Shown here piece after piece: positions 1-64,000 of a stretch of DNA of 64,000 nt. The notes under the pieces were generated by a model. The model was not told the DNA's origin and made no database searches. It saw nothing but the letters and a program-made list of their open reading frames with translations. The stretch's first letter is position 1. Every line of letters begins with the position of its first letter. The stretch comes from an uncultured Actinomycetes bacterium (GTDB lineage Bacteria; Actinomycetota; UBA4738; HRBIN12). The translations under genes were made by a program, and so were the position numbers. Where the stretch lies: contig CAVSLX010000013.1 in the NCBI GenBank assembly GCA_963728735.1, positions 79,632-143,631 on the forward strand, given 5' to 3'.

Positions 1-284
1 AAGGCGGCGGTACGTTCAGTGGTCGATGTACAACCTCTGCTCGATGAGTGGCGCCTACGAGTGGAAGAGATACGCGGGGAGCGAGCAAGCACGTCCGAGG
101 TCAACACGACGCCATCTGGCTCGTAATCGCTCGGAGCTGGAAGCTCGACACACGCCGATCCCGCTGTTTGCCCTCAGGGTATCGAGGCGACAGGACGCAT
201 GCTCGCGACGTAGATCGGGAGCCGACGACTCAGCGTCGTCGATGCCGTCGGCCGAACGCGGCGGCGCTGAGCCTCCGCCTCAGG

Positions 285-794
285 TCAGTTCATGGGTGCC
301 GGGGGTGGGGGCGGAGGCGGGGGAGGCGCCGACCCCGGCGCGACCGCTGCCGACGGCGCCCGACCGACCGACTGCTTCGACACGACCACGGTTTTCGCCG
401 CCATGTCACCGAGTCGCTGACGCGTCGACGAGTTCCACACGACGATCGCGGCGACGAGGTAGACGAAGAATCCGTCGATGACCCGGAGGAGGTTCCGGAT
501 CACCGCCGCGCCCCACGTCACCTCGGACCCGTCGGCCATCACCACGCGGATCCCGACGAGCAGCTTCCCGAGCGTGGCTCCCATCAGCTTCTCCAGCACG
601 ATGAAGTAGGCGAACGCGACCACCACCATCAGGACGGTGCTCAGTCCTCCGCTGTTGAACTCGATCGAGTTCTCGGTCGTGGTGGTGGTGCCGTCGCCGG
701 TGATGGCGACGATCACGAAGGAGACGAAGAACAAGATGATGGTGTCGACGATGATCGCGATCGCGCGGCGCCCGACGCTGATGTACTCCATGGC
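285..794 (-). CDS. RDD family membrane protein
   Basis: ORF 285..833 minus. Hydrophobic TM helices (IIVDTIILFFVSFVIVAI, TVLMVVVAFAYFIVL) and a poly-Pro C-terminal tail. Start placed at the internal Met (MEYISVG). Confidence 0.6.
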   Translation of the reverse strand, partial: AMEYISVGRRAIAIIVDTIILFFVSFVIVAITGDGTTTTTENSIEFNSGGLSTVLMVVVAFAYFIVLEKLMGATLGKLLVGIRVVMADGSEVTWGAAVIRNLLRVIDGFFVYLVAAIVVWNSSTRQRLGDMAAKTVVVSKQSVGRAPSAAVAPGSAPPPPPPPPPAPMN

Positions 795-890
795 ACTCCC
801 CCTCACCGGTTGCTGTCCGCAGCCTATGCCCACCGAGGGCCTGCAGGAAGCCTCGAGCCCTCCGAACCTCTGGCTCGCGCCGAGGCACCC

Positions 891-1700
891 TCAGACGGCG
901 CGGCGGTAGAGGCGAACCGCCAGCACGCCGAACACCGCGAGGATCCCGACGTCCCAGGCGAGCGCCTGCAGGACGTAGCTGGACGCCGGACCGCCGATGG
1001 TGAGCGCCCGAACCGCCGTGGCGGTGAGTGACACCGGCTGGTGCTCGGCGAACACCTGGAGCCAGCTCGGCATTGTCTCGAGCGGCACGAACGCCGTCGA
1101 GGCGAACACGAGGGGCGCGAGCACGGGGAAGGCCGCGGCCTGCGCCGTCTCGGGATCGCCCACCGCCAGGCCGACCGTGGCGAAGATCCACGACAAGGCG
1201 TAGCCGAACACGAGCACGAGGAGGGCGCCGCCGAGCAGCCCGAGCATGTCGGTGTGGATCCGCCACCCGACGAGGAAGCCGACCACCATCATCAGGATCA
1301 CGACGAGGACGTTGCGAGACAGATCCGCGAGCGTCCTGCCAGTGAGGACCGCCGAGCGCGCCATCGGCAGCGCGTGGAACCGCTCCATCAGTCCGCTCTT
1401 CATGTCGGCGGCCAACCCGATCGCCGTGGCGATCGCCCCGAACACCACGGTCTGCACGAAGATGCCGGGCATCAGGTAGTCGACGTAGGGAACGCCTCCC
1501 CGATCACCGATCGCTCCGCCGAACACGTAGCGGAACATCAGCACGAAGATCACGGGCTGGATCGTCGAGAACACGAGCAGCTGGGGCACGCGCATGTACG
1601 CGATCAGGTTCCGCCAGGCGACGGCCTTCGTGTCGCGAACCACGCCGAACGGGATCCTTCGGTCGCGGTCGTCGTCGACGCTCGTTGTTGTCGAGGTCAT
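891..1700 (-). CDS. ABC-2 type transporter permease
   Basis: C-terminal 270 aa of ORF 891..2150: six hydrophobic helices, ABC-2 family-like. The start ATG (MTSTTTSV) overlaps the stop of the upstream ATPase (ATGA). Confidence 0.8.
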   Translation of the reverse strand: MTSTTTSVDDDRDRRIPFGVVRDTKAVAWRNLIAYMRVPQLLVFSTIQPVIFVLMFRYVFGGAIGDRGGVPYVDYLMPGIFVQTVVFGAIATAIGLAADMKSGLMERFHALPMARSAVLTGRTLADLSRNVLVVILMMVVGFLVGWRIHTDMLGLLGGALLVLVFGYALSWIFATVGLAVGDPETAQAAAFPVLAPLVFASTAFVPLETMPSWLQVFAEHQPVSLTATAVRALTIGGPASSYVLQALAWDVGILAVFGVLAVRLYRRAV

Positions 1701-2674
1701 CGGCCACCTACCGGCTCGGTGGCTCCCTCGGTTGCCACCTCGGCGCGGTGCCCGGTGAGGGAGAGGAAGACGTCGTCCATGCTCGGCTCGCGAACCGTCA
1801 AGGTGGCGGGTTCGATCCGCTCGGTGTCGAGGCTGCGCAGGACCTCGACGAGCACGTGGGTGCCTCGGTCCGAGGTGATCCTGAGCAGGGCCTGCTCGCG
1901 CTCCACGCGCCCGGACGCAAGCCCGTCGAGCAGGCCGAGCGCCCGGGTCGCGAGCTCGTCGCTCCCGAAGCCCATCTCGATCACCGTGCTCCCCAGCCGC
2001 CCCTTGAGGTTGCCCGGCGTGTCGTTCGCGATCACGCGCCCGTGATCGATCACGGCGATGCGCTGCGCGAGCAGGTCGGCCTCCTCGAGGTATTGCGTCG
2101 TGAGCAGCACGGTCGTGCCGTCGCGGACCAGCTCGCGGATCATGTCCCACAGCTCGCCTCGGCTCGGCAGGTCGAGCCCCGTCGTGGGCTCGTCGAGGAA
2201 CAGGACCGGTGGGGTCTGCACGAGCGACGCGGCGACGTCGAGGCGGCGGCGCATGCCGCCCGAGTAGGTGCGCGCCGTACGGTGGGCCGCGTCGCCCAGC
2301 TGGAACCGCTCGAGCAGCTCGTCGGCGCGCGGCGAGATCCGCGCGCGCGGCAACTGCGCCAGCAGGCCGATCAGCCGCAGGTTCTCGTGGCCGGTGAGGT
2401 TCGGATCGATCGCCGCGTACTGCCCGGCCAGGCCGATCCGGCGCCGCACCGCGTCAGGCTCGGTGGCCACGTCGTGGCCGAGCACCTCGGCGCGGCCACC
2501 ATCGGCGTGGAGCACGGTGGCGAGGATGCGGACGGCGGTGGTCTTGCCGGCACCGTTGGGGCCGAGCAAGCCGAACACCGAGCCCTCGGGAACCTCGAAG
2601 TCGACGCCGTCGAGCGCCGCCACCTCTCCGTAGCGCTTGCGCAGGCCCTCGACGAGCACGGCTGGGGCGGTCAC
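1697..2674 (-). CDS. ABC transporter ATP-binding protein (DrrA-like)
   Basis: Walker A GPNGAGKTT, signature YSGGMRRRL and Walker B LFLDEPTTGLD are all present. GTG start at VTAPAVLVEGLRKRYG; the ATG at 2758 is an alternative start. Confidence 0.85.
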   Translation of the reverse strand: MTAPAVLVEGLRKRYGEVAALDGVDFEVPEGSVFGLLGPNGAGKTTAVRILATVLHADGGRAEVLGHDVATEPDAVRRRIGLAGQYAAIDPNLTGHENLRLIGLLAQLPRARISPRADELLERFQLGDAAHRTARTYSGGMRRRLDVAASLVQTPPVLFLDEPTTGLDLPSRGELWDMIRELVRDGTTVLLTTQYLEEADLLAQRIAVIDHGRVIANDTPGNLKGRLGSTVIEMGFGSDELATRALGLLDGLASGRVEREQALLRITSDRGTHVLVEVLRSLDTERIEPATLTVREPSMDDVFLSLTGHRAEVATEGATEPVGGR

Positions 2675-2796
2675 CGCTCCACGCTCCCACAGGTGTTCGA
2701 GGACGTCATTTCGGCAGGTACCAACTCGCCCGCACCCCGTACGCTCGTTCCCGAGCACCGCTTCTCGAGCGACCTTCGATCGGCGAGGAGGATCCC

Positions 2797-3237
2797 GTGG
2801 ACCAACGACTCACGCTCGTCACGCTCGGCGTCGCCGACGTCGGGCGGGCGCGCAGCTTCTACGAACATCTCGGCTGGCACGTTGGCCTCGACGTCGAGGA
2901 GACCGTGTTCTTCCAGGCCGGGTGCATGGTCGTGTCGCTCTGGAGCAGGGCGAAGCTCGCCGAGGACGGCGGCCTCACCGACCCCGGCGGTTGGGGTGGC
3001 GTCACCCTGGCGCACAACGTGGGCTCGACCGCCGACGTCGACCGCGTGATCGAGGAGGCACGCGCCGCCGGCGCCCGCATCGGCCGCGAGCCCGGCGAGA
3101 CGTCGTGGGGCGGCTACACCGGCGTCTTCGTCGACCCCGACGGCCACCCCTGGGAGGTCGCGTACAACCCCGGGTTCCCCCTCGGAGCTGACGACTCGAT
3201 CAGGCTGCCGGCGGCCGGCCCTTCCTCCCATGGATGA
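2797..3237 (+). CDS. VOC family (glyoxalase/bleomycin resistance) protein
   Basis: 146 aa with motifs typical of glyoxalase-fold proteins (LGVADVGRARSFYEHLGW..., GVFVDPDGHPWEV). Confidence 0.85.
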   Translation: MDQRLTLVTLGVADVGRARSFYEHLGWHVGLDVEETVFFQAGCMVVSLWSRAKLAEDGGLTDPGGWGGVTLAHNVGSTADVDRVIEEARAAGARIGREPGETSWGGYTGVFVDPDGHPWEVAYNPGFPLGADDSIRLPAAGPSSHG

Positions 3238-3268
3238 CAAGAAGAACGATCAGCTCTTCCTTATGGAG

Positions 3269-4675
3269 TCACGCCGACCTGCCCTGCGTTCGCGCGCCGG
3301 CTCCGGCTTCTGTCGAGGGAGGGATGTTCTGGTTCAGCCGGAACAGGTTCGTCGGGTCGTACTCGGCCTTGATCCGCGCGAGCCGCTCGAAGGTCGCCGC
3401 CGGATACGCATCGCGCACGCGCCCCTCGCCCTCGTCGACGAGGAAGTTCACGTAGGCGGCCGGATCGCCCTGGCCGAGAGCGGCGGCGAGCTCCGCGACC
3501 CACACCTCGGTCGCCGGGCGCTGCCCCTCGTCGTCGATGAACGCGGCGACGTTGACCATGATCCGCTGGTTCCGGTGCGCGAACGCGGTGGCCTCGACGG
3601 GCACCCGCGCCATCGCCCCGCCGAGCACCCGGAACTGCGCGACCCGGAGTGACGCCGTCGAGGACTCGAGGTGCTCGAGGATCGTCTCGGCTTCGGCGCG
3701 CCCGATCGTGTCGACGAACCCCGTGTGGCTCGCGGCCACCGGGTGATACTCCTCCTCGTCGGGCGGGTACATCTCCGGATACGGCATCGGACGCAGCATG
3801 TCGGCGAGTGGCGTCGCGAGCGCCCGGAACGGCGCCACCGCGCGCTCGCCGGCCTCGACGTCGCCCGCGTAGACCATCATCGCCATCACCATCGGGGCGC
3901 CTTGCGCCTCGTCGGGAAGGAACGGCATGGGTGGCGCGACCATCACGTTCGCGATCGTCGAGAGCTCCTCGGGCGCGGCCTCGGCCTCGGCGATGAACCC
4001 GGCGACCACGTCGGGCGTCGCCGGGAGGAACAGCATGCCGCCGACCACCGTGCCGACCTCGTGCAGCCGGAACCGGAACCGCGTCGCCACGCCGAAGTTG
4101 CCGCCGCCGCCGCGGATCGCCCAGAACAGGTCCGGCTCGTGCGCCTCGTCGACCAGCCGGATCCGGCCGTCCGCCGTGACGACCTCGGCGGCGAGCAGAT
4201 CGTCGATCGTCATGCCGTGCTTGCGCGCCAGGAACCCGACGCCGCCGCCGAGCGTGATCCCGCCGATCCCGACCGAGCCGGTGTCGCCGAATCCGGTCGC
4301 CAGGCCGTGGGCGCCGGCCGCGGTCGTGTACTCGGCAGCGGTGAGGCCCGTCTCGGCCCAGGCCGTCCGACCCGCGACGTCGATCTCCAGCTCGCGCATG
4401 TCGCGGAGATCGAGCACGATCCCGCCCTCGGACGTGCAGTGGCCCGCGCCGCTGTGGCCGCCGCTCCGCACGGCGAGCTCGACGCCGGTGTCACGGGCGA
4501 AGGACACGACCGAGGCGACGTCGGCGGCGTGGGCGACCCGTGCGACGGCCGCCGGGTGCCGGTCGACGTCGCCGACGAAGACGCTGCGTGCCTCGTCGTA
4601 GTCGGGATCACCCGGAACGATGACCCGACCGTCGAGGTCGGATCGCAGCTTCGCGATCTCGTCGGTGAGATCCAT
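3269..4675 (-). CDS. FAD-binding oxidoreductase (PCMH-type FAD_binding_4 / BBE-like)
   Basis: Has RSGGHS and GIGGITLGGG motifs and a berberine-bridge-like C-terminus (YDPTNLFRLNQNI). Start at MDLTDEIAKL; the upstream part of ORF 3269..4747 is Arg/Gly-rich junk. Confidence 0.85.
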   Translation of the reverse strand: MDLTDEIAKLRSDLDGRVIVPGDPDYDEARSVFVGDVDRHPAAVARVAHAADVASVVSFARDTGVELAVRSGGHSGAGHCTSEGGIVLDLRDMRELEIDVAGRTAWAETGLTAAEYTTAAGAHGLATGFGDTGSVGIGGITLGGGVGFLARKHGMTIDDLLAAEVVTADGRIRLVDEAHEPDLFWAIRGGGGNFGVATRFRFRLHEVGTVVGGMLFLPATPDVVAGFIAEAEAAPEELSTIANVMVAPPMPFLPDEAQGAPMVMAMMVYAGDVEAGERAVAPFRALATPLADMLRPMPYPEMYPPDEEEYHPVAASHTGFVDTIGRAEAETILEHLESSTASLRVAQFRVLGGAMARVPVEATAFAHRNQRIMVNVAAFIDDEGQRPATEVWVAELAAALGQGDPAAYVNFLVDEGEGRVRDAYPAATFERLARIKAEYDPTNLFRLNQNIPPSTEAGAGARTQGRSA

Positions 4676-4855
4676 CGCTACGCCCCCGCCGGGATGAAGA
4701 GCTCCGCCACGATCGTCCGCATGTCGTCCTCCTCGGTGAGCGTTCAACGGTACGACGTGCGGGAGCCACGCAACTCATCGGTCCAGGACGCCGACTTTGC
4801 GCGGCGAAGGAGGCGGGATTACCCTGACCTTTCGAACAGAAGGGGGAAACACGCT

Positions 4856-5218
4856 ATGGGCAAGGTGGAAGCGCGAAGCATCGACAAGCCCGACGAGACC
4901 CGCACGTTCCCCAACGGCATGGTCGAGATGATCACCGTTGCGGGGACCATGGTCACGCGAACGAGGTTCGAGCCGGGGTGGCGGTGGGCGAACGACGTCA
5001 AGCCGATCGCCCAGACCGACAAGTGCATGTTCCTCCACCAGGGCTACTGCATCTCGGGGTCGGCGATCATCCAGGCCGACGACGGCTCGGAGACGACGGT
5101 CTCGTCCGGCGACGTCTACGTGATCGAGCCTGGCCACGAGGCATGGGTGACCAGCGACGAACCGTGGATCACGGTCGACTTCTCCCAGGAGAGCGCCGAC
5201 TACGGCAAACCGCGATAG
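4856..5218 (+). CDS. cupin domain protein
   Basis: C-terminal 120 aa of ORF 3671..5218 (MGKVEARSIDKPDETRTFPNG...GDVYVIEPGHEAWV), a cupin fold. The upstream portion of the ORF is out-of-frame junk. Confidence 0.8.
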   Translation: MGKVEARSIDKPDETRTFPNGMVEMITVAGTMVTRTRFEPGWRWANDVKPIAQTDKCMFLHQGYCISGSAIIQADDGSETTVSSGDVYVIEPGHEAWVTSDEPWITVDFSQESADYGKPR

Positions 5219-5333
5219 CGGCACCTCGCGGCTGGCCTGAGTTACTCCGAGCCGGAAAATCCCAGCGAAGGGCCTTGACGGATCGTCGGCGGCGCCTGTA
5301 TAACCAATCCATTCTAGAAAGGTTCGGTTATCC

Positions 5334-5705
5334 ATGCAGCTCGCTCAGCTCGATGCCGTGTTCGGGGCGCTGGCCGACCCCACGCGCCGGGCGATCCTGA
5401 CGCGGCTCACGCAGGGGGAGGCGTCGGTCGCCGAGCTCGTGGCGCCGTTCACGATCTCCCAGCCGGCGATCTCGCGGCACCTGCGGGTCCTCGAGCGAGC
5501 CGGGCTCGTCTCCCGCAGTCGCCGGGGAACCGCCCGCCTCAGCCACCTCGAGGCCGAGCCGCTCAAGGAGGCGGTCACGTGGCTCGCCAGCTACCGCGAC
5601 TATTGGGAGGAGAGCTACGAGCGGCTCGACGGATTACTGGCCGCGCTCCAAGCACGCGACACCGACCGATCCGGCACCGACGAACACGAAGGGAGCACGT
5701 CATGA
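5334..5705 (+). CDS. ArsR family transcriptional regulator
   Basis: HTH_5 pattern LADPTRRAILTRL...ASVAELVAPFTISQPAISRHLRVLERAGLV. Confidence 0.9.
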   Translation: MQLAQLDAVFGALADPTRRAILTRLTQGEASVAELVAPFTISQPAISRHLRVLERAGLVSRSRRGTARLSHLEAEPLKEAVTWLASYRDYWEESYERLDGLLAALQARDTDRSGTDEHEGSTS

Positions 5706-6184
5706 GCACGACGAAGGTCAACGCAGAGCCCGGCAGCCACTCGGTCGAGATGACGAGGGAGTTCGAAGCGCCGCGCGACCTCCTCTTCAAGGCGTTCACC
5801 GATCCGGAGCTCTTGGTGCAATGGCTCGGGCCGCGCAAGTACGTGATGGAGATCGACCGCTACGAGGTTCGCGACGGCGGCTCATGGCGCTACGTCCACC
5901 GCGACGACGCCGGCAACGAGTTCGGGTTCCATGGTGTGTTCCACGGCACGCCGACCGCCGACGGCATGGTGCAGACCTTCGAGTTCGAGGGCTATCCCGG
6001 TCACGTGTCGCTCGACACGGCCAGCTTCGAGGAGCGAGGCGGCAAGACGGTGGTGCACATGACCTCCGTCTTCCAGTCGGTGGCGGACCGCGACGGCATG
6101 CTCGAGTCGGGCATGGAGTCGGGCGTGAACGAGGGCTTCGAGCGTCTCGAGGAGCTGCTCGCGAAGCAGATCGCGAACAGCTGA
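5702..6184 (+). CDS. SRPBCC / Aha1-like (activator of Hsp90 ATPase homolog) domain protein
   Basis: Start MSTTKVNAE overlaps the ArsR stop (ATGA). Typical ArsR-Aha1 pair. REFEAPRDLLFKAFTDPELLVQWLGP motif. Confidence 0.85.
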   Translation: MSTTKVNAEPGSHSVEMTREFEAPRDLLFKAFTDPELLVQWLGPRKYVMEIDRYEVRDGGSWRYVHRDDAGNEFGFHGVFHGTPTADGMVQTFEFEGYPGHVSLDTASFEERGGKTVVHMTSVFQSVADRDGMLESGMESGVNEGFERLEELLAKQIANS

Positions 6185-6210
6185 CCCAGACCGAGAGGAG
6201 CGATGGACCG

Positions 6211-6615
6211 ATGGACATGAAGCTCGAGGTGGTGGTGGTTCCCGTGTCCGACGTGGACCGGGCGAAGGAGTTCTACGCCGAGAAGTGCGGCTTCAACGTG
6301 GACGTCGACGACACGCCGAACCCGGCGTTCCGGATCGTGCAGCTGACCCCGCCGGGGTCGGGCTGTTCGGTCACGATCGGCACCGGGCTCGCTCACATGG
6401 AGCCCGGGTCGCTCAACGGCTTGCAGCTCACCGTCGACGACGTCGAGAAAGCCCGCACCGAGCTCACCGAGCGCGGCGTCGACGTCAGCCCGGTCCGCCA
6501 CGTCGACACCGAGAAGGGCGAGTGGGTCGACGGACCCGGCGGCCCGTGGAACTCGTTCGTGTTCTTCAACGACCCCGACGGCAACGGATGGACCATCCAG
6601 GAGAAGCCGGCCTAA
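6211..6615 (+). CDS. VOC family (glyoxalase) protein
   Basis: MDMKLEVVVVPVSDVDRAKEFYAEKCGF...FFNDPDGNGWTIQE. GAGGAG Shine-Dalgarno 10 nt upstream of the ATG. Confidence 0.85.
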   Translation: MDMKLEVVVVPVSDVDRAKEFYAEKCGFNVDVDDTPNPAFRIVQLTPPGSGCSVTIGTGLAHMEPGSLNGLQLTVDDVEKARTELTERGVDVSPVRHVDTEKGEWVDGPGGPWNSFVFFNDPDGNGWTIQEKPA

Positions 6616-6678
6616 CGCGGCAACGATCCAGCTGCGGGGGGACGTAACGAACCCCGCCCGTCCTTCGTTCATGCTGCG

Positions 6679-7212
6679 ATGGTGATCGAAGGCGAGGTCG
6701 TGACGCGCGATGTGCTCGAAGGACCGGCCGACCGGAGGCCGGCGACCTTCGAGGAGCTCTTCCACGGCGAGCGCATCCGGCTGTTCGGGGCCCTTTGCCT
6801 GCTCACGGGCGATCGGCACGAGGCCGAGGATCTCGTCCAGGACGCGTTCGTCCGTGTGTACGAGCGCTGGAGCCACGTCGGTTCGCTCGATGACCCCGTG
6901 GGCTACCTCTACCGCACGGCGATGAACGGCTTCCGGAGCCATTACCGACGATCGGTGATGGCGATGCGGCGCCAGCTGCCGCCGCGGCAACGCGCCGACG
7001 AGATGGCAGGCGTCGAACGGCACGCCGATCTGATGCACCGGCTCGGTCGCCTCACCACGAAGGAGCGCGCGGCGCTCGTGCTGCTCGATCTCCTCGACCT
7101 GTCGTCCGACGACGCGGGCGACCTCCTCAAGATGAGCCCCGGCGCGGTCCGCACGCAAGCCTCGCGGGCGCGCGCCCGGCTCCGACGCATGACAGGTGAT
7201 GACGATGCATGA
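6679..7212 (+). CDS. RNA polymerase sigma-70 factor, ECF subfamily
   Basis: Region 2 (DLVQDAFVRVYERW) and region 4 (LLDLLDLSSDDAGDLLKMSPGAVRTQASRARARL) motifs. Confidence 0.85.
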   Translation: MVIEGEVVTRDVLEGPADRRPATFEELFHGERIRLFGALCLLTGDRHEAEDLVQDAFVRVYERWSHVGSLDDPVGYLYRTAMNGFRSHYRRSVMAMRRQLPPRQRADEMAGVERHADLMHRLGRLTTKERAALVLLDLLDLSSDDAGDLLKMSPGAVRTQASRARARLRRMTGDDDA

Positions 7213-8413
7213 GGTGAAGGAAGAACTGCGCGGGATCGTCGGAGACTTCGGCGCACCGGAGGTCGAGCTCACGACGGTCGTACGGCGCGCCGAGCGTCGC
7301 GCGCTCAGGCGTCGCGTTTCCGCGGGCATCACCGCCGCCGGGATCGTGATGATCTCGGGGGTGTTCCTCGTGCGAGCGTTCGACGGCGACGGTCCTGCCC
7401 TCGTCGGGTCGGGAGGGGTGCCGGGCATCGAGAACGGGCCGATCGCCTTCTCGACCGGGGGGCCACAAGGCGGTACGGCGGAGGGATTCGGGATCGGCAT
7501 CGTCGACCCGAGGAGCGGCGAGTCGGCGACACTCGACGGCTTCCTGAACGCGGGAGCGTGGACGGCTGACGGCTCACGACTCGTGTTCGTTCGTGACCCG
7601 GTCGGGGGTCCGGCCGGTGACATGAGCATCTGGACGGCGCGGAGCGATGGCACCGACCTCCAGCAACTGACCGATGGGGAGGGCGGCGACTACGGGCCGC
7701 GCTGGTCGCCCGACGGAACACGCATCCTCTTCTTCCGCAACGGAACCGGCGGGACGCCGTCGCTGATGGTCATGGACGCCGACGGCAGCGGTGCCCACCC
7801 GATCGCGGGCTCCGGCGAACAGGCGTTCTTCACAGCGGCCTGGTCGCCCGACGGCTCGCGGATCCTCACGGTTCGAGATGAGTACTCGCGCAGCAGGGAG
7901 GGCAACCCCCTCTGGCTCGCGGTGACGGACGCCGACGGCTCGAACGAGCAGGTGCTGGTCCGCGACTACCTGAACCAGCCGACGTGGTCCCCCGACGGAT
8001 CCGAGATCTACTTCGCCGCGCACGGGGCGGTGCAAGCGGTCGACGTCGTGGGTGGCGACGTGCGGTCGGTCCTGTCGGGGATGGATCCCCAGGGCCTGAG
8101 CCTGTTCGCCGTGTCCCCGGACGGGACGAACCTCTTGTTCACGCAGCCGATCGACTTCGAGCGGGGCGAAGAGCTCTGGGTGGCGGGCACCGACGGGAGC
8201 GACCCCCGCCTCGTTGCCGAGGGTCTGCACTGGCGCGAGCCCGAGCCCACGTGGTCGCCCGACGGCACCGCGATCGCGTTCATCCGTGACGGCGACATCT
8301 GGACGGTCGATCTCACGACGGGTGAAGAAACGCAGGTCGTCGGGTCACCCGATCACGAGACCCTCCCGGCGTGGGGCTCGGCGGCGCAGCTGGAGGGCTT
8401 GACAGCTCCATAG
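7196..8413 (+). CDS. anti-sigma factor with TolB-like beta-propeller (PD40/WD40-like repeats)
   Basis: Overlaps the sigma factor stop. One TM segment (ITAAGIVMISGVFLV) is followed by repeated WSPDG(T/S)RI blocks. Confidence 0.75.
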   Translation: MMTMHEVKEELRGIVGDFGAPEVELTTVVRRAERRALRRRVSAGITAAGIVMISGVFLVRAFDGDGPALVGSGGVPGIENGPIAFSTGGPQGGTAEGFGIGIVDPRSGESATLDGFLNAGAWTADGSRLVFVRDPVGGPAGDMSIWTARSDGTDLQQLTDGEGGDYGPRWSPDGTRILFFRNGTGGTPSLMVMDADGSGAHPIAGSGEQAFFTAAWSPDGSRILTVRDEYSRSREGNPLWLAVTDADGSNEQVLVRDYLNQPTWSPDGSEIYFAAHGAVQAVDVVGGDVRSVLSGMDPQGLSLFAVSPDGTNLLFTQPIDFERGEELWVAGTDGSDPRLVAEGLHWREPEPTWSPDGTAIAFIRDGDIWTVDLTTGEETQVVGSPDHETLPAWGSAAQLEGLTAP

Positions 8414-8414
8414 C

Positions 8415-8615
8415 TTGCCCGACGACGCCCGCCGGGCGCGCGTCCTGCTCACCGAGCGAGCGCGCGAGCTCGAGGACCCTCTTGTAGCTGCGGCCCGTGC
8501 GGTGAACCGATCCGCGACCCGTGGCATCGCCCGCGACGAGGTGAAGGACTTCATGCGCACCCTCTCGACGATCGTCGCCAACCTCGAGGGATCGAGCCTG
8601 CTCCCCACGGCGTAG
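8415..8615 (+). CDS. hypothetical small protein (TTG start)
   Basis: 66-aa ORF with strong third-position GC bias. No recognisable domain and only a TTG start. Confidence 0.25.
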   Translation: MPDDARRARVLLTERARELEDPLVAAARAVNRSATRGIARDEVKDFMRTLSTIVANLEGSSLLPTA

Positions 8616-8699
8616 CCCTGAGGGCTGAAACGAGGCCGGGTAGGTTGGAGCCGAGGTGGAGATGGATCCACGGGGGCGAACGAGGAGGAGGGACGCCGG

Positions 8700-9077
8700 A
8701 TGCTGAGGGACATCGACGCGACCGCGATGCTGGCGGTGAAGGACGTCGGGACCGCGAAGAAGTTCTATGAAGAGGCCCTCGGGTTCGAACCCATCGAGAT
8801 CGGCATCGAGGGGATGGTCCGCTACGAGAGCGGTAGCGCGTCGATCCTGGTGTACGAGTCCGAGTACGCGGGCACCAACAAGGCGAACGCGCTGGCGTGG
8901 TCGGTCGGCGACCGGTTCGATGCGATCGTGGGCGACATCCGAGCGAAGGGCGTGACGTTCGAGCACTACGACCTGCCGGGCCTCACGCGCGAGGGCGACG
9001 TGCACGTCGCAGAGAACTTCAAGGGCGTGTGGTTCAAGGACCCCGACGGCAACATCCTGCACATCAACGGCCGATAG
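8700..9077 (+). CDS. VOC family (glyoxalase) protein
   Basis: MLRDIDATAMLAVKDVGTAKKFYEEALGF...WFKDPDGNILHI. Confidence 0.85.
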   Translation: MLRDIDATAMLAVKDVGTAKKFYEEALGFEPIEIGIEGMVRYESGSASILVYESEYAGTNKANALAWSVGDRFDAIVGDIRAKGVTFEHYDLPGLTREGDVHVAENFKGVWFKDPDGNILHINGR

Positions 9078-9096
9078 GCGGCCGGCAAGGAGGGGC

Positions 9097-9882
9097 CTAC
9101 GAGAGCGCCGCCTCGAGGGCGGCCATGTTCGCCTCGAGCCACTCGCGGCGCCGCCGGGCTCGCCCTTCGCCTCCTTGCCGCGCGAGCATCTCGATGAACG
9201 CCTGCTCCCCCGCCGCCGCGCGGTTCTCGACGAGCGAGATCGACAGCCGATCCACGAAAATGCCGGGGACCTGCGCACGCTGCACCCCGTCGAGTCCGTA
9301 CGCGTCGGCGATCAGCCGGGCCCGTCGGAACGGATCGAGCCCCTCCGTCCCGGGAACGGGGTCCGACGGATCGTGCACCGGTCCCCACATCGCCATCAGG
9401 GCGGCCACGTCCCACAACGCTCGCCCCGGCGCGGCGAAGTCCCAGTCGAGGAACGCGACGGCGTCGCCCTCGCGGAACACGACGTTCTCCGGGCAGATGT
9501 CGTTGTGTCCCACGACGGTTCCGCCATGTGGGTCAGCCAGCTCGTCGCTCCACGCGAGAGGCGCCGGATCGAAGGAGGCGACCGCGTCGTGGAACCGCCG
9601 CTGCAGGCGCCCCACGCTCGCGAGCGCCTCGTCGCTCATCGACCACGGCGGGAAGGGCGGGATCGGCACGTCGCCCTCCACGAAGGAGAGCACCTCGCGC
9701 CCTCGCTCGTCGATACCGAGCGGGCGCGGCACGTGCTCGAACCCTGATCCGCGCAAGTGCTCGAGCAACGCGAAGATCGAATCGGTGAACGGGCTCGACG
9801 GCCGTCGCACCGTGTCCCCGACGCGCACGACGGCCCCCTCGTGCGCGATCCCCCCGGCGAGCGGTTCCTCGTGCTCATTCAC
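9097..9882 (-). CDS. aminoglycoside/phosphotransferase (APH) family protein
   Basis: Brenner motif GHNDICPENVVF and the DWDFAAPG motif. Confidence 0.85.
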   Translation of the reverse strand: MNEHEEPLAGGIAHEGAVVRVGDTVRRPSSPFTDSIFALLEHLRGSGFEHVPRPLGIDERGREVLSFVEGDVPIPPFPPWSMSDEALASVGRLQRRFHDAVASFDPAPLAWSDELADPHGGTVVGHNDICPENVVFREGDAVAFLDWDFAAPGRALWDVAALMAMWGPVHDPSDPVPGTEGLDPFRRARLIADAYGLDGVQRAQVPGIFVDRLSISLVENRAAAGEQAFIEMLARQGGEGRARRRREWLEANMAALEAALS

Positions 9883-9973
9883 GGGGTGGATGGTGGTCGG
9901 CGAGGTGACTCGTCCTCCGTTCGAGGCTTCAGGAGACGTCGATCCAACGGCCTCTTCACGTGCGGCACACCGG

Positions 9974-10198
9974 TCAACGGCCGGCCAGATCGGCCGGATG
10001 CTCGATGAGCGCGACGACTCTCGACGCCATGAACCGGGCCGTCCGCACCGTTGTGCCGCCTCGCGTCACCTCGGCGACCTCGACGACGGTGCGCCCGGTC
10101 GTCACTTCGATCCGACGACCGGCGCGCCGCGCCAGAATCTCGAATGTCTGGACGCCGTTGCCGACGTCTACGGTCACCTCGACGCGGTCCCCACGCAC
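9974..10198 (-). CDS. hypothetical small protein
   Basis: 74-aa ORF between the APH gene and the cyclase gene. Mixed, protein-like composition. No domain assignment. Confidence 0.25.
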   Translation of the reverse strand: MRGDRVEVTVDVGNGVQTFEILARRAGRRIEVTTGRTVVEVAEVTRGGTTVRTARFMASRVVALIEHPADLAGR

Positions 10199-10213
10199 GT
10201 CAGCATCGTAGTC

Positions 10214-11032
10214 TCACGACGAGCTGTCGTCGGGCGCGTGCGGATCGTCAGCCGAAGCCTCGGTTCCCTCTTCGCCGTCGAAGACGAGGGCGTACACCTC
10301 CTGGCCCTGCGGGTACTCCTTCGTGGGGCGCTGCTCGCGGGTCACGGCCACGCCGAGCTTCTTGTAGACACCGTCTTGTTCCTCGCGCAGGCGCTCGCCG
10401 AGGAAGACGTTCGCGACGATCTCGCGGGGCAGGGCCGCGGCCGTGACCATGCGGACGGCGCCGACGACCGGCGGGCCGACCACCGTCAGCTCGCCGGCGA
10501 TCTGGACGAGGTAGCCCGGCCCGGCATCGAGCCCCATCGAGAGCCCGATGTTGCCCGAGAGGTTCCGGGAGTTGCTCCTGAAGTCCTCCAGCACCCGTCG
10601 ATGGAAGAGGTCGATCAACGTCCTGGCGGTGTGCACGATGTTGCCGGCCGCTTCGACGAAACGCTCGTCGTATTCGTCGTCGGGACCGCTCTGCACGATC
10701 CAGTAGGCCAAGAAGCCGTCGCCGGTGAACTTGTCGAACCAGCCTCCATACGTGCCGATCCCCTGGCGGACCGCCGTCACGAACTTGTCCATCACGAACG
10801 CGAACCGCTCGAACCTGATGGCCTCCTTCATGAGCATGGTGGATCCGCGGATGTCGGCCGCCATGACGAACATCTGGATCGGCTCGCCGCGCACGATCGC
10901 GTCGAGCAGTGGCTCCGAGTCGAACCGCCCGCGCCAGTCCGGCGGTGCATGGGCCTCGACGAGGTCGGCGTGGCGAGCTCGCTCGTCGGTCGGTGAGCCT
11001 CCCTCGCCCGACCCAGACAGCCCCTCGTTCAT
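10214..11032 (-). CDS. class III adenylate/guanylate cyclase domain protein
   Basis: FTGDGFLAYW motif and overall fold of a cyclase homology domain (CHD). Confidence 0.85.
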   Translation of the reverse strand: MNEGLSGSGEGGSPTDERARHADLVEAHAPPDWRGRFDSEPLLDAIVRGEPIQMFVMAADIRGSTMLMKEAIRFERFAFVMDKFVTAVRQGIGTYGGWFDKFTGDGFLAYWIVQSGPDDEYDERFVEAAGNIVHTARTLIDLFHRRVLEDFRSNSRNLSGNIGLSMGLDAGPGYLVQIAGELTVVGPPVVGAVRMVTAAALPREIVANVFLGERLREEQDGVYKKLGVAVTREQRPTKEYPQGQEVYALVFDGEEGTEASADDPHAPDDSSS

Positions 11033-11159
11033 GCCCTGGTCTCGAACGGATGGGCCATCTCGCGCACGCTCCTCGATGGACGATCTTTCGACCCCAGAGG
11101 ATAGAGCCGCTCGAGGTTCCTGGGCCGGTCGAGAGTCCCAGGCAACGTCTGATGCGGGC

Positions 11160-12044
11160 TCAAACCTCGCGCCGGACGCGATCGGGGGCCAGCGCCCCCA
11201 GGTACACGCCGAGGATCACGAGGGGCGCGCCCACGAAGAGCGACGTCGACGGTCGTTCGTCGAGCAGGAGCGCCGCGAGCGGGATCGAGACGAGAGGGAA
11301 CAGCACCAGCGCGTAGGAGCCCGCCGAGGCCGTCCACTGCTGGAGCACGAACACGAAGAGCATGAACAGGAGCGGGGTCGTCAGCACCAGGAAGACGAGC
11401 GCAACCGACGTCGACGCCGACGTGGGCACGACGTGCGACTCATCGGCCACGAACGACGTCGCGATCAGGAGCACCGCGCCGACGGACATCCCCACTGCGT
11501 TGACGAGGAGCGGATGGGCGTCGCGGATCCGCCGCACGGTGATCGAGCTCTGCGCCGCGGTGACCGCGGCGCCGACCACCGCCAGCAAGGGGACGAGCGG
11601 GATGGAGCCGCCCTCGGCGCGCGCCGAGATCAGCGCGATCCCGCCGATCGACAGGCACGCGCCGACGAGGCCGCGCACCCGGAACCGCTCCAGCCGCTGG
11701 ACCGTGGCCAGAAGCAGCGTCAGCAACGGCACCGATCCGAGGATGACCGAGGCGATGCCGGCGGGGACGCGCTGGGTTCCCCAGTAGAAGAGCGCGAAGC
11801 TCATGAAGAACGCGAGGGATCCGTACAAGGCCGCGATCCGGACGACGCGACCGGACGGCATCGATCGCGCGAAGGCCCTGGCGGCGGCGATCGTGATGAG
11901 CGCGCCGAACGAGAAGCGCAGCCCCGCGCTCCAGAACGGATCGAGCTCGCGGGTCGTGAGGACGACGAGGACGAGATTCGTGCCGCCGAGGAGCACGACC
12001 GCGGCGAACGCCGCGAGCACCCTGCGGTCGGCCGGGAGGCTCAT
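11160..12044 (-). CDS. EamA/DMT family transporter
   Basis: Ten hydrophobic helices with two EamA-like halves. Start MSLPADRRVL overlaps the stop of the upstream kinase gene. Confidence 0.8.
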   Translation of the reverse strand: MSLPADRRVLAAFAAVVLLGGTNLVLVVLTTRELDPFWSAGLRFSFGALITIAAARAFARSMPSGRVVRIAALYGSLAFFMSFALFYWGTQRVPAGIASVILGSVPLLTLLLATVQRLERFRVRGLVGACLSIGGIALISARAEGGSIPLVPLLAVVGAAVTAAQSSITVRRIRDAHPLLVNAVGMSVGAVLLIATSFVADESHVVPTSASTSVALVFLVLTTPLLFMLFVFVLQQWTASAGSYALVLFPLVSIPLAALLLDERPSTSLFVGAPLVILGVYLGALAPDRVRREV

Positions 12045-13402
12045 GGAACCGGAGGTGACGGAAGCGCTAGGGCTCGTTCGAACCACCACGGCACGTGGGA
12101 CGCCCATTCGCCCTGCTGGGACGGGTCGAGCGCCTCGACGATCGCGAGGTAGCTGAGCGCATGGTGCAGCGCCACGACCGGTTCCGTGCGCTCGAACAGC
12201 TGCACGGCATCGCGGTGTGGCATCACGTCGCTCCAGCCTGCGAGGAAACGGTCCCTCAGCCGGGTGTGAGCGGCAGGATCGGACGAAGGAAGGTCAGAGA
12301 CGTACAGGAACGGTGCGAGGTCGACGAACGGATGGGCGATCGAGGGATCGTCCCAGTCGAAGATCAGGTAGCGCCCGTCCCTGAACACGACGTTGTCGGC
12401 GTGGAGGTCTCCGTGGACGAGTGTGTTCGGGATGGGAGAGGCCGCGAGCTCGGCACACAGCGCGTGCAAACGAGGCGCGGCAACCCGCAGCCGTTCATTC
12501 AGCTGGTCCGGGAGCGCGCCCAGCGTGCCCGCCGCCAGGTCCTCGATCTGTTCCTGCAGGACCGAGGGCCGGCGGTCGACACATCCCTCGCGCAAGAGCG
12601 CGTCCACGGAGGGGATACTGCCGCGCTGCATCGAGACGAGTACGTCCAGCACGCGCTCCCAATGATCGATGCCCATCCCGCCCACGAACGAGTCCCCGAA
12701 GTCCTCGAGCACCATCCACCCTCGGTCTTCGTCGATCGCGACCGGTCGCGGCACGACCTCGGGGAACCGCTCTGCGAGTCGCGCCGTCACGCCCACCCCA
12801 TGGCCGAAGAAGTCGGGGGTCGCCTTGAAGAAGTAGTCACGGGCGTCGGCCTCGATCCGGAGGAGACAGGAGCTGCTCCACGTGATGTATTGCTCGACGC
12901 GGGTGACGTTCGGCAGGTTCGCGCGGATCCACGAGCTCGCCTGATCGAACCAGCCCTCGCGCTGCCAGGCCTGCAGGCGGGCGGGGGCCCCCTCCCTGCG
13001 CTCGGTGAACCACGTCTGGATCACGTCTCGGTCTCGCTCGTCCGACATGGCGGGGGCGCCGAGTGCCTCTTCGCTGCACCATTCGCCCGCGAAGCGAGGG
13101 TTGCCCGTGAGGTTCTCGGCGAAGAAGAAGGCGTCGCCCGACGGTGTGAGGCCGTGGAACGAACCGTCGGGCACGAGCGGTGCTGCGTCGGCGGGCTCGT
13201 GGACGACGAGCCCGGTCCGCAGGAGGGCGATGTCGAGACCGAAGCGCTGACGGATCTCCTCGGGAACGCCGGCCACGACGAAACGCTCGCCGAAGTCCTC
13301 CCCGGTGCTCACCCGCGGAAGCGCCCACCCGTGAGCGTCCTCGACGAGCAGTACGCGTGCGCCCGACGGGTCCGGGATGACGAGATGGAAGGTGAAGCCC
13401 AT
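12041..13402 (-). CDS. phosphotransferase family protein (APH-like kinase with N-terminal extension)
   Basis: HGDLHADNVVF and IFDWDD motifs; 453 aa. Confidence 0.8.
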   Translation of the reverse strand: MGFTFHLVIPDPSGARVLLVEDAHGWALPRVSTGEDFGERFVVAGVPEEIRQRFGLDIALLRTGLVVHEPADAAPLVPDGSFHGLTPSGDAFFFAENLTGNPRFAGEWCSEEALGAPAMSDERDRDVIQTWFTERREGAPARLQAWQREGWFDQASSWIRANLPNVTRVEQYITWSSSCLLRIEADARDYFFKATPDFFGHGVGVTARLAERFPEVVPRPVAIDEDRGWMVLEDFGDSFVGGMGIDHWERVLDVLVSMQRGSIPSVDALLREGCVDRRPSVLQEQIEDLAAGTLGALPDQLNERLRVAAPRLHALCAELAASPIPNTLVHGDLHADNVVFRDGRYLIFDWDDPSIAHPFVDLAPFLYVSDLPSSDPAAHTRLRDRFLAGWSDVMPHRDAVQLFERTEPVVALHHALSYLAIVEALDPSQQGEWASHVPWWFERALALPSPPVP

Positions 13403-13413
13403 CGGGGCAGACG

Positions 13414-14406
13414 CTACCCCTCCGAGCCCTCGCTCTCGACGATCTCGTCGGGGGTGTGGTGCGCGGCGGGGACCGTGCCGAGCTTGCCCGCCTGGAAATC
13501 CTCGAACGCTTCGACCAGCTCGTCGCGGGTGTTCATGACGAACGGTCCGTACCAGGCGACCGGCTCACCGATCGGTCGGCCGCCCAACAACAGCACCTCG
13601 AGCGATGAGGAGCGGCTCTCCTGGCCCGTGGCGGCTTCGATGCGCAACGCGCCTCCCGGACCGAAGACCGCGAGCTGACCGGTCCGGACGGGTCGCCGCT
13701 CGGCGCCGACCGTCCCTTCGCCGGCAAGCACATAGACGAGCGCGTTGAACCCGGGGTTCCACGGTAGATCGAGCTTCGCGCCGGGCGCGACCGTCGCGTG
13801 TGCGTACGTGATCGGCGTGTAGGTGTCGCCGGGACCTTGGTACCCGGCGAGCTCGCCGGCGATCATCCGCACCAGCGCGCCGGCGTCGGACGAGGCGAGC
13901 AGACCGACCTCGTTCGCGCGCAGGTCCTGGTAACGGGGAGGCGCCCACTTCTGCGCTTTCGGAAGGTTCACCCAGAGCTGGGAGCCGTGGAACAATCCGC
14001 CGCTGACGACGAGGCGCTCCGGTGGCTTCTCGATGTGCAGGATGCCGGCGCCGGCCGTCATCCATTGGGTGTCGCCGTTCGTGATGACGCCGCCGCCACC
14101 GTTCGAGTCCTCGTGCTCGAACGTCCCGTCGATGATGTAGGTGACCGTCTCGAACCCGCGGTGCGGGTGCCAGGGGGTTCCCTTGGGCTCGCCGGGCGCG
14201 TATTCGACCTCGCCCATCTGGTCCATGTGGATGAACGGATCGAGGTCGGCGAGGTCGACCCCGGCGAACGCGCGCCGCACCGGGAAGCCCTCCCCTTCGA
14301 GGGCGCTCGGCGCGGTGGTCACGGAACGCACCGGCCGCTGGACGGCGCTGCCCACCTCAGGTACGCGCGGCAAGGTCGTGAGGTCGTCAACGGTGATGGC
14401 CGGCAT
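13414..14406 (-). CDS. pirin family protein
   Basis: Conserved pirin N-terminal cupin (HPHRGFETVTYIIDG, GDTQWMTAGAGILHIE). Start MPAITVDDL, with a GGGGA Shine-Dalgarno upstream. Confidence 0.85.
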   Translation of the reverse strand: MPAITVDDLTTLPRVPEVGSAVQRPVRSVTTAPSALEGEGFPVRRAFAGVDLADLDPFIHMDQMGEVEYAPGEPKGTPWHPHRGFETVTYIIDGTFEHEDSNGGGGVITNGDTQWMTAGAGILHIEKPPERLVVSGGLFHGSQLWVNLPKAQKWAPPRYQDLRANEVGLLASSDAGALVRMIAGELAGYQGPGDTYTPITYAHATVAPGAKLDLPWNPGFNALVYVLAGEGTVGAERRPVRTGQLAVFGPGGALRIEAATGQESRSSSLEVLLLGGRPIGEPVAWYGPFVMNTRDELVEAFEDFQAGKLGTVPAAHHTPDEIVESEGSEG

Positions 14407-14471
14407 GTGGTGTTCCCCTTTCCTCGTGAACGGTAACGCGCCGTCGGCGGGTGGACATTCCCCTGGGCAGG

Positions 14472-14610
14472 GCAACAGGTGGACGGCTATCGGCACCCTC
14501 TGCCGCCGGCCGACCGTCAACATGGTTCCGGCTCGCGACCATAGATGCGAGCCGGAACCACGTTGACGCTCACGTGCCCGGAGTTCCGCCGGGAGCCGTC
14601 CACCTGGTGC
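14472..14610. repeat. MITE-like element copy A (17-bp terminal inverted repeats, perfect 21-bp inner palindrome)
   Basis: The terminal repeat GCAACAGGTGGACGGCT at 14472-14488 is the inverted complement of the one at 14594-14610. The inner inverted repeat is GTCAACATGGTTCCGGCTCGC (14516-14536) with GCGAGCCGGAACCACGTTGAC (14547-14567). A homologous copy lies at 23822-23958. Confidence 0.55.
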
Positions 14611-14710
14611 GCTCCCTCCAGCGCCTCCGCAGCCTCGCGCCGGAACGCGATCTGCCCGACCGGGTCGAGTTCGTGTGGCACGGCATCAACGACGAGGAGA
14701 ACCTCCGACG

Positions 14711-15940
14711 CTACGCCCGGCGCGGGAAGATGCAGAACTCGTTGCCCTGAGGATCGGCCATGTTCCGCCAGCGGAACCCGAAGGAATCGTGGGTGTGGCC
14801 GTCGCGCCACCGCCCTCCCAGCCGTTCGATCTCGGCCGTGGCCTCATCGAGATCCTCGATCTCCAGGTCGACGTGCATCCGGTTCTTGCCGTCCTTCGCC
14901 TCGGGGACGCGCTGCAGGATGATCGCGACGCCACCGCGCTCGGAAGCTCCGAGCTCGACGAACTGCCCATCGTTCAAGCGGTCCACGACCTCGACGCCGA
15001 GCAGGGAACACCAGAACGGCGCGATCGCCTCGGGATCCACCGAGTCCAGCACCAGGTTGTCGAGCCGAGCCGGCTTCATGCCCTGCGAACCTCCTTCGTA
15101 CGTGGCGTGATCGGCAAGGGTCGGCGAAGCTCCCCGCGTGAGCGTTCCCGAACGGAACGGCTCGGGGTCGATCTCGACGCGGGTGAAGCCGGCCGAGCGG
15201 ACCGCGTGCTCGATCGCGGCCCTGCCCGACGTGGTGAGCGCCGCCGGTAGCTCGTCGCCGGCGAGCTCGACGCGGCCGGTCTGGCCCAGGTGGCGAACCC
15301 GCAGCTCTCGGAACCCCAGCGCCTTGACGGCTCGCTCGGCCCGATCGACCTGCGCGAGGATGGCGGGGTCGACCTCGGTCCCGAACGGCACTCGCGACGC
15401 CAGACACGGCGACGCCGGCTTGTCCGCGCTCGGAAGCTCGAGCTCGTGGGCGATCGCCCTGACCGCGTCCTTGCCGAGGCCCGCTTCGACGAGCGGATGC
15501 CGCACGCCGTGGTCCGCCGCCGCCCGCAGGCCGGGCCGCCAGTCGCCGAGGTCGTCGGCGTTGGCGCCGGAGAACATCGCGGCGACGCCGCGTGATCGGG
15601 CGAGGATGCCGAGCTGCTCGTACAGCTCGGTCTTGCAGTGATAACAGCGATCCGGGCCGTTGCGCCGGTACCCATCGCGCGCCAGCTCGTCGGTACGAAC
15701 GACCTCGTGGACGATCCCGATCGCACGCGCGACGACGCGGGCGCCGTCGAGCTCGCCGCTCGCGAGGGCGGGCGAGACCGCGGTGACGGCGAGCGCGTTC
15801 GCCCCGAGCACGCGGTGGGCCGCGGCGGCCACGACCGAGGAGTCGACCCCGCCCGAGAACGCGACGACCGCGCCGTCGACGGAACCGACGACGCGCTCGA
15901 GGGTCGCGAGCGCCCGCACGGGATCGGCGTCCGTCGTCAC
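14711..15940 (-). CDS. larE: ATP-dependent sacrificial sulfur transferase LarE fused in frame to a C-terminal VOC/glyoxalase domain
   Basis: PP-loop motif SGGVDSS, CYHCK, and the C-terminal LarE block ELRVRHLGQTGRVEL. There is no stop before the VOC domain (MKPARLDNLVLDSVD...FRWRNMADPQGNEFCIF). GTG start overlaps the larC stop (GTGA). Confidence 0.75.
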   Translation of the reverse strand: MTTDADPVRALATLERVVGSVDGAVVAFSGGVDSSVVAAAAHRVLGANALAVTAVSPALASGELDGARVVARAIGIVHEVVRTDELARDGYRRNGPDRCYHCKTELYEQLGILARSRGVAAMFSGANADDLGDWRPGLRAAADHGVRHPLVEAGLGKDAVRAIAHELELPSADKPASPCLASRVPFGTEVDPAILAQVDRAERAVKALGFRELRVRHLGQTGRVELAGDELPAALTTSGRAAIEHAVRSAGFTRVEIDPEPFRSGTLTRGASPTLADHATYEGGSQGMKPARLDNLVLDSVDPEAIAPFWCSLLGVEVVDRLNDGQFVELGASERGGVAIILQRVPEAKDGKNRMHVDLEIEDLDEATAEIERLGGRWRDGHTHDSFGFRWRNMADPQGNEFCIFPRRA

Positions 15941-17145
15941 GGTCCGGCCGTCTCCGACGTCAGCTCGGCGGCCGCCGCGAGCGCCGCCGTCCACACGGTC
16001 TTGACCGGCTTCCCGACTACGGCGGCGACCGCCGCGCAGTCGTCGTGCTCGGGCGCCACGTTCACCACGCGACCATCGAGATGGCCGAGCTTCACGCGGA
16101 CCGCGTGCCCTTCGACACGCACCTCGCGGATCTCGCGCTCGAGCTCGTAGCGCTGCAGTCGCGACACGCGCACGCCGAGCGTCGAGGTGTGCTCCATCAG
16201 CGAGACGGCCACCGCTCGCTCGGCCTCCGGTCGAGCGAGCGCCGAGACGATCATGCCCGGTCGGCCCTTCTTCATCTGCGCCGGCGCCGTCCACACGTCG
16301 AGCGCGCCGGCAGCGACGCACGCCGCGAGCGCATCGGGGACCAGCTCCGGCGACAGGTCATCGAGGTTCGCCTCGAGGAGCACCACGTCGCCGAGGCCCG
16401 GGCTCGAGGCGTGGGCGTCCTCCGGGGCACCGAGAATCACGCGCACGACGTTCGGACGGCTCGCGAGGTCGGTCGTTCCGGCGCCGTGGCCGACGGCCTC
16501 GATGCGCATCGGCGGGAGCTCGCCGAACGACGAGGACGCCGTCGCCACGATCGCCGCTCCGGTCGGCGTCACGAGCTCGGCTTCGGCCTCGACGCCGACG
16601 AACGGCGCGCCGACGAGCAGCTCGAGCACCGCGGGTCCCGGCGTCGGCATCCGCCCGTGCTCGCCGCGGGCGAGCCCCCGGGCGAACGGAAGCGGCGAGC
16701 ACACGACGCGCTCGATCCCGAGCGCGTCGAGCAGGACGAACGCACCGCACAGGTCCACGATCGTGTCCGCACCGCCGAGCTCGTGGAAGACCACGTCCTC
16801 GGGCGCCACCCCGTGCACCCGCGCCTCGGCTCCGACGAGTCGCTCGAACGCGGTGATCGCCGGCTGCACGACCTCGCCGAGCGCGTTCCGCGCGGCGAGG
16901 AGGCGCTCCCGCAGCTCCGCGACCGCGAACGGCGTCGCGGGCTCGGCACCCACGATCCGGACGTGCGCCGCGTCGATCCCGTGACGACGGACCCGGTCCA
17001 CCTCGACCTTGACCTCGGCGAGCTGCAGCGCCTCGACCGTCGCATGCAGCCGGTCCTGCGGGGCGCCGGCGTCGAGCAGCGCGGCCAGGACCATGTCGCC
17101 CGCCACGCCGGCGACGCAATCGAGGTACGCGACGCGCGTGCTCAC
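15937..17145 (-). CDS. larC: nickel-pincer cofactor biosynthesis protein LarC (nickel insertion, DUF111)
   Basis: N-terminal VAYLDCVAGVAGDMVLAALLDAG. About 402 aa. GTG start overlaps the larB stop. The upstream part of ORF 15937..17577 is junk. Confidence 0.85.
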   Translation of the reverse strand: MSTRVAYLDCVAGVAGDMVLAALLDAGAPQDRLHATVEALQLAEVKVEVDRVRRHGIDAAHVRIVGAEPATPFAVAELRERLLAARNALGEVVQPAITAFERLVGAEARVHGVAPEDVVFHELGGADTIVDLCGAFVLLDALGIERVVCSPLPFARGLARGEHGRMPTPGPAVLELLVGAPFVGVEAEAELVTPTGAAIVATASSSFGELPPMRIEAVGHGAGTTDLASRPNVVRVILGAPEDAHASSPGLGDVVLLEANLDDLSPELVPDALAACVAAGALDVWTAPAQMKKGRPGMIVSALARPEAERAVAVSLMEHTSTLGVRVSRLQRYELEREIREVRVEGHAVRVKLGHLDGRVVNVAPEHDDCAAVAAVVGKPVKTVWTAALAAAAELTSETAGP

Positions 17146-17903
17146 GTCGCCGCGGCCCTCCGTGCGATGCGCGCGGCCACGCTCCCCGCCCCCAGACCGT
17201 CGTCGATCCCCACGACCGCGAGTCCGTCGGCGCACGAGCACAACATCGCGTTGAGCGCGGTCTGCCCGCCGTGGGCCGAGCCGTACCCGACGCTCGTCGG
17301 CACCCCGATCACGGGACAGGCGGCGAGGCCGCCCACGACGCTCGCGAGGGCCCCGTCCATCCCGGCCACGACGACCACGACGTCGGCGCGCTCGAGCTCG
17401 GGGAGCACGGGCGCGAGCCGGTGGATCCCGGCGACCCCGACGTCCTCGTGGACCGTGACGATGGTGCCGAGGAGCTCCGCCCGGATCCTCGCCTCGTGCA
17501 CCACCGGGCCGTCGGAGGTGCCGGCGGACACGATCAGGACCCGGCCACGGCGCTCGAGCGGACGGCGCTCGGCCCACACCGCCCGCGCGAGGTCGTGCTG
17601 CCGGGCGCCGGGCAGCGCCTCGAGCACGGCGTCGCGCATCGCCTCGTCGGCGCGCGTGACGAGCACGCTCGACGCGCCCGCCTCGTCGAGGGCCTTCGCG
17701 ATCGCCGCCGCCTGCGCGGGGGTCTTGCCCTCGCCGAGCACGACCTCGGGCGCGCCCTGCCGGAGCTCGCGATGGGTATCGACCCGAGCGAACCCGAGAT
17801 CGCGGAAGGGCATCCCCGCAAGTTGCCGAGCTGCGTCGGCGGGATCGAGCTCGCGCTCGGCCACGGAGGCGAGGAGGGCCTCGAGGTCGGACCGCGACGT
17901 CAT
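17142..17903 (-). CDS. larB: LarB (PurE-like nicotinic acid adenine dinucleotide carboxylase/hydrolase)
   Basis: PurE-like C-terminal half (GRVLIVSAGTSDGPVV...VVVVVAGMDGALASVVGG...VIGVPTSVGYG), 253 aa. Confidence 0.85.
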   Translation of the reverse strand: MTSRSDLEALLASVAERELDPADAARQLAGMPFRDLGFARVDTHRELRQGAPEVVLGEGKTPAQAAAIAKALDEAGASSVLVTRADEAMRDAVLEALPGARQHDLARAVWAERRPLERRGRVLIVSAGTSDGPVVHEARIRAELLGTIVTVHEDVGVAGIHRLAPVLPELERADVVVVVAGMDGALASVVGGLAACPVIGVPTSVGYGSAHGGQTALNAMLCSCADGLAVVGIDDGLGAGSVAARIARRAAAT

Positions 17904-17968
17904 CGACCCGAGTCTACGGAGCTAGGAGGAGCGCGGCGGCCGGGCAACGGGCGCCAGCGCCCTCGGGC

Positions 17969-19987
17969 TCATCCGGTGCGGAGCAGCTCCGGCCGGCGCG
18001 CCACCCGGATCCACGGCGTCACCAACCCCGTGACGATCGCGACGACGAGGACCGTCCCCGCGGATAGCACCGCGAGCTCTCGGACGGGCAGCGCGACCTC
18101 GGTCTCGACGGCGGTGTAGAGGAGCGCGACCACCACGAGCGCACCCGCGACGCCGAGCACCACCGACGTCGCAAGCGGCAACGCGACCTGCGCGAGGATC
18201 GACCGGCGGAGCACGCCGCTCGGTACGCCCACCGCCGAGAGCACGGCCAGCGCGCGGCGCCGCTCCATGACCCAGTCGACCATGGCCACGAGCAACGTCA
18301 GGCCGTTCACCAGCAGGAGGAACAGGGTGAGGGTTCTCACGCCGCGCCGGAGGGCACCGTATTCGTCGGCGTACCAATCGTCCTGGGCACGGAACTGGGC
18401 GACGGTCAGGACCTCGGCTCGCCAGCCGATCTCGTCTCGCAGCGCCTCGAGGGTTTCAGGGCGGCCGTCGGTCTCGAGGATCGCCGTCGTCGGTTTCATC
18501 CGTTCACCCCCGTACGGGTGCTGCGTCGTGAGCTCCATCGACCGAACGCCGTCGACGTCCGCGAGCGCAGACAGCGCCTCCGATCCCGAGATCTGGTTCG
18601 CGTACGCGAGGACGGCGTCGGGATCGAGCGCACGCACCCATCCGGGGGCGAACGACGCATTGTCCTCACCCTCCACGGCGATGAGCCCGGACTGCACGAC
18701 GCCGGCGAGCGCGATCATCAACGCGACGCCACCGACCACACGGCCGACCGAGCCCGGGTCGGCTTCGATACGCCGCATGCCGAGCAGCGCCGAGACCGAT
18801 CGCGCCCGGCCCGCGAACCGTCGCGCCAGGATCCATGCCGTCCACGTCGCGGTTCCGGTCAGGCCGAACGCCGTGAGCGCCAGGCCGGCTCCGATCAGCA
18901 GGCCGGTCTCCGCCGCGTTCCGTCCCGCGAGCTCCTCGTGCCGGCTCGCGGTGTAGGCGAGGATCGCGAGCCCCACGGCGAGGACCACCACCCACCGGCG
19001 TCCGGCGTGCGAGCGCCGCGTGCGCCGGACGATCCCGAGCGGCGACACGATGAGACGACGCATCGTGGCGAGCGACATCACGACCGCCAGCGCCGGCAGC
19101 GCAAGCAGCATCGTGACGGCGAACGCGAGCGGCGGGGCGAAGTCGGTCGGATAGAAGTCGAGGTCGAGGATCAGGCCGCCGGCAAGCACCGGGCGGAGGG
19201 CGAGGAACACGGGGATCCCCGCCAACGTCCCGATCGTCGCCGCGACGCCGGCCTCGACGCCGGCGAGCAGCCGCACCTGCGCCTCGGTCCCCCCGGCGAG
19301 CCGGACGGCGGCCAATCGGGTCTCCCTCGTGGCCGCCGAGAGCCTCGTCGCCGTGGCGACGAACAGCCAGATCGGGAGCAGGACCGCGGACGCGATCCCC
19401 ACGAGGGTGATCAGCGCGCCGAGGTCCAACGGGGCGGAGATCGTTCCGGGAGCCTCGAACGAGGCGATCGCTCCCGCCTCGCGACGTGGAAGGACGACCT
19501 CGGGAGGCATGCCCATCCACGCGGCAAGCTCATCGGGGCCGACGACGCCCTCGGGACCGATCGTCCCGACGACCCGCCCGTGCAGCCGTCGTTCGAGCGC
19601 GGCGGCCGTCGCTCCGTGCCAGCGTTCGGCGAGCGCCGGCGTCACCACGATCTCGCCGGGAAGCGGCACGCGTTCGAGGCCGAGCGGCACCGGCGCATCG
19701 CCGATCGCATCCACCGCCCACAGGTCGAACGTCAGATCGCCGTACCGATGATTCACGGCCCACAGGAGCAGCGCGTCGTCGGCACGCTTCGGGTTCACCT
19801 GGTCGCCGTACCGCGCGGACTCCCGCTCGTCGCGCGCACCCAGTGCCGGCACGATGCTCATCGCCGACAGCAGGAGCCCCGACCCGACCGCGAACCCGAG
19901 CGCCATCAGGCCGAGCCGGATCCACGCAGGACGTCCGCCCGCGGTGGCGAGGCGCGCGCCCAGCCCCACGAGCCGAACCCCCTTCAC
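17969..19987 (-). CDS. ABC transporter permease, FtsX/MacB family (two FtsX domains)
   Basis: About 672 aa with multiple TM helices and FtsX-like blocks. GTG start overlaps the stop of the ATPase. Confidence 0.8.
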   Translation of the reverse strand: MKGVRLVGLGARLATAGGRPAWIRLGLMALGFAVGSGLLLSAMSIVPALGARDERESARYGDQVNPKRADDALLLWAVNHRYGDLTFDLWAVDAIGDAPVPLGLERVPLPGEIVVTPALAERWHGATAAALERRLHGRVVGTIGPEGVVGPDELAAWMGMPPEVVLPRREAGAIASFEAPGTISAPLDLGALITLVGIASAVLLPIWLFVATATRLSAATRETRLAAVRLAGGTEAQVRLLAGVEAGVAATIGTLAGIPVFLALRPVLAGGLILDLDFYPTDFAPPLAFAVTMLLALPALAVVMSLATMRRLIVSPLGIVRRTRRSHAGRRWVVVLAVGLAILAYTASRHEELAGRNAAETGLLIGAGLALTAFGLTGTATWTAWILARRFAGRARSVSALLGMRRIEADPGSVGRVVGGVALMIALAGVVQSGLIAVEGEDNASFAPGWVRALDPDAVLAYANQISGSEALSALADVDGVRSMELTTQHPYGGERMKPTTAILETDGRPETLEALRDEIGWRAEVLTVAQFRAQDDWYADEYGALRRGVRTLTLFLLLVNGLTLLVAMVDWVMERRRALAVLSAVGVPSGVLRRSILAQVALPLATSVVLGVAGALVVVALLYTAVETEVALPVRELAVLSAGTVLVVAIVTGLVTPWIRVARRPELLRTG

Positions 19988-20703
19988 GCGAGGACCGCCA
20001 TGTGGGCGACCCGCCCGTCGCGTACCACGACCTCGCGGTCGGCGTAGGCGGCCACCTGGGGCTCGTGCGTGACGAGCACGACGCTCGTCGCGTGCGCTCG
20101 CGCCGTGGACACGAGGAGCTCCATCACCAGCTCCCCGTTCGTGGAGTCGAGCGAGCCCGTGGGCTCGTCGGCGAACACGACGCGCGGTTCGGTGACGAGG
20201 GCGCGCGCCACCGCTACGCGCTGGGCCTGCCCGCCCGACATCTCCCCCACCCGGTGCTCGGCGACGTCCTCGACGCCGAGCCGCTCGAGCCACCCGGTCG
20301 CCCGCGCGACCGCATCGCGGCGCCTGAGCCCCGTGAGCCGCAGCGGCAGCGACACGTTGTCGAGCGCCGTGAGCTCGGGGACGAGCTGCCCGAACTGGAA
20401 CACGAACCCGAACTCGTCGCGTCGGAGCTTCGTCCGAGTGGCGTCGGACACCGCGGCGAGCGAGCGACCGCGGTAGCGCACGTCGCCCTCGTCCGGAAGC
20501 AAGATTCCCGCGAGGCACAGGAGCAGCGTCGACTTGCCCGACCCGCTCGGTCCGAGGATCGCGACGATCTCGCCGCCGGCGACCTCCACGGACAGCCCGT
20601 CGAGGGCGAGCGTGCCGCCGAAGCGTCGCCGAACATCGACGGCTTCGACGAGTGGCCCGGCGTCGGCGGGACCTCGTTCCATCGGGAGCGTGGGTTCGGT
20701 CAT
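19984..20703 (-). CDS. ABC transporter ATP-binding protein (MacB/LolD-like)
   Basis: Walker A GPSGSGKSTL, signature MSGGQAQRVAVARAL and Walker B VVFADEPTGSLD. Start MTEPTLP overlaps the PadR stop. Confidence 0.85.
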   Translation of the reverse strand: MTEPTLPMERGPADAGPLVEAVDVRRRFGGTLALDGLSVEVAGGEIVAILGPSGSGKSTLLLCLAGILLPDEGDVRYRGRSLAAVSDATRTKLRRDEFGFVFQFGQLVPELTALDNVSLPLRLTGLRRRDAVARATGWLERLGVEDVAEHRVGEMSGGQAQRVAVARALVTEPRVVFADEPTGSLDSTNGELVMELLVSTARAHATSVVLVTHEPQVAAYADREVVVRDGRVAHMAVLA

Positions 20704-21221
20704 GACTCCTCCTGTCGGGCCTTCGCGAGGCGTTTGCCGGCGTGCTCGATCCACTTCACATCGGCCTCGAGGTGGAACAGCTCGTGGTCGCACGCCATCG
20801 CGCCGACGAGGTCGGCGGTTCGGCGCCGCTCGGTGACCTCCCGCATGCGGACGAGATGCGCGGCTCGCTGCGTGTCGAGCACCTTGTTGGGATCACGCCC
20901 GGAGAGGAGCGCGACGATGACCTTCACGAAGAGCTCGCTCCGCGCCTGCGCCGCCGGCGGGGCCGGGCCGTCGAGCCACCGCTCGAGGTCGCCGACGCCC
21001 TCGGGCGTGATCACGTAGAGCTTCCGGTCCGGGCCCGCGCCGCTCTCGACGGCCGCGACGTCGACGAACCCGTCGCGCCGAAGGCGTGCGAGCGTCGCGT
21101 AGATCTGCCCGAACGGAAGCGGCCTCGCCGCGGGGAAGCTCTCGTCGAACCGACGCTTCAGCTCGTATCCGTGCCGAGGTCGTTCCTCGAGGAGCCCCAG
21201 CAGCGCGTGTCCGAACGACAT
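20700..21221 (-). CDS. PadR family transcriptional regulator
   Basis: LLGLLEERPRHGYELKRRFDE...GQIYATLARLRRDGFV winged-HTH. First gene of the PadR-ATPase-permease operon. Confidence 0.8.
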   Translation of the reverse strand: MSFGHALLGLLEERPRHGYELKRRFDESFPAARPLPFGQIYATLARLRRDGFVDVAAVESGAGPDRKLYVITPEGVGDLERWLDGPAPPAAQARSELFVKVIVALLSGRDPNKVLDTQRAAHLVRMREVTERRRTADLVGAMACDHELFHLEADVKWIEHAGKRLAKARQEES

Positions 21222-21336
21222 GCGGCGGACTATACGCTCGATGTATACACCGCGCAAGTACGACCGTCGGGCTATCCTGGGAGCCGTCGATCGATCCGGG
21301 GAGTCGGGCACATGGGCGTCATCGTGGTGAGGGTCC

Positions 21337-22140
21337 GTGGGCGCGCGATCGCGTTCCCGACGGACCGGCGGCTCACGGCCGCCTGACGGTCAACATTTCC
21401 TCAGGAGTCGGCTGGTCGCCGCCGAGCTGGTGCGCGACGCGCGGGTCGGCCCCGGCGACCACGTGCTCGAGATCGGTGCGGGCGGAGGTCGGCTGACCGC
21501 CGCACTCGCCTCGTGTGCGCATCGGGTCACGGCGGTCGAGCTCGATACTCGCTACGCAGGGCTCCTTCGGCGAGCGTTCTCGAACCTCCCACACGTCGCG
21601 GTGATCGAGGCCGACATCCTGCGCGTGCCCCTCCCCTCCGAGCCGTATCGCGCGTTCGGGAACATCCCGTTCGGGATCACGAACGCGATCCTGCGTCGTC
21701 TGCTCGACGAGCCGGCGGGACCCCTCGACCGGGCGGACCTCCTCGTGCAGTTCGAGGTTGCACGCAAGCGCACCGCGGTGTGGCCAAGCACCCTCCTCTC
21801 GCTCGGGTGGCTCCCGTGGTGGGAGCTCGTCCTTACACGTCGGATCCCCCGTCACGGGTTCGAGCCGCCGCCGTCCGTCGACGCCGGCCTGTTCCGGATC
21901 ACGCGGCGCGATCCCGCCTTGCTCCCGGTCGAAGCTCGACCCGCGTACGTCGGGTACCTGCGCCGCGCGTTCGATCGACCGTCCTGGCCGGTCCGGCGTA
22001 CCTTCCGCGCGGAGCTACCTCCGATGACGTGGAAACGCCTCGCTCGCGAACGTGGCATACCCGTCGACGCGGCACCGCGCCAGCTCGACATCTTCGATTG
22101 GATCCAGCTGCACGCGACCCTGTCGCGGGAGGGACGGTGA
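21337..22140 (+). CDS. rRNA adenine N-6-methyltransferase, Erm family (23S rRNA methylase-like)
   Basis: GQHFL motif, SAM site LEIGAGGGRLTAAL, GNIPFGITNAIL, and an Erm-like LLVQFEVARKR block. GTG start. Divergent from the PadR gene. Confidence 0.75.
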   Translation: MGARSRSRRTGGSRPPDGQHFLRSRLVAAELVRDARVGPGDHVLEIGAGGGRLTAALASCAHRVTAVELDTRYAGLLRRAFSNLPHVAVIEADILRVPLPSEPYRAFGNIPFGITNAILRRLLDEPAGPLDRADLLVQFEVARKRTAVWPSTLLSLGWLPWWELVLTRRIPRHGFEPPPSVDAGLFRITRRDPALLPVEARPAYVGYLRRAFDRPSWPVRRTFRAELPPMTWKRLARERGIPVDAAPRQLDIFDWIQLHATLSREGR

Positions 22141-22157
22141 TCGCCGCCCCAACGAGG

Positions 22158-22781
22158 TCATCCGGATCGCCCGCCGAACAACGCGGGCGCGACGTCTTCG
22201 ATCAGGCCGGCGATCGCGTCCATCATGTCGAAGACCTGCTCGGCCTCGGAACGCGCGGGATCGAGCCTGGACATGAGCTCGATCCCGAGGAACATCGATG
22301 CGATCGCGTACGCCGCCTCCCGTGGCGGCACGAGCGTGGCGATCGGAACGTTTCCCGCCGCTCGACCGAGCGCTTCTTCGACGAGCTTGATCCACTCGTC
22401 GAACCGGTCGAGCAACGAGCCGCCGCGCTCGGGATCGTTCGCGGCCGCCATGAGCTGGGTGACGGCGGTCACCGAACCGTTCTCGAGGTCCTCCGCATGC
22501 AGGCGCCGCGCCACCTCGACGAGATCGCGCAGCGACGACACCTGCGAGACGGCGTCGCGGTAACGCTCGACGTTGCGAGAGGAGGCGCGGCCGAACACCT
22601 CCATCAACAGATCGTCCACCGATCCGAAGTGGTAGAAGATCAGCGCCTGGTTGAACCCGCCGCGCCGCGCGATCGCACGCGCGGTGGTGTCGGCGAACCC
22701 CTCCTCTCGCACCGTCTCGAGCGCGGCCTCGACGATACGGTCGCGCGTCTCCGCGCCTCGTGCGGACGCGCCGCTGCTCAT
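22158..22781 (-). CDS. TetR family transcriptional regulator
   Basis: HTH RDRIVEAALETVREEGFADTTARAIARRGGFNQALIFYHF. Start at MSSGASARG; the upstream part of the ORF is junk. Confidence 0.85.
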   Translation of the reverse strand: MSSGASARGAETRDRIVEAALETVREEGFADTTARAIARRGGFNQALIFYHFGSVDDLLMEVFGRASSRNVERYRDAVSQVSSLRDLVEVARRLHAEDLENGSVTAVTQLMAAANDPERGGSLLDRFDEWIKLVEEALGRAAGNVPIATLVPPREAAYAIASMFLGIELMSRLDPARSEAEQVFDMMDAIAGLIEDVAPALFGGRSG

Positions 22782-23236
22782 GGATCCCACCGCATCTTCA
22801 CGTCGTCGCAGTAGGAGCAGTCCCTGTGGTTGCGGCCGAGCCATGCCGCGTACCGGTCGCGCCGCTTCGACACGTGGATGAAGAACCGCTCGGCGTAGCG
22901 AGACAGGCCGCGGCGGGCGAGCACGTATGCCCACGGCCGGTACTTCGCGGTCGCCCACATGGCGACGAGGAACGCCGACGGTCCTATCCAGGTGTTCCCG
23001 TGCTCATCGACGACGACGAGCTCCTCGCCGAGCCAGGGCACGGCCCCGTAGCGCAGGCGCGCGTCCTGCGATCCCGCCGGGAGGAGCTCCACGTCCACGA
23101 GGCACGGCTGGCCGGCGAGCCAGTCACGGCACCGGAGGCAGAACGCGCACCGTTCGTCGAACAGGATCGTGAGGCGGGAGGATGCCGCCGGGACCGAGGT
23201 CCCGGCGGCATCGATGACGGTTCCGGACGCATCCAT
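22778..23236 (-). CDS. thiol-disulfide oxidoreductase DCC family protein (DUF393)
   Basis: ILFDERCAFCLRCRDWL motif. Overlaps the TetR start. Confidence 0.75.
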   Translation of the reverse strand: MDASGTVIDAAGTSVPAASSRLTILFDERCAFCLRCRDWLAGQPCLVDVELLPAGSQDARLRYGAVPWLGEELVVVDEHGNTWIGPSAFLVAMWATAKYRPWAYVLARRGLSRYAERFFIHVSKRRDRYAAWLGRNHRDCSYCDDVKMRWDP

Positions 23237-23242
23237 CGCGGG

Positions 23243-23695
23243 TCACTGCCCGGAGGTGTCGGGCGTGGGCGGGGTCGGCGGCGCGGTGGCCGCGTGCCGT
23301 GTGCGCGGGACCACCATCTGCGGCGCGACGGGCGTCGGCAGGTCGCGCTGCTCCCGGTGGATCCGGATCCGCCAGAACACGAACACGTTCACGAAGTGCA
23401 GACCCGCGAGCGAGACCAGCAGCAGCGCCAGCCGGTTCACGAGGAACTGCACCGCCTCGAATCCGTCGAGGCCTCTCGAGGCGCGCAGGATGTAGAGCGC
23501 GTAGCCGAGGTTCAGCATGTAGAAGCCGACGACCAGAAGGCGGTTCACGGCCTCTGCGAGCTCGGGCTTGTCGACGAACACGTCGTGGAGGAAGGCGGTT
23601 CCGCTGCGGAAGAGCGTTCGGGCGAGCCAGACGGTCAGACCCACCGCCACCACCACGTAGATCAGGTAGACGAGGATCGCATTGCCGTCTCGCAT
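23243..23695 (-). CDS. hypothetical membrane protein
   Basis: 150 aa with four hydrophobic helices and a GGGAGAAG Shine-Dalgarno. The rest of ORF 23243..24325 is junk. Confidence 0.6.
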   Translation of the reverse strand: MRDGNAILVYLIYVVVAVGLTVWLARTLFRSGTAFLHDVFVDKPELAEAVNRLLVVGFYMLNLGYALYILRASRGLDGFEAVQFLVNRLALLLVSLAGLHFVNVFVFWRIRIHREQRDLPTPVAPQMVVPRTRHAATAPPTPPTPDTSGQ

Positions 23696-23821
23696 GGTCT
23701 TCTCCCTTCTCGGAGAGGATATTGAGCTATCGCTCAAACCATACGCCCAAGTTGAGCGTCTGGTCAAGACCATGTGTGGCCTGGCGAAAGAGGATCGGGT
23801 GACGGCGATCCGTGGCGCAGC

Positions 23822-23958
23822 GCAACAGGTGGACGGCTCACCTGCGACGTCCCCAGACGTGAGCGTCAACCTGGTTCCGACTCCCGACCGGGGTCGGAGT
23901 CGTGAACAGGTATCGACTGGGAGCCTCGGGGAAGCGGGCTGAGGCGTCCACCTGTTGC
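23822..23958. repeat. MITE-like element copy B (homolog of 14472-14610, opposite orientation)
   Basis: Terminal repeats GCAACAGGTGGACGGCT (23822-23838) and AGGCGTCCACCTGTTGC (23942-23958). The inner block ACGTGAGCGTCAACCTGGTTCCGACTC matches the reverse complement of copy A. Confidence 0.55.
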
Positions 23959-24021
23959 GACGGCGCTTTTTCGACGGCGCAGTTGCGACGGCGCGATCCG
24001 TCCCGCGCCTTCCGGCGCGAG

Positions 24022-24426
24022 CTAGCTTGGCGCGAACTCGTCCCAGATCGGGTCGGTCTCCGCGTCGTTCTCGGACATGCCCCAGGCCTCGGTCACCTTG
24101 TCGCCGGCGATGTGGAACACGTTCACGTAGTTGTATTCCACGCTCGCCCCGCTCGGGGCGGTCACGAGCGCCGAGCCGAGCACCACCGCGTGATCGTCGT
24201 TGGCCAAGATGTCGTGGGTCTGCGCCTTCATGGCGTCCGGGTTCGCGACGGCCCCCATCATCTTGGCGACCGTCTCCTTGCCACGGAACGTGCCGGACGC
24301 GCGGCTGTTGCCTCCCACGTGCCACACGATGTCATCGGCGATGTGCGCGTCGAACCACGCCGTCTCGCCGCGGTCCATCGCGGCGAACATCTCCTGGACG
24401 AACGCGACGTTCGGGTGTTCTCCCAT
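24022..24426 (-). CDS. SnoaL-like / NTF2-like domain protein
   Basis: 134 aa (MGEHPNVAFVQEMFAAMDRGE...). AAGGGAG Shine-Dalgarno. Confidence 0.8.
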   Translation of the reverse strand: MGEHPNVAFVQEMFAAMDRGETAWFDAHIADDIVWHVGGNSRASGTFRGKETVAKMMGAVANPDAMKAQTHDILANDDHAVVLGSALVTAPSGASVEYNYVNVFHIAGDKVTEAWGMSENDAETDPIWDEFAPS

Positions 24427-24598
24427 GCTCGAGCGCTCCCTTCTCGTCGATCGAGGCGAGGCCGGCCGTCCCGGTGGCCCCGAGTCACTCCCGCCGCAGG
24501 CTGTCACGGATCGAACGAACCGTGCAAGCCCTCGGGACGCGCGATCGAGCGCCTCGAACTTGTGCTTGCGTTTTCCTTGCGCTACCCTGGAGCACGAG

Positions 24599-25276
24599 AT
24601 GACGGCCGTCCTTCGACTCGACCGCGCGACGGTCGACACCATCGTGATCCCCCTCGGCGAGGGGCTCCGCGGCGGCGAGGCAGCCGCGCGCCGGTACGCG
24701 CGGGCGTGGCGCCGTCTGGTGCGCGACCTCGTCGGCGATCGTGACGCGCCGGCATCCGCGCTCGATGTGCTCGATCACCTCGCGCTCACCGCCCCCTTCG
24801 CGCCGCAGGGCCCGGTTGCCGCGCTCGTGTCGGCGGCGGCGAGCATCATCCCGGGCATGGACCCCCGCACCTTCTCCGGTTCGCCTGCCGAGCTTCCCGA
24901 CCCCCTCGACTATCAGCGGTTCTCCCGCATCGTGTTGCTCGAACTGTCCGGCGCCGGCACCGGCCTCGAGCGCCTGATGGCCGCGTGGCAACTCTCGGTG
25001 ACCGACGTCGGGCGGCTGTTCGGCGTCGCGCGCCAAGCCGTGCAGCAGTGGCTCGTCGACGGCGTGCCGCCCGCGCGGCAAGCGAAGCTCGCCACCGTGC
25101 TCCGCGTCGCCGATCTCCTCGAACGGAACCTGCTGCCCGAGCGCATCCCCGCGGTCGTGCGCACCCCCGCCGTTGCCTACGGCAACCGCTCGATCCTCGA
25201 CGCGATCGGCCACGACGAGCACGGGGCGGCGTTCCAGGCGGTCGAGCGCTCGTTCGACTGGGCCGCCTCGGCGTGA
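24599..25276 (+). CDS. Xre-family antitoxin with DUF2384-like C-terminal domain (RES-Xre TA system)
   Basis: HTH-like LSVTDVGRLFGVARQAVQQWL, and the gene is paired with the downstream RES-domain gene. The upstream part of ORF 24200..25276 is junk. Confidence 0.65.
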   Translation: MTAVLRLDRATVDTIVIPLGEGLRGGEAAARRYARAWRRLVRDLVGDRDAPASALDVLDHLALTAPFAPQGPVAALVSAAASIIPGMDPRTFSGSPAELPDPLDYQRFSRIVLLELSGAGTGLERLMAAWQLSVTDVGRLFGVARQAVQQWLVDGVPPARQAKLATVLRVADLLERNLLPERIPAVVRTPAVAYGNRSILDAIGHDEHGAAFQAVERSFDWAASA

Positions 25277-25311
25277 CGCGTTTCCGACACCTGGTCCGCG
25301 GAGGTCGCAAC

Positions 25312-25806
25312 GTGCGTGTCGCCGATCCTGATTGGCGCCGGCCGCTCGATCCATCGTTCGCCGCCGAGCGAGGCGGCCGGTGGAACCCGCCCGGTTCGTT
25401 CCCCGTCGTCTACCTCTGCGCGACGTCGGCGGTCGCGCGCGCCAACGTCCTGCGCCGGTTCGCCGATCTTCCCTACGGCGTGCTCGACCTGCGCCCGGAC
25501 CGCCTCCCCGTGCTGGTCGAGACCGACGTTCCGGAGCATCGAGCGGTCGACGTCGTGACCGATGCCGGATGCCGCGCGGCCGGCCTCCCCATCACGTACC
25601 CGTTCGACCGACGGGGACAGCGGGCCGCCTGGGAACGCACGCAGCCGGTCGGCACGGCGGCCTGGGAACAGGGCGAGGCTGCGATCGCCTGCCGAAGCGC
25701 CGCGCTCCCCAGGGGCGAGCAGGGCGAGGAGCTCGCCTGGTTCGTTCGGGGCCGCGAGGACCGATTGACGGTCGCCCGGCGCCGCCTCTTCGACGCCTGG
25801 TTCTGA
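25312..25806 (+). CDS. RES domain toxin
   Basis: GGRWNPPGSFPVVYLCATSAVARANVLRR, characteristic of the RES domain (R-E-S residues). GTG start with a GGAGGT Shine-Dalgarno. Confidence 0.8.
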   Translation: MRVADPDWRRPLDPSFAAERGGRWNPPGSFPVVYLCATSAVARANVLRRFADLPYGVLDLRPDRLPVLVETDVPEHRAVDVVTDAGCRAAGLPITYPFDRRGQRAAWERTQPVGTAAWEQGEAAIACRSAALPRGEQGEELAWFVRGREDRLTVARRRLFDAWF

Positions 25807-25808
25807 GC

Positions 25809-26180
25809 TCAGGCCAGCGGGTGGATCTCGAACTCGCGCACGTGCGCGATAACCGCGTGCACCGGATCGTCGCCCAGCACGGTCTCCAGGTGCGGCGCGT
25901 TCTTCTCGACCCGGATGCACTGCCCCGGGCCGACCTCGAACGTGTCGCCGAAGCCCTCGCCGACCCCGAACTCGATCCGGCCGTGCAGGATCCACGCGGC
26001 GATCGTCTCGGTGTGCCGATGGGCGCCCGGATCGACCACGCCGGGCTCAGCCCGGAACCCGAAGGTGCGGACCTCGCCGGGGTCGGCCTCGAAGAGCGAA
26101 GCGAAGAACGCTTCGCCTTCGGTCGATACCGGGGCCGCGTCGGGCACCGGGAACACATCGAACCCACTCGCTCGAGCCAT
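25809..26180 (-). CDS. cupin domain protein
   Basis: 123 aa (MARASGFDV...ETIAAWILHGRIEFGVGEG...). The rest of ORF 25809..26492 is junk. Confidence 0.8.
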   Translation of the reverse strand: MARASGFDVFPVPDAAPVSTEGEAFFASLFEADPGEVRTFGFRAEPGVVDPGAHRHTETIAAWILHGRIEFGVGEGFGDTFEVGPGQCIRVEKNAPHLETVLGDDPVHAVIAHVREFEIHPLA

Positions 26181-26215
26181 GCGCGTAGCGTAGCGGCGGC
26201 CACCAGGCCTATGGG

Positions 26216-26620
26216 TCAACCTGCGGCTTCGCTGATCTCGAACAGGTGCCCATCGGGATCGCGGAAGAACGCTCGGATCTCCCAGCCGTGGTCGACGGGC
26301 GGGGTCAAGAAGGTCGCGCCCCGTTCCAGGAGGGTCGCGTACGCGCCGCGGCAATCCGGCACCCGGAAGATCATCTCCGTGCTCGCTCGGTCGGGGTCGA
26401 CCGGCGGCGCGAGCGTGACCGTGGGCTTGTCCTCGGTGGGCCCCCCACCCGTCACGAGGAGCAGCCAGCCCCCCAGCAGCTGGAGGACGCACGAGGTGCC
26501 GCCGTACTCGCGGAACACCGTCGCCCCGAGCACACCCGTGTACCAGTCCTTCGAACGTTCGATGTCCGACACGACGAGCAGGTGGGTGAGCTCCATCCCC
26601 TCGCTCGGGAAGTCGACCAT
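26216..26620 (-). CDS. VOC family (glyoxalase) protein
   Basis: MELTHLLVVSDIERSKDWYTGVLGA...FFRDPDGHLFEI. Confidence 0.85.
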   Translation of the reverse strand: MVDFPSEGMELTHLLVVSDIERSKDWYTGVLGATVFREYGGTSCVLQLLGGWLLLVTGGGPTEDKPTVTLAPPVDPDRASTEMIFRVPDCRGAYATLLERGATFLTPPVDHGWEIRAFFRDPDGHLFEISEAAG

Positions 26621-26624
26621 CGGC

Positions 26625-27023
26625 TCACCCTAGCGGGGAGCCGACCTCAGTCGTCGCTGCCGGCGCCGTGCGCTCCGCACCGCCGTCGTCGACGCCGCCG
26701 TCGTCGTCCGTGCCCTCCGCGCCGCCGTCGTCGTCGGATCCGCTCCCGATCACGGCGAACGATGCGTCGAGCTGCACCTCGACCTGGCTCCCGTCCGGAA
26801 GTCGGACCTCGACCTCGTACGCCTCACCGCCGTCGCCGACCTCCGTCTCGACGACGGTGCCGCCGCCGAGATGATCGAGCGCCGCCTGGGCGGCGCGATC
26901 GCCGTCGGCGCCGGCCACGGGCTCGTCGTCCCCCGACGTCGCCGCGATGCCGATACCGGCCGCCGTCGCGAGCGCCGCTGCCGCGACGATCCCGACGATC
27001 CAGATCCGTCTCCTCGTCTCCAC
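26625..27023 (-). CDS. PepSY domain protein
   Basis: N-terminal signal/TM, then a PepSY-like block (AAQAALDHLGGGTVVETEVGDGGEAYEVEVRLPDGSQVEVQLDASFAVI). Sits upstream of a two-component system. Confidence 0.7.
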   Translation of the reverse strand: METRRRIWIVGIVAAAALATAAGIGIAATSGDDEPVAGADGDRAAQAALDHLGGGTVVETEVGDGGEAYEVEVRLPDGSQVEVQLDASFAVIGSGSDDDGGAEGTDDDGGVDDGGAERTAPAATTEVGSPLG

Positions 27024-27115
27024 GCTCGTTCCTCCCCTCGGATCTCGCCGCTCGCTGCGAGCGACACCGGCGACATGGTGCGACGCGACCGCTGACGCTG
27101 CGCTGAACGACCGGG

Positions 27116-28486
27116 TCAGCGCGCGAGAGGAAGGCGGACCTCGAGGCGAGCCCCCCCGAGCGAGCCCGAACCCACGTGCACGGTGCCGCCGTGGGCCGTG
27201 ACCACCTCTCGAACGATCGCGAGCCCGAGCCCCGCGCCACCCGAACGCCGATCGCGAGCGTCATCGAGACGCTCGAACCGCTCGAACACCCGCTCGCGGT
27301 CCGCCTCGGCGATGCCCGGCCCGTCGTCGTCGACCACGAGGATCGCCGCGCCGCCCTGTTCGCCGAGCCGCACGGCCACGGTCGTCGTCGCGTGTCGCGC
27401 CGCGTTCTCGGTGAGGTTGCGGATGGCGCGCTCCAGCTGGCCGGGATCGCCGACGATGCGCGCCGCCGCGATCCCGGTCGTGTCGATCGTGAGACGGGTC
27501 GCCCCACGCAGTCGCTCGACCTCGGCGAGGACGAGATCGTCCACGTCTACGGCCTCGGCACGCCGTGGGGCGGCGGTCTCGTCCAGTCGCGCGAGCAACA
27601 ACAGATCCTCGATCAAGCGCTGCAGCCGTTCCTCTTCGACGAGGACGACCCGGGCCAGCTCCTCCGCCCCCATCGCGTCGGGGTGCGCGAGCGCCACCTC
27701 GGCGTGCTGGCGGATCGACGCGACGGGCGACCGCAGCTCGTGCGAGGCGTCGGCGACCAAACGGCGCTCGCGGTTCCGAGCGCGCTCGAGGTGCGTGAGC
27801 ATCCGGTTCATCGTGATCGCGAGCCGGCCGATCTCGTCGTCGCTCCTCGCCTCCGGCACCCGCCGATGAAGCGCACCGGCGGCTATCGCCTCGACCTCCT
27901 CGCGGATCGCCTCGACGGGCCGCAGGGCGCGCCCCGTCATCGCCCACGTGATCGCACCGACGATCGCGAGGAGCACGGGCACGCCGATCGCGAGGAGGAG
28001 CGCAACGGTACCGACCGCCTCGCCCGCGTCGTCGAGGCTCCGGCCCACGACCACGATCCGCGGGCCATCTGGGGCATCGACGGCCCGGGCAACCGTCAGG
28101 AACGCACCGTCTTCGAACCCCACCGCGTCGATGCGTTCCGTCGTGCCGGGTTCGGGGGTCGCGAGCGCCTCGGAGCCCGTCACGTTCGAGCTCGACGCCA
28201 CGACGCCTCCCGACACGTCGAGCACCTGGATGAACTCCTCCTCCGGATCGCCGACCGGCAGCGCCGCCCGGGCGTCGAGCGCGGCAGCAACGTCGTCGGC
28301 CCTCGCCTCCGCCCCCGTGCGCACCTGCTCGACGAGCGAGCGCTCGAACGCCACGACCATGAGGACCGACGCGGCAACGAGGGCGACGCCGACCACGAGG
28401 ACCGCGGCGGTCGTCGTCCGGACGCGGACGTCGCCCGGACGGATCCGCCGGCGCGACGCGCCGGGCGACGCCGCCTCAGCCGCCAT
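27116..28486 (-). CDS. sensor histidine kinase
   Basis: HAMP region, H-box (LVADASHELRSPV), and N/G boxes (NLTENAARHA, DDDGPGI, GGAGLGLAIV). Start MAAEAAS. Confidence 0.85.
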   Translation of the reverse strand: MAAEAASPGASRRRIRPGDVRVRTTTAAVLVVGVALVAASVLMVVAFERSLVEQVRTGAEARADDVAAALDARAALPVGDPEEEFIQVLDVSGGVVASSSNVTGSEALATPEPGTTERIDAVGFEDGAFLTVARAVDAPDGPRIVVVGRSLDDAGEAVGTVALLLAIGVPVLLAIVGAITWAMTGRALRPVEAIREEVEAIAAGALHRRVPEARSDDEIGRLAITMNRMLTHLERARNRERRLVADASHELRSPVASIRQHAEVALAHPDAMGAEELARVVLVEEERLQRLIEDLLLLARLDETAAPRRAEAVDVDDLVLAEVERLRGATRLTIDTTGIAAARIVGDPGQLERAIRNLTENAARHATTTVAVRLGEQGGAAILVVDDDGPGIAEADRERVFERFERLDDARDRRSGGAGLGLAIVREVVTAHGGTVHVGSGSLGGARLEVRLPLAR

Positions 28487-29153
28487 CGGCCGCCAACCGG
28501 TATCCGGCTCCTCGCACCGTCTCGATCGAGGCGCGCCCGAAGGGGCGATCGAGCTTGTTCCGCAGATGGCGCACGTAGACCTCGACGATGTTCGGATCAC
28601 CGTCGTAGCGGTCGTCCCAGACGTGGTCGAGGATCTCGGTCTTCGACACGACCTCCCCTCGCCGGCGGAGCAGGAACTCGAGCAACGACATCTCACGCGC
28701 GGTGAGCGCGATCTCACCCTCGCCTCGCCAGGCACGACGAGCGCCCGGGTCGAATCGGAGGTCGCCGGCCTCGAGCACGGCGGGGCGTTCCGCCGCCCCT
28801 CGGCGGATCAACGCGTGCAACCGAGCGACGAGGGCGACGAAGGAGAAGGGCTTCGTCACGTAGTCGTCGGCGCCGGTGTCGAGGCCCTCCGCCTCGTCGA
28901 GGTCGCCGTCCTTGGCGGTCAGCATCAGGATCGGCGTCCAGATCCCTGCTCCCCGGAGCTCGGCGCACACGCGGAAGCCGTTCATCGCCGGGAGCATCAG
29001 ATCGAGGATGATCGCGTCGTAGGGACGCTCACGCGCCATCCAGAGGCCCTCGGCGCCGTCGTGCGCGATGTCCGCCGCAAAACCCTCCGCCTCGAGCCCC
29101 GTACGCAAGCCCTCGGCGAGTCGGACCTCGTCCTCGACCACCAGCACGCGCAC
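28476..29153 (-). CDS. OmpR family response regulator
   Basis: REC domain (MRVLVVEDE...DAIILDLMLP) and a winged-helix output domain (VRHLRNKLD...ETVRGAGYRL). Confidence 0.9.
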   Translation of the reverse strand: MRVLVVEDEVRLAEGLRTGLEAEGFAADIAHDGAEGLWMARERPYDAIILDLMLPAMNGFRVCAELRGAGIWTPILMLTAKDGDLDEAEGLDTGADDYVTKPFSFVALVARLHALIRRGAAERPAVLEAGDLRFDPGARRAWRGEGEIALTAREMSLLEFLLRRRGEVVSKTEILDHVWDDRYDGDPNIVEVYVRHLRNKLDRPFGRASIETVRGAGYRLAADGG

Positions 29154-29237
29154 GCGCGACTCCTTCCGAGGCGACCATCTTCGCGCGTCCGGCTGAACGA
29201 CGCCTGAAGAGCCGCCTGCGAGCGGGGCGGACCCCGC

Positions 29238-29777
29238 TCAGGCGAGGGCCGCGATCCCCGCCTCCCACGCCGCGTCGAGGTCGGCCTCGGGGGGGAACCG
29301 CCCGTCGAGCTCGAGGATCGTCATGCCGTGCGCGAACGCCCACGACGCGCGCGCCTTCGCCTCGGACCCGGCGACCTGCACCACGGGCGCCGCCGTCCAC
29401 GCCTCGAGTCCGTCGGGCAACTGCGCTCTGGGGAGCTCTCCGGCGGTCGCGAGCCGGTACAGATGCGGATGCGCCGTCGCCCACGCGCGGTATGCGGAGG
29501 CGATCGCGGCAAGCGCACGGCGCCGCGGCGATCGAGCGGGCACCGAGGTGAGCGCCGCGTGCAGCGCGACCCCCATGCCCCGCAGCGCCTCGGCGGTCAG
29601 CAACACCTCGAGCTCGTCCTTGCCGGCGACGTGCTTGTAGAGCGACGGCGCCCTCATGCCGAGCCGGTCGGCGAGCGTCCGCATCGTGAGCCCGACCGGA
29701 CCCTCCTCCTCGTAGAGGACCCGGGCGGTCTCGACGATCTGCGCGAGCCGGGTCGGAACCTCGTTCGCGTCGCTCAC
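29238..29777 (-). CDS. TetR family transcriptional regulator
   Basis: HTH RLAQIVETARVLYEEEGPVGLTMRTLADRLGMRAPSLYKHV. Confidence 0.85.
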   Translation of the reverse strand: MSDANEVPTRLAQIVETARVLYEEEGPVGLTMRTLADRLGMRAPSLYKHVAGKDELEVLLTAEALRGMGVALHAALTSVPARSPRRRALAAIASAYRAWATAHPHLYRLATAGELPRAQLPDGLEAWTAAPVVQVAGSEAKARASWAFAHGMTILELDGRFPPEADLDAAWEAGIAALA

Positions 29778-30235
29778 GCGGCCGTCTGCGCGCGGACCTG
29801 GACCACCCGGCGGGCGAGCGCGTCGTTCACCGCGCGAAACATCGCGAGCGTGTCGACCTCGATCATCTTCCGCAGGAACGGCACGAGCAGCCCCCGGAAC
29901 CGCTCGCCCTGGACGAACCGGACCCGACCGGGCTCGATCACGTGGATCTCGAACCGGTGCTCACCGTCGAACAGCCCGGGCACGAAGAGGTGCCCGAGCC
30001 AGCGGAGCTCCCGCCCGGGCTCGACCGCGAGCACGGTCGGACGCATCGTCATCGCCCGCTTGCCCTTCGGTGTGAAGGTGATGGCCAGGCGAGTGCCGGC
30101 GACCGGCTCACCTTCGATGCGCGAGAAGCCCGGGTTCCACTCGCGGTGGGTCGCGAAGTCCGCGAGCACGGCCCACACCTCGTCGGCCGTCGCCGCGATC
30201 TCGATCTCGGAGCTGACCTCGTGCCGGAACGCCAT
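29774..30235 (-). CDS. SRPBCC (polyketide cyclase/dehydrase-like) family protein
   Basis: Start at MAFRHEVSSEIEIAATADEVWAVLADF. Overlaps the TetR start, forming an operon. Confidence 0.8.
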   Translation of the reverse strand: MAFRHEVSSEIEIAATADEVWAVLADFATHREWNPGFSRIEGEPVAGTRLAITFTPKGKRAMTMRPTVLAVEPGRELRWLGHLFVPGLFDGEHRFEIHVIEPGRVRFVQGERFRGLLVPFLRKMIEVDTLAMFRAVNDALARRVVQVRAQTAA

Positions 30236-30286
30236 GGTGCCCTCCCCTTCGTTGCCCGTCTCGTGGCCTTCGTGAATCAGCGGACG

Positions 30287-30335
30287 AGCTAACGCTGTTA
30301 GCCCCACCTCGGCAGGATAGCTAACAGCGTTAGCT
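30287..30335. promoter_or_regulatory. pair of inverted 16-bp palindrome-like sites (candidate TetR operator)
   Basis: AGCTAACGCTGTTAGC (30287-30302) and AGCTAACAGCGTTAGCT (30319-30335) lie in the 100-bp gap upstream of the SRPBCC-TetR operon. Confidence 0.5.
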
Positions 30336-30338
30336 TCG

Positions 30339-32417
30339 TCAAGTCGGCGAGGGGAGGCCGGCGATCGAGGCAGCGTGATCCGTGGAACCGAGGGGGGCCC
30401 GCTCCATGGCGAGGGCGCGGAACTCGTCGGCGGGCATCGGCCGCGCGAACCAGAAGCCCTGGGCGAAGCGGCAGCCGTTCGCCCGCAGGAACACGTATTC
30501 GCTCTCGGTCTCGATCCCTTCGGCGAGCGGCACCATGTCGAGGCTCTGCGCGACCTGGATCATCGCGCGCACCATGCCGGCCAGCCGCACGTCGCGGTCG
30601 ACGTTGCGGACGAACTCACGATCGATCTTCAAGACGTCGACCGGCATGTGCTTCAAGCGGGACAACGAGGAGTATCCCGTCCCGAAGTCGTCGATCGCGA
30701 GGCGGAGTCCCCAGGCGTGGAGATCCCGAAGCACCCGCTGCGTGCGCTCGGGGTCGGCCATGGCCGTGGACTCCGTGATCTCGGCGCAGATCTGCGAAGG
30801 CTCGACCCCCGCCTCCCGGAGGCGCTCGATGAGCCGCTCGGCGAGTCGGGGGGTCCACAGCTGCCGGGGCGACAGGTTGAACGACAGCTCGAGCTCGAGC
30901 CCCTCGTCGCGCCAGGAGCGATGCTGCCTCGCGACCTCGTCGATCACCCAGTCGCCGATCACCTCGATCAGCCCGAGCTCCTCGGCGAGAGGGATGAACT
31001 CCCCCGGTGGAACGATCCCGCCGCAGCCATCCTTCCAGCGGATCAGGGCCTCGGCGCCGACGATCCGGCGATCGTTCAGGTCGACGACCGGCTGGTAGTG
31101 CAGGACCCAGTCCTGCTCGTCGACGGCCTGGCGGAGCCTCGTCGCGAACGAGAGACGGGCCATCGCGTCGTCGTTGCTGGCGGCGAAGAACGCGTGGCCT
31201 CCTGGCTCGAGGCGCTTGGCCCGGTACATCGCGATGTCGGCGTTCTTGAGGAGCGTCTCGGTGTCGTGCGCGTCCCGCGGGAACACGCTGATGCCGATCG
31301 ATCCCCGGGCGTGGAACTCGACGCCGTGCAGCACGAACGGCTCGTCCAGCGCCTCGTGCACGCGCCGGGCGACCCGCTCGATCGCATCGTCGGCATCGCG
31401 ATCGAGGTCGGCGATCACCATCAGGAACTCATCGCCCCCCTGCCGCGCGACGAGGTCCGTGTCACGGGTACAGGTCCTGAGGCGATCGGCAAGGGTCGTG
31501 AGGAGCTGGTCGCCCGCGTGGTGGCCGAGCGAGTCGTTCACGAGCTTGAAGTTGTCGAGGTCGAGGTAGAGCACGGCGACGATCGTGCCGTCGCGTTTCC
31601 CGCGTTCGACGGCCAGCGTGAGGGTCTCCTCGAAGAGCAGACGGTTCGCGAGACCGGTGAGCCCGTCGTGGAACGCCATGTGCGCGATGCGCGCCTCGGC
31701 CTCCTTCAGCTCCGTCACGTCGAATAGGAGTCCGTGCTCCCACCGCATGTGGCCTTCGTCGTCACGCACGGCGTAGGCGCGGTCGCGGATCCACACGACC
31801 CGGCCGTCGGAGCGAACCATCCGGTAGTCGGAGAGGTCGCCGCCGACGCCGGCGATGAACGCCTCGCTCTCGGCGGCGACCGATGCGCGATCGTCCGGAT
31901 GCACCATGCGGAGCCACATGTCGGGATCCTCGCGATAGGCCTCCGGCGCGACGCCGAGGATCTCCTCGATCTGCGGACTCACGTACGTGGTGATCCTGCC
32001 GTCGTCGGCGTAGACGACCGCAGGGATTTGCTCGACGAGGCTCCGGTACCTCGCCTCGGCCTCGGTGAGCGCGAGCTCTGCCTCACGGCCCGCAAGCAGG
32101 GAGCGCGCGTCGCGGATGGACACGACGACCTGCCGATCGTCGAGGCGTCGGACGCGCACCTCCACGGGGAGCTCCGCCCCGTCGGCCCGTCGAAGCATCG
32201 CTTCGAACGGCACCTCGTCCTCGGGGGGCTGACGCCAATCCGGCACGACGTCGCCGATCGGGAGGCCCGCGGGGTCGAGGCCGAGGAGCGAGCACGCGCC
32301 TTCGTTCGCAGCCTCGACCCGGCCGTTGACCAGCACGAAGAGCGCCTCCGGAGCGGCGGCGAAGAGGCGTCCTTGGTCCACGGACGCGGAAGGGGAGCCC
32401 GGTTCGTTCGTGCGCAC
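30339..32417 (-). CDS. PAS-PAS-GGDEF-EAL signalling protein (diguanylate cyclase/phosphodiesterase)
   Basis: GGDEF motif intact (ARQGGDEFLM). EAL motif intact (GAEALIRW) with DDFGTGYSSL. Two PAS domains. GTG start assumed. The N-terminal 580 codons of ORF 30339..34157 are out-of-frame junk. Confidence 0.8.
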   Translation of the reverse strand: MRTNEPGSPSASVDQGRLFAAAPEALFVLVNGRVEAANEGACSLLGLDPAGLPIGDVVPDWRQPPEDEVPFEAMLRRADGAELPVEVRVRRLDDRQVVVSIRDARSLLAGREAELALTEAEARYRSLVEQIPAVVYADDGRITTYVSPQIEEILGVAPEAYREDPDMWLRMVHPDDRASVAAESEAFIAGVGGDLSDYRMVRSDGRVVWIRDRAYAVRDDEGHMRWEHGLLFDVTELKEAEARIAHMAFHDGLTGLANRLLFEETLTLAVERGKRDGTIVAVLYLDLDNFKLVNDSLGHHAGDQLLTTLADRLRTCTRDTDLVARQGGDEFLMVIADLDRDADDAIERVARRVHEALDEPFVLHGVEFHARGSIGISVFPRDAHDTETLLKNADIAMYRAKRLEPGGHAFFAASNDDAMARLSFATRLRQAVDEQDWVLHYQPVVDLNDRRIVGAEALIRWKDGCGGIVPPGEFIPLAEELGLIEVIGDWVIDEVARQHRSWRDEGLELELSFNLSPRQLWTPRLAERLIERLREAGVEPSQICAEITESTAMADPERTQRVLRDLHAWGLRLAIDDFGTGYSSLSRLKHMPVDVLKIDREFVRNVDRDVRLAGMVRAMIQVAQSLDMVPLAEGIETESEYVFLRANGCRFAQGFWFARPMPADEFRALAMERAPLGSTDHAASIAGLPSPT

Positions 32418-32494
32418 TTCACCGGAAGCATCGGAGGGCCGCCGAGCCGACCTGAGCGCCGACGCGAAGAAGGACGCCGAAAAGAGGACAAGGA

Positions 32495-34126
32495 CTAGCC
32501 GGTCGGCGACACCGTCGGCGTGGTGCTCACCGTCGGCGCGGTCGAGGCGGTCGCCGAGCTCACCGGTGAGGGCGTCGCGCTCGCGTTCGGGGCCACCGAT
32601 GGCTCCGGCGCGAGCGTCGGCTCCGGCAGGGGAGCGACCGGCACGCTCGAGCCCGGCACCGCGAGGATCGTGCAGCCAGCGTCGACGGAGCCGACGGGTG
32701 CGCACGATGGCGCCGGGTCGTCGCCGAACCAGATCAGGACCGAGAAGTACGCGGCCCGCGCGTCCATCGCGACGGTCTGGGTGAGCTCGATGCGTCCTTC
32801 GCGGTCGCCCGTCGCGCTCACGCGGCCGATCAGGGTCGCCGGCGCCTCTGCCGTCGAGAACGTGCGGAACTCCGCCCACATCGTCTCGTCCGAGGCAACG
32901 TCGTCGGCGAGCACGCTGATCGTCGCCGAGACCGGCAGGCGGGTGCCCAGGAACGAGATCGTCGGGGCCGGCACCGAGGGTGAGCCTCGTCCCGCGAGCA
33001 AGATGGGCGCGACGACGCCGAGCACGATCGCGAGCGCGGCGAGCGTGGCCACCGCGGTCGTCGCCCACTCGGTGAAGACGATCTGTCGCCGCGTCGCCTC
33101 GCGCACCTCGAGGGTGTCGTTCAGGTTGTCCTCGTGGGCCGCCGGGCGGCTCAGCGTGAAGGCGGCGACCGTGGCCGCGGCCGCGATGCAGACGGCCGAT
33201 GCGGCGAGGGTCCACGGCACCTCTCGCGCGACGAAGCCGAGCGCACCGGTGATCCACGCGAGCCCGAGAAGGATCGCCGTCGCCCCGAGTACGCCGGCGA
33301 TCAACCATCGGAGCCTCGTCTCGACTCGGCGGAGGGACTCGAGCGGCGACCAGGTCGAGGACGCGATGTCCTCGTACAGCGCCTCGCGCCCGGCTAGCGG
33401 CACCCCATAGACCTCGACCGGTTCCGGGCCTCGGGGAGCGGAGAACACCAGCCGGTGGGTCACCGGCGGCTCCCCCTCGGCGACCGGGCACTCCACGACG
33501 ACGCGCCAAGGATCGACCTCGTCGTCGCGCGGTGCGGGGACGGTCGGGGTGGTACGGATCGCGTCGGAGAGCTCCTCGACGTCGGTCCCGGCCTCGGCGA
33601 GCTGGGTCGAGAGATCGGCGAGGCGGTAGACGCCCTCGGGCGTGCTCGTCGCACGACGAACCGGCGTCCGCTCGAGGAGGCGCGAGGTCGAGGCGCCCGT
33701 CGAAGGAGCCGCGTCGGCATCGTCTGTCCCTGCCAGCACGACGAGCTCGCTCGCATCGGTGGACCGATAGAGATCGTCGACCACAGGCACGCTGGCACGC
33801 AGATCGTCGATCTCGTAGAGCCCGGGCGCCCGGTCGACGCGGCCCGACGCCATCAGCAAGATCTCGCCGTCGCGGGGTGACGGATCGCCCGTAAGCACCC
33901 GGTTCACGGCCCGCCGACGATCGATCGGATCGCGCTCTCCGAGGGCGGCCACACGGCGCACGACGTCCTCGGTGGTACCCAGGTAGGCGGTGGTCCTCGG
34001 GGTGAGCTGGCGCTCGAGACGCACCTGCGCCGTCACGTTCACGGACTCGAGCGTGTCGCCTCGAGCATGGCTCGGGTGGGCGCACAGGTAGCGGGTCACA
34101 GGGGCTCCTTCGACAACGGGAGCCAC
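32495..34126 (-). CDS. hypothetical membrane protein
   Basis: 543 aa with a balanced composition, two central TM helices, and a Pro/Ala/Ser-rich C-terminus. Confidence 0.55.
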   Translation of the reverse strand: MAPVVEGAPVTRYLCAHPSHARGDTLESVNVTAQVRLERQLTPRTTAYLGTTEDVVRRVAALGERDPIDRRRAVNRVLTGDPSPRDGEILLMASGRVDRAPGLYEIDDLRASVPVVDDLYRSTDASELVVLAGTDDADAAPSTGASTSRLLERTPVRRATSTPEGVYRLADLSTQLAEAGTDVEELSDAIRTTPTVPAPRDDEVDPWRVVVECPVAEGEPPVTHRLVFSAPRGPEPVEVYGVPLAGREALYEDIASSTWSPLESLRRVETRLRWLIAGVLGATAILLGLAWITGALGFVAREVPWTLAASAVCIAAAATVAAFTLSRPAAHEDNLNDTLEVREATRRQIVFTEWATTAVATLAALAIVLGVVAPILLAGRGSPSVPAPTISFLGTRLPVSATISVLADDVASDETMWAEFRTFSTAEAPATLIGRVSATGDREGRIELTQTVAMDARAAYFSVLIWFGDDPAPSCAPVGSVDAGCTILAVPGSSVPVAPLPEPTLAPEPSVAPNASATPSPVSSATASTAPTVSTTPTVSPTG

Positions 34127-34205
34127 ACGCTACCCCCGACCGATGGTTCCCCGCCACCCTCGGGCCACCCTCGGGCCACCCCCTCGGGGAGGCCGAGTGG
34201 GTCGC

Positions 34206-34400
34206 CTACGCGGAGTAGATCGCGGCGATCTCAGCGCCGCGCTGGGTGACCTTCTCGATACGGGTCCACGGGAACAAGACGCGGACGGTCTCCTCGCCAT
34301 CGCGCTCCCGGACCTCGACCCCGAGCGGCGTCATCTTCACGTCGGCGTCGCCGTCGAAAAGCACCTCTTTCCCACCGACGAGATGGACCTCGGTCTTCAT
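34206..34400 (-). CDS. hypothetical small protein
   Basis: 64 aa (MKTEVHLVGGKEVLFDGDADVKMTPLGVEV...). GGGAGGG Shine-Dalgarno 5 nt upstream of the ATG. Confidence 0.4.
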   Translation of the reverse strand: MKTEVHLVGGKEVLFDGDADVKMTPLGVEVRERDGEETVRVLFPWTRIEKVTQRGAEIAAIYSA

Positions 34401-34932
34401 CCGACCCTCCCTGTTGCCGTATCCCTGTTGTCTTCCAGGGCGGCTCATGGGCCGCTCCTCGCCGAGTATGCGCGGGACCGTTCGGTCCGCGCCAGGGCCG
34501 AAGGTCGAGAGGTCGGGAGCGAACGCGGGATCAGGCGGCGACGCGGGGCGGCTGTGGAACCTCCCCGGGAACCGGCTGGTCGGGGTCGGGAGGCACCTCG
34601 TCGGGGCCGGGGCGAGGTTCGGTCGGGTCTGGATTCGGCACCGGCGTCGGCACCGGCCCGGGCTCCGGTATCGGCACGGGGCCAGGCGCAGGACCGGGCT
34701 CCTGCGAGGGGTTCGGTCTCGGCGAGGGGCCCGGGCTCGGCGAAGGCTCGGGCGTTCCCGGTCGCCCAACGTCGCCGGCCATCTCACCACCCGGTCCGCG
34801 GATCACCTCGTCCCGCCGTAGGCGGATCGTCGTCAACACCGGCATCGTCGCCACCTCCGAGCTCATGGGTTGGTCGGGAAGGGGTTTCCCCGTACCCCGG
34901 CGGCGGAAACGTCCGCCAGGTCGACGATCGGC

Positions 34933-35796
34933 TCAGTCGAGAGGCGCGCGGCGCCGGCGCTGGCCCGTTTTGCGCGGAACGGAGCCCGCGACCTTCGCAG
35001 CCGTCGGTCCGCCCGCGGGCGCGCCGACCGGCTCACGCTCGTCGGTGCCTTCGGCCTGGATCGCGTCGGAACCCTCGTGTCGGGCCTCGACCGCCTCGTC
35101 GGCTCGATCGGTCTCGACCGCGTCCTCGGCGGCGGCGGGGACCGGCGAGCGCTTGGACGAGCGTCGGTTCCGCCGGCTGGCGGGCTGCCGCTTGGTCCGG
35201 GCACCCGCGGGCTCCGTCGCGGTTGGGGATCCGTCGCTTCCCGTGGCGGCGGCGGTCGCCGCGGCTGGCTCCACGTCGATGACGATCACGTCGTCGGCCG
35301 CCTCGCCGCTCACGAGCGCCGGATCGGCCTCCTCGATGTCGGGGCGGAGCGGCACCTGCGTGCCGATCGACGCCTCGGCGAGCATCCGTTCGTATTCGAG
35401 CACCCGGTGCCACGGCACGGTCACGCGACGGAACACCGCACGCTCCGATTCGGGCTCGACGCGGTCGGGCACGAGCATCGAGATGCTCCACGGCCCCACC
35501 TCGAAGCGGTCGGCCGGCACGCGATGCTCCTCGGCGCCGCCGTCCTCCGACGTCGTGAGCACGCGCACGAGGAGCTGGCGCAGCCGCGGAAGATCCCCTT
35601 CGCCCGCGTGTTCGACCACCTCCCACTCGTAGGAGACGAGGCGACGCCAGGGGTAGAAGGTCGAGCCGACCGCCACGCCGCGTTCCGAGGTCTCGAGTTC
35701 GGCGAGGGAGAGCTCGCGAACGACGTCGTCGCCGCCCCACACGTCCACGAGGCGGAGACGGACCTTGACGACCTGCGATGAGGGGACGTCGACCAT
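34933..35796 (-). CDS. conserved hypothetical protein with disordered C-terminal tail
   Basis: 287 aa from MVDVPSSQVVKVRL. Globular N-terminal 170 aa, then an acidic, low-complexity tail. The N-terminal part of ORF 34933..36807 is junk. Confidence 0.5.
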   Translation of the reverse strand: MVDVPSSQVVKVRLRLVDVWGGDDVVRELSLAELETSERGVAVGSTFYPWRRLVSYEWEVVEHAGEGDLPRLRQLLVRVLTTSEDGGAEEHRVPADRFEVGPWSISMLVPDRVEPESERAVFRRVTVPWHRVLEYERMLAEASIGTQVPLRPDIEEADPALVSGEAADDVIVIDVEPAAATAAATGSDGSPTATEPAGARTKRQPASRRNRRSSKRSPVPAAAEDAVETDRADEAVEARHEGSDAIQAEGTDEREPVGAPAGGPTAAKVAGSVPRKTGQRRRRAPLD

Positions 35797-35922
35797 GAAC
35801 GACCACGGTACCGCGAGCCGGACCCGGCCGATACCGCCGAACGGCCCCGTCGCCCGGCCCAAGGGCGCGTCGCCTGGCCCCGCCGCCCACTCCCTTCGGA
35901 GCGACGTGTCTATGCTCGATGC

Positions 35923-36801
35923 GTGACGCTGTTCAGCGAGGAGCCCGTCGACGGCCAGCTCGTCGCGCCGGTGCTCGTTGCCGCCTTCGACGGGTGGGTC
36001 GACGCCGCCGGCGCGTCCAGCGCCGCAGTCGATCACCTCGCGCGCGGCGGAGAGCTCGTGGCGGCGTTCGACGGCGACATCTTGTTCGACTACCGCTCCC
36101 GCCGTCCGGTGCTCGACATCGTCGACGGCACCCTGGAGCGTCTCGAATGGCCGGCGTTGTCGATCCACCGGGTCCGCACCCCCGGTCGCGACCTCCTCGT
36201 GCTCCACGGGGCCGAACCGGACTTCCGGTGGCGGGAGCTGGGCGACGATCTGCTCGCGCTCTCGCTGCGCCACGGCGTCGTCGAGTGGGTCAGTCTCGGG
36301 GCGATCCCCGCCGCCGTTCCCCACACGCGTCCCGTGCCGGTGATGGCGACGGCCTCCGCGGAGGGGCTGCTCCACGAGGCCGAGTTCCAAGGGCCGCCGG
36401 GACTGCTCCGCGTCCCGAGCGCATGTCTGTCGGCGGTCGAGCTTGCCGTGTCGGGGTCGGGCGTGCCGGCCACGGGCTTCTATGCCCAGGTCCCGCACTA
36501 CGTCGGGGGGCCGTACGCGGCCGCGACCGCGGCGCTCCTGGACCATCTCGCTCGCCACCTCGGCGTCGAGCTCCCGATGGGGGCGTTCGCGGAGGACGCC
36601 GCGAGCCAGCGTGAGCGGCTCGACATGGCGGTGGAGGCAGACGAGGACGTGCGCGGGATCCTCGAGCAACTCGAGAGCGTCGGCGACGCCGAGCTGCCGA
36701 GCGGCGACGAGCTCGCCGCCGAGATCGAACGGTTCCTGCGGGATCGACCGGGCGACGCGGGGCCCGGCACGATGCCCGGTCCCGGCGGCTCGGGCGCCTG
36801 A
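35923..36801 (+). CDS. PAC2 (proteasome assembly chaperone 2-like) family protein
   Basis: 292 aa resembling actinobacterial PAC2-family proteins (LVAAFDGWVDAAGASSAAV...). Confidence 0.75.
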   Translation: MTLFSEEPVDGQLVAPVLVAAFDGWVDAAGASSAAVDHLARGGELVAAFDGDILFDYRSRRPVLDIVDGTLERLEWPALSIHRVRTPGRDLLVLHGAEPDFRWRELGDDLLALSLRHGVVEWVSLGAIPAAVPHTRPVPVMATASAEGLLHEAEFQGPPGLLRVPSACLSAVELAVSGSGVPATGFYAQVPHYVGGPYAAATAALLDHLARHLGVELPMGAFAEDAASQRERLDMAVEADEDVRGILEQLESVGDAELPSGDELAAEIERFLRDRPGDAGPGTMPGPGGSGA

Positions 36802-36825
36802 CGACATCCCGCAGGTCGCGTTCGT

Positions 36826-37548
36826 TCAGCTCGTTCGCACCGCTCGCCCTTCGGGTCCCGCTCGCTCCCGCAGGTCCGCGATGAGGCGCGGGTCGTCGCC
36901 CACCGCGTCGAGGTGACGCGCGAGATCGGCGAACGAGGCGACGATCATCCCGTCCACCCGATCGGCGCCGCGGACGAGATCGGCGAACCCGGCCGTCCCC
37001 GCGGGAACGAACGCGAGGTCGAGGTCGCCGTCCGCCGTCGTGAGCGACCATGCGTCGCGCGACCGCAGGCCGGCCGGGGATCGATCGAGCGGCAACGAAC
37101 CGGTGCCGTCGTCCACGCACCGGCGCGCGCGAACCTCCTCGAGGGCCGCGGCGAGGAGCTCCAACCCGTCGAGGCTCGCGTCGGGGACGAGGAGGGGCAC
37201 GAGCACGTCGACGGCGACCCCCCGCAGGGCGGCCCCGGCGCGCCCGGCGAGCACGAAGGGGACGCCGGCCGCGGCGAGCGCGCGGACCGGCGGTGGAGGC
37301 CTCCAGCGCCCGCTCGTCGGCGACCTCGGGTGGTCGGAGGCCGGATCCACATCCGGCTCCGCGAGCCGCACGCGCACGGTCAATCCGCACGCGGCCACGA
37401 GCTCGCCCACGCGCCGGAACGAAGGTTCCGTCGCGCCGGCTTCGAGCCGGGCGATCGCCGACTGGGTGGTGCCGGCGCGACCCGCGAGCGCCGATTGGGT
37501 GAGGCCAGCGCGCAGGCGGGCCTCCCTGACGAGCACCGCTGCTCGCAT
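36826..37548 (-). CDS. XRE family transcriptional regulator
   Basis: N-terminal HTH (LREARLRAGLTQSALAGRAGTTQSAIARLE). Confidence 0.7.
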   Translation of the reverse strand: MRAAVLVREARLRAGLTQSALAGRAGTTQSAIARLEAGATEPSFRRVGELVAACGLTVRVRLAEPDVDPASDHPRSPTSGRWRPPPPVRALAAAGVPFVLAGRAGAALRGVAVDVLVPLLVPDASLDGLELLAAALEEVRARRCVDDGTGSLPLDRSPAGLRSRDAWSLTTADGDLDLAFVPAGTAGFADLVRGADRVDGMIVASFADLARHLDAVGDDPRLIADLRERAGPEGRAVRTS

Positions 37549-37639
37549 GAAGAGAGCATAGCGCGCTTCTGAGATGCTTTAGATAGCGTTTCGGATATGT
37601 TCATGGGAGTCCGGATCTTGACGATCGAAACCGGGGCGC

Positions 37640-37880
37640 CGATTGATGGAGGGGTTCGGGCCGTGCTAGCGTCCGCTCGCTACCGCGTCGCTGGGGCGAA
37701 GTCCGGTGAGAATCCGGCGCTGTCCCGCAACGGTGAAGCCGCCTCGCTGGCGGACGAGCCCGGTCGACTCCCTCGACGCTCTGGCTGAACGGACCCTCGA
37801 GGGATGGGGGACGCGGCCGCCCGGCCATCCGGGCCTTCCGCCCTTTCCGCTCCCGGCTCCGTTCCGGATGGGCGCGCGGA
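37640..37880 (+). ncRNA. cobalamin (B12) riboswitch, candidate
   Basis: The conserved core GGGGCGAAGTCCGGTGAGAATCCGGCGCTGTCCCGCAACGGTGAAGCC (37694-37740) matches the cobalamin riboswitch consensus (GGTGxGAATCC...GCTGxCxCGCAaCGGTrA). A possible B12-box-like AGCCCGG segment follows downstream. It sits directly 5' of the operon that starts at 37901. Confidence 0.65.
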
Positions 37881-37900
37881 CGCCCGGAAAGGAGCGCCGG

Positions 37901-38920
37901 ATGCCCCGGCTCGCTCGGCGGCTCGTGGCCGCCCCCCTGTTGTCCTTGATCCTCGCGGTGCCCGCGATCGTCCCGATCGAGGGCACCGCGGATGCTGCGC
38001 TGCGTGACGGCGAACGCGCGCGACGTGCGATCGGCTTCATCGCTGCGCAGCAGAACGCGAACGGCTCGATCCCGGCGTTCTCGCCGATCGGCTCGACCGC
38101 CGATGCGGTGCTCGCGATCGTCGCCGCCGGCACCGGCCGCCCGGCGCTGCGTTCGGCGCTCGGCTACCTCAGCCGGCAAGTGGCTCGCGGCAACGTCGTC
38201 GGCATCGGGCTCCGCTCCAAGGTCGTGCTCGCGTTCGCCGCAGCGGGCATGCCGACGACCGACATCGGTGGCGAGAACCTCGTGCACGACATCCGCTCGG
38301 CGTACCGCGACGGCCTCTCGCCGATCGTGTTCGACACCGCGCTCGCCGTGCTCGCGCTGGAGGCCGCCGGCGCGTCGGTGCCGCCGGCCGCAACCGACTT
38401 CCTGCTCGACAACCGATGCCCCGACGGGGGTTGGCCGTACGACGCCTACGACGCCGCCGCCGAGGATGACCACTGTTCGGCGGGCGCGGGCGACTTCTAC
38501 CTCTCGGACACGAACTCGACGGCGCTCGCGGTGATGGCCCTCGAGGCCGAGGCAACCGTCGCGCGACGGGGGTCGGGCGTTGCGGCCTCGTTCGACTTCT
38601 TCGCCGCGATCCGCGACGACCTCTACGGTGGCTGGGGCTACACGTGGGGCTTCGAGACGACCGACGCGAACTCCACCGCGCTCGTGATCCAGGCCCACGT
38701 CGCCGCCGGCAGGCGCATCCCGGACGGGGCGAAGGATGCCCTTCGCTCGCTGCAGTACGCGCGATGCGGCGCCTTCGCCTTCACGTTCACCGACGGTGCG
38801 AGGACCGACCCCGACATCGGCGCGACCATCGGCGCCGTGCCCGGCCTGCTCGGGCTCGCGATGCCGTTCGTCGGATCCGTCGAGGGTGCGGCGCCCGAGA
38901 CGCCGAGCTGCGGGGGATAG
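37901..38920 (+). CDS. secreted prenyltransferase/squalene-oxidase-repeat (alpha/alpha-barrel) protein, putative corrinoid-binding
   Basis: Signal peptide MPRLARRLVAAPLLSLILAVPAIV. AAGGAG Shine-Dalgarno. Repeated (A/G)x(L/A)(A/V)(L/I) alpha-hairpin pattern. The first 65 codons of ORF 37706..38920 belong to the riboswitch leader. Confidence 0.8.
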   Translation: MPRLARRLVAAPLLSLILAVPAIVPIEGTADAALRDGERARRAIGFIAAQQNANGSIPAFSPIGSTADAVLAIVAAGTGRPALRSALGYLSRQVARGNVVGIGLRSKVVLAFAAAGMPTTDIGGENLVHDIRSAYRDGLSPIVFDTALAVLALEAAGASVPPAATDFLLDNRCPDGGWPYDAYDAAAEDDHCSAGAGDFYLSDTNSTALAVMALEAEATVARRGSGVAASFDFFAAIRDDLYGGWGYTWGFETTDANSTALVIQAHVAAGRRIPDGAKDALRSLQYARCGAFAFTFTDGARTDPDIGATIGAVPGLLGLAMPFVGSVEGAAPETPSCGG

Positions 38921-38925
38921 GGGGC

Positions 38926-39801
38926 GTGGGGAGGTTCCGAGCGCTCGCGGTCGGGCTCGCGCTGCTGGTCGCAAGCGCCTGGTCGATCGCGGGCGTTCCG
39001 GGCCTCGCCGGGGCGCCGGGCCTCGCGTGCGCCGCCGAAGGCGGTCCGAGGGCGGCGCTCGTGGTCGACACGGGCTCGACGGTCGTGCGGCACTGCGTCG
39101 CGCTCGACGGGCAGAACGTGAGCGGTACCCACCTGATCGAGCTCGCGGCATCGCAGCACGGGCTCGCGTACGCGCTCGGTTTCGGCGGGCAGGCCGTCTG
39201 CATGCTCGCCGGCGTCGGGCCGACCGGCGGCGACTGCTGGGCGGAGTACCCCGACTACTGGGGGTACTGGCACGGCGACGGCGCGGGTGGATGGGCCTGG
39301 GCGAGCGGAAGCGCGGCGTCGTTCCGTGTCGAGGACGGCGACGTCGAGGGATGGGTCTGGGGGCCGGGCGATACCCCCTCGACGCACGCGCAGCCCCCGC
39401 GCACGAGGTTCGGCGACGTCTGCGCGCCGGTGACCCCTGCGCCGGCACCGTCCTCGGCCCCCTCGCCGAAGCCCTCGCAGGGCCCCGCAGACAACGGATC
39501 GGATCCGGTCGACACCTCGCAGGGATCACCCGACGCGGGAACACCGGGCGCGGGAGTCGAACCCGACGATCGCGAACGCGAACGTGACGACCGGCCGCCG
39601 GGGGAGAGAACGCCGACGCCGACGGATCCGTCCACGCCGGTGACGCTCGCGGGCGACGACCTGCGCGCCACCGGCACCACGGTGCCCGACGGCGGGGGTG
39701 GGCCGCCGGGCGGGCTCGTCGTGGCGCTCGTGGCCGGTCTCGGCCTCGCCGGCGCCGGCTGGCGACGACGCCGAACGCGGAATCACGCGGGCGCTGGATG
39801 A
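38926..39801 (+). CDS. surface-anchored protein with DUF4430-like (transcobalamin beta-domain-like) N-terminal domain
   Basis: Signal peptide, then YWGYWHGDG...FRVEDGDVEGWVWG (DUF4430-like). Pro/Ser-rich linker, C-terminal TM and an RRRR tail. Confidence 0.65.
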   Translation: MGRFRALAVGLALLVASAWSIAGVPGLAGAPGLACAAEGGPRAALVVDTGSTVVRHCVALDGQNVSGTHLIELAASQHGLAYALGFGGQAVCMLAGVGPTGGDCWAEYPDYWGYWHGDGAGGWAWASGSAASFRVEDGDVEGWVWGPGDTPSTHAQPPRTRFGDVCAPVTPAPAPSSAPSPKPSQGPADNGSDPVDTSQGSPDAGTPGAGVEPDDRERERDDRPPGERTPTPTDPSTPVTLAGDDLRATGTTVPDGGGGPPGGLVVALVAGLGLAGAGWRRRRTRNHAGAG

Positions 39802-40667
39802 AGGTGAGGATGGCCCGCACGAGCGAACACCGCGCGACCGACGACGCGTGGCATCCGGGCGCGTGGATCACGTGGTCGACGTGCGCGGGGCTCGTCGCGT
39901 TCGTGACGACCGATCCGGTCTACCTGCTGCTGCTCGTCGCGGTCGCATGGTTCGTGTACGCGTCACACCGGGTCCCCGGTCCCACCGCGGCGTCGTTCCG
40001 CGTCTTCTTGCTCGCCGGCCTCGTCACGATGGCGATCCGCACGACGCTCGTCGTGTTCGGGACGGTCGATATCGGCAACACCGTCTATGCGGCGCTCGAA
40101 GGGCTGCGCCTCGCGACGATCCTCGTCGTGTTCGGCACGTTCAACGCCGTGACGGATCCGTTCGGGGTCGTCCGGCTCGCACCGCGCCGGTTCCACGAGC
40201 CGGCGCTCGCCGCGGCGCTCGCGCTGTCGATCTCGCCACGCACGATCGCCGCCGTGCAGCGCGTCCGTGAAGCGCAGCGCCTGCGCGGGATCCACGTCTC
40301 GCCGATCCGCTCGCTGCCGGCGCTCGCGGTGCCCGTCCTCGAGACGGGCATGGAGGAGGCCGTCACGCTCGCGGAATCGATGGACGCGCGCGGGCACGGT
40401 CGCGGCGCCCGGAGTCGCTACCGCCCGCAGCCCTGGACCGCCGCGGCGCTCGCGGTCGTCGCGAGCGCGGTCGCGGCGCTCGTCGTCTTCCTCGCGGCGG
40501 CGTTCGGCGGCTCGGCCGAGCTCCACATGCCGACGTCACCGCTCGCCTGGCCCGAGGTCGACCTCGTCCTGCTCGCGGCGATCGGCATGCTCGCCGTGCC
40601 CGGCTTCCTCGGGGTGAACGGACGGTCCGCGGTCGTGGCCGCGCATCCCGCGCCGGTCGCGCCATGA
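39798..40667 (+). CDS. energy-coupling factor transporter transmembrane component EcfT (CbiQ family)
   Basis: CbiQ-like helices and conserved Arg-rich coupling region (AAVQRVREAQRLRGI). Confidence 0.8.
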   Translation: MKVRMARTSEHRATDDAWHPGAWITWSTCAGLVAFVTTDPVYLLLLVAVAWFVYASHRVPGPTAASFRVFLLAGLVTMAIRTTLVVFGTVDIGNTVYAALEGLRLATILVVFGTFNAVTDPFGVVRLAPRRFHEPALAAALALSISPRTIAAVQRVREAQRLRGIHVSPIRSLPALAVPVLETGMEEAVTLAESMDARGHGRGARSRYRPQPWTAAALAVVASAVAALVVFLAAAFGGSAELHMPTSPLAWPEVDLVLLAAIGMLAVPGFLGVNGRSAVVAAHPAPVAP

Positions 40668-42266
40668 CCGACGCGCTCCGCTTCGATGCCGTGACGTACG
40701 TGTATCCCGACGGCGTCCGTGCGGCGCTCGACGACGTCCACGCCTCGGTCCCCGAAGGGGCCTTCGCCCTCGCCGTCGGGCCGACCGGCGCCGGCAAGTC
40801 GACGCTGCTTCGCGCCTCGAACGGCCTCGTGCCGCATTTCACCGGAGGGCGTTTCGCCGGTTCGGTCACGGTGGGTGGGCGTGACACGCGGGCACACGCG
40901 CCGCGCGAGCTCGCCGACGTCGTCGCCTTCGTGCCCCAGGATCCCGCGGCGTCGTTCGTCCTCGACCGCGTCGAGGACGAGCTCGCCTACGGGATGGAGA
41001 ACCTCGGCGTCGATCCCGCCCACATGCGACGTCGCGTCGAGGAAGTGCTCGACCTGCTCGACATCACGACGCTGCGCCACCGGAGCGTCCGCGCGATCTC
41101 CGGCGGCGAGCGCCAGCGCGTCGCGATCGCCGCCGCCCTCGCGGCCGGCCCGCGCATCCTCGTCCTCGACGAGCCGACGTCGCAGCTCGATCCGCAGGGA
41201 GCCGAACACGTCATGGCCGCGCTGCAACGGCTCGTCCATGACCACGGCATGACCGTGGTGCTCGCGGAACACCGCCTCGAGCGGGTGGCCGGCTGGGTCG
41301 ATCTCGCGCTCGGCCTCGACGAAGGCCGCGTCACGGCCGGCACCCCCGCCGACGTGATCCACGGGTTCGCGGTCGGACCACCCGTCGCGCGCCTCGGTCG
41401 GCTCGTCGGATGGGAGCCCGTGCCACTCACGGTCCGCGACGCGCGGAACGTCGCACGCCTCCACGCGGCCCCCGGGCCCGCGACGCGCATAGGCGCTCGA
41501 GCCGGCGGCGACGTGATGCTCGCGGCGCAGGGGCTCGGCGTGCGGTTCGGCGAGCTGGCGGCCCTCCGCGGCGTCTCGCTCGAGCTCCGGGAGGGCGAGA
41601 TCGTCGCGCTGATGGGGCGGAACGGCGCCGGTAAGACGACCTTGCTCCGCGCCCTCGCCGGCGTGCTCGAGCCGTCGACCGGGAGCGTGCGGGTCGCGCG
41701 CTCCCCAGGGGTCCGCTCGTCCGGGCGGCACCGCGCCGCGGCCGGGTGTCGACGTGGCCCTGTGCCCCCAGGAGCCCGAGCGCGTCTTGTTCGCCGACTC
41801 CGTCGAGGCGGAGGTGCGCGCCACGCTCGCCGCGCGCGCCGCGCCCGACGCCGCCGCGCCGTGGCTCGAGCGGCTCGGCATCGTCGAACTCGCGGCCCGG
41901 CACCCCCGCGACCTCTCGGCCGGCCAGCGACTGCTCGTCGCGACGGCGGCGATCGCGGCGACCGAGGCGCCGGTCCTCCTGCTCGACGAACCGACCCGGG
42001 GCCTCGACCTCGAGACGAAGGACCGGCTCGCGCGCTTCCTCCGTGCACGAGCGGCCGACGGCGGCGGCACGATCGTCGCGACCCACGACGTCGAGCTCGC
42101 GGCCGCCGTGGCGACGCGGGTCGTGATGCTCGCCGGCGGCGACGTGATCGCCGACGGCGACCCCGCCGCCGTGCTGGGCGACTCCCACGTCTTCGCGCCG
42201 CAGATGACGAAGGTCTTCGGGCCTGGCTGGCTCACCCCCGAGCAGGTCGCGGAGGCGTGGGCGTGA
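40664..42266 (+). CDS. ECF transporter duplicated ATPase (EcfA-EcfA' fusion) with apparent frameshift near 41700-41760
   Basis: Two ABC domains (Walker A GPTGAGKST and GRNGAGKTT; signatures ISGGERQRV and LSAGQRL). The second domain continues in ORF 41754..42266, i.e. a different frame. Confidence 0.7.
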
Positions 42267-43177
42267 GCACGCAGGCGCCCGCCGTTCGTCGGGGCGCGAG
42301 CGTATCCGCATCGGTCGCGCGGGGAACGCACGCCCGCCCCCTCGGCGGACGTTCACGTCTCGGAACCGCCCTGCTGGTCCTGATGAACGTCGTGGGCGCG
42401 CTCGCCTTCGTGTGGCCCTTCGCGGTACCGGCCCTCGCCGGTCGTGAGCGGGGCGATTCCCCCTGGATCCTGGCGTTGCTCCTCGGCTCGCTCGGCGCGC
42501 TCCTGTTCATGGAGCTCGGAAGGGGAGGACTCGGCCCGAAGACGGTCGCGCTCCTCGGCGTGCTCGGCGCGGCCGTCGTCGCGCTGCGGCTCCCGGGATT
42601 CGTCGCCGGCTTCAGCGCGCTGTTCATCCCGGTGCTCGTCGGCGGGAACGCGTTCGGGCCGAGGTTCGGATTCCTGCTCGGGGCCGTCGGCATGTTCGCG
42701 AGCGGCCTGTTCGTCGGGGGCCTCGGGCCGTGGCTGCCGTTCCAGATGGTCGCCGTCGGCTGGGTCGGGGCCGGCGCGGGGCTCCTGCCGAAGGGCTCGT
42801 GGCGGGTGCGGGTCGGCGCGCTCGCGGCGTACGGCTTCGTCACCGGGTACCTGTACGGAGGCGTCATGAACCTGTGGTCCTGGCCGTTCGCCGCGGCCGG
42901 ATCCGCGATCGGCTGGGATCCGAACGGCACGGCCTCGGAGAACCTGCGGCGCTATGCGAGCTACTACGCCGCGACCTCGTTCCTGTGGGACACGTTCAGG
43001 GCGGTGGGGAACGCCGCCCTCGTCCTCGTCCTGGCGCGACCGCTCCTGGGGGCCCTCGACCGAGCCGCGAGGCGGATGCGTTTGGACCTCCGCCCGACGG
43101 GTACCGATCGATCGACACCCCGGTCGACGATGCCAACGGTACGAGGGACCAAGAAGCCAAAGAAGGCCAAAGAGTAG
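42263..43177 (+). CDS. integral membrane protein, putative ECF substrate-capture (S) component
   Basis: GTG start overlaps the ATPase stop (GTGA). 304 aa with six or more TM helices and a Lys-rich C-terminal tail (GTKKPKKAKE). Confidence 0.6.
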   Translation: MSTQAPAVRRGASVSASVARGTHARPLGGRSRLGTALLVLMNVVGALAFVWPFAVPALAGRERGDSPWILALLLGSLGALLFMELGRGGLGPKTVALLGVLGAAVVALRLPGFVAGFSALFIPVLVGGNAFGPRFGFLLGAVGMFASGLFVGGLGPWLPFQMVAVGWVGAGAGLLPKGSWRVRVGALAAYGFVTGYLYGGVMNLWSWPFAAAGSAIGWDPNGTASENLRRYASYYAATSFLWDTFRAVGNAALVLVLARPLLGALDRAARRMRLDLRPTGTDRSTPRSTMPTVRGTKKPKKAKE

Positions 43178-43206
43178 ACAAGAACAAGCAGGAAGGGTGA
43201 TCCGTC

Positions 43207-43425
43207 ATGACGAAGCCCCCTCCCGGGTTCCTCCAAGATCCTGACGCGTTCGTCCCCGACGAGGTCCGTGAGGTGCTCGACGAGCACACTCCCCACGACG
43301 AGCACGACGACCATGTGCACGACGAGGGCTGCGGGCACGAAGGTCTCGAGCACGACGACCACGTCGACTACCTGCACGACGGCCATCGGCACGCGTGGCA
43401 CGACAACCATTGGGACGAGCACTGA
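43207..43425 (+). CDS. histidine/aspartate-rich small protein (putative metal-binding)
   Basis: 72 aa, 25% His and 25% Asp/Glu (HDEHDDHVHDEGCGHEGLEHDDHVDYLHDGHRHAWHDNHWDEH). GGAAGGGTGA Shine-Dalgarno. Confidence 0.6.
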   Translation: MTKPPPGFLQDPDAFVPDEVREVLDEHTPHDEHDDHVHDEGCGHEGLEHDDHVDYLHDGHRHAWHDNHWDEH

Positions 43426-43622
43426 GCAGCACGTCGTTCCCCGATCCGCCAGCGCCCGATCCCTTCCGCGACCCCTGCGCAGCGTGACGTGCCCCGCGAA
43501 CGCCGGGTGGGCGACCGCCCGTGAGCGGGGCCTTTGAGCTCTCTCTGAGACCTTCTCCGAAGGCCGGCGCGCCTCCCAGACCAGGTTCGTTTGACGTCTG
43601 CGCCTCTGCCGGGGTACAAATG

Positions 43623-43661
43623 TATCGCCTCGATATCTCGGTTCGATATATCGAGGCGATA
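43623..43661. promoter_or_regulatory. perfect 14-bp inverted repeat (candidate PadR operator) with upstream -35/-10-like boxes
   Basis: TATCGCCTCGATAT, then a 10-nt spacer, then ATATCGAGGCGATA. AT-rich island in GC-rich DNA. TTGACG at 43591-43596 is followed by GTACAAAT. Confidence 0.55.
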
Positions 43662-43723
43662 ACCTATGGAACGAAGGGTGCTCTCGAGGCTCGCCTCGAG
43701 GGCAACAGGATGAAGGGACGGTC

Positions 43724-44241
43724 GTGCTCGAGCTCGCGATCCTGGGACTGCTCAAGGAGCGCCCCATGCACGGCTACCAGCTCTCCCGTGAGCTGAGCGA
43801 GCGCTCGGGGGCCTTCTGGCGGGTCTCCTACGGGTCGCTGTATCCCTCGCTCCGGCGTCTGGAAAGTGCCGGCGCGGTCGAGGCGACGACGACCGAGAGA
43901 CCGTCGCCCGGAGCAGCGCGCGGGGCAAGGGACGACGCAAGACCGTCTACCGGATCACCGAGACGCGGCGAGGCGCTGTTCCTCGGCTGCTGCAAGAGAC
44001 CCCGCACGAAGGACAGGCCGAGGACGCGCGGTTCCGGGTGCGGTTGGCGTTCTTCCGCTACCTCCCCCCGGAGACCCGCATCCGGCTGATGGAACGGCGT
44101 CGCGGCCTGCTAGGAGCGGCTCGGCGCGTTCACCGACTGCGATCCGCTCGGCGCCGGGCCGACGACGAGTACACGCGCGCGCTGATGGAGCACGGCCGCG
44201 CCGCCACCGAGCCCGACATCGCGTGGCTCGACCGGGTCTGA
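43724..44241 (+). pseudogene. PadR family regulator, frameshifted (N-terminal wHTH in frame 1, C-terminal domain in frame 3)
   Basis: [54 protein letters not shown], then the frame is lost. ...[18 protein letters not shown]...[28 protein letters not shown] continues in a different frame. Confidence 0.6.
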
Positions 44242-44335
44242 TCATGGCCGAGCGCACGCGGCAACGGCATCACCGCCCCCCCGGGGGATCTGGCGTCGCG
44301 CAACGGCGACGCTCCGCAGGAAGGAGCGCACATCA

Positions 44336-45440
44336 TGAGCGAGGTTCGCATCGCGATCGTGGGCGTGGGCAACTGCGCCTCGTCCCTCGTGCAGGGCCTC
44401 GACGTACTACGAGGACGCCGATCCCGAACGCCGACGTCCCCGGGCTGATGCACGTCGAGCTCGGCGGGTACCACATCCGCGACATCGAGGTCGTGGCCGC
44501 GTTCGACGTCGACGCGAAGAAGGTCGGCAAGGACGTCGCCGAGGCCATCTTCACCGAGCCGAACAACACGATCCGGTTCTCCGACGTGCGCGCCGACTGG
44601 GCGTCACGGTCCAGCGCGGCCGCACCCTCGACGGCCTCGGCACCTACTACCGCGAGGTCGTCGACCGAGTCCGACGAGCCCGAGGTGGACGTCGTGCAGG
44701 TGCTGCGCGACACGCGAGGCCGACGTGATGGTGCGCTACCTGCCGGTGGGCTCCGAGCAGGCGGACCGGTACTACGCGCAGTGCGCGATCGACGCGGGCG
44801 TCGCGTTCGTGAACGCCCTCCCGGTGTTCATCGCGAGCGACCCGGCGTGGGCGAAGCGATTCGCCGACGCCCGCGTGCCGATCGTCGGCGACGACATCAA
44901 GAGCCAGGTCGGCGCCACGATCACGCACCGCGTGCTCGCGAAGCTCTTCGAGGACCGTGGCGTGAAGCTCGACCGGACGTACCAGCTGAACTTCGGCGGC
45001 AACATGGACTTCATGAACATGCTGGAGCGCGAGCGGCTCATGTCGAAGAAGATCTCGAAGACGCAGTCGGTCCAGTCCCAGCTGGACGACGCCGCTGCCG
45101 ACAAGGACGACATCCACATCGGCCCCTCCGACCACGTCCCGTGGCTGGAGGACCGCAAGTGGGCGATGATCCGGCTCGAGGGCCGGAACTTCGGCGACGT
45201 CCCCCTCATCGATCGAGATGAAGCTCGAGGTCTGGGACTCGCCGAACTCCGCCGGCGTCATCATCGACGCGGTGCGGTGCGCGAAGATCGCCAAGGACCG
45301 CGGGATCGGCGGGCCCGCTGATCGGGCCGAGCGCCTACTTCATGAAGTGCCCGCCGGTGCAGTTCACCGACGAGATGGCGCGCGAGATGGTCGAGCAGTT
45401 CATCGCGGGCACGGGCGAGGCCGCCAACGCGGACTGGACG
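44336..45440 (+). pseudogene. ino1: inositol-3-phosphate synthase (Ino1), at least six frameshifts
   Basis: Recognisable Ino1 blocks in three alternating frames: [21 protein letters not shown]; [31 protein letters not shown]; [36 protein letters not shown]...[26 protein letters not shown]; [31 protein letters not shown]; [18 protein letters not shown]. Confidence 0.7.
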
Positions 45441-45499
45441 GCGTTCTTCGACGTCACGCCTAGGCGTGAGCTCGCCCGACGGTCGCGGCGACAGCCAGG

Positions 45500-46825
45500 A
45501 TGGCCCGCGGGCACGCGGAGCACGTGCGTGGCGCCCTGGCCGGGCCGGACTTCCGCCGGCTGCTCGCGTTCCGGCTGGTCGGGCAGGTCGGCGACGGGCT
45601 CTTCCAGGTCGCGCTCCTCGCCTCGGTCGTGTTCGCGCCCGAGCAACAGAGCACGACCGTCGGCCTGTTCTGACGGTGCTACGTGACGTCGCGCTGCCGT
45701 TCACGCTGCTCGGGCCGTTCGTCGGCGTCTTCATCGATCGGTGGCCGCGCCGTCGGATCCTCGCCGTCGCGCCGCTCGTGAAGGCGGCGCTCCTGCCGCT
45801 CGTGATGCTCGACCCCACGCTGGGGCGCCGCGTTCTACGTCGGCGCGCTCGCGGTGATCTCGGTGAACCGATTCTACCTCGCCACCGCCAGCGCCGTGGT
45901 GCCCCGGCTCGTGGCCGGCGAGGACCTCCTCATCGCGAACTCGATCGCGACCGTGGGCGGCACGGTCGCGATCCTCGCTCGGCGTGTTCGTGGGCGGCAA
46001 GGTGGCCGACGCGACTCGGACCCATCTCCCGGCGGTCGCCGCGGCCGGGCGCGTGTTGGCTGGTCGTCTCGTGGCTTCGCCTCGACGGATCCGCAACGAC
46101 CTGGCGCCGCATGACGGTGCCGCCGGATCCGGAGCTGCTCCGCCACGAGGCGCGGCGCGTGGTGGCGGAGATCGCGCGACGGGGCGACGCGGCTCGCGCG
46201 CACGCCCCTCGCGCTCGGCCCGATCGTCGTCGTTCACGCTCGACCAGGTGGGCCAGGGGATCATCCTCACCCTCTCGCTCGTCGTGTTCCGCGAGCGAGT
46301 TCGGGGAGGGGGTCGGCTCGTTCTCCAACATGATCGGCGCCGGCGGCCTCGGGGTCTTCCTCGGGATCGTGACGGTCGGATGGCTGGAGCGCCGATTCGC
46401 GAAGGAGCGGATCGTCGCGGTGTCGTTCGCTGTCGGCGGGGTCGCCCTGCTGGGCGTGGCGGTGCATCACCGGACGTCACGATCCTGCTCGCGCGCTTCG
46501 TCGTCGGGCTGACGTTCGCGTGGAAGAAGATCCCCGTCGACACGATGGTCCAGGAGTCGCTCCCCGACGGCTACCGCGGCCGCGTCTTCGCGGCCTACGA
46601 CGTCGTCGTACAACGCCTGCGCGGGTCGATCGCGGCCGGGATCGCGATCCCGATGTTCCCGGCGTTCGGCACGCGGTGGTCGGTCGCCGTGGTCGGCATC
46701 GCGTTCCTGCGTGGACGCCGGTGCTGCCCCGGTGGGTCGGTCCCGCTCGCGAGGGCGACGGGACGATCGACCACGAGCCGGGCGCGGCCGCGCCCCCCCA
46801 AGATCCCGGACCCTCGGCTACGTAG
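45500..46825 (+). pseudogene. MFS transporter, multiple frameshifts
   Basis: MFS segments (RRLLAFRLVGQVGDGLFQVALLASVVF; LTVLRDVALPFTLLGPFVGVFIDRWPRRRIL; SVNRFYLATASAVVPRLVAGEDLLIANS; FVVGLTFAWKKIPVDTMVQESLPDGYRGRVFAAYDVV) are spread over three frames. Confidence 0.5.
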
Positions 46826-47003
46826 GTCTGCCTACCGCGCGAGCGGGAGCTCGAAACCGCAGGTCACGGGTATCAACTTCCGGCGCGATGTGCGTCATCA
46901 TCGCCCGTGCTCGGAGGTTCCACCGCCGGAACCGGATTCGCGAACGGAGCGCGAGGCACCACCCGGACGGCGGCCGCAGAGACGAGACGAGGAGGAGGCC
47001 CGG

Positions 47004-47141
47004 ATGGCGCACGCGACCCACCGACCCGGCACCGACGGCGATTGTCCCGACTGCAGGGAGGTCGCGTACGAGCCGAGCTGGTACGCGGCGCTCGTCGCCT
47101 TCGACGTCCAGATCGTGCACCGGGAGCCGGTGACCGCCTGA
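47004..47141 (+). CDS. hypothetical small CxxC protein
   Basis: 45 aa (MAHATHRPGTDGDCPDCREVAYEPSWYAALVAFDVQIVHREPVTA). GGAGGAGG Shine-Dalgarno 5 nt upstream of the ATG. Confidence 0.35.
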   Translation: MAHATHRPGTDGDCPDCREVAYEPSWYAALVAFDVQIVHREPVTA

Positions 47142-47393
47142 CCGCCTCCCCATCCCCCGGAGACGCGTTCGGCGCGGCGCCGGCGCCCCCGGTGCACCCA
47201 CGAAGTACCGAACAGGTCCCTCCCGCCGGCGGAACGCCGACCACGCGAACGGCCGGCGCCGCCGCTCCCGGCCATCCGCGCCCCGTGTGAACGGGTGCAC
47301 GGCGCGCCGCCGGCGGGAGGCTCCACCACCCGATGGCCACGCCACGGATGGGCCCGTGTGCTCGAGCGGTCCGCGCGCCCGGACCGCTCGAGC

Positions 47394-48656
47394 TCAGGCG
47401 GCGGTCGCCGCCGGTTCGACCGAGGGAGCCGCCTCGATCGCGCGGCGGCGAGCCCAGAGCACCGCGAGCCCGGTGAGCACCGCGATCCCGCCCGTGAGCG
47501 CGAACCCCTGCCGCACCCCGACGTGCTCGGCGAACCATCCGATCACCGGTGAGCCGATCGGCGTCGAGCCGAGGAACACCGCGCCGTAGATCGCCATCAC
47601 GCGACCGCGCGCCTCGGGTTTCGCGTGCACCTGGAGCATCGTGTTCCCGTTGATCATGAACGCCATCGAGACGAAGCCCATCGGCACCATCACGGCGAGC
47701 GCGAAGGGCAGGCTCGGTGAGGCACCGAGCAGCAGGAGCCCCAGGCCGAACGCCGTCGTCAGCACGCCGAGCGCGAGGTACGACGGGCGGGCGTTGCGGT
47801 GCGCCATCGTCATCGCGCCGACGAACGAACCCAGGCCGGCCACGGCCGACAGCCATCCGAACGTGCCCGCGTCACCGTCGAACGTTCGCTCGGCGAGCAG
47901 CGGTACGAGCACCATGAACTGGAACGAGAACGTGAACACGATCGCGAGCACGATGAGAGGACGCCGAAGGTCCAGGGTCGACCACACGTAGCGGAAGCCC
48001 GCCAGGAGGTGCCCACGCTCCCGGGTGCTCCGACGCTGCGCGTGAAGCTCGGACGTGCGCATCGCGACGAGGGCGCCGATCACGGCGAGGTAGGAGAGAC
48101 CGTCGATCAGGAACGGCCAGGCGAGACCGACGGTCGAGATCAAGATGCCGGCCACCGCGGGGCCGACGATCCGAGCGCCGGTGAACGCGGCGCTGTTCAG
48201 GCTCACCGCGTTCGTGAGGGCTTCTTCGCCCACCATCTCGACGTAGAAGCTCTGGCGAGCGGGGTTGTCGAACGCGGTGACGAGTCCGGTCGAAAGCGAG
48301 AGCGCGTAGACGATCGGCAGCGTGGCGATATCGGTCACCACCAGGGAGAACAGCAGCAACGCGAGCACGCCGTAGCACGCCTGCGTCGTGATCAGGATCT
48401 TCCGCTTGTCGAAGCGGTCGGCGATCACCCCGCCCCACGGCCCGAGCAGGAGCAGCGGTCCGAACGCGAGCGCCGCGTTCACGCCGATCGCCGTGCCGCT
48501 CCCCGAAAGCTGCAGCACGAGCCACGACGACGTCGTGAAGTGCATCCATGTGCCGGTTGCCGAGACCACCTGACCGAGCAGGTACAGGCGGAAGTTCCGC
48601 GACGAGCGCGCGGACGCGAACGTGCGATGGACCGCTGCCTCGACGCGGGGGCTCAC
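47394..48656 (-). CDS. MFS transporter (EntS/MFS_1-like, 12 TMS)
   Basis: 420 aa with clean MFS topology. Confidence 0.85.
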   Translation of the reverse strand: MSPRVEAAVHRTFASARSSRNFRLYLLGQVVSATGTWMHFTTSSWLVLQLSGSGTAIGVNAALAFGPLLLLGPWGGVIADRFDKRKILITTQACYGVLALLLFSLVVTDIATLPIVYALSLSTGLVTAFDNPARQSFYVEMVGEEALTNAVSLNSAAFTGARIVGPAVAGILISTVGLAWPFLIDGLSYLAVIGALVAMRTSELHAQRRSTRERGHLLAGFRYVWSTLDLRRPLIVLAIVFTFSFQFMVLVPLLAERTFDGDAGTFGWLSAVAGLGSFVGAMTMAHRNARPSYLALGVLTTAFGLGLLLLGASPSLPFALAVMVPMGFVSMAFMINGNTMLQVHAKPEARGRVMAIYGAVFLGSTPIGSPVIGWFAEHVGVRQGFALTGGIAVLTGLAVLWARRRAIEAAPSVEPAATAA

Positions 48657-49102
48657 GGGTGCCCGTTCTCGTCGGTGAGGCGCTCGAGGATGTCGGTCGC
48701 GCGGGCGAGCGTGGCGAGTTCGTCGGGTGGCAGGGCCTTGACCCTCTCGGCGAGGAACGCGTCGTAGCGACGGCGGACCTTCACGACGAGGCGGCGCCCC
48801 TCGGCCGAGAGGGTCAGCCAGGACACGCGGCCGTCGAGCGGGTCAGGTGCGCGCTCGACGAGACCGCGTTCGATCAACTCCGCGATCGTCCGGGTGGCCG
48901 TCGGCTTGCTGATCTGCTCGTGTCGCGCGAAGGTGCCGGCCGTGATGGGACCGTGGCGCTCGATCGTGCCGAGCGCCGACTGCAAGCTCGGCGACAGGTC
49001 GACGTGGGCCTCGGAACGCAACCGGCGCGCCAGGCGCCAGATCCCGGTTCGGAGTCGCGTGGCGAGCGACGCGACGTCGACAGGTGGGGCGGCGGCCGGC
49101 AT
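48653..49102 (-). CDS. MarR family transcriptional regulator
   Basis: wHTH (ITAGTFARHEQISKPTATRTIAELIERGLVERAPDPLDGRVSWLTLSAEGRRL). Overlaps the MFS start. Confidence 0.85.
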   Translation of the reverse strand: MPAAAPPVDVASLATRLRTGIWRLARRLRSEAHVDLSPSLQSALGTIERHGPITAGTFARHEQISKPTATRTIAELIERGLVERAPDPLDGRVSWLTLSAEGRRLVVKVRRRYDAFLAERVKALPPDELATLARATDILERLTDENGHP

Positions 49103-49172
49103 GGCATCAATGGTAGTACCGGGAACTAACTATCGTCACCCCGCCCGCCGGCGGGCACGCAGCGACCGGGCG

Positions 49173-49772
49173 CTAGATGAACAGGGACACGGCTGCGTCG
49201 CGCATCTCCTTGATCGCGGTCGCGGCGCCGATCGGTTCCTCGAGGCCGTCGAGCAGGTCGTCGCGCTTGAGGCCAAGCAGATCCATCGTCATCTGGCACG
49301 GGATCAGCCGCGCGCCCATGTCCTTCGCGATCTCCATGAGGGCCGCGGGCTGCTCGACGTGATGGTCGTCGGCCAGCTTCTTGAACATCGCCGGGCCGGC
49401 GCCGGCGAACTGGTACCGGGAGAGCTTCGCCTTGTCGGCCGAGCCCGGGTTCATCGCCGAGAGCATCTTCTGCATCCAGTTCTCACCGGTGATGCGCGTG
49501 CCGGGCTTCACGATCGAGAACAAGCCCCAGAAGGTGAAGAAGACGCATACCTCCATGCCGCTCGCGGCGGCGGTCGACGACAGGATCGTGGTCGGCCAGA
49601 TCCGGTCGAGGTCGCCGCCCCAGGCGATGATCGTCATCTTGTTCTTCTTCGGGACGCTGGCCTTCTGCGCGTCCTCGAGCGCCTCGACGCGGCCGAGCAG
49701 CGCCGACCAGGCGGCGGCGTCGACGGCCGACACCGCCGGTGCCTCGACGCGGTCTTCGGTTGTCGCCATCAC
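49173..49772 (-). CDS. DsrE/DsrF-like (DsrE2-type) sulfur relay family protein
   Basis: MTIIAWGGDLDRIWPTTILSSTAAASGMEVCVFFTFWGLF core. Located downstream of the TusA-like gene. Confidence 0.65.
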   Translation of the reverse strand: MMATTEDRVEAPAVSAVDAAAWSALLGRVEALEDAQKASVPKKNKMTIIAWGGDLDRIWPTTILSSTAAASGMEVCVFFTFWGLFSIVKPGTRITGENWMQKMLSAMNPGSADKAKLSRYQFAGAGPAMFKKLADDHHVEQPAALMEIAKDMGARLIPCQMTMDLLGLKRDDLLDGLEEPIGAATAIKEMRDAAVSLFI

Positions 49773-49844
49773 GGGCCTCCTGATGGTCTTTCTGGCTGAT
49801 GGTCTTTCTGGCCGGTCCGTACGGTGGTCGCAAGCTGGCGGGGA

Positions 49845-50075
49845 TCAGGCCTTCCTGATCACGAACCGGAAGACCTCGCCGGTCTCGTCGGTCTCGAGCA
49901 GCTGGTTGCCGCTGATCTCGGCCCAGCTCGGCACGTCGGATCGCGAGCCGGGGTCGGTGGCGAGCAGTTCGAGCAGATCGCCCGGCTGCGCGTCCTTGAG
50001 CGCGCGGGCGAGCGAGACGAGCGGCCCCGGGCACGACTGGCCTTTCGCGTCGACGGTGCGGCTGATGACGTTCAC
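49845..50075 (-). CDS. TusA-like sulfurtransferase (SirA/YedF/YeeD family)
   Basis: CPxP motif (DAKGQSCPGPLVSLARAL). 76 aa. Confidence 0.8.
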   Translation of the reverse strand: MNVISRTVDAKGQSCPGPLVSLARALKDAQPGDLLELLATDPGSRSDVPSWAEISGNQLLETDETGEVFRFVIRKA

Positions 50076-50310
50076 GTCACGTCTCCTTCGGAGGAGGAGG
50101 GGAGGAGGAGCGGGATCCGTGGCTCGGGAGCCGTCCCCTAGGGGAGACAGCAGATGCGGTCGGGGATCATCGCCGCGACCGTGCCGAGCTCGCGCGTACA
50201 GATCATTTGCAGGTGCAACAGCCTAGTCGCCTGGGACTATTCCCACAAGGGGACGGGGGACGGGGCCGCATCATCGTCTCGGGGAATACGTTCCCGCGAC
50301 GAGGTGGCTC

Positions 50311-50823
50311 TCAGCGGCGCGCTCCGGGCGTTGGGCCCTGCTCCGGCGTGGAAGCCGGCGTGAGCGACATCTGGAACATCACCATGTCACGCGCGCGGAT
50401 GCCGTTCTCCACCACCGGGAGCGGGTACGTGTCGAAGTAGCCCTCGCGGACCCCGGCGAAACGGAAGCCTGCCTTGCGATAGAAGGCGATCGTCCCGAGG
50501 CTGCAGTCGGAGGTGCCGACGGTCAGCCGCGAGGCGCCGTCGCGCCTGCATCGCTCGGCGATGCCTCCGATGGCCACCCTGCCGAGGCCGCGGCCGCGGA
50601 ACTCCTCGGAGAGCGCGATGTTCCAGATCTCGACCTGGTCGGCCTCGCGGATGAGCACGACGACGCCGATCAGCTCGTCGGCGTCGCGGATCTCCAGGAG
50701 CTCCCCGCGATCGAGGTAGCCGTGCATGTGCTCCTCGGCGTCGTCCGCCTCGAGCAGGAGTCGCAGATGCCGCTCGCGAACGAAGGGAGCAGGGACCAAG
50801 GAAACGTCCGCCACGTCGATCAA
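50311..50823 (-). CDS. GNAT family N-acetyltransferase
   Basis: Acetyl-CoA motif RGRGLGRVAIGGIAERCRRDGASRL...FYRKAGF. Confidence 0.8.
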   Translation of the reverse strand: MIDVADVSLVPAPFVRERHLRLLLEADDAEEHMHGYLDRGELLEIRDADELIGVVVLIREADQVEIWNIALSEEFRGRGLGRVAIGGIAERCRRDGASRLTVGTSDCSLGTIAFYRKAGFRFAGVREGYFDTYPLPVVENGIRARDMVMFQMSLTPASTPEQGPTPGARR

Positions 50824-52436
50824 CCACCGAGCTCGCTGACGACGCGATCGCGAGGCTCGCCTTCGTCGATAGCTTCCTCTCCTGTCTCGGATTCCCGGGT
50901 GGATCCCGACCCAACGTGGCGGAGCATCGTGACGGCGAGCACCGCGATGCCGATCGCCACGATCGACGCGACGGCGATGCTCACCCGCATCCCTTGGATG
51001 AACGCTTCACGTGATGCGTCCAGAAGCGCCGAACCCAACGATGCCGGCAACGCCTCGGCCGCGCCGGCGGCGGCGCCGAGGGTCTCTCGAGCCGCGGTGG
51101 CCGCCTCGACCGGCATCCCCGGCGGCAGCCGTTCCGCGAGCTCACTGCGATAGATGGCCGTGCCGATGCTTCCCAGGACCGCGATGCCGACCGCACCGCC
51201 GAGCTCCGCGCCGGTCTCGGAGATGCCCGAGGCAGCGCCCGCCCGCTCCGGAGGGGCGGATCCGACGATGAGATCCGTCGTCGCCGTGAAGACCGGGGCG
51301 AGACCCAGCGAGATCACGACCGAGGCCCAGACCAGCATCGTGAGGCCCGGTGAGCCGTCGAGCTGCGTCAGGTTCGCGAGGCCGATGGCACTCATCGCCA
51401 GGCCCACGCCGATCACGTACGCCGGTCGGAACCGGCGCAGCAGGATCGGCGCGACCTGCGATCCCACGATGAACCCGGCCGCCGACGGCAGCGACCACAA
51501 GCCGGCCTCGAGCGGCGAGAGCCCGAGCACCAGCTGCAGGTACTGCGCGACGAAAAGGAAGTAGCCGAACGCGATGAAGATGCCGAGCATGTTCGTGGCC
51601 AGAGCCGCGTTGAACGAGCGGATCCGGAAGAGATCGAGGTCGATCATCGGGTCCTCGAGCGAGCGTTGACGCCGCACGAACACCAGGCCGATCGCGAGCC
51701 CGGTGACCACCGAGGCGACGGAAACCCAACCGATGCCGTCCTGCGCGATCTGCTTGAGGCCGAAGATGACGGCCAGGATCGCGATCAGCGACAACCCCGC
51801 GCTCCGAAGGTCGAGGCGTCCCGCATCCGGAGCGCGGTACTCCGGCAGCAGCCTCGGTCCCAGCACGAGCAACAGCGCCATGACGGGCAGGGCCATCAGA
51901 AAGACCGAGCCCCACCAGAAGGACTCGAGGAGCAAGCCTCCGAGCACGGGACCGACGGCGCCGCCCGCCGAGAACCCCATGATCCACACCCCGATCGCGA
52001 TCGTGCGCTGTCTCGGGTCCAGGAACATGTTGAAGATCAACGAGAGCGTCGCCGGTGCCAGCGTCGCGCCGGCGATGCCCTGCAGCGCCCGGCTCGCGAT
52101 CAGCATGCCGGGGCTCGTCGAGAACGCGGCGAGCACCGATACGGCGGCGAACGCGGCTCCGCCGATCATCAACAGCCGGCGGCGGCCGATCCGGTCACCG
52201 AGCGTTCCCATCGTGACGAGGAAGCCCGCCACCATGAACCCATAGATGTCGACGATCCAGAGCAGTTGCGCACTGCTCGGCTCGAGGTCCGCGCTGAGCG
52301 ACGGCACCGCGAGATGCAGGACCGTGAGGTCCATCGCGTAGAGCAGGCACGCGAGCGTGAGGACGGCAAGCCCGATCCACTCCCGCCGTGTCGCCTGTGG
52401 TGAGGATCGGGTCTCCGTCTGCATCTGGTGCGACAC
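50820..52436 (-). CDS. MFS transporter, DHA2 (14-TMS drug:H+ antiporter) family
   Basis: 538 aa, MFS motif GTLGDRIGRRRLL, 14 predicted helices. Confidence 0.85.
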   Translation of the reverse strand: MSHQMQTETRSSPQATRREWIGLAVLTLACLLYAMDLTVLHLAVPSLSADLEPSSAQLLWIVDIYGFMVAGFLVTMGTLGDRIGRRRLLMIGGAAFAAVSVLAAFSTSPGMLIASRALQGIAGATLAPATLSLIFNMFLDPRQRTIAIGVWIMGFSAGGAVGPVLGGLLLESFWWGSVFLMALPVMALLLVLGPRLLPEYRAPDAGRLDLRSAGLSLIAILAVIFGLKQIAQDGIGWVSVASVVTGLAIGLVFVRRQRSLEDPMIDLDLFRIRSFNAALATNMLGIFIAFGYFLFVAQYLQLVLGLSPLEAGLWSLPSAAGFIVGSQVAPILLRRFRPAYVIGVGLAMSAIGLANLTQLDGSPGLTMLVWASVVISLGLAPVFTATTDLIVGSAPPERAGAASGISETGAELGGAVGIAVLGSIGTAIYRSELAERLPPGMPVEAATAARETLGAAAGAAEALPASLGSALLDASREAFIQGMRVSIAVASIVAIGIAVLAVTMLRHVGSGSTRESETGEEAIDEGEPRDRVVSELGG

Positions 52437-52577
52437 CTTCCCACCTCCTGGCCCATCTCCTGGTCTTGATCGTGGTCTCGTCGATGAGACGGAGGTCGTT
52501 CCCGGAACTCATCGCCGCCAGCATCCGTGGGGACGTGCCGTCGCCGAGCGCGCCTGCGTCAGGTCGGACGCGCGCGG

Positions 52578-53458
52578 TCACCCGGGGGTCGGCGTCGTGA
52601 GGCAACCGGCCTCGCGACCGACCTGGCGCAGCCCCTCGAGATCGCCGGGGCCGAAGTCCGTGACGCTGCCGCCCGAGGGTTCCATGATCTCGCCTTCGTT
52701 GTCGACGTGGCCGAGCCCCATCACGTGTGCGAGCTCATGCAGGAGCACCGGCCCCTGCGCGCCCGGGAACGCGAAGCCAGGTGGGTTCTGATCCTCGAGG
52801 TTCATCGCGACGTAGCCGCTCACGAAGACTTCGGCGCCGCCGAGCGGGCGGGTCGGGGACGCCACCGCCGCAGCCGTGTGGCCCTCGCGTTGGAACGGGA
52901 TGTCGACGTCGTCGGGGTCGACCCACGCGATCAGCACGGGAGCCCAGCGCTCGCCGTACCGCTCGAGCTGGTAGGGCTCGCGCAACCGGCTCGGCACCTC
53001 GTCGGACAAGCCGTCGTAGCTGAAGGCGATGCCCGTCGCGCGCGAGACCCGCCGCACGGCCTCGTGCACGTCTTCGACGGAGCCCTGTGGGGCGATCGAC
53101 GGGTTGATCACGTAATGGATCGACTCGCACGCGTTCCAGCGCAGCGGTGACCCGTCGAGGCGGAAGTCGAGGAACCGGTGCTGGCTCCGGTCGCTGGTGG
53201 GAGCCGTGAGCCGCTCGATCGCGACGAGGCCGCCGCCGAGCGCCGCCACCGTGACGGCGAGGACGACGAAAAACGCGAGGATCCGCGGGCCTCTGCGCGG
53301 GCGGTGGATCGGTTCGGTCCAGCCGGGGTCGCCCGGATGCGGTTCCCGCCCCGGTCGGAGGTCGGGCCTCGGCGGCGGAGGCGGGAACGGTTCCGGCGGA
53401 AGCGGGCGTGCTCCGTCGCCCTGGGGGAAGTCAGGTGGCTGCACCCGTCCATGGTAAG
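52578..53458 (-). CDS. membrane-anchored zinc metalloprotease (HExxHxxGxxH metzincin-like motif)
   Basis: HELAHVMGLGHV motif, one TM helix (ILAFFVVLAVTVAALGGGLVAI), Pro-rich cytoplasmic N-terminus. The start is uncertain; a GTG is assumed. Confidence 0.6.
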
Positions 53459-53547
53459 CGTGGCCTTCGGATCGGGTGGGGCGTGCCGTTTCGACGCCGG
53501 TCGCCGCTGCGTGAGCACGACTGGGATCGTCGGCTATGGTCGAGCCG

Positions 53548-55107
53548 ATGGCCCGCACGTTCGTACGTGATCTGCATCTTTCATCGGGCCGCCGCATCGC
53601 CGCGGTGCTCGTCTCGACGTTCGCGCCGATCGTGGCGGCGGGACTCTTTGCGCCGATCGATGCGGCAGCCGACCACGGCGGCCTCGACCAGGAGCCCCCC
53701 GACCTCGTCGTCGACACGTTCGTCGACGACTACGACGGCTCGTGCGTCGACGGGGACTGCTCGCTCCGCGACGCGGTGACGAGCGTGCCGGCCCGGGGCA
53801 TCGTCGAGTTGCCAGCGGGTCACTACCCCTTGACCCTCGACGAGGCGGGCACGCCCTTCGACGGTGCGATCGAGATCGACCGTTCGATGACGATCCGCGG
53901 TCGAGGGGATTCGGGGGTCTTCCTCGACGGGACCGAGCTCGACGCGACGATCTTCGAGGTCCGGGGTGGGGCGCGCGTGCACATCCGCCACGTGACCGTG
54001 TTCGGGAGCCGGGAGCGGTTCCGACCGGCAGGCTTCGTCGACGTCGCTCGCGGGACCCTGTTGCTCGACCGGGTGACGGTCGCGGGAGGCGAGGGTCGTC
54101 ATGCCGGCGCCGTGCTCGTCGAGCCGAGAGGCCGCCTGGTCGTGAAGCGCTCCTCGTTCGTCGGCAACCGCAGCTCAGGATGGGGCGGCGCGATCACGGC
54201 GCGATCACGGATCCGGGTCGTCGACTCGACCTTCGACGGGAACCGGGGTGCGAACGGCGGCGCGCTGTTCATCGCGGATGCGCGCGCGGAACTCCGCGGC
54301 GTGACGATCAGCGGCAACCGCTCGCGCGGTTGGGGCGGCGGGATCTACGCCTCGGACGGACGCACGTCGCTCGAGAACGTGACGATCGCCGGGAACCGAG
54401 CTCGCAGCGGGGGGGGCGGCGTCGCGCTCGGCCTGCGAACGGCCGTGGTCGAGGCACGCCACACGATCGTCGCCTTCAACGAGGCTGCCGACGGCGCCCC
54501 CGATTGCCGGCGGAACCTCGCCTCGCGAGGCTTCAACGTGTCCTCCGGAAGGACCTGCGGCTTCGACGAACCGAGCGATCGACAGGGGGTCGATCCCCGG
54601 CTCGGCCCGCTCACGTCGAACGGCGGCCCCACGCCGACGCGCGCGCTCCGGTCCGGAAGCCCCGCGCTCGACGTCGGCGGCAGCTGCTCCCCGTCGGATC
54701 AACGGGGCGCGCCTCGGCAGGGAAGATGCGACGCCGGTGCGTACGAGTTGGTGCGGTGCCTCGGACGCCCGGTGGACATCGTGGGCACCCGGGGCAACGA
54801 CGAGTTCTCGGGAGGTCGCGACCCCGACACCTTCATGGGCCTCATCGGCAACGACGAGTTCCAGGGGTCGCTCGACGACGACCTCGGCTGCGGGAACGCC
54901 GGCAACGACCTGTTGCTCGGCGGACCTGGACCCGACGCGCTCAAGGGCGGTCCCGGTCGCGACCGGCTCGAAGGCGAAGATGGCAACGACCTGCTGATCG
55001 GCGGACCCGGAGCCGATGTCCTGGTCGGTGGCGAGGGACGCGACGTGTGCATCGCCGGTCGGCACGACCGAGGCCGAGGCTGCGAGGTCGAGCGCCGCCG
55101 TCGGTGA
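53548..55107 (+). CDS. secreted right-handed beta-helix protein with C-terminal Ca-binding (RTX-like GGxGxD) repeats
   Basis: Signal peptide. CSLRDAV motif. Repeated GNRxxGxGGA(I/L) beta-helix rungs. C-terminal GNDLLLGGPGPDALKGGPGRDRLEGEDGNDLLIGGPGADVLVGGEGRD. Confidence 0.7.
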   Translation: MARTFVRDLHLSSGRRIAAVLVSTFAPIVAAGLFAPIDAAADHGGLDQEPPDLVVDTFVDDYDGSCVDGDCSLRDAVTSVPARGIVELPAGHYPLTLDEAGTPFDGAIEIDRSMTIRGRGDSGVFLDGTELDATIFEVRGGARVHIRHVTVFGSRERFRPAGFVDVARGTLLLDRVTVAGGEGRHAGAVLVEPRGRLVVKRSSFVGNRSSGWGGAITARSRIRVVDSTFDGNRGANGGALFIADARAELRGVTISGNRSRGWGGGIYASDGRTSLENVTIAGNRARSGGGGVALGLRTAVVEARHTIVAFNEAADGAPDCRRNLASRGFNVSSGRTCGFDEPSDRQGVDPRLGPLTSNGGPTPTRALRSGSPALDVGGSCSPSDQRGAPRQGRCDAGAYELVRCLGRPVDIVGTRGNDEFSGGRDPDTFMGLIGNDEFQGSLDDDLGCGNAGNDLLLGGPGPDALKGGPGRDRLEGEDGNDLLIGGPGADVLVGGEGRDVCIAGRHDRGRGCEVERRRR

Positions 55108-55151
55108 ACCGCTATCGTTGCGCGGTTCGGCATCCCATCGGAAGGAGCACC

Positions 55152-56138
55152 ATGCGCCGAGCACGGCTCCTGTTGGTGACGATCCTCATCGTCGTGTTCG
55201 GTGGGGTTCCGGCCTCGGCAGGTCCCGTCGCCTGCACGTTCGACGAGGCGACGGCGACGGTCACGGTGACCAGTGACGGCCCGGATATCGTGCGGGTCGG
55301 CGACGAGATCATCGTCGACGGGAGCCCGTGCATGGACGGGTTGGTTGCGGCCACCGTCGTGAACACCGACACGATCGTGGTCGAGCCGAACCTGCAAAGC
55401 CTCGCGATCAGTCTGCGCGGAGGCCCCTTCGCGCCGGGCCTCACCGACGAGGGGAACGACTCCTCGGAGATCGAGTTCCAGGTCGACGCGCTTGCGGGCG
55501 ATGCCGCGGTCATCCACGTCCTGGGCGCCTCCGGCGACGACCGCTTCAAGCCGGCATCGCCCGACCCGGACACCGGTGTCATCAACCTCAACGCGTTCGA
55601 GGTTCCGAAGGATCCTGACGTGACGTTCCAGCACGACGCCGTCGACTTCCTGGTGATCGAGGGCCGGGCCGGGAGCGACTCCGTGCTCGCGCACGGACAC
55701 GGCGTCGCGCCCTACATCGGAAGGCTTTTGTTCCTCGCAGGAAGGGGTGACGACCGCATGAAGCCCGGTGACACGACGGAAAGCACCGGCCCGACGCAGT
55801 TCATCGCAGGTCCGGGTCGCGACACCTTCGACGTGTCCTGGCTCCCTAGGGATGCATCCACCTTGCTGGTGCTCACGCAGGGAGGAGGCTACGCCGCCGG
55901 TGAGGTGTCATTGCAGCGCGTCGAGAACCTGATCGGCCACGACGGTCACGACACGCTCGTCGGCGATCTTCGCGATGAGCGGCTCGTTGGTCTGGGCGGC
56001 GACGACGTGATCGAGGGTCGCCGTGGGGACGACACGTTGCTCGGCGACGCAGGAGCCGACGACCTCCTCGGTGGACGCGGCTTCGACCGTTGCGACGGGA
56101 GCGCGGCCGACGTGAGGGTGCGAGGGTGCGAAGCGTGA
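55152..56138 (+). CDS. secreted protein with C-terminal Ca-binding-repeat region (paralog family member 1)
   Basis: GAAGGAG Shine-Dalgarno. Signal peptide MRRARLLLVTILIVVFGGVPASA. N-terminal CTFDEATATVTVT. C-terminal GDDVIEGRRGDDTLLGDAGADDLLGGRGFDRCDG. Confidence 0.7.
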   Translation: MRRARLLLVTILIVVFGGVPASAGPVACTFDEATATVTVTSDGPDIVRVGDEIIVDGSPCMDGLVAATVVNTDTIVVEPNLQSLAISLRGGPFAPGLTDEGNDSSEIEFQVDALAGDAAVIHVLGASGDDRFKPASPDPDTGVINLNAFEVPKDPDVTFQHDAVDFLVIEGRAGSDSVLAHGHGVAPYIGRLLFLAGRGDDRMKPGDTTESTGPTQFIAGPGRDTFDVSWLPRDASTLLVLTQGGGYAAGEVSLQRVENLIGHDGHDTLVGDLRDERLVGLGGDDVIEGRRGDDTLLGDAGADDLLGGRGFDRCDGSAADVRVRGCEA

Positions 56139-57169
56139 GGGGCTTGGTCGTCGCAACCCGCCGACCCCTCGCGGTCGCCACGATCATCGGAGCACTCGCC
56201 GCCTTGGCGAGCACCGAGGTCGCGGCCGGGCCCGTCGAGGAGTGCGTCTTCGACGCCGGGACCGCCACCGTCACGATCGAGGTCCAGGACGATGTCGTGA
56301 TCGTCACCGACGCGAACGATCCGAACGGATCGATCGTGGTGGACGGCTCGCCGTGCGGAGCCGCCACGGTGACCAACACCGATCTGGTCGACATCCATGC
56401 GGGAAGCGACAACCGGATCGACATCGTGACGGACGACGGCGCGTTCGCCCCCGGAGCGACCGACGAGGGTGACGGCGCCTCCGAGATCGAGTTCCACATC
56501 ACCCAGGGCACGGACGCCGTGCTCGTGATCTCCGGCGGCGCGGCATCAGACGCGTTCGCAACCGCGCTGGCTTCGATCGCACTGTCGACGTATGTCGGCG
56601 CGGTCAACCTGAACGCCGACGAGTCCGTCCTCGACCACGACGTCCTCATCGAACTCGGGCTGATGTCAGGCCTCTTCGTGACGAGCGGTGGAGGGAGCGA
56701 CCGGTTCGATCTCACCGGCGGGGGTGCGGGCGAGGCCCCCTTGCCGGTGGCAACGACCGTCGGCGGCGGTCCTGGCGATGACCGCTTCTCGTTCAGGGGG
56801 GGGTTCAGCGATCTCGTCGCGATCTTCGGTGGCGGCGGCACGGACGCACTCGATCTCTCGAGCGCACAGGTGGGTTCGCAATTCATCGTCAACCTCCGGA
56901 CCGGCGATGGGATCGTGAACGGATCGTTCTCGGTGGCTGACCTCGAGGAGCTCGTCGGACACGACGGCGTGGACATCTTCGTGGGCGATAGCCACCGGCA
57001 GCGTTTCGTGGGCGGCCAGGGCGACGATTCGCTCCTCGGGAGGGCGGGAGGCGACCAGCTCGTCGGCGGGACCGGCGACGATCGCGTCTACGGCGGGCTG
57101 GGCCACGACACCTGCCGGCCGGGCACCGGGAACGACAGGGTCCGAAGCTGTGAGGCTCTCATTTCGTGA
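56135..57169 (+). CDS. secreted protein with C-terminal Ca-binding-repeat region (paralog family member 2)
   Basis: GTG start overlaps the stop of the previous gene. Signal peptide. N-terminal CVFDAGTATVTIEV. C-terminal GGQGDDSLLGRAGGDQLVGGTGDDRVYGGLGHDTC. Confidence 0.7.
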   Translation: MRGLVVATRRPLAVATIIGALAALASTEVAAGPVEECVFDAGTATVTIEVQDDVVIVTDANDPNGSIVVDGSPCGAATVTNTDLVDIHAGSDNRIDIVTDDGAFAPGATDEGDGASEIEFHITQGTDAVLVISGGAASDAFATALASIALSTYVGAVNLNADESVLDHDVLIELGLMSGLFVTSGGGSDRFDLTGGGAGEAPLPVATTVGGGPGDDRFSFRGGFSDLVAIFGGGGTDALDLSSAQVGSQFIVNLRTGDGIVNGSFSVADLEELVGHDGVDIFVGDSHRQRFVGGQGDDSLLGRAGGDQLVGGTGDDRVYGGLGHDTCRPGTGNDRVRSCEALIS

Positions 57170-57207
57170 ACAGCGTGTTGAGGAACTACACCAAGGCCCT
57201 CTCGGCT

Positions 57208-57684
57208 CTATCCGAGGAGCCGGCGTCGGTCCTGCGGCCAGTAGATCACCACGACCTTCGCCTTGAGCTCCGAGGTCGAAACCGGGCCGAAATGGCGGCT
57301 GTCGGTGGAGGCGTCGGGGCGATCGCCCTCGACCCACCACTCGTCGGCGCCGAGACGACGCCCCGCGACCATGCCACCTGGCCCGGCGACGACACGCTTC
57401 ACCATCTCGTACCCGGGCCGTCCCGGATGCTCCACCACGACGACGTCGCCGGCGTCGTAACGACGAGGCGTGACGACGAGCGCCCAGTCGTCGGGGAAGA
57501 GCGTCGGAAGCATGCTCGCACCGTCGATCCGGATACGAGACGGTCTCCAGCGCAGGAAGATCAGCGCCGCGCCCGCGACGGCTCCGATGCCCGCGACGGT
57601 CGCCGACAACCGGCTCCGACCTCGGTGGTAGGGTTCGCCGGGAGGCTCGTCGGGTAGCCCTCCCCGCGAAGGAGGGAGTTGCAT
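57208..57684 (-). CDS. sodX: Ni-SOD maturation peptidase SodX (S26 signal-peptidase-like)
   Basis: S26 family features (IDGASMLPTL, GDVVVVEHP, VKRVVAGPGG, GDRPDASTDSRHFGPV). Divergent from sodN. Confidence 0.75.
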   Translation of the reverse strand: MQLPPSRGGLPDEPPGEPYHRGRSRLSATVAGIGAVAGAALIFLRWRPSRIRIDGASMLPTLFPDDWALVVTPRRYDAGDVVVVEHPGRPGYEMVKRVVAGPGGMVAGRRLGADEWWVEGDRPDASTDSRHFGPVSTSELKAKVVVIYWPQDRRRLLG

Positions 57685-58099
57685 GTTCGAAGCATTCCTG
57701 AAACCCCGCCGCATCGTCCACGCGCACTGCGATCTGCCCTGTGGCGTCTACGACCCCGCGCAAGCGCGCATCGAGGCCGAGTCCGTCAAGGCGATCCAGC
57801 AGCGCTACCAGGACGCCGAGAAGATGAAGACCGCCGGTGAGACGGTCGAGGACTACCGGTCGCGCTGCCTCGGCATCAAGGAGGAGCGTGCGGATCTCGT
57901 GAAGCACCACCTGTGGGTGCTGTGGACCGACTACTTCAAGCCGGAACACCTCGAGAAGAACCCGCAACTGCACGAGCTGTTCTGGAAGGCCACGAAGGCC
58001 GCCGGTTCAGCCAAGAAGTCGCAGGACCCGGCGCAGGGCCAGGAGCTCCTCGACTCGATCGACGAGCTCGGCAAGATCTTCTGGGAGACCAAGTCGTAG
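57683..58099 (+). CDS. sodN: nickel-containing superoxide dismutase SodN (with 14-aa N-terminal propeptide)
   Basis: Ni-hook HCDLPCGVYDPAQARIEAESVKA follows the leader MFEAFLKPRRIVHA. Strong GAAGGAGGGAG Shine-Dalgarno. Confidence 0.9.
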   Translation: MFEAFLKPRRIVHAHCDLPCGVYDPAQARIEAESVKAIQQRYQDAEKMKTAGETVEDYRSRCLGIKEERADLVKHHLWVLWTDYFKPEHLEKNPQLHELFWKATKAAGSAKKSQDPAQGQELLDSIDELGKIFWETKS

Positions 58100-58110
58100 C
58101 TCTCCACACC

Positions 58111-58137
58111 GAGGGCCGGGCGCCTCGCCCGGCCCTC
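58111..58137 (+). terminator. GC-rich hairpin downstream of sodN (candidate intrinsic terminator)
   Basis: GAGGGCCGGGCG, CCT loop, CGCCCGGCCCTC; a perfect 12-bp stem 12 nt after the sodN stop. No U-tract, as is common in high-GC genomes. Confidence 0.5.
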
Positions 58138-58171
58138 GCGAACGCCACACCGTGACCGGGCGGATCCGCCG

Positions 58172-58414
58172 CTAGGCGCCGTGGGCGTCCTCGGCCACCA
58201 TGGTGTCGATCTCGGCCCGCGTGTACGTGGTCTGGAAGTACATGTCGTCCACCTTGTCGGGCGACAAGGTGATGACGATCTCCCGAGAGGCATCCGGATC
58301 GAAGGGTGCGCCCGGGGGCACCGGCAGCGGTTCGAACGTGAGCGTCCACGCGGACCCACCCGCCCTCTTGACGAGGATGGCGCCTCGCACCCTGTAGCGC
58401 TGTTCCTCTGGCAT
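58172..58414 (-). CDS. hypothetical small protein
   Basis: 80 aa (MPEEQRYRVRGAILVKRAGGSAWTLTFEPLPV...). Only the C-terminal part of ORF 58172..58675 is protein-like. Confidence 0.35.
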   Translation of the reverse strand: MPEEQRYRVRGAILVKRAGGSAWTLTFEPLPVPPGAPFDPDASREIVITLSPDKVDDMYFQTTYTRAEIDTMVAEDAHGA

Positions 58415-58811
58415 CTCGTCGCATGGTGTCGAGTCTCGGGCGCGATGCAACATTCGTCGAAGGAAAACGGGGACGGGAGCGACACGCGACGACCCCGGGG
58501 AACCCCCCACTTGCGCTCCCCGAGGCCGTGACGATCGGCGGACGGGCGGGGCCGTCGGTTCCCCGCCCATCCGCACGCTCCAGGCGCGGCGAGCCGCTGA
58601 GCGAAAGAGATTGAGCCCGGGGGGCCGGGGTGGGTCTGGCGGCACCCCGGCCCGCACCGGTCTCCCTCTCATCATCGGTCGCGACCGGGGGGGTGGCGCA
58701 TCGACCGGAAGTCGGTTCGTGAGGGACCCAACGGTGGATGCCGTCCGCCCCTTTGGTCGGCTACGGGTCGTCGCTCAGCGGGCCTGACCTCGGCTGTTAG
58801 GCTCGCCCGCC

Positions 58812-59786
58812 GTGAAGGACATCGGGCTCGTCGGCGTCGCGTTCAGCGGCAAGTCCACCCTGTTCACGGCGCTCACCCGCGCCGGCTCCCACGGCGGGCA
58901 GGCCAACGTCGCGGTCGTGCCGGTTCCGGATCCTCGGCTCGGGGTGCTCACCGAGATCGAGCGCTCGAAGAAGACGGTCGCCGCGCAGGTGCGATTCGTC
59001 GACGTGCCGGGCGGCGTCTCGAGCGCCCAGGGCATCGCGCGACTGCGTGAGGTCGAGGCGCTCGCGCTCGTGATCCGGTGCTTCGGCGCCGACGCGGCGC
59101 CGGCCGCCGAGCTCGCGAACGTGCGAAGTGAGCTGCTGCTCGCCGATCTCGCCGTGATCGAGAGCGCGCTCACGAAGGCCACGAAGAAGGCGAAGGGCAA
59201 GCCGGGCCCCGAGGTGGCCGCGCTCGCCGCCGCCAAACGGTCGCTCGAGGACGAAACGCCCTTGCGGGATGCCGGGCTCGACGACGACGGGCTCGGCCAT
59301 CTGCGCGGCATCGCCCCGCTCACGCTGAAACCCGAGGTCGTGCTCGCGAACCTCGAGGAGGGCACCGAGGTGCCGGCCGACCTCCCCGGCGCCGTCGGCG
59401 TGTACGCGTCGATCGAGGCCGAGACCGCCGAGATGGAGCCCGAGGAGGCACGGGCACTCCTCGAGGAGTTCGGGGTCTCGGAGCCGGGGCTCGAGACGGT
59501 GATCGCCGCGGGCTACCGCGCGATCGACCTGATCACCTTCCTCACGACCGGCGAGGACGAAACCCGAGCGTGGGAGGTCCGCCGCGGCGCCAAAGCCCCG
59601 GAGGCCGCCGGCGTGATCCACACCGACCTCGAGCGCGGGTTCATCCGCGCCGACGTGATCACCTACGACGAGCTCGTCGCGCAGGGCTCGATGGACGCTG
59701 CGAAGGCCGCCGGGAAGATCCGCGTCGAGGGCAAGGACTACGTCGTGCAAGAGGGAGACATCCTGCACGTCCGGTTCGCGGTCTAA
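58812..59786 (+). CDS. ychF: redox-regulated ATPase YchF (Obg-family GTPase)
   Basis: G1 motif GLVGVAFSGKSTLFTALT and TGS-like C-terminus (KDYVVQEGDILHVRFAV). Confidence 0.85.
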   Translation: MKDIGLVGVAFSGKSTLFTALTRAGSHGGQANVAVVPVPDPRLGVLTEIERSKKTVAAQVRFVDVPGGVSSAQGIARLREVEALALVIRCFGADAAPAAELANVRSELLLADLAVIESALTKATKKAKGKPGPEVAALAAAKRSLEDETPLRDAGLDDDGLGHLRGIAPLTLKPEVVLANLEEGTEVPADLPGAVGVYASIEAETAEMEPEEARALLEEFGVSEPGLETVIAAGYRAIDLITFLTTGEDETRAWEVRRGAKAPEAAGVIHTDLERGFIRADVITYDELVAQGSMDAAKAAGKIRVEGKDYVVQEGDILHVRFAV

Positions 59787-60229
59787 GCCACCGCGATGCA
59801 CTTCCACTGCAAGCGACGCCGTCGAGCGTCTCGTAGTCCACGATCGCGACCACATCGCCATCCCGGATGACATGCCACAGGTCGGTGCCGTGTGGTCACC
59901 AGGCACCAACGCCACCACCCTGTCCGAGGATTTGATCCCGCCGACGTTGCCTCTGATGAAGCTCTCGCCGCTCGGTAGGAGCACGAGACGAGGGCCTCCG
60001 AATGACACCTGGTCCTCGCCTGGGCAAACGAGAGCCTCGGCTGCGACCGAGCCGATCGGTGTGACCTTCGTCGCCACCACGACCCGGATCATGCTTCCGG
60101 GGACCAGCTCGGCCCCTGTGCCGGGGAAGGTCTCCGTGACCCTCCAGGTGGGCGCGCCGTCGACCGCCCGATACGCGACGGACCATTCCAGACCGTGCTC
60201 CTCGAGCAACCGAAGCGCCTGCTGATCGG

Positions 60230-61339
60230 TCAAGCCGACGAGATCCGGCATGAACACTGCGGTACCGACGTCGGGCGGCGCCGTTGCAACGATCTCGACG
60301 AGAAGAACGTCCGGACGCGCTCGAGGCTTCCGTCGTTCGCCCAGCCGAGCCGGCCGACCTTCCACGTGGGTTCCACGAGGAGGAGGAATCGCCCTGGCTC
60401 CTCAGGCACGGTCACGCTTCCCGAGGACAGATCGAAGGGGATGTCGGGCCCGACGTTCCGCGACCACGCTTCGAGCAGGCCGACGTCGAGGTCCATGGGA
60501 GGCGTGCCCGCAAGGACGATCTGAGCCCCGGGCGCCAGCCTCAGGAGATCTCCGTCGTCGAACACGGGCTCGGCCGGTGGAAACTGGATCCCAGTGTCGC
60601 TGGCTGCCATCTCCCATCCGGACACGAAGGCGTGAACACGGCGACCGTCGAGCCAGGCGACGACCGACGCTCTGGTGGTGGGCGTGTCCTCGAGGACGAG
60701 CTGCAACGTCCCGGAGGGCACGAGCGGGAACGCCCAGAGGAACTCGGTCGTGCCTTTGGACCAGGATGCCTCCACGACGATGACGTACTCACCCTGCTCG
60801 TCAGGAAGGACCGCCGGCCCTTCCTCGAGGTCGAACGACGCGACCGGCGAGCCGTTCCCGTAACCCGCGAGGGTGTAGATCTCGAGCGTCGCGCCGTCGG
60901 CATCACCGGTAAGGGCGACGGTCCCCCGACCGGGAGGGCGACCGGGCTTCGTGGAAGGTCTTGCTCGATCCCGAACCCCTCGGGCACCGGCCAGGTCGTG
61001 GCGTTGACCTTGAGCTCCTGGTCGAGATCGCCGTGCGTCAGCCGTGCGGTCGGGAGGGGCGGATCGACGTCATCGGCGGGCCTGGACAACGTGATCGTGG
61101 CGTCGATCGTGCCGTCGCCTCCGACGGGTGACGGACCTTCTCGGAAGGCCCGGACGGCGAAGGCGCCGGCAGCCGCGAACACGGCGAATGCCACGACGAC
61201 CGTGAACGCTCGCTGACGCGCCGATGGCACAGGCGCGCCGCACCGGTCGCCTGTCGGTCACGCGCTCCCAAGCCGCGTCGGCATCGTCGAGTCGCGGAAG
61301 CTTCGTCAGCTCGCGCTGCCAGCGTTCGGGCATCGTCAT
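60230..61339 (-). pseudogene. membrane-anchored partner of ECF sigma factor (putative anti-sigma), frameshifted
   Basis: N-terminus MTMPERWQRELTKL, like the intact paralog MTERWQRELGKL. The TM segment RQRAFTVVVAFAVFAAAGAFAV and the distal part are in two other frames. Confidence 0.45.
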
Positions 61340-61854
61340 TCCACCTCCTCGGCCCCGAGGATCTCCCGGAGCCGCGTTCGTCCTCGATGCAGATGCACGC
61401 GCGCCGTCGCCGAGGTGATGCCGAGCCGTCGTGCCACGTCGGCGACCGGCAGGTCGACCTCGTAGAACAGGACGATCGCGGCACGCTGGTTCGGCGAGAG
61501 CTGCCGGAGGGCCTCGATGACTCCGTTGGCCTCAGGCGGCCCGGTATCCGGCTCCTCGGGCGCCTCGCGGAGGTCTTCCGACGGCGGAGGTCCTCGGCCG
61601 CGATCCGGAACGCCACCCGATAGAGCCATGCCACCGGCTCGCGGATCCCATCGGCGTACGCGATCGCCCGCGCGAACGCTTCGGCCAGCGCGTCGTCCGC
61701 GATCTCGCGCTCGGCCGCCCGTGTAGGCGTAGAGCGCGCGCCACACGTTCGGCCCCTCGTCACGGAAGAGTTGCTCGAAGTCGTGCGCGGAGTCGACGCG
61801 CACCTGCCGGCGTCCCACCACAGCCACTATGTCGCTCGAGGTCGTCGCATACAC
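61336..61854 (-). pseudogene. ECF sigma factor, frameshifted (region 2.2-3 in alternate frame)
   Basis: Region 4 is intact (LSPNQRAAIVLFYEVDLPVADVARRLGITSATARVHLHRGRTRL). The AEREIADDALAEAFARAIAYADGIREPVAWLYRVAFRIAAEDLRRRK block is only readable in the ORF 61038..61763 frame. Confidence 0.5.
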
Positions 61855-61892
61855 CTTCTCGGGCGTACAGAGGCAGGGAAGCCCGTGAAGGT

Positions 61893-62867
61893 TTACGTGG
61901 TCCGTTCACGTCTCCGCGTTATCCGGGAGATGGGAAAGCCGCTTCCTCCGGATCGCCGGCGTCGCGACGCGACTCGATCCCCGAGCCGGCGCACGCTGGA
62001 ACCCCCCAGCAGCGAGTAGCCGCCATCCATGGCCCCCACGTGGAAGGATGCCGCCACGACACCGCTCCTGACGACCCGAGCTTCGGACCACGGCCACGCA
62101 TCGCCGGCCATCGGGTACCCCGCTTCCTCGATCACGTCATCTGGTAGAAGTCCCGCAACAGCAGCGCGAACGGCAGCTTCGAGCGTGTCGGCGGTTGACC
62201 ATGCGTCGAGAGCCTGCTGGTCCTCACATGGAAGGACGTAGTCGACGTAGTGACCGTTAGGGTCCACGAGCTCGAACACGGCTTCGTGCGCTTCGGGATC
62301 CCAGCTCAGCCCGCCACCGAGCATCTCTTCCCCGCCGGAAACCCCGCCGGAGCTCCCACTCCCTTGCTCCGGACCGGGCTCGCAGACAACACGCACCTCG
62401 CCGACGGGTACCGGGCGCACGAACGTGTCATCGGTACCGGAGCTGCCACTCCACCACGAGCGCGTTTCCAGACGCGTCGACATCAGGCCGATCTCAGGAT
62501 CCGCCAGATCCGTCACCTGCGCGTCCACATGGAGGCCGTCGATCTGTGCAGCGACCACCGGGGTGAGGATCTCGATCCCCGTCGCATCGCAGCGCACTCG
62601 TAGCGCGTCCGCCGGCTCGTCAGCTGCTGAACCTTCGATCGGCCCCGGATCGACCGGCTCAGCTTCGCCCGAGAACGCCTGCAAGGCGAACGCGCCAGCG
62701 GCAGCGAACACGCCGAACGCCACCAAGCCAGCGAGCACCCGTTGCCGTGTGCCCGCCATCGGCGGCACACGGTCGCCGTGCGGACCCTCCTCGATCCGCT
62801 GTCGCACGCGCCGCGGGGCGCTCACGCCCCTGAGCTTGCCGAGCTCCCTCTGCCAGCGTTCGGTCAT
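61893..62867 (-). CDS. membrane-anchored protein downstream of ECF sigma (putative anti-sigma factor)
   Basis: MTERWQRELGKL, then a TM helix (VLAGLVAFGVFAAAGAFALQAF), then a 250-aa extracytoplasmic domain. Confidence 0.6.
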   Translation of the reverse strand: MTERWQRELGKLRGVSAPRRVRQRIEEGPHGDRVPPMAGTRQRVLAGLVAFGVFAAAGAFALQAFSGEAEPVDPGPIEGSAADEPADALRVRCDATGIEILTPVVAAQIDGLHVDAQVTDLADPEIGLMSTRLETRSWWSGSSGTDDTFVRPVPVGEVRVVCEPGPEQGSGSSGGVSGGEEMLGGGLSWDPEAHEAVFELVDPNGHYVDYVLPCEDQQALDAWSTADTLEAAVRAAVAGLLPDDVIEEAGYPMAGDAWPWSEARVVRSGVVAASFHVGAMDGGYSLLGGSSVRRLGDRVASRRRRSGGSGFPISRITRRRERTT

Positions 62868-62872
62868 CGTCG

Positions 62873-63379
62873 TCAGTCCTCCTCGGTGCCGAGCAGCTCG
62901 CGGAGCCGCTTGCGGCCGCGGTGCAGGTGTACGCGCACGGTCGGAGACGCGATGCCCATCCGATCCGCGACCTCGTCGATGTCGAGATCGAGCACGTGAC
63001 GCAGGACGATGGCCGCTCGTTGGTGGGGCGACAGCTCGCGCAGCGCGTCCATCAAGCCGTTCAATTCCGGACCGGCGACCTCGACATCGACCTCCGACGC
63101 CCGTCGTCGGTCGCGGCGGACCTCGTCGATCGCCACGCGGAACCCCACCCGGTAGATCCAGGCCAGCGGGTCACGAAGTCCCGGCCCGTGCGCAACGGCG
63201 CGCGCGAACGCCTCGGCCGTGGCCTCTTCGGCGACGTCGGCGCGCCCGCCCGTGAACGCGAAGAGCGTGCGGAACACGCGGTCGCCCTCGGCACGGAACA
63301 GCGCGTCGAGGTCGCCGGAGACTCCGGTCGAGGACTCCGCGTCGCTCCCGATCAGCTCGGCCTCCACGGTCGCCATCAT
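62873..63379 (-). CDS. RNA polymerase sigma-70 factor, ECF subfamily
   Basis: Region 2 (LAWIYRVGFRVAIDEVRR) and region 4 (LSPHQRAAIVLRHVLDLDIDEVADRMGIASPTVRVHLHRGRKRL). Confidence 0.8.
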   Translation of the reverse strand: MMATVEAELIGSDAESSTGVSGDLDALFRAEGDRVFRTLFAFTGGRADVAEEATAEAFARAVAHGPGLRDPLAWIYRVGFRVAIDEVRRDRRRASEVDVEVAGPELNGLMDALRELSPHQRAAIVLRHVLDLDIDEVADRMGIASPTVRVHLHRGRKRLRELLGTEED

Positions 63380-63417
63380 CGTTCCTCGAAGGAAGACGGG
63401 CGAACGACGCGCGGCGT

Positions 63418-64000
63418 TTACACGGGGCGCGCGTCTTCGCCGAGTCGGCCGATCAGGAAGCGGGCCTCGGTGGGGCCTTTGCCCTTGAGGTCGATGACCA
63501 CGGGACCCTCGAAGCGATAACGATCCTCGAGTCGCTCGAACGTGCCTTGGGAAACGAGGATGCGGCCCGGCTCGCCGCCGGACTCCAGCCTGCTCGCGAG
63601 GTTCACCGTGTCACCCCACAGGTCGTAGGCGAACCGTTCGCGACCGATCACGCCGGCGACCGCCGATCCGCTCGCGACGCCGATGCGTACCCGTATCGGG
63701 TCGCCGGCGGGCCACTCGGCGCCGGTGAGCGCTCCCAGGATCCCGAGCGCCATCTCGGCGATCGCGTCGGCGTGATCGCCGCGCGGCTCGGGCGCTCCCC
63801 CGACCACCATGTAGGCGTCGCCCACCGTCTTGATCTTCTCGAGGCCGAGGCGCGACGCCAGCACGTCGAAGCGCGTGAACACGTCGTCGAGCGTCTCGAT
63901 CAGGTCCTGCGGGTCCATCCGTCCGGCGTGGCCGGTGAAGTCGACGAGGTCGGCGAACAGGACGCTGACCTCGGGCAGACCCTCCGCGAGCTGGCGGACC
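63418..64000 (-). CDS. adenylate/guanylate cyclase catalytic domain protein (partial, 5' end beyond window)
   Basis: KIKTVGDAYMVVGG, VRIGVASGSAVAGVIG, GDTVNLASRLES; class III CHD motifs. The ORF runs off the window end. Confidence 0.8.
   Translation of the reverse strand, partial: VRQLAEGLPEVSVLFADLVDFTGHAGRMDPQDLIETLDDVFTRFDVLASRLGLEKIKTVGDAYMVVGGAPEPRGDHADAIAEMALGILGALTGAEWPAGDPIRVRIGVASGSAVAGVIGRERFAYDLWGDTVNLASRLESGGEPGRILVSQGTFERLEDRYRFEGPVVIDLKGKGPTEARFLIGRLGEDARPV

Follow-up and report, generated by a model that had tools for sequence, protein, structure and literature searches.

Prokaryotic MITEs are shorter than 500 bp and have terminal repeats of 4-30 bp (PMC10969869). The Correia sequences of Neisseria and the ERIC sequences of enterobacteria are imperfect palindromes of about 100-200 bp located in intergenic, often transcribed DNA, and REPINs, which are inverted doublets of REP sequences, are mobilised by RAYT transposases. 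The window analysed in this study, i.e. the whole 64-kb stretch of DNA, comes from an uncultured member of the Actinomycetota living in soil; its G+C content is 70.6%, and the best homologs of its pirin, 88-89% identical, were found in soil metagenomes and MAGs. The window contains two copies, A and B, of a palindromic repeat whose size (139 and 137 bp), 17-nt terminal repeats and lack of coding capacity are those of a MITE, but no consistent target-site duplication accompanies them. Like the Correia and ERIC sequences, the copies are about 140 bp long with terminal inverted repeats of 17-23 nt, they are non-coding and intergenic, lying just after one gene and ahead of the next, and their transcript would fold into a long hairpin. 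Unlike these families, they were seen in 2 copies only instead of tens to hundreds, they have no known partner insertion sequence, and they carry conserved subterminal inner sites. A target-site duplication such as the TA of Correia was not found, and both copies are GC-rich, whereas typical MITEs are AT-rich. No sequence similarity to described families was detected in Rfam or in the plasmid collection.

The initial annotation had proposed either a non-autonomous transposable element or a REP-like repeat. For the first proposal, size and terminal repeats fit, but mobility is not supported, as neither a target-site duplication common to the copies nor a transposase in the window was found. The second is not borne out. 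Like REPINs, the copies consist of two short conserved sequences, inverted relative to each other, with a spacer of lower conservation between them, and the whole folds into a hairpin of about 100-140 nt. Unlike REPINs, the repeated end GCAACAGGTGGACGGCT has no internal dyad when read from the sequence, and the copy number in the sampled DNA is tiny; no RAYT/Y1-transposase was found among the about 47 window ORFs scanned. Because the repeated end lacks palindromic symmetry of its own and RAYT genes were not detected among those ORFs, A and B are not REP-like. We tentatively propose, with a probability of about 45%, that A and B are a lineage-restricted, low-copy relic of a non-autonomous transposon of the MITE kind that forms an inter-operon hairpin. 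This proposal is partly supported, by the anatomy of the copies only: their shape is MITE-like, and their transposon origin is inferred. The copies and their sites are listed below, with the coordinates of the window.

14472..14610: copy A, palindromic repeat of 139 bp, between the LarE-VOC stop (14711) and the pirin start (14406)
14472..14488, plus strand: outer site (terminal inverted repeat) of the A left arm, GCAACAGGTGGACGGCT, 0 mismatches
14512..14536, plus strand: inner site of the A left arm, GACCGTCAACATGGTTCCGGCTCGC
14547..14571, minus strand: inner site of the A right arm, GAGCGTCAACGTGGTTCCGGCTCGC
14594..14610, minus strand: outer site (terminal inverted repeat) of the A right arm, GCACCAGGTGGACGGCT, 1 mismatch
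23822..23958: copy B, palindromic repeat of 137 bp, between the SnoaL stop (24022) and the promoter of the membrane-DCC1-TetR operon (23767-23738, minus strand)
23822..23838, plus strand: outer site of the B left arm, GCAACAGGTGGACGGCT, 0 mismatches
23857..23883, plus strand: inner block of the B left arm, ACGTGAGCGTCAACCTGGTTCCGACTC, common to the A right arm, with 0 substitutions relative to the metagenomic ortholog L123
23895..23917, minus strand: degenerate inner site of the B right arm, GTCGATACCTGTTCACGACTCC, with indels relative to the other three inner sites
23942..23958, minus strand: outer site of the B right arm, GCAACAGGTGGACGCCT, 1 mismatch

The window contains four instances of the 17-mer GCAACAGGTGGACGGCT with no more than one mismatch, exactly at the four ends of the copies, and nowhere else in the window even at three mismatches, with 0.20 instances expected from shuffled sequences. 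The inner block GAGCGTCAACNTGGTTCCGRCTC, which is 23-27 nt long and occurs twice in A and once in B, was found three times, at 14512(+), 14549(-) and 23861(+), with 0.00 expected. Both the pair of elements with common 17-bp terminal inverted repeats and their common internal block, as claimed in the initial annotation, were thus recovered; the length of 138 bp given for them is actually 139 bp for A and 137 bp for B. The best alignment joins A(-) and B(+), with 81% identity over 63 nt (BLAST, E = 6e-10 within the window), and this pair is the longest inverted repeat of the whole window (I1, 78 nt, 74%), so the copies were correctly described as being in opposite orientation. The terminal repeats are 17 nt long, complementary at 16 of the 17 positions, and can be extended to 29 nt at 83%. 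In both copies the similarity between A and B ends sharply, a few bases from these symmetrical terminal repeats. The inner palindrome reported for A is real and has arms of 25 nt (I6, 14512-14536 and 14547-14571, 92% complementary), but its spacer is 10 nt and not 11 nt. Each arm consists of an outer 17-nt site and an inner site of about 19-27 nt, which are about 44 bp apart from start to start, and in three arms the outer site is separated from the inner one by a fixed 26-27 nt.

Copies A and B are 9.2 kb apart. Their neighbours had been described as convergent or tandem genes, of which only the tandem arrangement holds, as the minus strand encodes all four of the flanking genes. Copy A is flanked by a LarE-glyoxalase fusion ORF (stop 14711), which is the end of a larB-larC-larE cluster, and by pirin (start 14406); copy B is flanked by a SnoaL-like gene (24022-24426) and by a three-gene operon encoding a membrane protein, a DCC1-like protein and a TetR protein (start 23695). 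The genes flanking A have nothing in common with those flanking B. Each copy follows a stop codon at a distance of 63-100 nt and precedes the next unit. Between B and the membrane-DCC1-TetR operon there are a promoter-like TTGACC-18-TATGGT (23767-23738, minus strand) and an operator-like palindrome; B is upstream of this promoter and therefore not in the leader.

The similarity to relatives stops at 14405-14416, the pirin start, or at 23751-23774, the operon promoter, and every relative fetched (L121, L122, L134-L138, L140 and L141) has a different gene beyond that. Copies A and B are therefore situated about 50-70 nt beyond synteny breakpoints, in lineage-specific DNA. The relatives keep pirin, and the membrane operon with its promoter and operator, yet they are without the element. 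The sole syntenic relative is L123, which also carries copy B. Synteny breakpoints are typical ground for mobile elements and rearrangements and are not a proof of mobility; the element marks two rearrangement-prone junctions.

Further copies were searched for in a wide range of DNA. No third copy was found in the 64-kb window, and a profile search with nhmmer found no full, half or degenerate copy beyond A, B and L123. The loci of the above relatives, with 75-85% nucleotide identity and about 115 kb of sequence, contained no copy. A paired-end scan of 241 million metagenome records, in which both ends were required, gave 11 matches, of which one was real (L123) and the other 10 were unrelated coding or other palindromic DNA. 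No copy was found in the plasmid collection by blastn, nor among viral contigs with three patterns. A word-indexed search of the called proteins in 5.8 billion clusters with the translated element yielded no candidates, and a full HMMER scan with it yielded only five low-complexity matches in large proteins. When the genome collection (596 Gb) was scanned with a 16-nt end, 120 loci were obtained among the matches listed, all of them single chance matches with no other similarity; this end pattern is unspecific, and about a thousand chance matches were estimated for 596 Gb.

Target-site duplications and a transposase, both suggested in the initial annotation as things to look for, were not found. 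With the boundaries shifted by every offset between -10 and +10, no target-site duplication of at least 3 bp proved common to A and B. GGCGC is duplicated at B only, with offset (-3, +3), and L123 has TGGCGC at unequal offsets, both of which are within chance at 70% GC. Target-site duplications are known to decay in old MITE copies (PMC10969869), so their absence weakens the case for a MITE without excluding it. No transposase, integrase or reverse transcriptase domains were detected in the about 47 window ORFs, and the window contains no longer element with the same ends (GCAACAGGTGGACGG). As no evidence of movement was obtained, A and B are to be taken as an ordinary, low-copy repeat.

If A and B derive from a transposon, the following history may be proposed. 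They would be two old and diverged copies of a short non-coding palindromic repeat that is restricted to an uncultured, 70%-GC lineage of Actinomycetota, and their most likely origin would be a non-autonomous derivative of a DNA transposon (MITE). The outer sites, and perhaps the inner ones, would be relics of binding sites for a transposase supplied in trans. Both copies would have ended up in the gap between independently transcribed units on the same strand, where read-through transcripts are predicted to fold into a hairpin of -80 to -100 kcal/mol, and such a hairpin could be a barrier to read-through or to 3' exonucleases. Two transposase-binding sites per end are present in some Tc1/mariner ends (IR-DR) and in the ends of the IS21 family, which have repeated subterminal sites. 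In the same way, the outer and the inner site of each arm of A and B point in the same direction, with a constant distance of about 44 bp from start to start. Unlike in those ends, the resemblance between outer and inner sites is weak: both loosely fit CAAC-n-GGT-n-CGGCTC, which is not significant (p = 0.01-0.25 per arm), and no transposase is known for A and B. The idea that one motif is directly repeated in the outer and inner sites was therefore rejected, being suggestive and not significant. The ends of A and B also do not match the terminal dinucleotides that we take to be those of the Tc1/mariner and IS21 families. If mobile, the repeat would represent a further MITE family, with two sites on each arm as an unusual trait, in a high-GC, uncultured and poorly sampled lineage of actinobacteria; it would help in annotating repeats and in the search for its transposase, and would not be conceptually new. 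As it stands, it is a small and well-delimited repeat of modest annotation value.

The conservation of the sites bears on what may have kept them. In the alignment of six rows (A4), in which arm identities were counted by eye, the outer sites are identical between paralogous arms at 16-17 of the 17 positions and the inner block at about 25 of the 27, whereas the 26-27-nt spacers show 27-44% identity between arms, no matter whether the arms belong to the same copy or to different copies. The contig L123 is an 1146-bp soil metagenome contig which is an ortholog of the B locus and 93% identical to it overall; its coding parts are better conserved than its intergenic DNA, and the SnoaL protein is identical. 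Within the element, nine substitutions separate B from L123 (B positions 19, 26, 28, 70, 91, 102, 105, 115 and 116), and the one at position 91 falls within the degenerate right inner site. All nine are outside the 61 nt of outer sites and inner block (hypergeometric P = 0.004, based on nine substitutions only). Since the sites are conserved and the spacers have drifted, it is four short sites at fixed spacing that have been maintained, apparently by selection, and not a long stem. Judged from these alignments, the pattern is better explained by sequence-specific recognition, by a transposase or a protein of the host, than by an RNA helix preserved through pairing. The binding of a regulator to the inner palindrome of A, as suggested in the initial annotation, could be compatible with it.

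The same pattern is what would be expected from a host module acting in cis that is not a mobile element, i.e. four sites for one protein which form an operator array, an insulator or a recombination site and were duplicated to two inter-operon gaps. This explanation, the main alternative, is in our opinion rather unlikely, although several results speak for it. Sites are conserved and spacers are free to vary both in paralogs and in orthologs, the spacing from outer to inner site is fixed in three arms, the outer and inner sites resemble each other weakly, and the copy number is very low with no sign of transposition. Moreover, decaying relics should gain substitutions in their terminal repeats in orthologs, and none was seen, which points towards a function at the level of the host. 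On the other hand, the flanking genes of A (pirin and LarE-VOC) and of B (SnoaL and the membrane-DCC1-TetR operon) are unrelated, and the relatives retain pirin and the membrane operon, complete with promoter and operator, without the element, so those genes do not need it. The orientation relative to the flanking genes has not been kept either, because the -35 box of the operon that follows B is downstream of B, and it is A(-) that matches B(+). The likeness of the outer sites to the inner ones did not reach significance, and the statistic on the ortholog is drawn from nine substitutions. It is less probable still that the four sites are host-selected as a previously undescribed, protein-bound inter-operon module (e.g. 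an insulator, a recombination site or an anchor of a nucleoid protein), the transposon-like shape being incidental or domesticated. If the conservation of the sites reflected a host function, the repeat would matter more, because a DNA-binding protein not known so far, and the architecture of its target, would then be indicated.

The stability of the hairpins raises an alternative at the RNA level. Folding, which the initial annotation had recommended, gave very stable hairpins for both copies: the predicted energies on the two strands were -95.6 and -100.3 kcal/mol for A (z = -8.5) and -85.8 and -81.3 kcal/mol for B (z about -6.5), and over both strands of both copies z ranged from -6 to -8.5, with 0 shuffles folding as well. 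The four sites on the inverted arms pair into two stems, an outer and an inner one, with a poorly paired interior, and the helix is discontinuous. Mycobacterium tuberculosis has a conserved terminator motif. A terminator-like repeat conserved in sequence, SPRITE, is present in Streptococcus pneumoniae (PMC10969869). Like these, A and B are repeated, sequence-conserved hairpins downstream of genes, here of an actinobacterium; unlike these, they measure about 140 nt rather than about 40-50 nt, have two stems with an unpaired interior, are not followed by a T-run, and lie in opposite directions relative to transcription. The copies could accordingly be thought of as sequence-conserved terminator or stabiliser hairpins without a U-tract at operon 3' ends, or as a small RNA gene in the shape of a hairpin. 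Such a role would suit both their stability and their location, which is 63-100 nt after a stop codon and between tandem units that require termination. We nevertheless consider it improbable. There is no T-run after the stem on either strand, and the interior of the hairpin has not been kept complementary, as shown by the low identity of the spacers between arms. None of the nine ortholog substitutions is compensatory, the two copies are oppositely oriented relative to transcription, and the SnoaL stop codon is already followed by a separate small GC hairpin. Rfam gave 0 matches in the window at the gathering score; its best sub-threshold matches were generic models of microRNA precursor hairpins, which scored 27 bits against 63 and 26 against 140. 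A canonical intrinsic (Rho-independent) terminator was rejected, since the scan of both gaps on both strands found no terminator-like sites and the T-run is absent. The sole run of five T is on the plus strand, 8 nt beyond B, within a 28-bp insertion that is absent from L123.

The least probable of the explanations considered, that A and B are a non-functional remnant of an old local duplication or rearrangement that was never mobile, with the palindrome as a by-product, would agree with only two known copies 9.2 kb apart at synteny breakpoints, with the probable 28-bp slippage duplication adjoining B and with a possible truncated coding remnant abutting A, but neutral DNA would not keep blocks of 17 nt and 27 nt near-identical while the intervening DNA drifts to random similarity, ortholog substitutions would not avoid these blocks, and similarity would not end sharply at symmetrical terminal repeats in both copies.

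No coding feature explains the element, in agreement with the initial annotation. Codon periodicity was not detected inside either copy, where the GC content is about 0.56-0.76 at every codon position, and stops are present in most of the reading frames. The ORF spanning copy A (14451-14750, plus strand) had no Pfam match. A small protein encoded by the element was rejected on the basis of the missing codon periodicity and of frameshifting indels between the window and L123 just upstream of B. Gene callers should not put ORFs across the element. A promoter inside the element was rejected as well, because no sigma-70-like site was returned by the scan, and no -10 box at a proper distance from the TTGACG of the inner site could be recognised by manual reading. 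Integron attC sites, in which the outer core sites RYYYAAC ... GTTRRRY lie on an imperfect palindrome, were considered; the candidates, CGTCAAC and GTTGACG, break the consensus at two and one positions, respectively, and no integrase domain was found among the scanned window ORFs that could represent an integron integrase next to the element. The 9.2 kb between A and B carry ordinary genes, namely larB, larC, larE-VOC, the TetR operon, and genes for an ABC transporter, PadR and an Erm-like methyltransferase. The idea of a composite transposon or island with A and B as its boundaries was rejected, since this region has no recombinase and part of it is conserved elsewhere in relatives.

Several other features of the window were observed beside the copies. 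The gaps around them had been called gene-free, which does not entirely hold for the gap of A. The segment directly to the right of A (14611-14710, plus strand) shows strong codon periodicity, with GC contents of 0.78/0.38/0.91 by codon position, and the plus-strand frame, which reads ...DLPDRVEFVWHGINDEENLRRYARRGKMQNSLP*, extends 40 nt into the convergent LarE-VOC gene before it terminates in TGA at 14750. Translation could start from a GTG at 14607, inside the terminal repeat of A, with GGGAG 11 nt upstream. The frame 14607-14750 had no Pfam or NCBIfam match, and it is a small gene or else the 3' part left over from a gene whose truncation coincides with the element boundary. The neighbouring minus-strand gene at 14711-16321 is a single ORF with a LarE sulfur-transferase domain (residues 139-394) and a C-terminal Glyoxalase_6/VOC domain (423-532); it is downstream of larC (Ni_insertion) and larB (AIRC), and it looks like a LarE-VOC fusion.

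Near B, the palindrome TTGAGCGATAGCTCAA at 23722-23737 follows the promoter-like TTGACC-18-TATGGT. The whole stretch of promoter and palindrome (23716-23774, minus strand) is conserved in L136-L138, L140 and L141, and because of this conservation the palindrome is probably the TetR operator of the membrane-DCC1-TetR operon. Directly after the right end of B, the octamer GACGGCGC is repeated three times with a period of 14 nt (23953-23993). L123 has a single unit, and the window therefore carries the 28-bp insertion mentioned above. The insertion re-copies the last 5 nt of the terminal repeat (GTTGC), and it was probably produced by replication slippage at the element end.

Further away, a GC-rich intergenic hairpin is found by an MFS transporter gene at 47219-47320, with 29-nt arms that are 83% complementary and 44 nt apart; its sequence is unrelated to A and B except for a short GTTCCGCCGG-like stretch. 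Degenerate repeats with a period of 27/54 nt (GGCAACGAC...GGC, seven listed copies) occur inside long ORFs at 53500-57100, and they are suggestive of the calcium-binding RTX-type repeats of a large secreted protein. Finally, the segments 61299-61707 and 62833-63239 contain direct repeats of 229 and 126 nt, each with 71% identity, 1.53 kb apart, and an ECF-type sigma factor is encoded at 62873-63379; these repeats are probably a tandem pair of paralogous genes.

Follow-up and report, generated by a model that had tools for sequence, protein, structure and literature searches.

The stretch of DNA analysed here (the window, 64 kb) carries larB, larC and larE in this order on its minus strand, followed by a small VOC/glyoxalase gene (Table 1). 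The stop codon of larB (TGA, 17144-17142) overlaps the GTG start of larC, and GTGA overlaps are found at 17145-17142 (larB/larC) and 15940-15937 (larC/larE), in keeping with the translational coupling of the three genes proposed in the original prediction. In the ancestral, or population, state, four cistrons would be translationally coupled via the 4-nt overlaps GTGA, GTGA and ATGA. Scanning for promoters and terminators around the operon returned no promoter and a single terminator-like site, which corresponds to the background rate; this site falls within a gene for an ABC ATPase that precedes the operon.

Table 1. Features of the lar region (positions in the window)
Feature	Position	Strand	Remarks
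larB	17142..17903	-	253 aa; first gene of the operon; matches NF033503 and PF00731 (AIRC)
larC	15937..17145	-	402 aa; single chain with LarC1 and LarC2 domains
larE, extra base removed	15076..15940	-	290 aa; ends in TLTRGLRRPLPITPRTKEVRRA and a stop; TGA 15078-15076 overlaps the VOC ATG
LarE-VOC ORF as it stands	14711..15940	-	409 aa; sequence identical to P0244
Extra base A	15131	-	CGCGGGG[A]GCTTCG; 52 nt upstream of the VOC ATG; absent from four close relatives
VOC Shine-Dalgarno, GAAGGAGG	15090..15097	-	within the larE 3' end (codons ...KEV...); 10 nt before the ATG at 15079
VOC/Glyoxalase_6 gene	14711..15079	-	122 aa, MKPARLD...; matches PF18029; ATGA-coupled to larE in the ancestral reading

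The assignments of LarB, LarC and LarE all held when compared with curated HMMs, each protein scoring above the respective cutoff. The larB product matched NF033503 (LarB) with 243.6 bits (cutoff 175) over profile positions 1-208 of 209, and the PF00731 (AIRC) profile with 39.2 bits. For the larC product, the scores were 400 bits against PF01969 (profile positions 1-374 of 375), 173.6 bits against TIGR00299 (LarC1, cutoff 90) and 136.4 bits against NF052512 (LarC2, cutoff 50). Residues 12-267 encoded by the third ORF matched TIGR00268 (LarE) with 295.2 bits (cutoff 150) over profile positions 4-258 of 259. In the proposed pathway, LarB would carboxylate and hydrolyse NaAD, LarE, here of the CXXC-C type, would make both thiocarboxylates, and LarC would insert nickel in a CTP-dependent manner. 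The locus is an ordinary three-gene NPN-cofactor operon, larBCE, plus a small coupled VOC gene.

Both motifs reported for LarE, SGGVDS and CYHCK, are present in the protein. The PP-loop SGGVDS (residues 29-34) and the cysteine triad CXXC-C (C99, C102 and C179) are invariant in an alignment of 12 sequences. The CXXC-C motif class defines [4Fe-4S]-dependent LarE, and the CXXC-C LarE of Thermotoga maritima, which has an SGGXDS PP-loop and the triad C92, C95 and C172, uses its [4Fe-4S] cluster catalytically (PMC9283937). Based on its triad, LarE of the window is predicted to belong to the same [4Fe-4S]-dependent subclass. The NCBIfam name for the family still reads 'sacrificial'.

The VOC domain (residues 296-405 of the 409-aa ORF) matched PF18029 (Glyoxalase_6) with 89.2 bits (cutoff 23.6) over profile positions 2-106 of 106; the PF00903 profile also matched, with 34.5 bits. 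The VOC cistron has an independent Shine-Dalgarno sequence and ATG, as had been proposed, and GAAGGAGG is invariant in 5 of 5 aligned sequences; only the spacer has to be corrected, from 9 to 10 nt. The best 120 VOC homologues are 118-162 aa in length and all unfused, and hundreds of stand-alone homologues of 118-130 aa share the same starting Met. In its length and full-profile match, the protein resembles the small single-domain VOC/Glyoxalase_6 (PF18029) proteins, but it differs from them in that it reads as the C-terminal domain of LarE, through one extra base.

In the window, the larE frame indeed continues without a stop through a 17-aa linker (ASPTLADHATYEGGSQG) into the VOC domain and ends at 14711. 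The corresponding protein P0244, from an NCBI/ENA contig of 224,953 bp, is alone in the VOC cluster in being fused. We compared this region with that of the close relatives, which are represented by four independent contigs (L002, L085, L086 and L087) with 95-96% nucleotide identity. These are metagenome contigs with names of the k141 type, typical of short-read MEGAHIT assemblies. None of the four has the extra A; larE and the VOC gene are separate genes that overlap by ATGA, and on each contig the latter has its own gene call, of 122 aa. Over about 1.1 kb of the lar region, there is no other non-triplet indel relative to these contigs.

Through the A at 15131, the last ~20 larE codons come to lie in the VOC frame, and the 409-aa ORF results. 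In-silico deletion of this base restored the 290-aa LarE with its own tail, together with the ATGA overlap (15079-15076). The repaired tail agrees with those encoded on the four contigs, where larE ends in TLTRGLRRPLPITPRxKEVxRA and a stop, and it also fits TLTRGLRxPLPI, the consensus for LarE proteins with 70-77% identity. Translation of the LarE tail out of frame accounts for the 17-aa linker. At 71% GC, the chance that a stretch of 17 codons is stop-free is about 0.73, so the open frame across the junction is statistically unremarkable; the same probability holds for an open fusion arising from any +1 insertion in the tail of larE.

The original prediction treated LarE-VOC as a possible fusion architecture to be sought in other genomes. 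We performed such searches, and the fused form occurred in P0244 only. There was no LarE-VOC fusion among 120 LarE matches (248-309 aa), among the best 120 VOC homologues or at 80 genome loci. Employing a junction-spanning query against representatives of 1.84 billion proteins, we again found none (0/150), the sole long match being a dehydrogenase-VOC protein. Two scans of JGI metagenome contigs, in which exact patterns of the junction and of the VOC gene were sought, gave no match. Because the four relatives at 95-96% identity are without the base and no fusion was found elsewhere, the LarE-VOC fusion, as judged from these comparisons, is apparently not an evolved architecture but the product of one extra nucleotide.

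At the site of the insertion, the relatives read GGGG-GCTTC (3 of 4) or GGGG-ACTTC (1 of 4); 15131 is thus a G/A polymorphic position beside a G run, with GGGGAG in the window and GGGGG or GGGGA in the relatives. This pattern is as expected of a consensus error in a mixed population. Signs of similar trouble are found elsewhere in the window. The gene ino1 (~44335-45500) lies in 8 segments in 3 frames, with 7 frame switches, and its stitched product aligns end to end with Ino1 of M. tuberculosis (1GR0, 561 bits). Single-frame Pfam scans had caught ino1 only partly, and it was the alignment of the stitched protein to PDB 1GR0 that revealed the frame switches. An ECF sigma-factor gene (61336-61854) is likewise divided over two frames. 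The broken ino1 and the split sigma-factor gene indicate that the assembly probably has indel errors, although the disruptions of ino1 could in principle be those of a decaying pseudogene instead. The evident frame-switch errors cluster at 44-46.7 kb and ~61.3-61.9 kb, and the lar region is otherwise clean.

With reasonable confidence, we interpret the locus as a larBCE operon with a coupled VOC gene, joined into a pseudo-fusion by the extra A15131, most likely through an assembly or consensus error. The caveat in the original prediction that the fusion might be an artefact is supported by the lack of the extra base in the four relatives. Chimeric ORFs generated by frameshifts in draft and metagenome-assembled genomes share two features with this locus: an indel just upstream of a 4-nt overlap merges cistrons, and other genes on the same contig are broken. 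We can name no difference from them, and the LarE-VOC ORF most likely belongs to this class.

A rather unlikely alternative is that the extra A15131 is a genuine, very recent frameshift in this strain, by which an accidental fusion without selected function arose. LarE would then have exchanged its conserved tail of ~20 residues for the 17-residue linker and the VOC domain, while free VOC protein would also be made from the Shine-Dalgarno sequence and ATG; the catalytic core of LarE (residues 1-270) would be intact, and NPN synthesis would probably continue. The deposited sequence does encode such a product, with the 409-aa P0244 recorded in NCBI/ENA, and no other frame problem is seen in the lar region. 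In addition, the relatives are different strains, 4-5% divergent, so that a lineage-specific mutation is possible. However, both the tail in its old frame and the ATGA overlap are fully preserved, and the event would therefore have to be extremely recent; the window contains further likely indel errors; and the site of the insertion, in a G run, is polymorphic (G/A). We infer that the extra A15131 is probably erroneous and not a true mutation specific to this strain. P0244 as deposited is in all likelihood a chimeric ORF and is unfit as evidence linking VOC proteins to nickel-pincer chemistry. As a practical caution, the source contig carries other broken genes besides the LarE-VOC ORF.

NPN-dependent enzymes were searched for in 40 ORFs of the window, that is, all called ORFs of at least 300 aa apart from one for a histidine kinase and one for a GGDEF-EAL protein, together with the majority of those of 200-300 aa. 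As the original prediction had stated for LarA, none of the 40 matched PF09861; nor was there a match to PF00248 (NphT-like aldo-keto reductase) or an ornithine cyclodeaminase gene among them. In the closest relatives, there is no larA within 10 kb of larBCE. The absence of larA is typical of this clade. Clusters of larBCE without larA were found in ~15% of surveyed genomes (PMC11796402) and have been searched for new NPN enzymes; there are indeed NPN enzymes other than LarA, discovered through their adjacency to larBCE (PMC13524815). The original prediction had drawn attention to the lack of larA, but a 64-kb window says little in this respect, and the class had already been documented in both of these papers. 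The locus resembles other members of the class in having larBCE with no larA among the scanned ORFs, and it differs in that these ORFs include no aldo-keto reductase or ornithine-cyclodeaminase candidate.

The proposal that the VOC protein is a new partner that uses or handles NPN found no support in genome comparisons. No VOC homologue is located within 6 kb on either side of larE at any of 80 other larE loci. When the VOC protein was compared by tblastn with 84 loci, the matches were confined to L002, a near-identical contig, and two VOC loci that lack lar genes, and conserved larE-VOC synteny was rejected on this basis. An unrelated, convergent gene stands at the end of each of the three closest larBCE operons examined, and none of these has a VOC gene. 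A VOC orthologue with 82% identity adjoins an RNase II gene, and no lar gene occurs over 10 kb upstream and 7 kb downstream of it. To judge from these loci, the larE-VOC adjacency is apparently restricted to one species-level lineage. Because there are five VOC paralogues in the 64-kb window, such an adjacency is likely to have arisen by chance.

It is very improbable, in our view, that the LarE-VOC protein, or the VOC gene coupled to larE, is a functional innovation in which the VOC protein binds, uses or handles NPN without LarA. Equally slight is the prospect that a VOC gene was recruited to the lar operon in this Thermoleophilia/Gaiellales-like lineage as a non-LarA binder or user of NPN, with the read-through as a real natural tethering. 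Translational coupling of the VOC gene to larE is seen on five independent contigs from the lineage, the scanned ORFs offer no larA, aldo-keto reductase or ornithine cyclodeaminase, and other non-LarA enzymes have come to light beside larBCE. Against these points stand the restriction to a single lineage, the 80 larE loci without a VOC homologue, the unrelated genes that end the closest operons, the orthologue beside RNase II and the number of VOC paralogues. Moreover, the nearest solved structure, 4lqb (E 1e-5), is that of an uncharacterised protein, and a published screen for co-occurrence with larBCE names no glyoxalase/VOC family in its text (PMC13524815). The VOC gene probably has no role in NPN chemistry. 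If the protein did bind NPN, it would be the third scaffold other than LarA for the cofactor; none of the findings suggests that it does.

Two further explanations of the continuous frame were rejected. A lost stop codon, raised in the original prediction, is not the cause: the TGA is intact at 15078-15076 and still overlaps the VOC ATG as ATGA, and the frame is shifted by one inserted nucleotide, 52 nt upstream of this ATG. Programmed frameshifting was dismissed as well; the relatives need none, and the ORF in the window is simply continuous.

In Lactiplantibacillus plantarum, a programmed frameshift is located between LarC1 and LarC2, whereas LarC of the window is one chain without such a frameshift. 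Like the lar genes of L. plantarum (Desguin, Hausinger and colleagues), those of the window encode full-length LarB, LarC and LarE and lie in one coupled operon. In contrast to L. plantarum, neither larA nor the nickel-transporter genes lar(MN)QO are adjacent, the genes are ordered B-C-E, and LarE is not of the single-Cys sacrificial type. The locus is one more actinobacterial larBCE operon with a LarE of the [4Fe-4S] type by its motif and without an adjacent larA, a class that is well documented.

The assignments of larB, larC and larE in the original prediction were backed by matches to curated HMMs (see the table). GTGA overlaps join larB, larC and a 409-aa ORF, all on the minus strand of a window with a GC content of ~70%. 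As judged from sequence, LarE in this ORF shares the cysteine triad CXXC-C (C99, C102 and C179) with LarE of T. maritima, in which the triad binds a [4Fe-4S] cluster and the enzyme is catalytic, not sacrificial; CXXC-C proteins are the majority type of LarE (PMC9283937). TIGR00268 carries the NCBIfam name 'sacrificial sulfur transferase LarE'. Because the window LarE possesses the triad of the catalytic class, this automatic name is probably misleading.

Features of the lar operon and of other parts of the window
Feature	Position	Strand	Support or remark
larB	17903-17142	-	NF033503, 243.6 bits (cutoff 175)
larC	17145-15937	-	PF01969, 400 bits; LarC1 and LarC2 matches
LarE part of 409-aa ORF	ORF 15940-14711	-	TIGR00268, 295 bits, residues 12-267
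Glyoxalase_6 part of 409-aa ORF	residues 296-405	-	PF18029, 89 bits
LarE with CXXC-C triad	15940-15076	-	
VOC-family gene	2797-3237		
VOC-family gene	6211-6615		
VOC-family gene	8700-9077		
VOC-family gene	14711-15079		
VOC-family gene	26216-26620		
Remnant of convergent gene	14623-14750	+	~40 aa
ECF-type transporter	39798-43177	+	CbiQ-like T component at 39798-40667
ino1	about 44335-45500	+	
MFS-type transporter-like gene	45475-47140	+	
ECF sigma-factor gene, split	61336-61854	-	region 4: PF08281, 53 bits
ECF sigma-factor paralogue, intact	62873-63379		

As predicted, the frame of LarE remains open into the VOC domain, and a Shine-Dalgarno sequence, GAAGGAGG (15097-15090), precedes an internal ATG (15079); the spacer, however, is 10 nt rather than 9 nt. 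In alignment with the window protein, the LarE tails of homologues take the form LRxPLPIxxV and end ~10 residues past the conserved TLTRG, right after which the window LarE departs from them. At the junction, the window DNA reads CGCGGGGAGCTTCG. In the four metagenome contigs closest to it (L002, L085, L086 and L087), this stretch is CGCGGGG-GCTTC in three and CACGGGG-ACTTC in the other; the window has one base more, an A at 15131. LarE without this A is 290 aa long and ends with TLTRGLRRPLPITPRTKEVRRA before the stop codon, in agreement with the relatives' TLTRGL[R/H]RPLPITP..KEV.RA and stop, and the TGA of the repaired larE overlaps the ATG of the VOC gene (ATGA). Since removal of A15131 restores both the tail and the overlap, the supposed 17-aa domain linker results from out-of-frame translation of the LarE tail, and the Shine-Dalgarno sequence and ATG called 'internal' belong, as normal start signals, to an independent fourth cistron. 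At the GC content of the window, a +1 insertion anywhere in the larE tail gives an open fusion in ~3 of 4 cases. In L002, a 12-nt tandem duplication in the larE tail (GCCACGTACGAA twice, ~695-718) adds PRTK to the protein; the tail is therefore length-variable in the population.

None of the best 120 LarE homologues (248-309 aa, identity up to 78%) carries a VOC domain, and the best 120 VOC homologues, 118-162 aa long, are without exception stand-alone and share the same start Met. The 90%-identity cluster of the best VOC match contains five members. Four, of 122 aa, are encoded on the short metagenome contigs; the fifth, the deposited protein P0244 (409 aa), is identical to the window ORF and comes from a 224,953-bp NCBI/ENA contig, evidently the window's own source. 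On all four short contigs (DNA identity to the window 95-96%), larE lies directly upstream of the VOC gene and ends 4 nt into it. Searching 1.84 billion cluster representatives with a junction-spanning query (the 87 C-terminal LarE residues and the VOC domain), we found no LarE-VOC fusion: the matches were VOC or tandem-VOC proteins, apart from C-terminal pieces of LarE and a single protein of 400 aa in which a 3-hydroxyisobutyrate-dehydrogenase-like enzyme is joined to Glyoxalase_6. A fused LarE-VOC protein as a recurring architecture was thus absent from the best 120 homologues of either part and from the junction-query matches. Whether artefact or real mutation, LarE-VOC is no evolved architecture.

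The original observation stands, but its interpretation does so only in part; the fusion is made by a single-base frameshift. On circumstantial evidence, the extra A is probably an assembly error. It lies beside a G run at a G/A polymorphic position and resembles both alleles written in succession. In ino1, the reading frame hops 7 times among all three frames (8 in-frame pieces); the stitched product aligns along its full length with the inositol-3-phosphate synthase of M. tuberculosis (1GR0, 561 bits, residues 14-367), and these switches are most likely uncorrected assembly indel errors. Composition-based frame segmentation placed a cluster of same-strand switches at 43986-46710, next gene included. 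An ECF sigma-factor gene is also split, its regions 2 and 4 lying in different frames. The four contigs lacking the extra base bear names of the k141 type that MEGAHIT typically gives, which suggests short-read assemblies. A real but accidental, recent and strain-specific frameshift would fit the 4-5% difference between the window and these relatives, and the frame errors of the window cluster elsewhere, the lar region being otherwise clean; against the points listed, we consider it unlikely.

Besides the probable assembly error at A15131, other irregularities were seen. The MFS-type transporter-like gene downstream of ino1 shows more same-strand frame switches and appears to belong to the same low-quality stretch; the ECF sigma factor has an intact paralogue. 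In L001 (a 1.1-Mb ENA/NCBI contig, LarE 75% identical), larB (8043-8824) is called as two ORFs of 130 aa and 128 aa, which suggests a frameshift in that assembly. L085 (600-1823) and L086 (862-1752) contain a convergent gene of ~407 aa, without a Pfam match, overlapping the VOC stop by 40 nt. The window retains a remnant of this gene with a 618-nt internal deletion, and its homology to the relatives ends at ~14623, where the pirin gene region starts. There is a rearrangement or misjoin directly after the window VOC gene.

The VOC domain had been proposed to use or handle the nickel-pincer cofactor (NPN). The best genome matches of LarE were from Gaiellales, Thermoleophilia and other Actinomycetota MAGs (identity <=71%), and 0 of 80 genome loci matched the query past ~residue 306. 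In tblastn against 84 loci, the VOC protein matched only L002 (near-identical) and two contigs with an 82%-identical VOC gene; on both, that gene adjoins an RNase II gene, and lar genes are absent from the 10 kb upstream and the 7 kb downstream. The three closest long-context operons (L001, L088 and L090; LarE 72-77% identical) consist of larB-larC-larE only, joined by 4-nt overlaps; next comes an unrelated gene in convergent orientation, and in none does a VOC gene abut larE. The sole glyoxalase-family gene tabulated for these contigs is a 90-aa PF00903 ORF in L001, on the opposite strand ~7.4 kb from larE. The nearest solved structure to the VOC protein is that of an uncharacterised protein. 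VOC density in the window, five genes in 64 kb, is unusually high, so a chance larE-VOC adjacency would be unremarkable. Taken together, the locus, operon, structure and paralogue comparisons indicate an adjacency that is recent and lineage-restricted, with no comparative support for a functional link.

The reported lack of larA, encoding the NPN-dependent racemase/epimerase, was borne out for the ORFs scanned: of these 40, from a window that covers 64 kb of the genome, none was LarA-like (PF09861), AKR (PF00248) or ornithine cyclodeaminase. Similarly, larA was found within 10 kb of larBCE in none of L001, L088 and L090. About 15% of surveyed genomes have larB, larC and larE but no homologue of larA (PMC11796402), and two kinds of enzyme, the AKR-fold NphT family and an NPAD-dependent ornithine cyclodeaminase, have come from gene-neighbourhood mining of such genomes (PMC13524815). 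The combination of larBCE with a missing larA is therefore already known as a category. The window operon resembles these genomes in having larBCE, with no larA among the scanned ORFs, and the locus is a routine addition to known larBCE operons.

The four cistrons are probably co-transcribed, possibly together with the upstream same-strand PadR, ABC ATPase and FtsX permease genes, and their translation would be coupled through the overlaps. From their families, LarB, LarE and LarC are expected to supply NPN to a client enzyme whose gene lies elsewhere. The VOC protein would be made from its own Shine-Dalgarno sequence and ATG regardless of the base at 15131; should that base prove real, part of the VOC protein would also be tethered to LarE, leaving the LarE catalytic core unaffected.

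In L088 (LarE 77% identical), a lactate permease gene (PF02652, 15054-16712) lies ~4 kb beyond larE, which weakly hints that NPN in this clade has a hydroxy-acid context. Elsewhere in the window, the coding strand of 34059-36800 is ambiguous: a 624-aa minus-strand ORF without a Pfam match overlaps a plus-strand region with an equal codon-position GC signal. The ECF-type transporter, 23 kb from the lar operon, comprises the T component and then an 837-aa ORF with two ABC ATPase domains and an ECF S-component domain.
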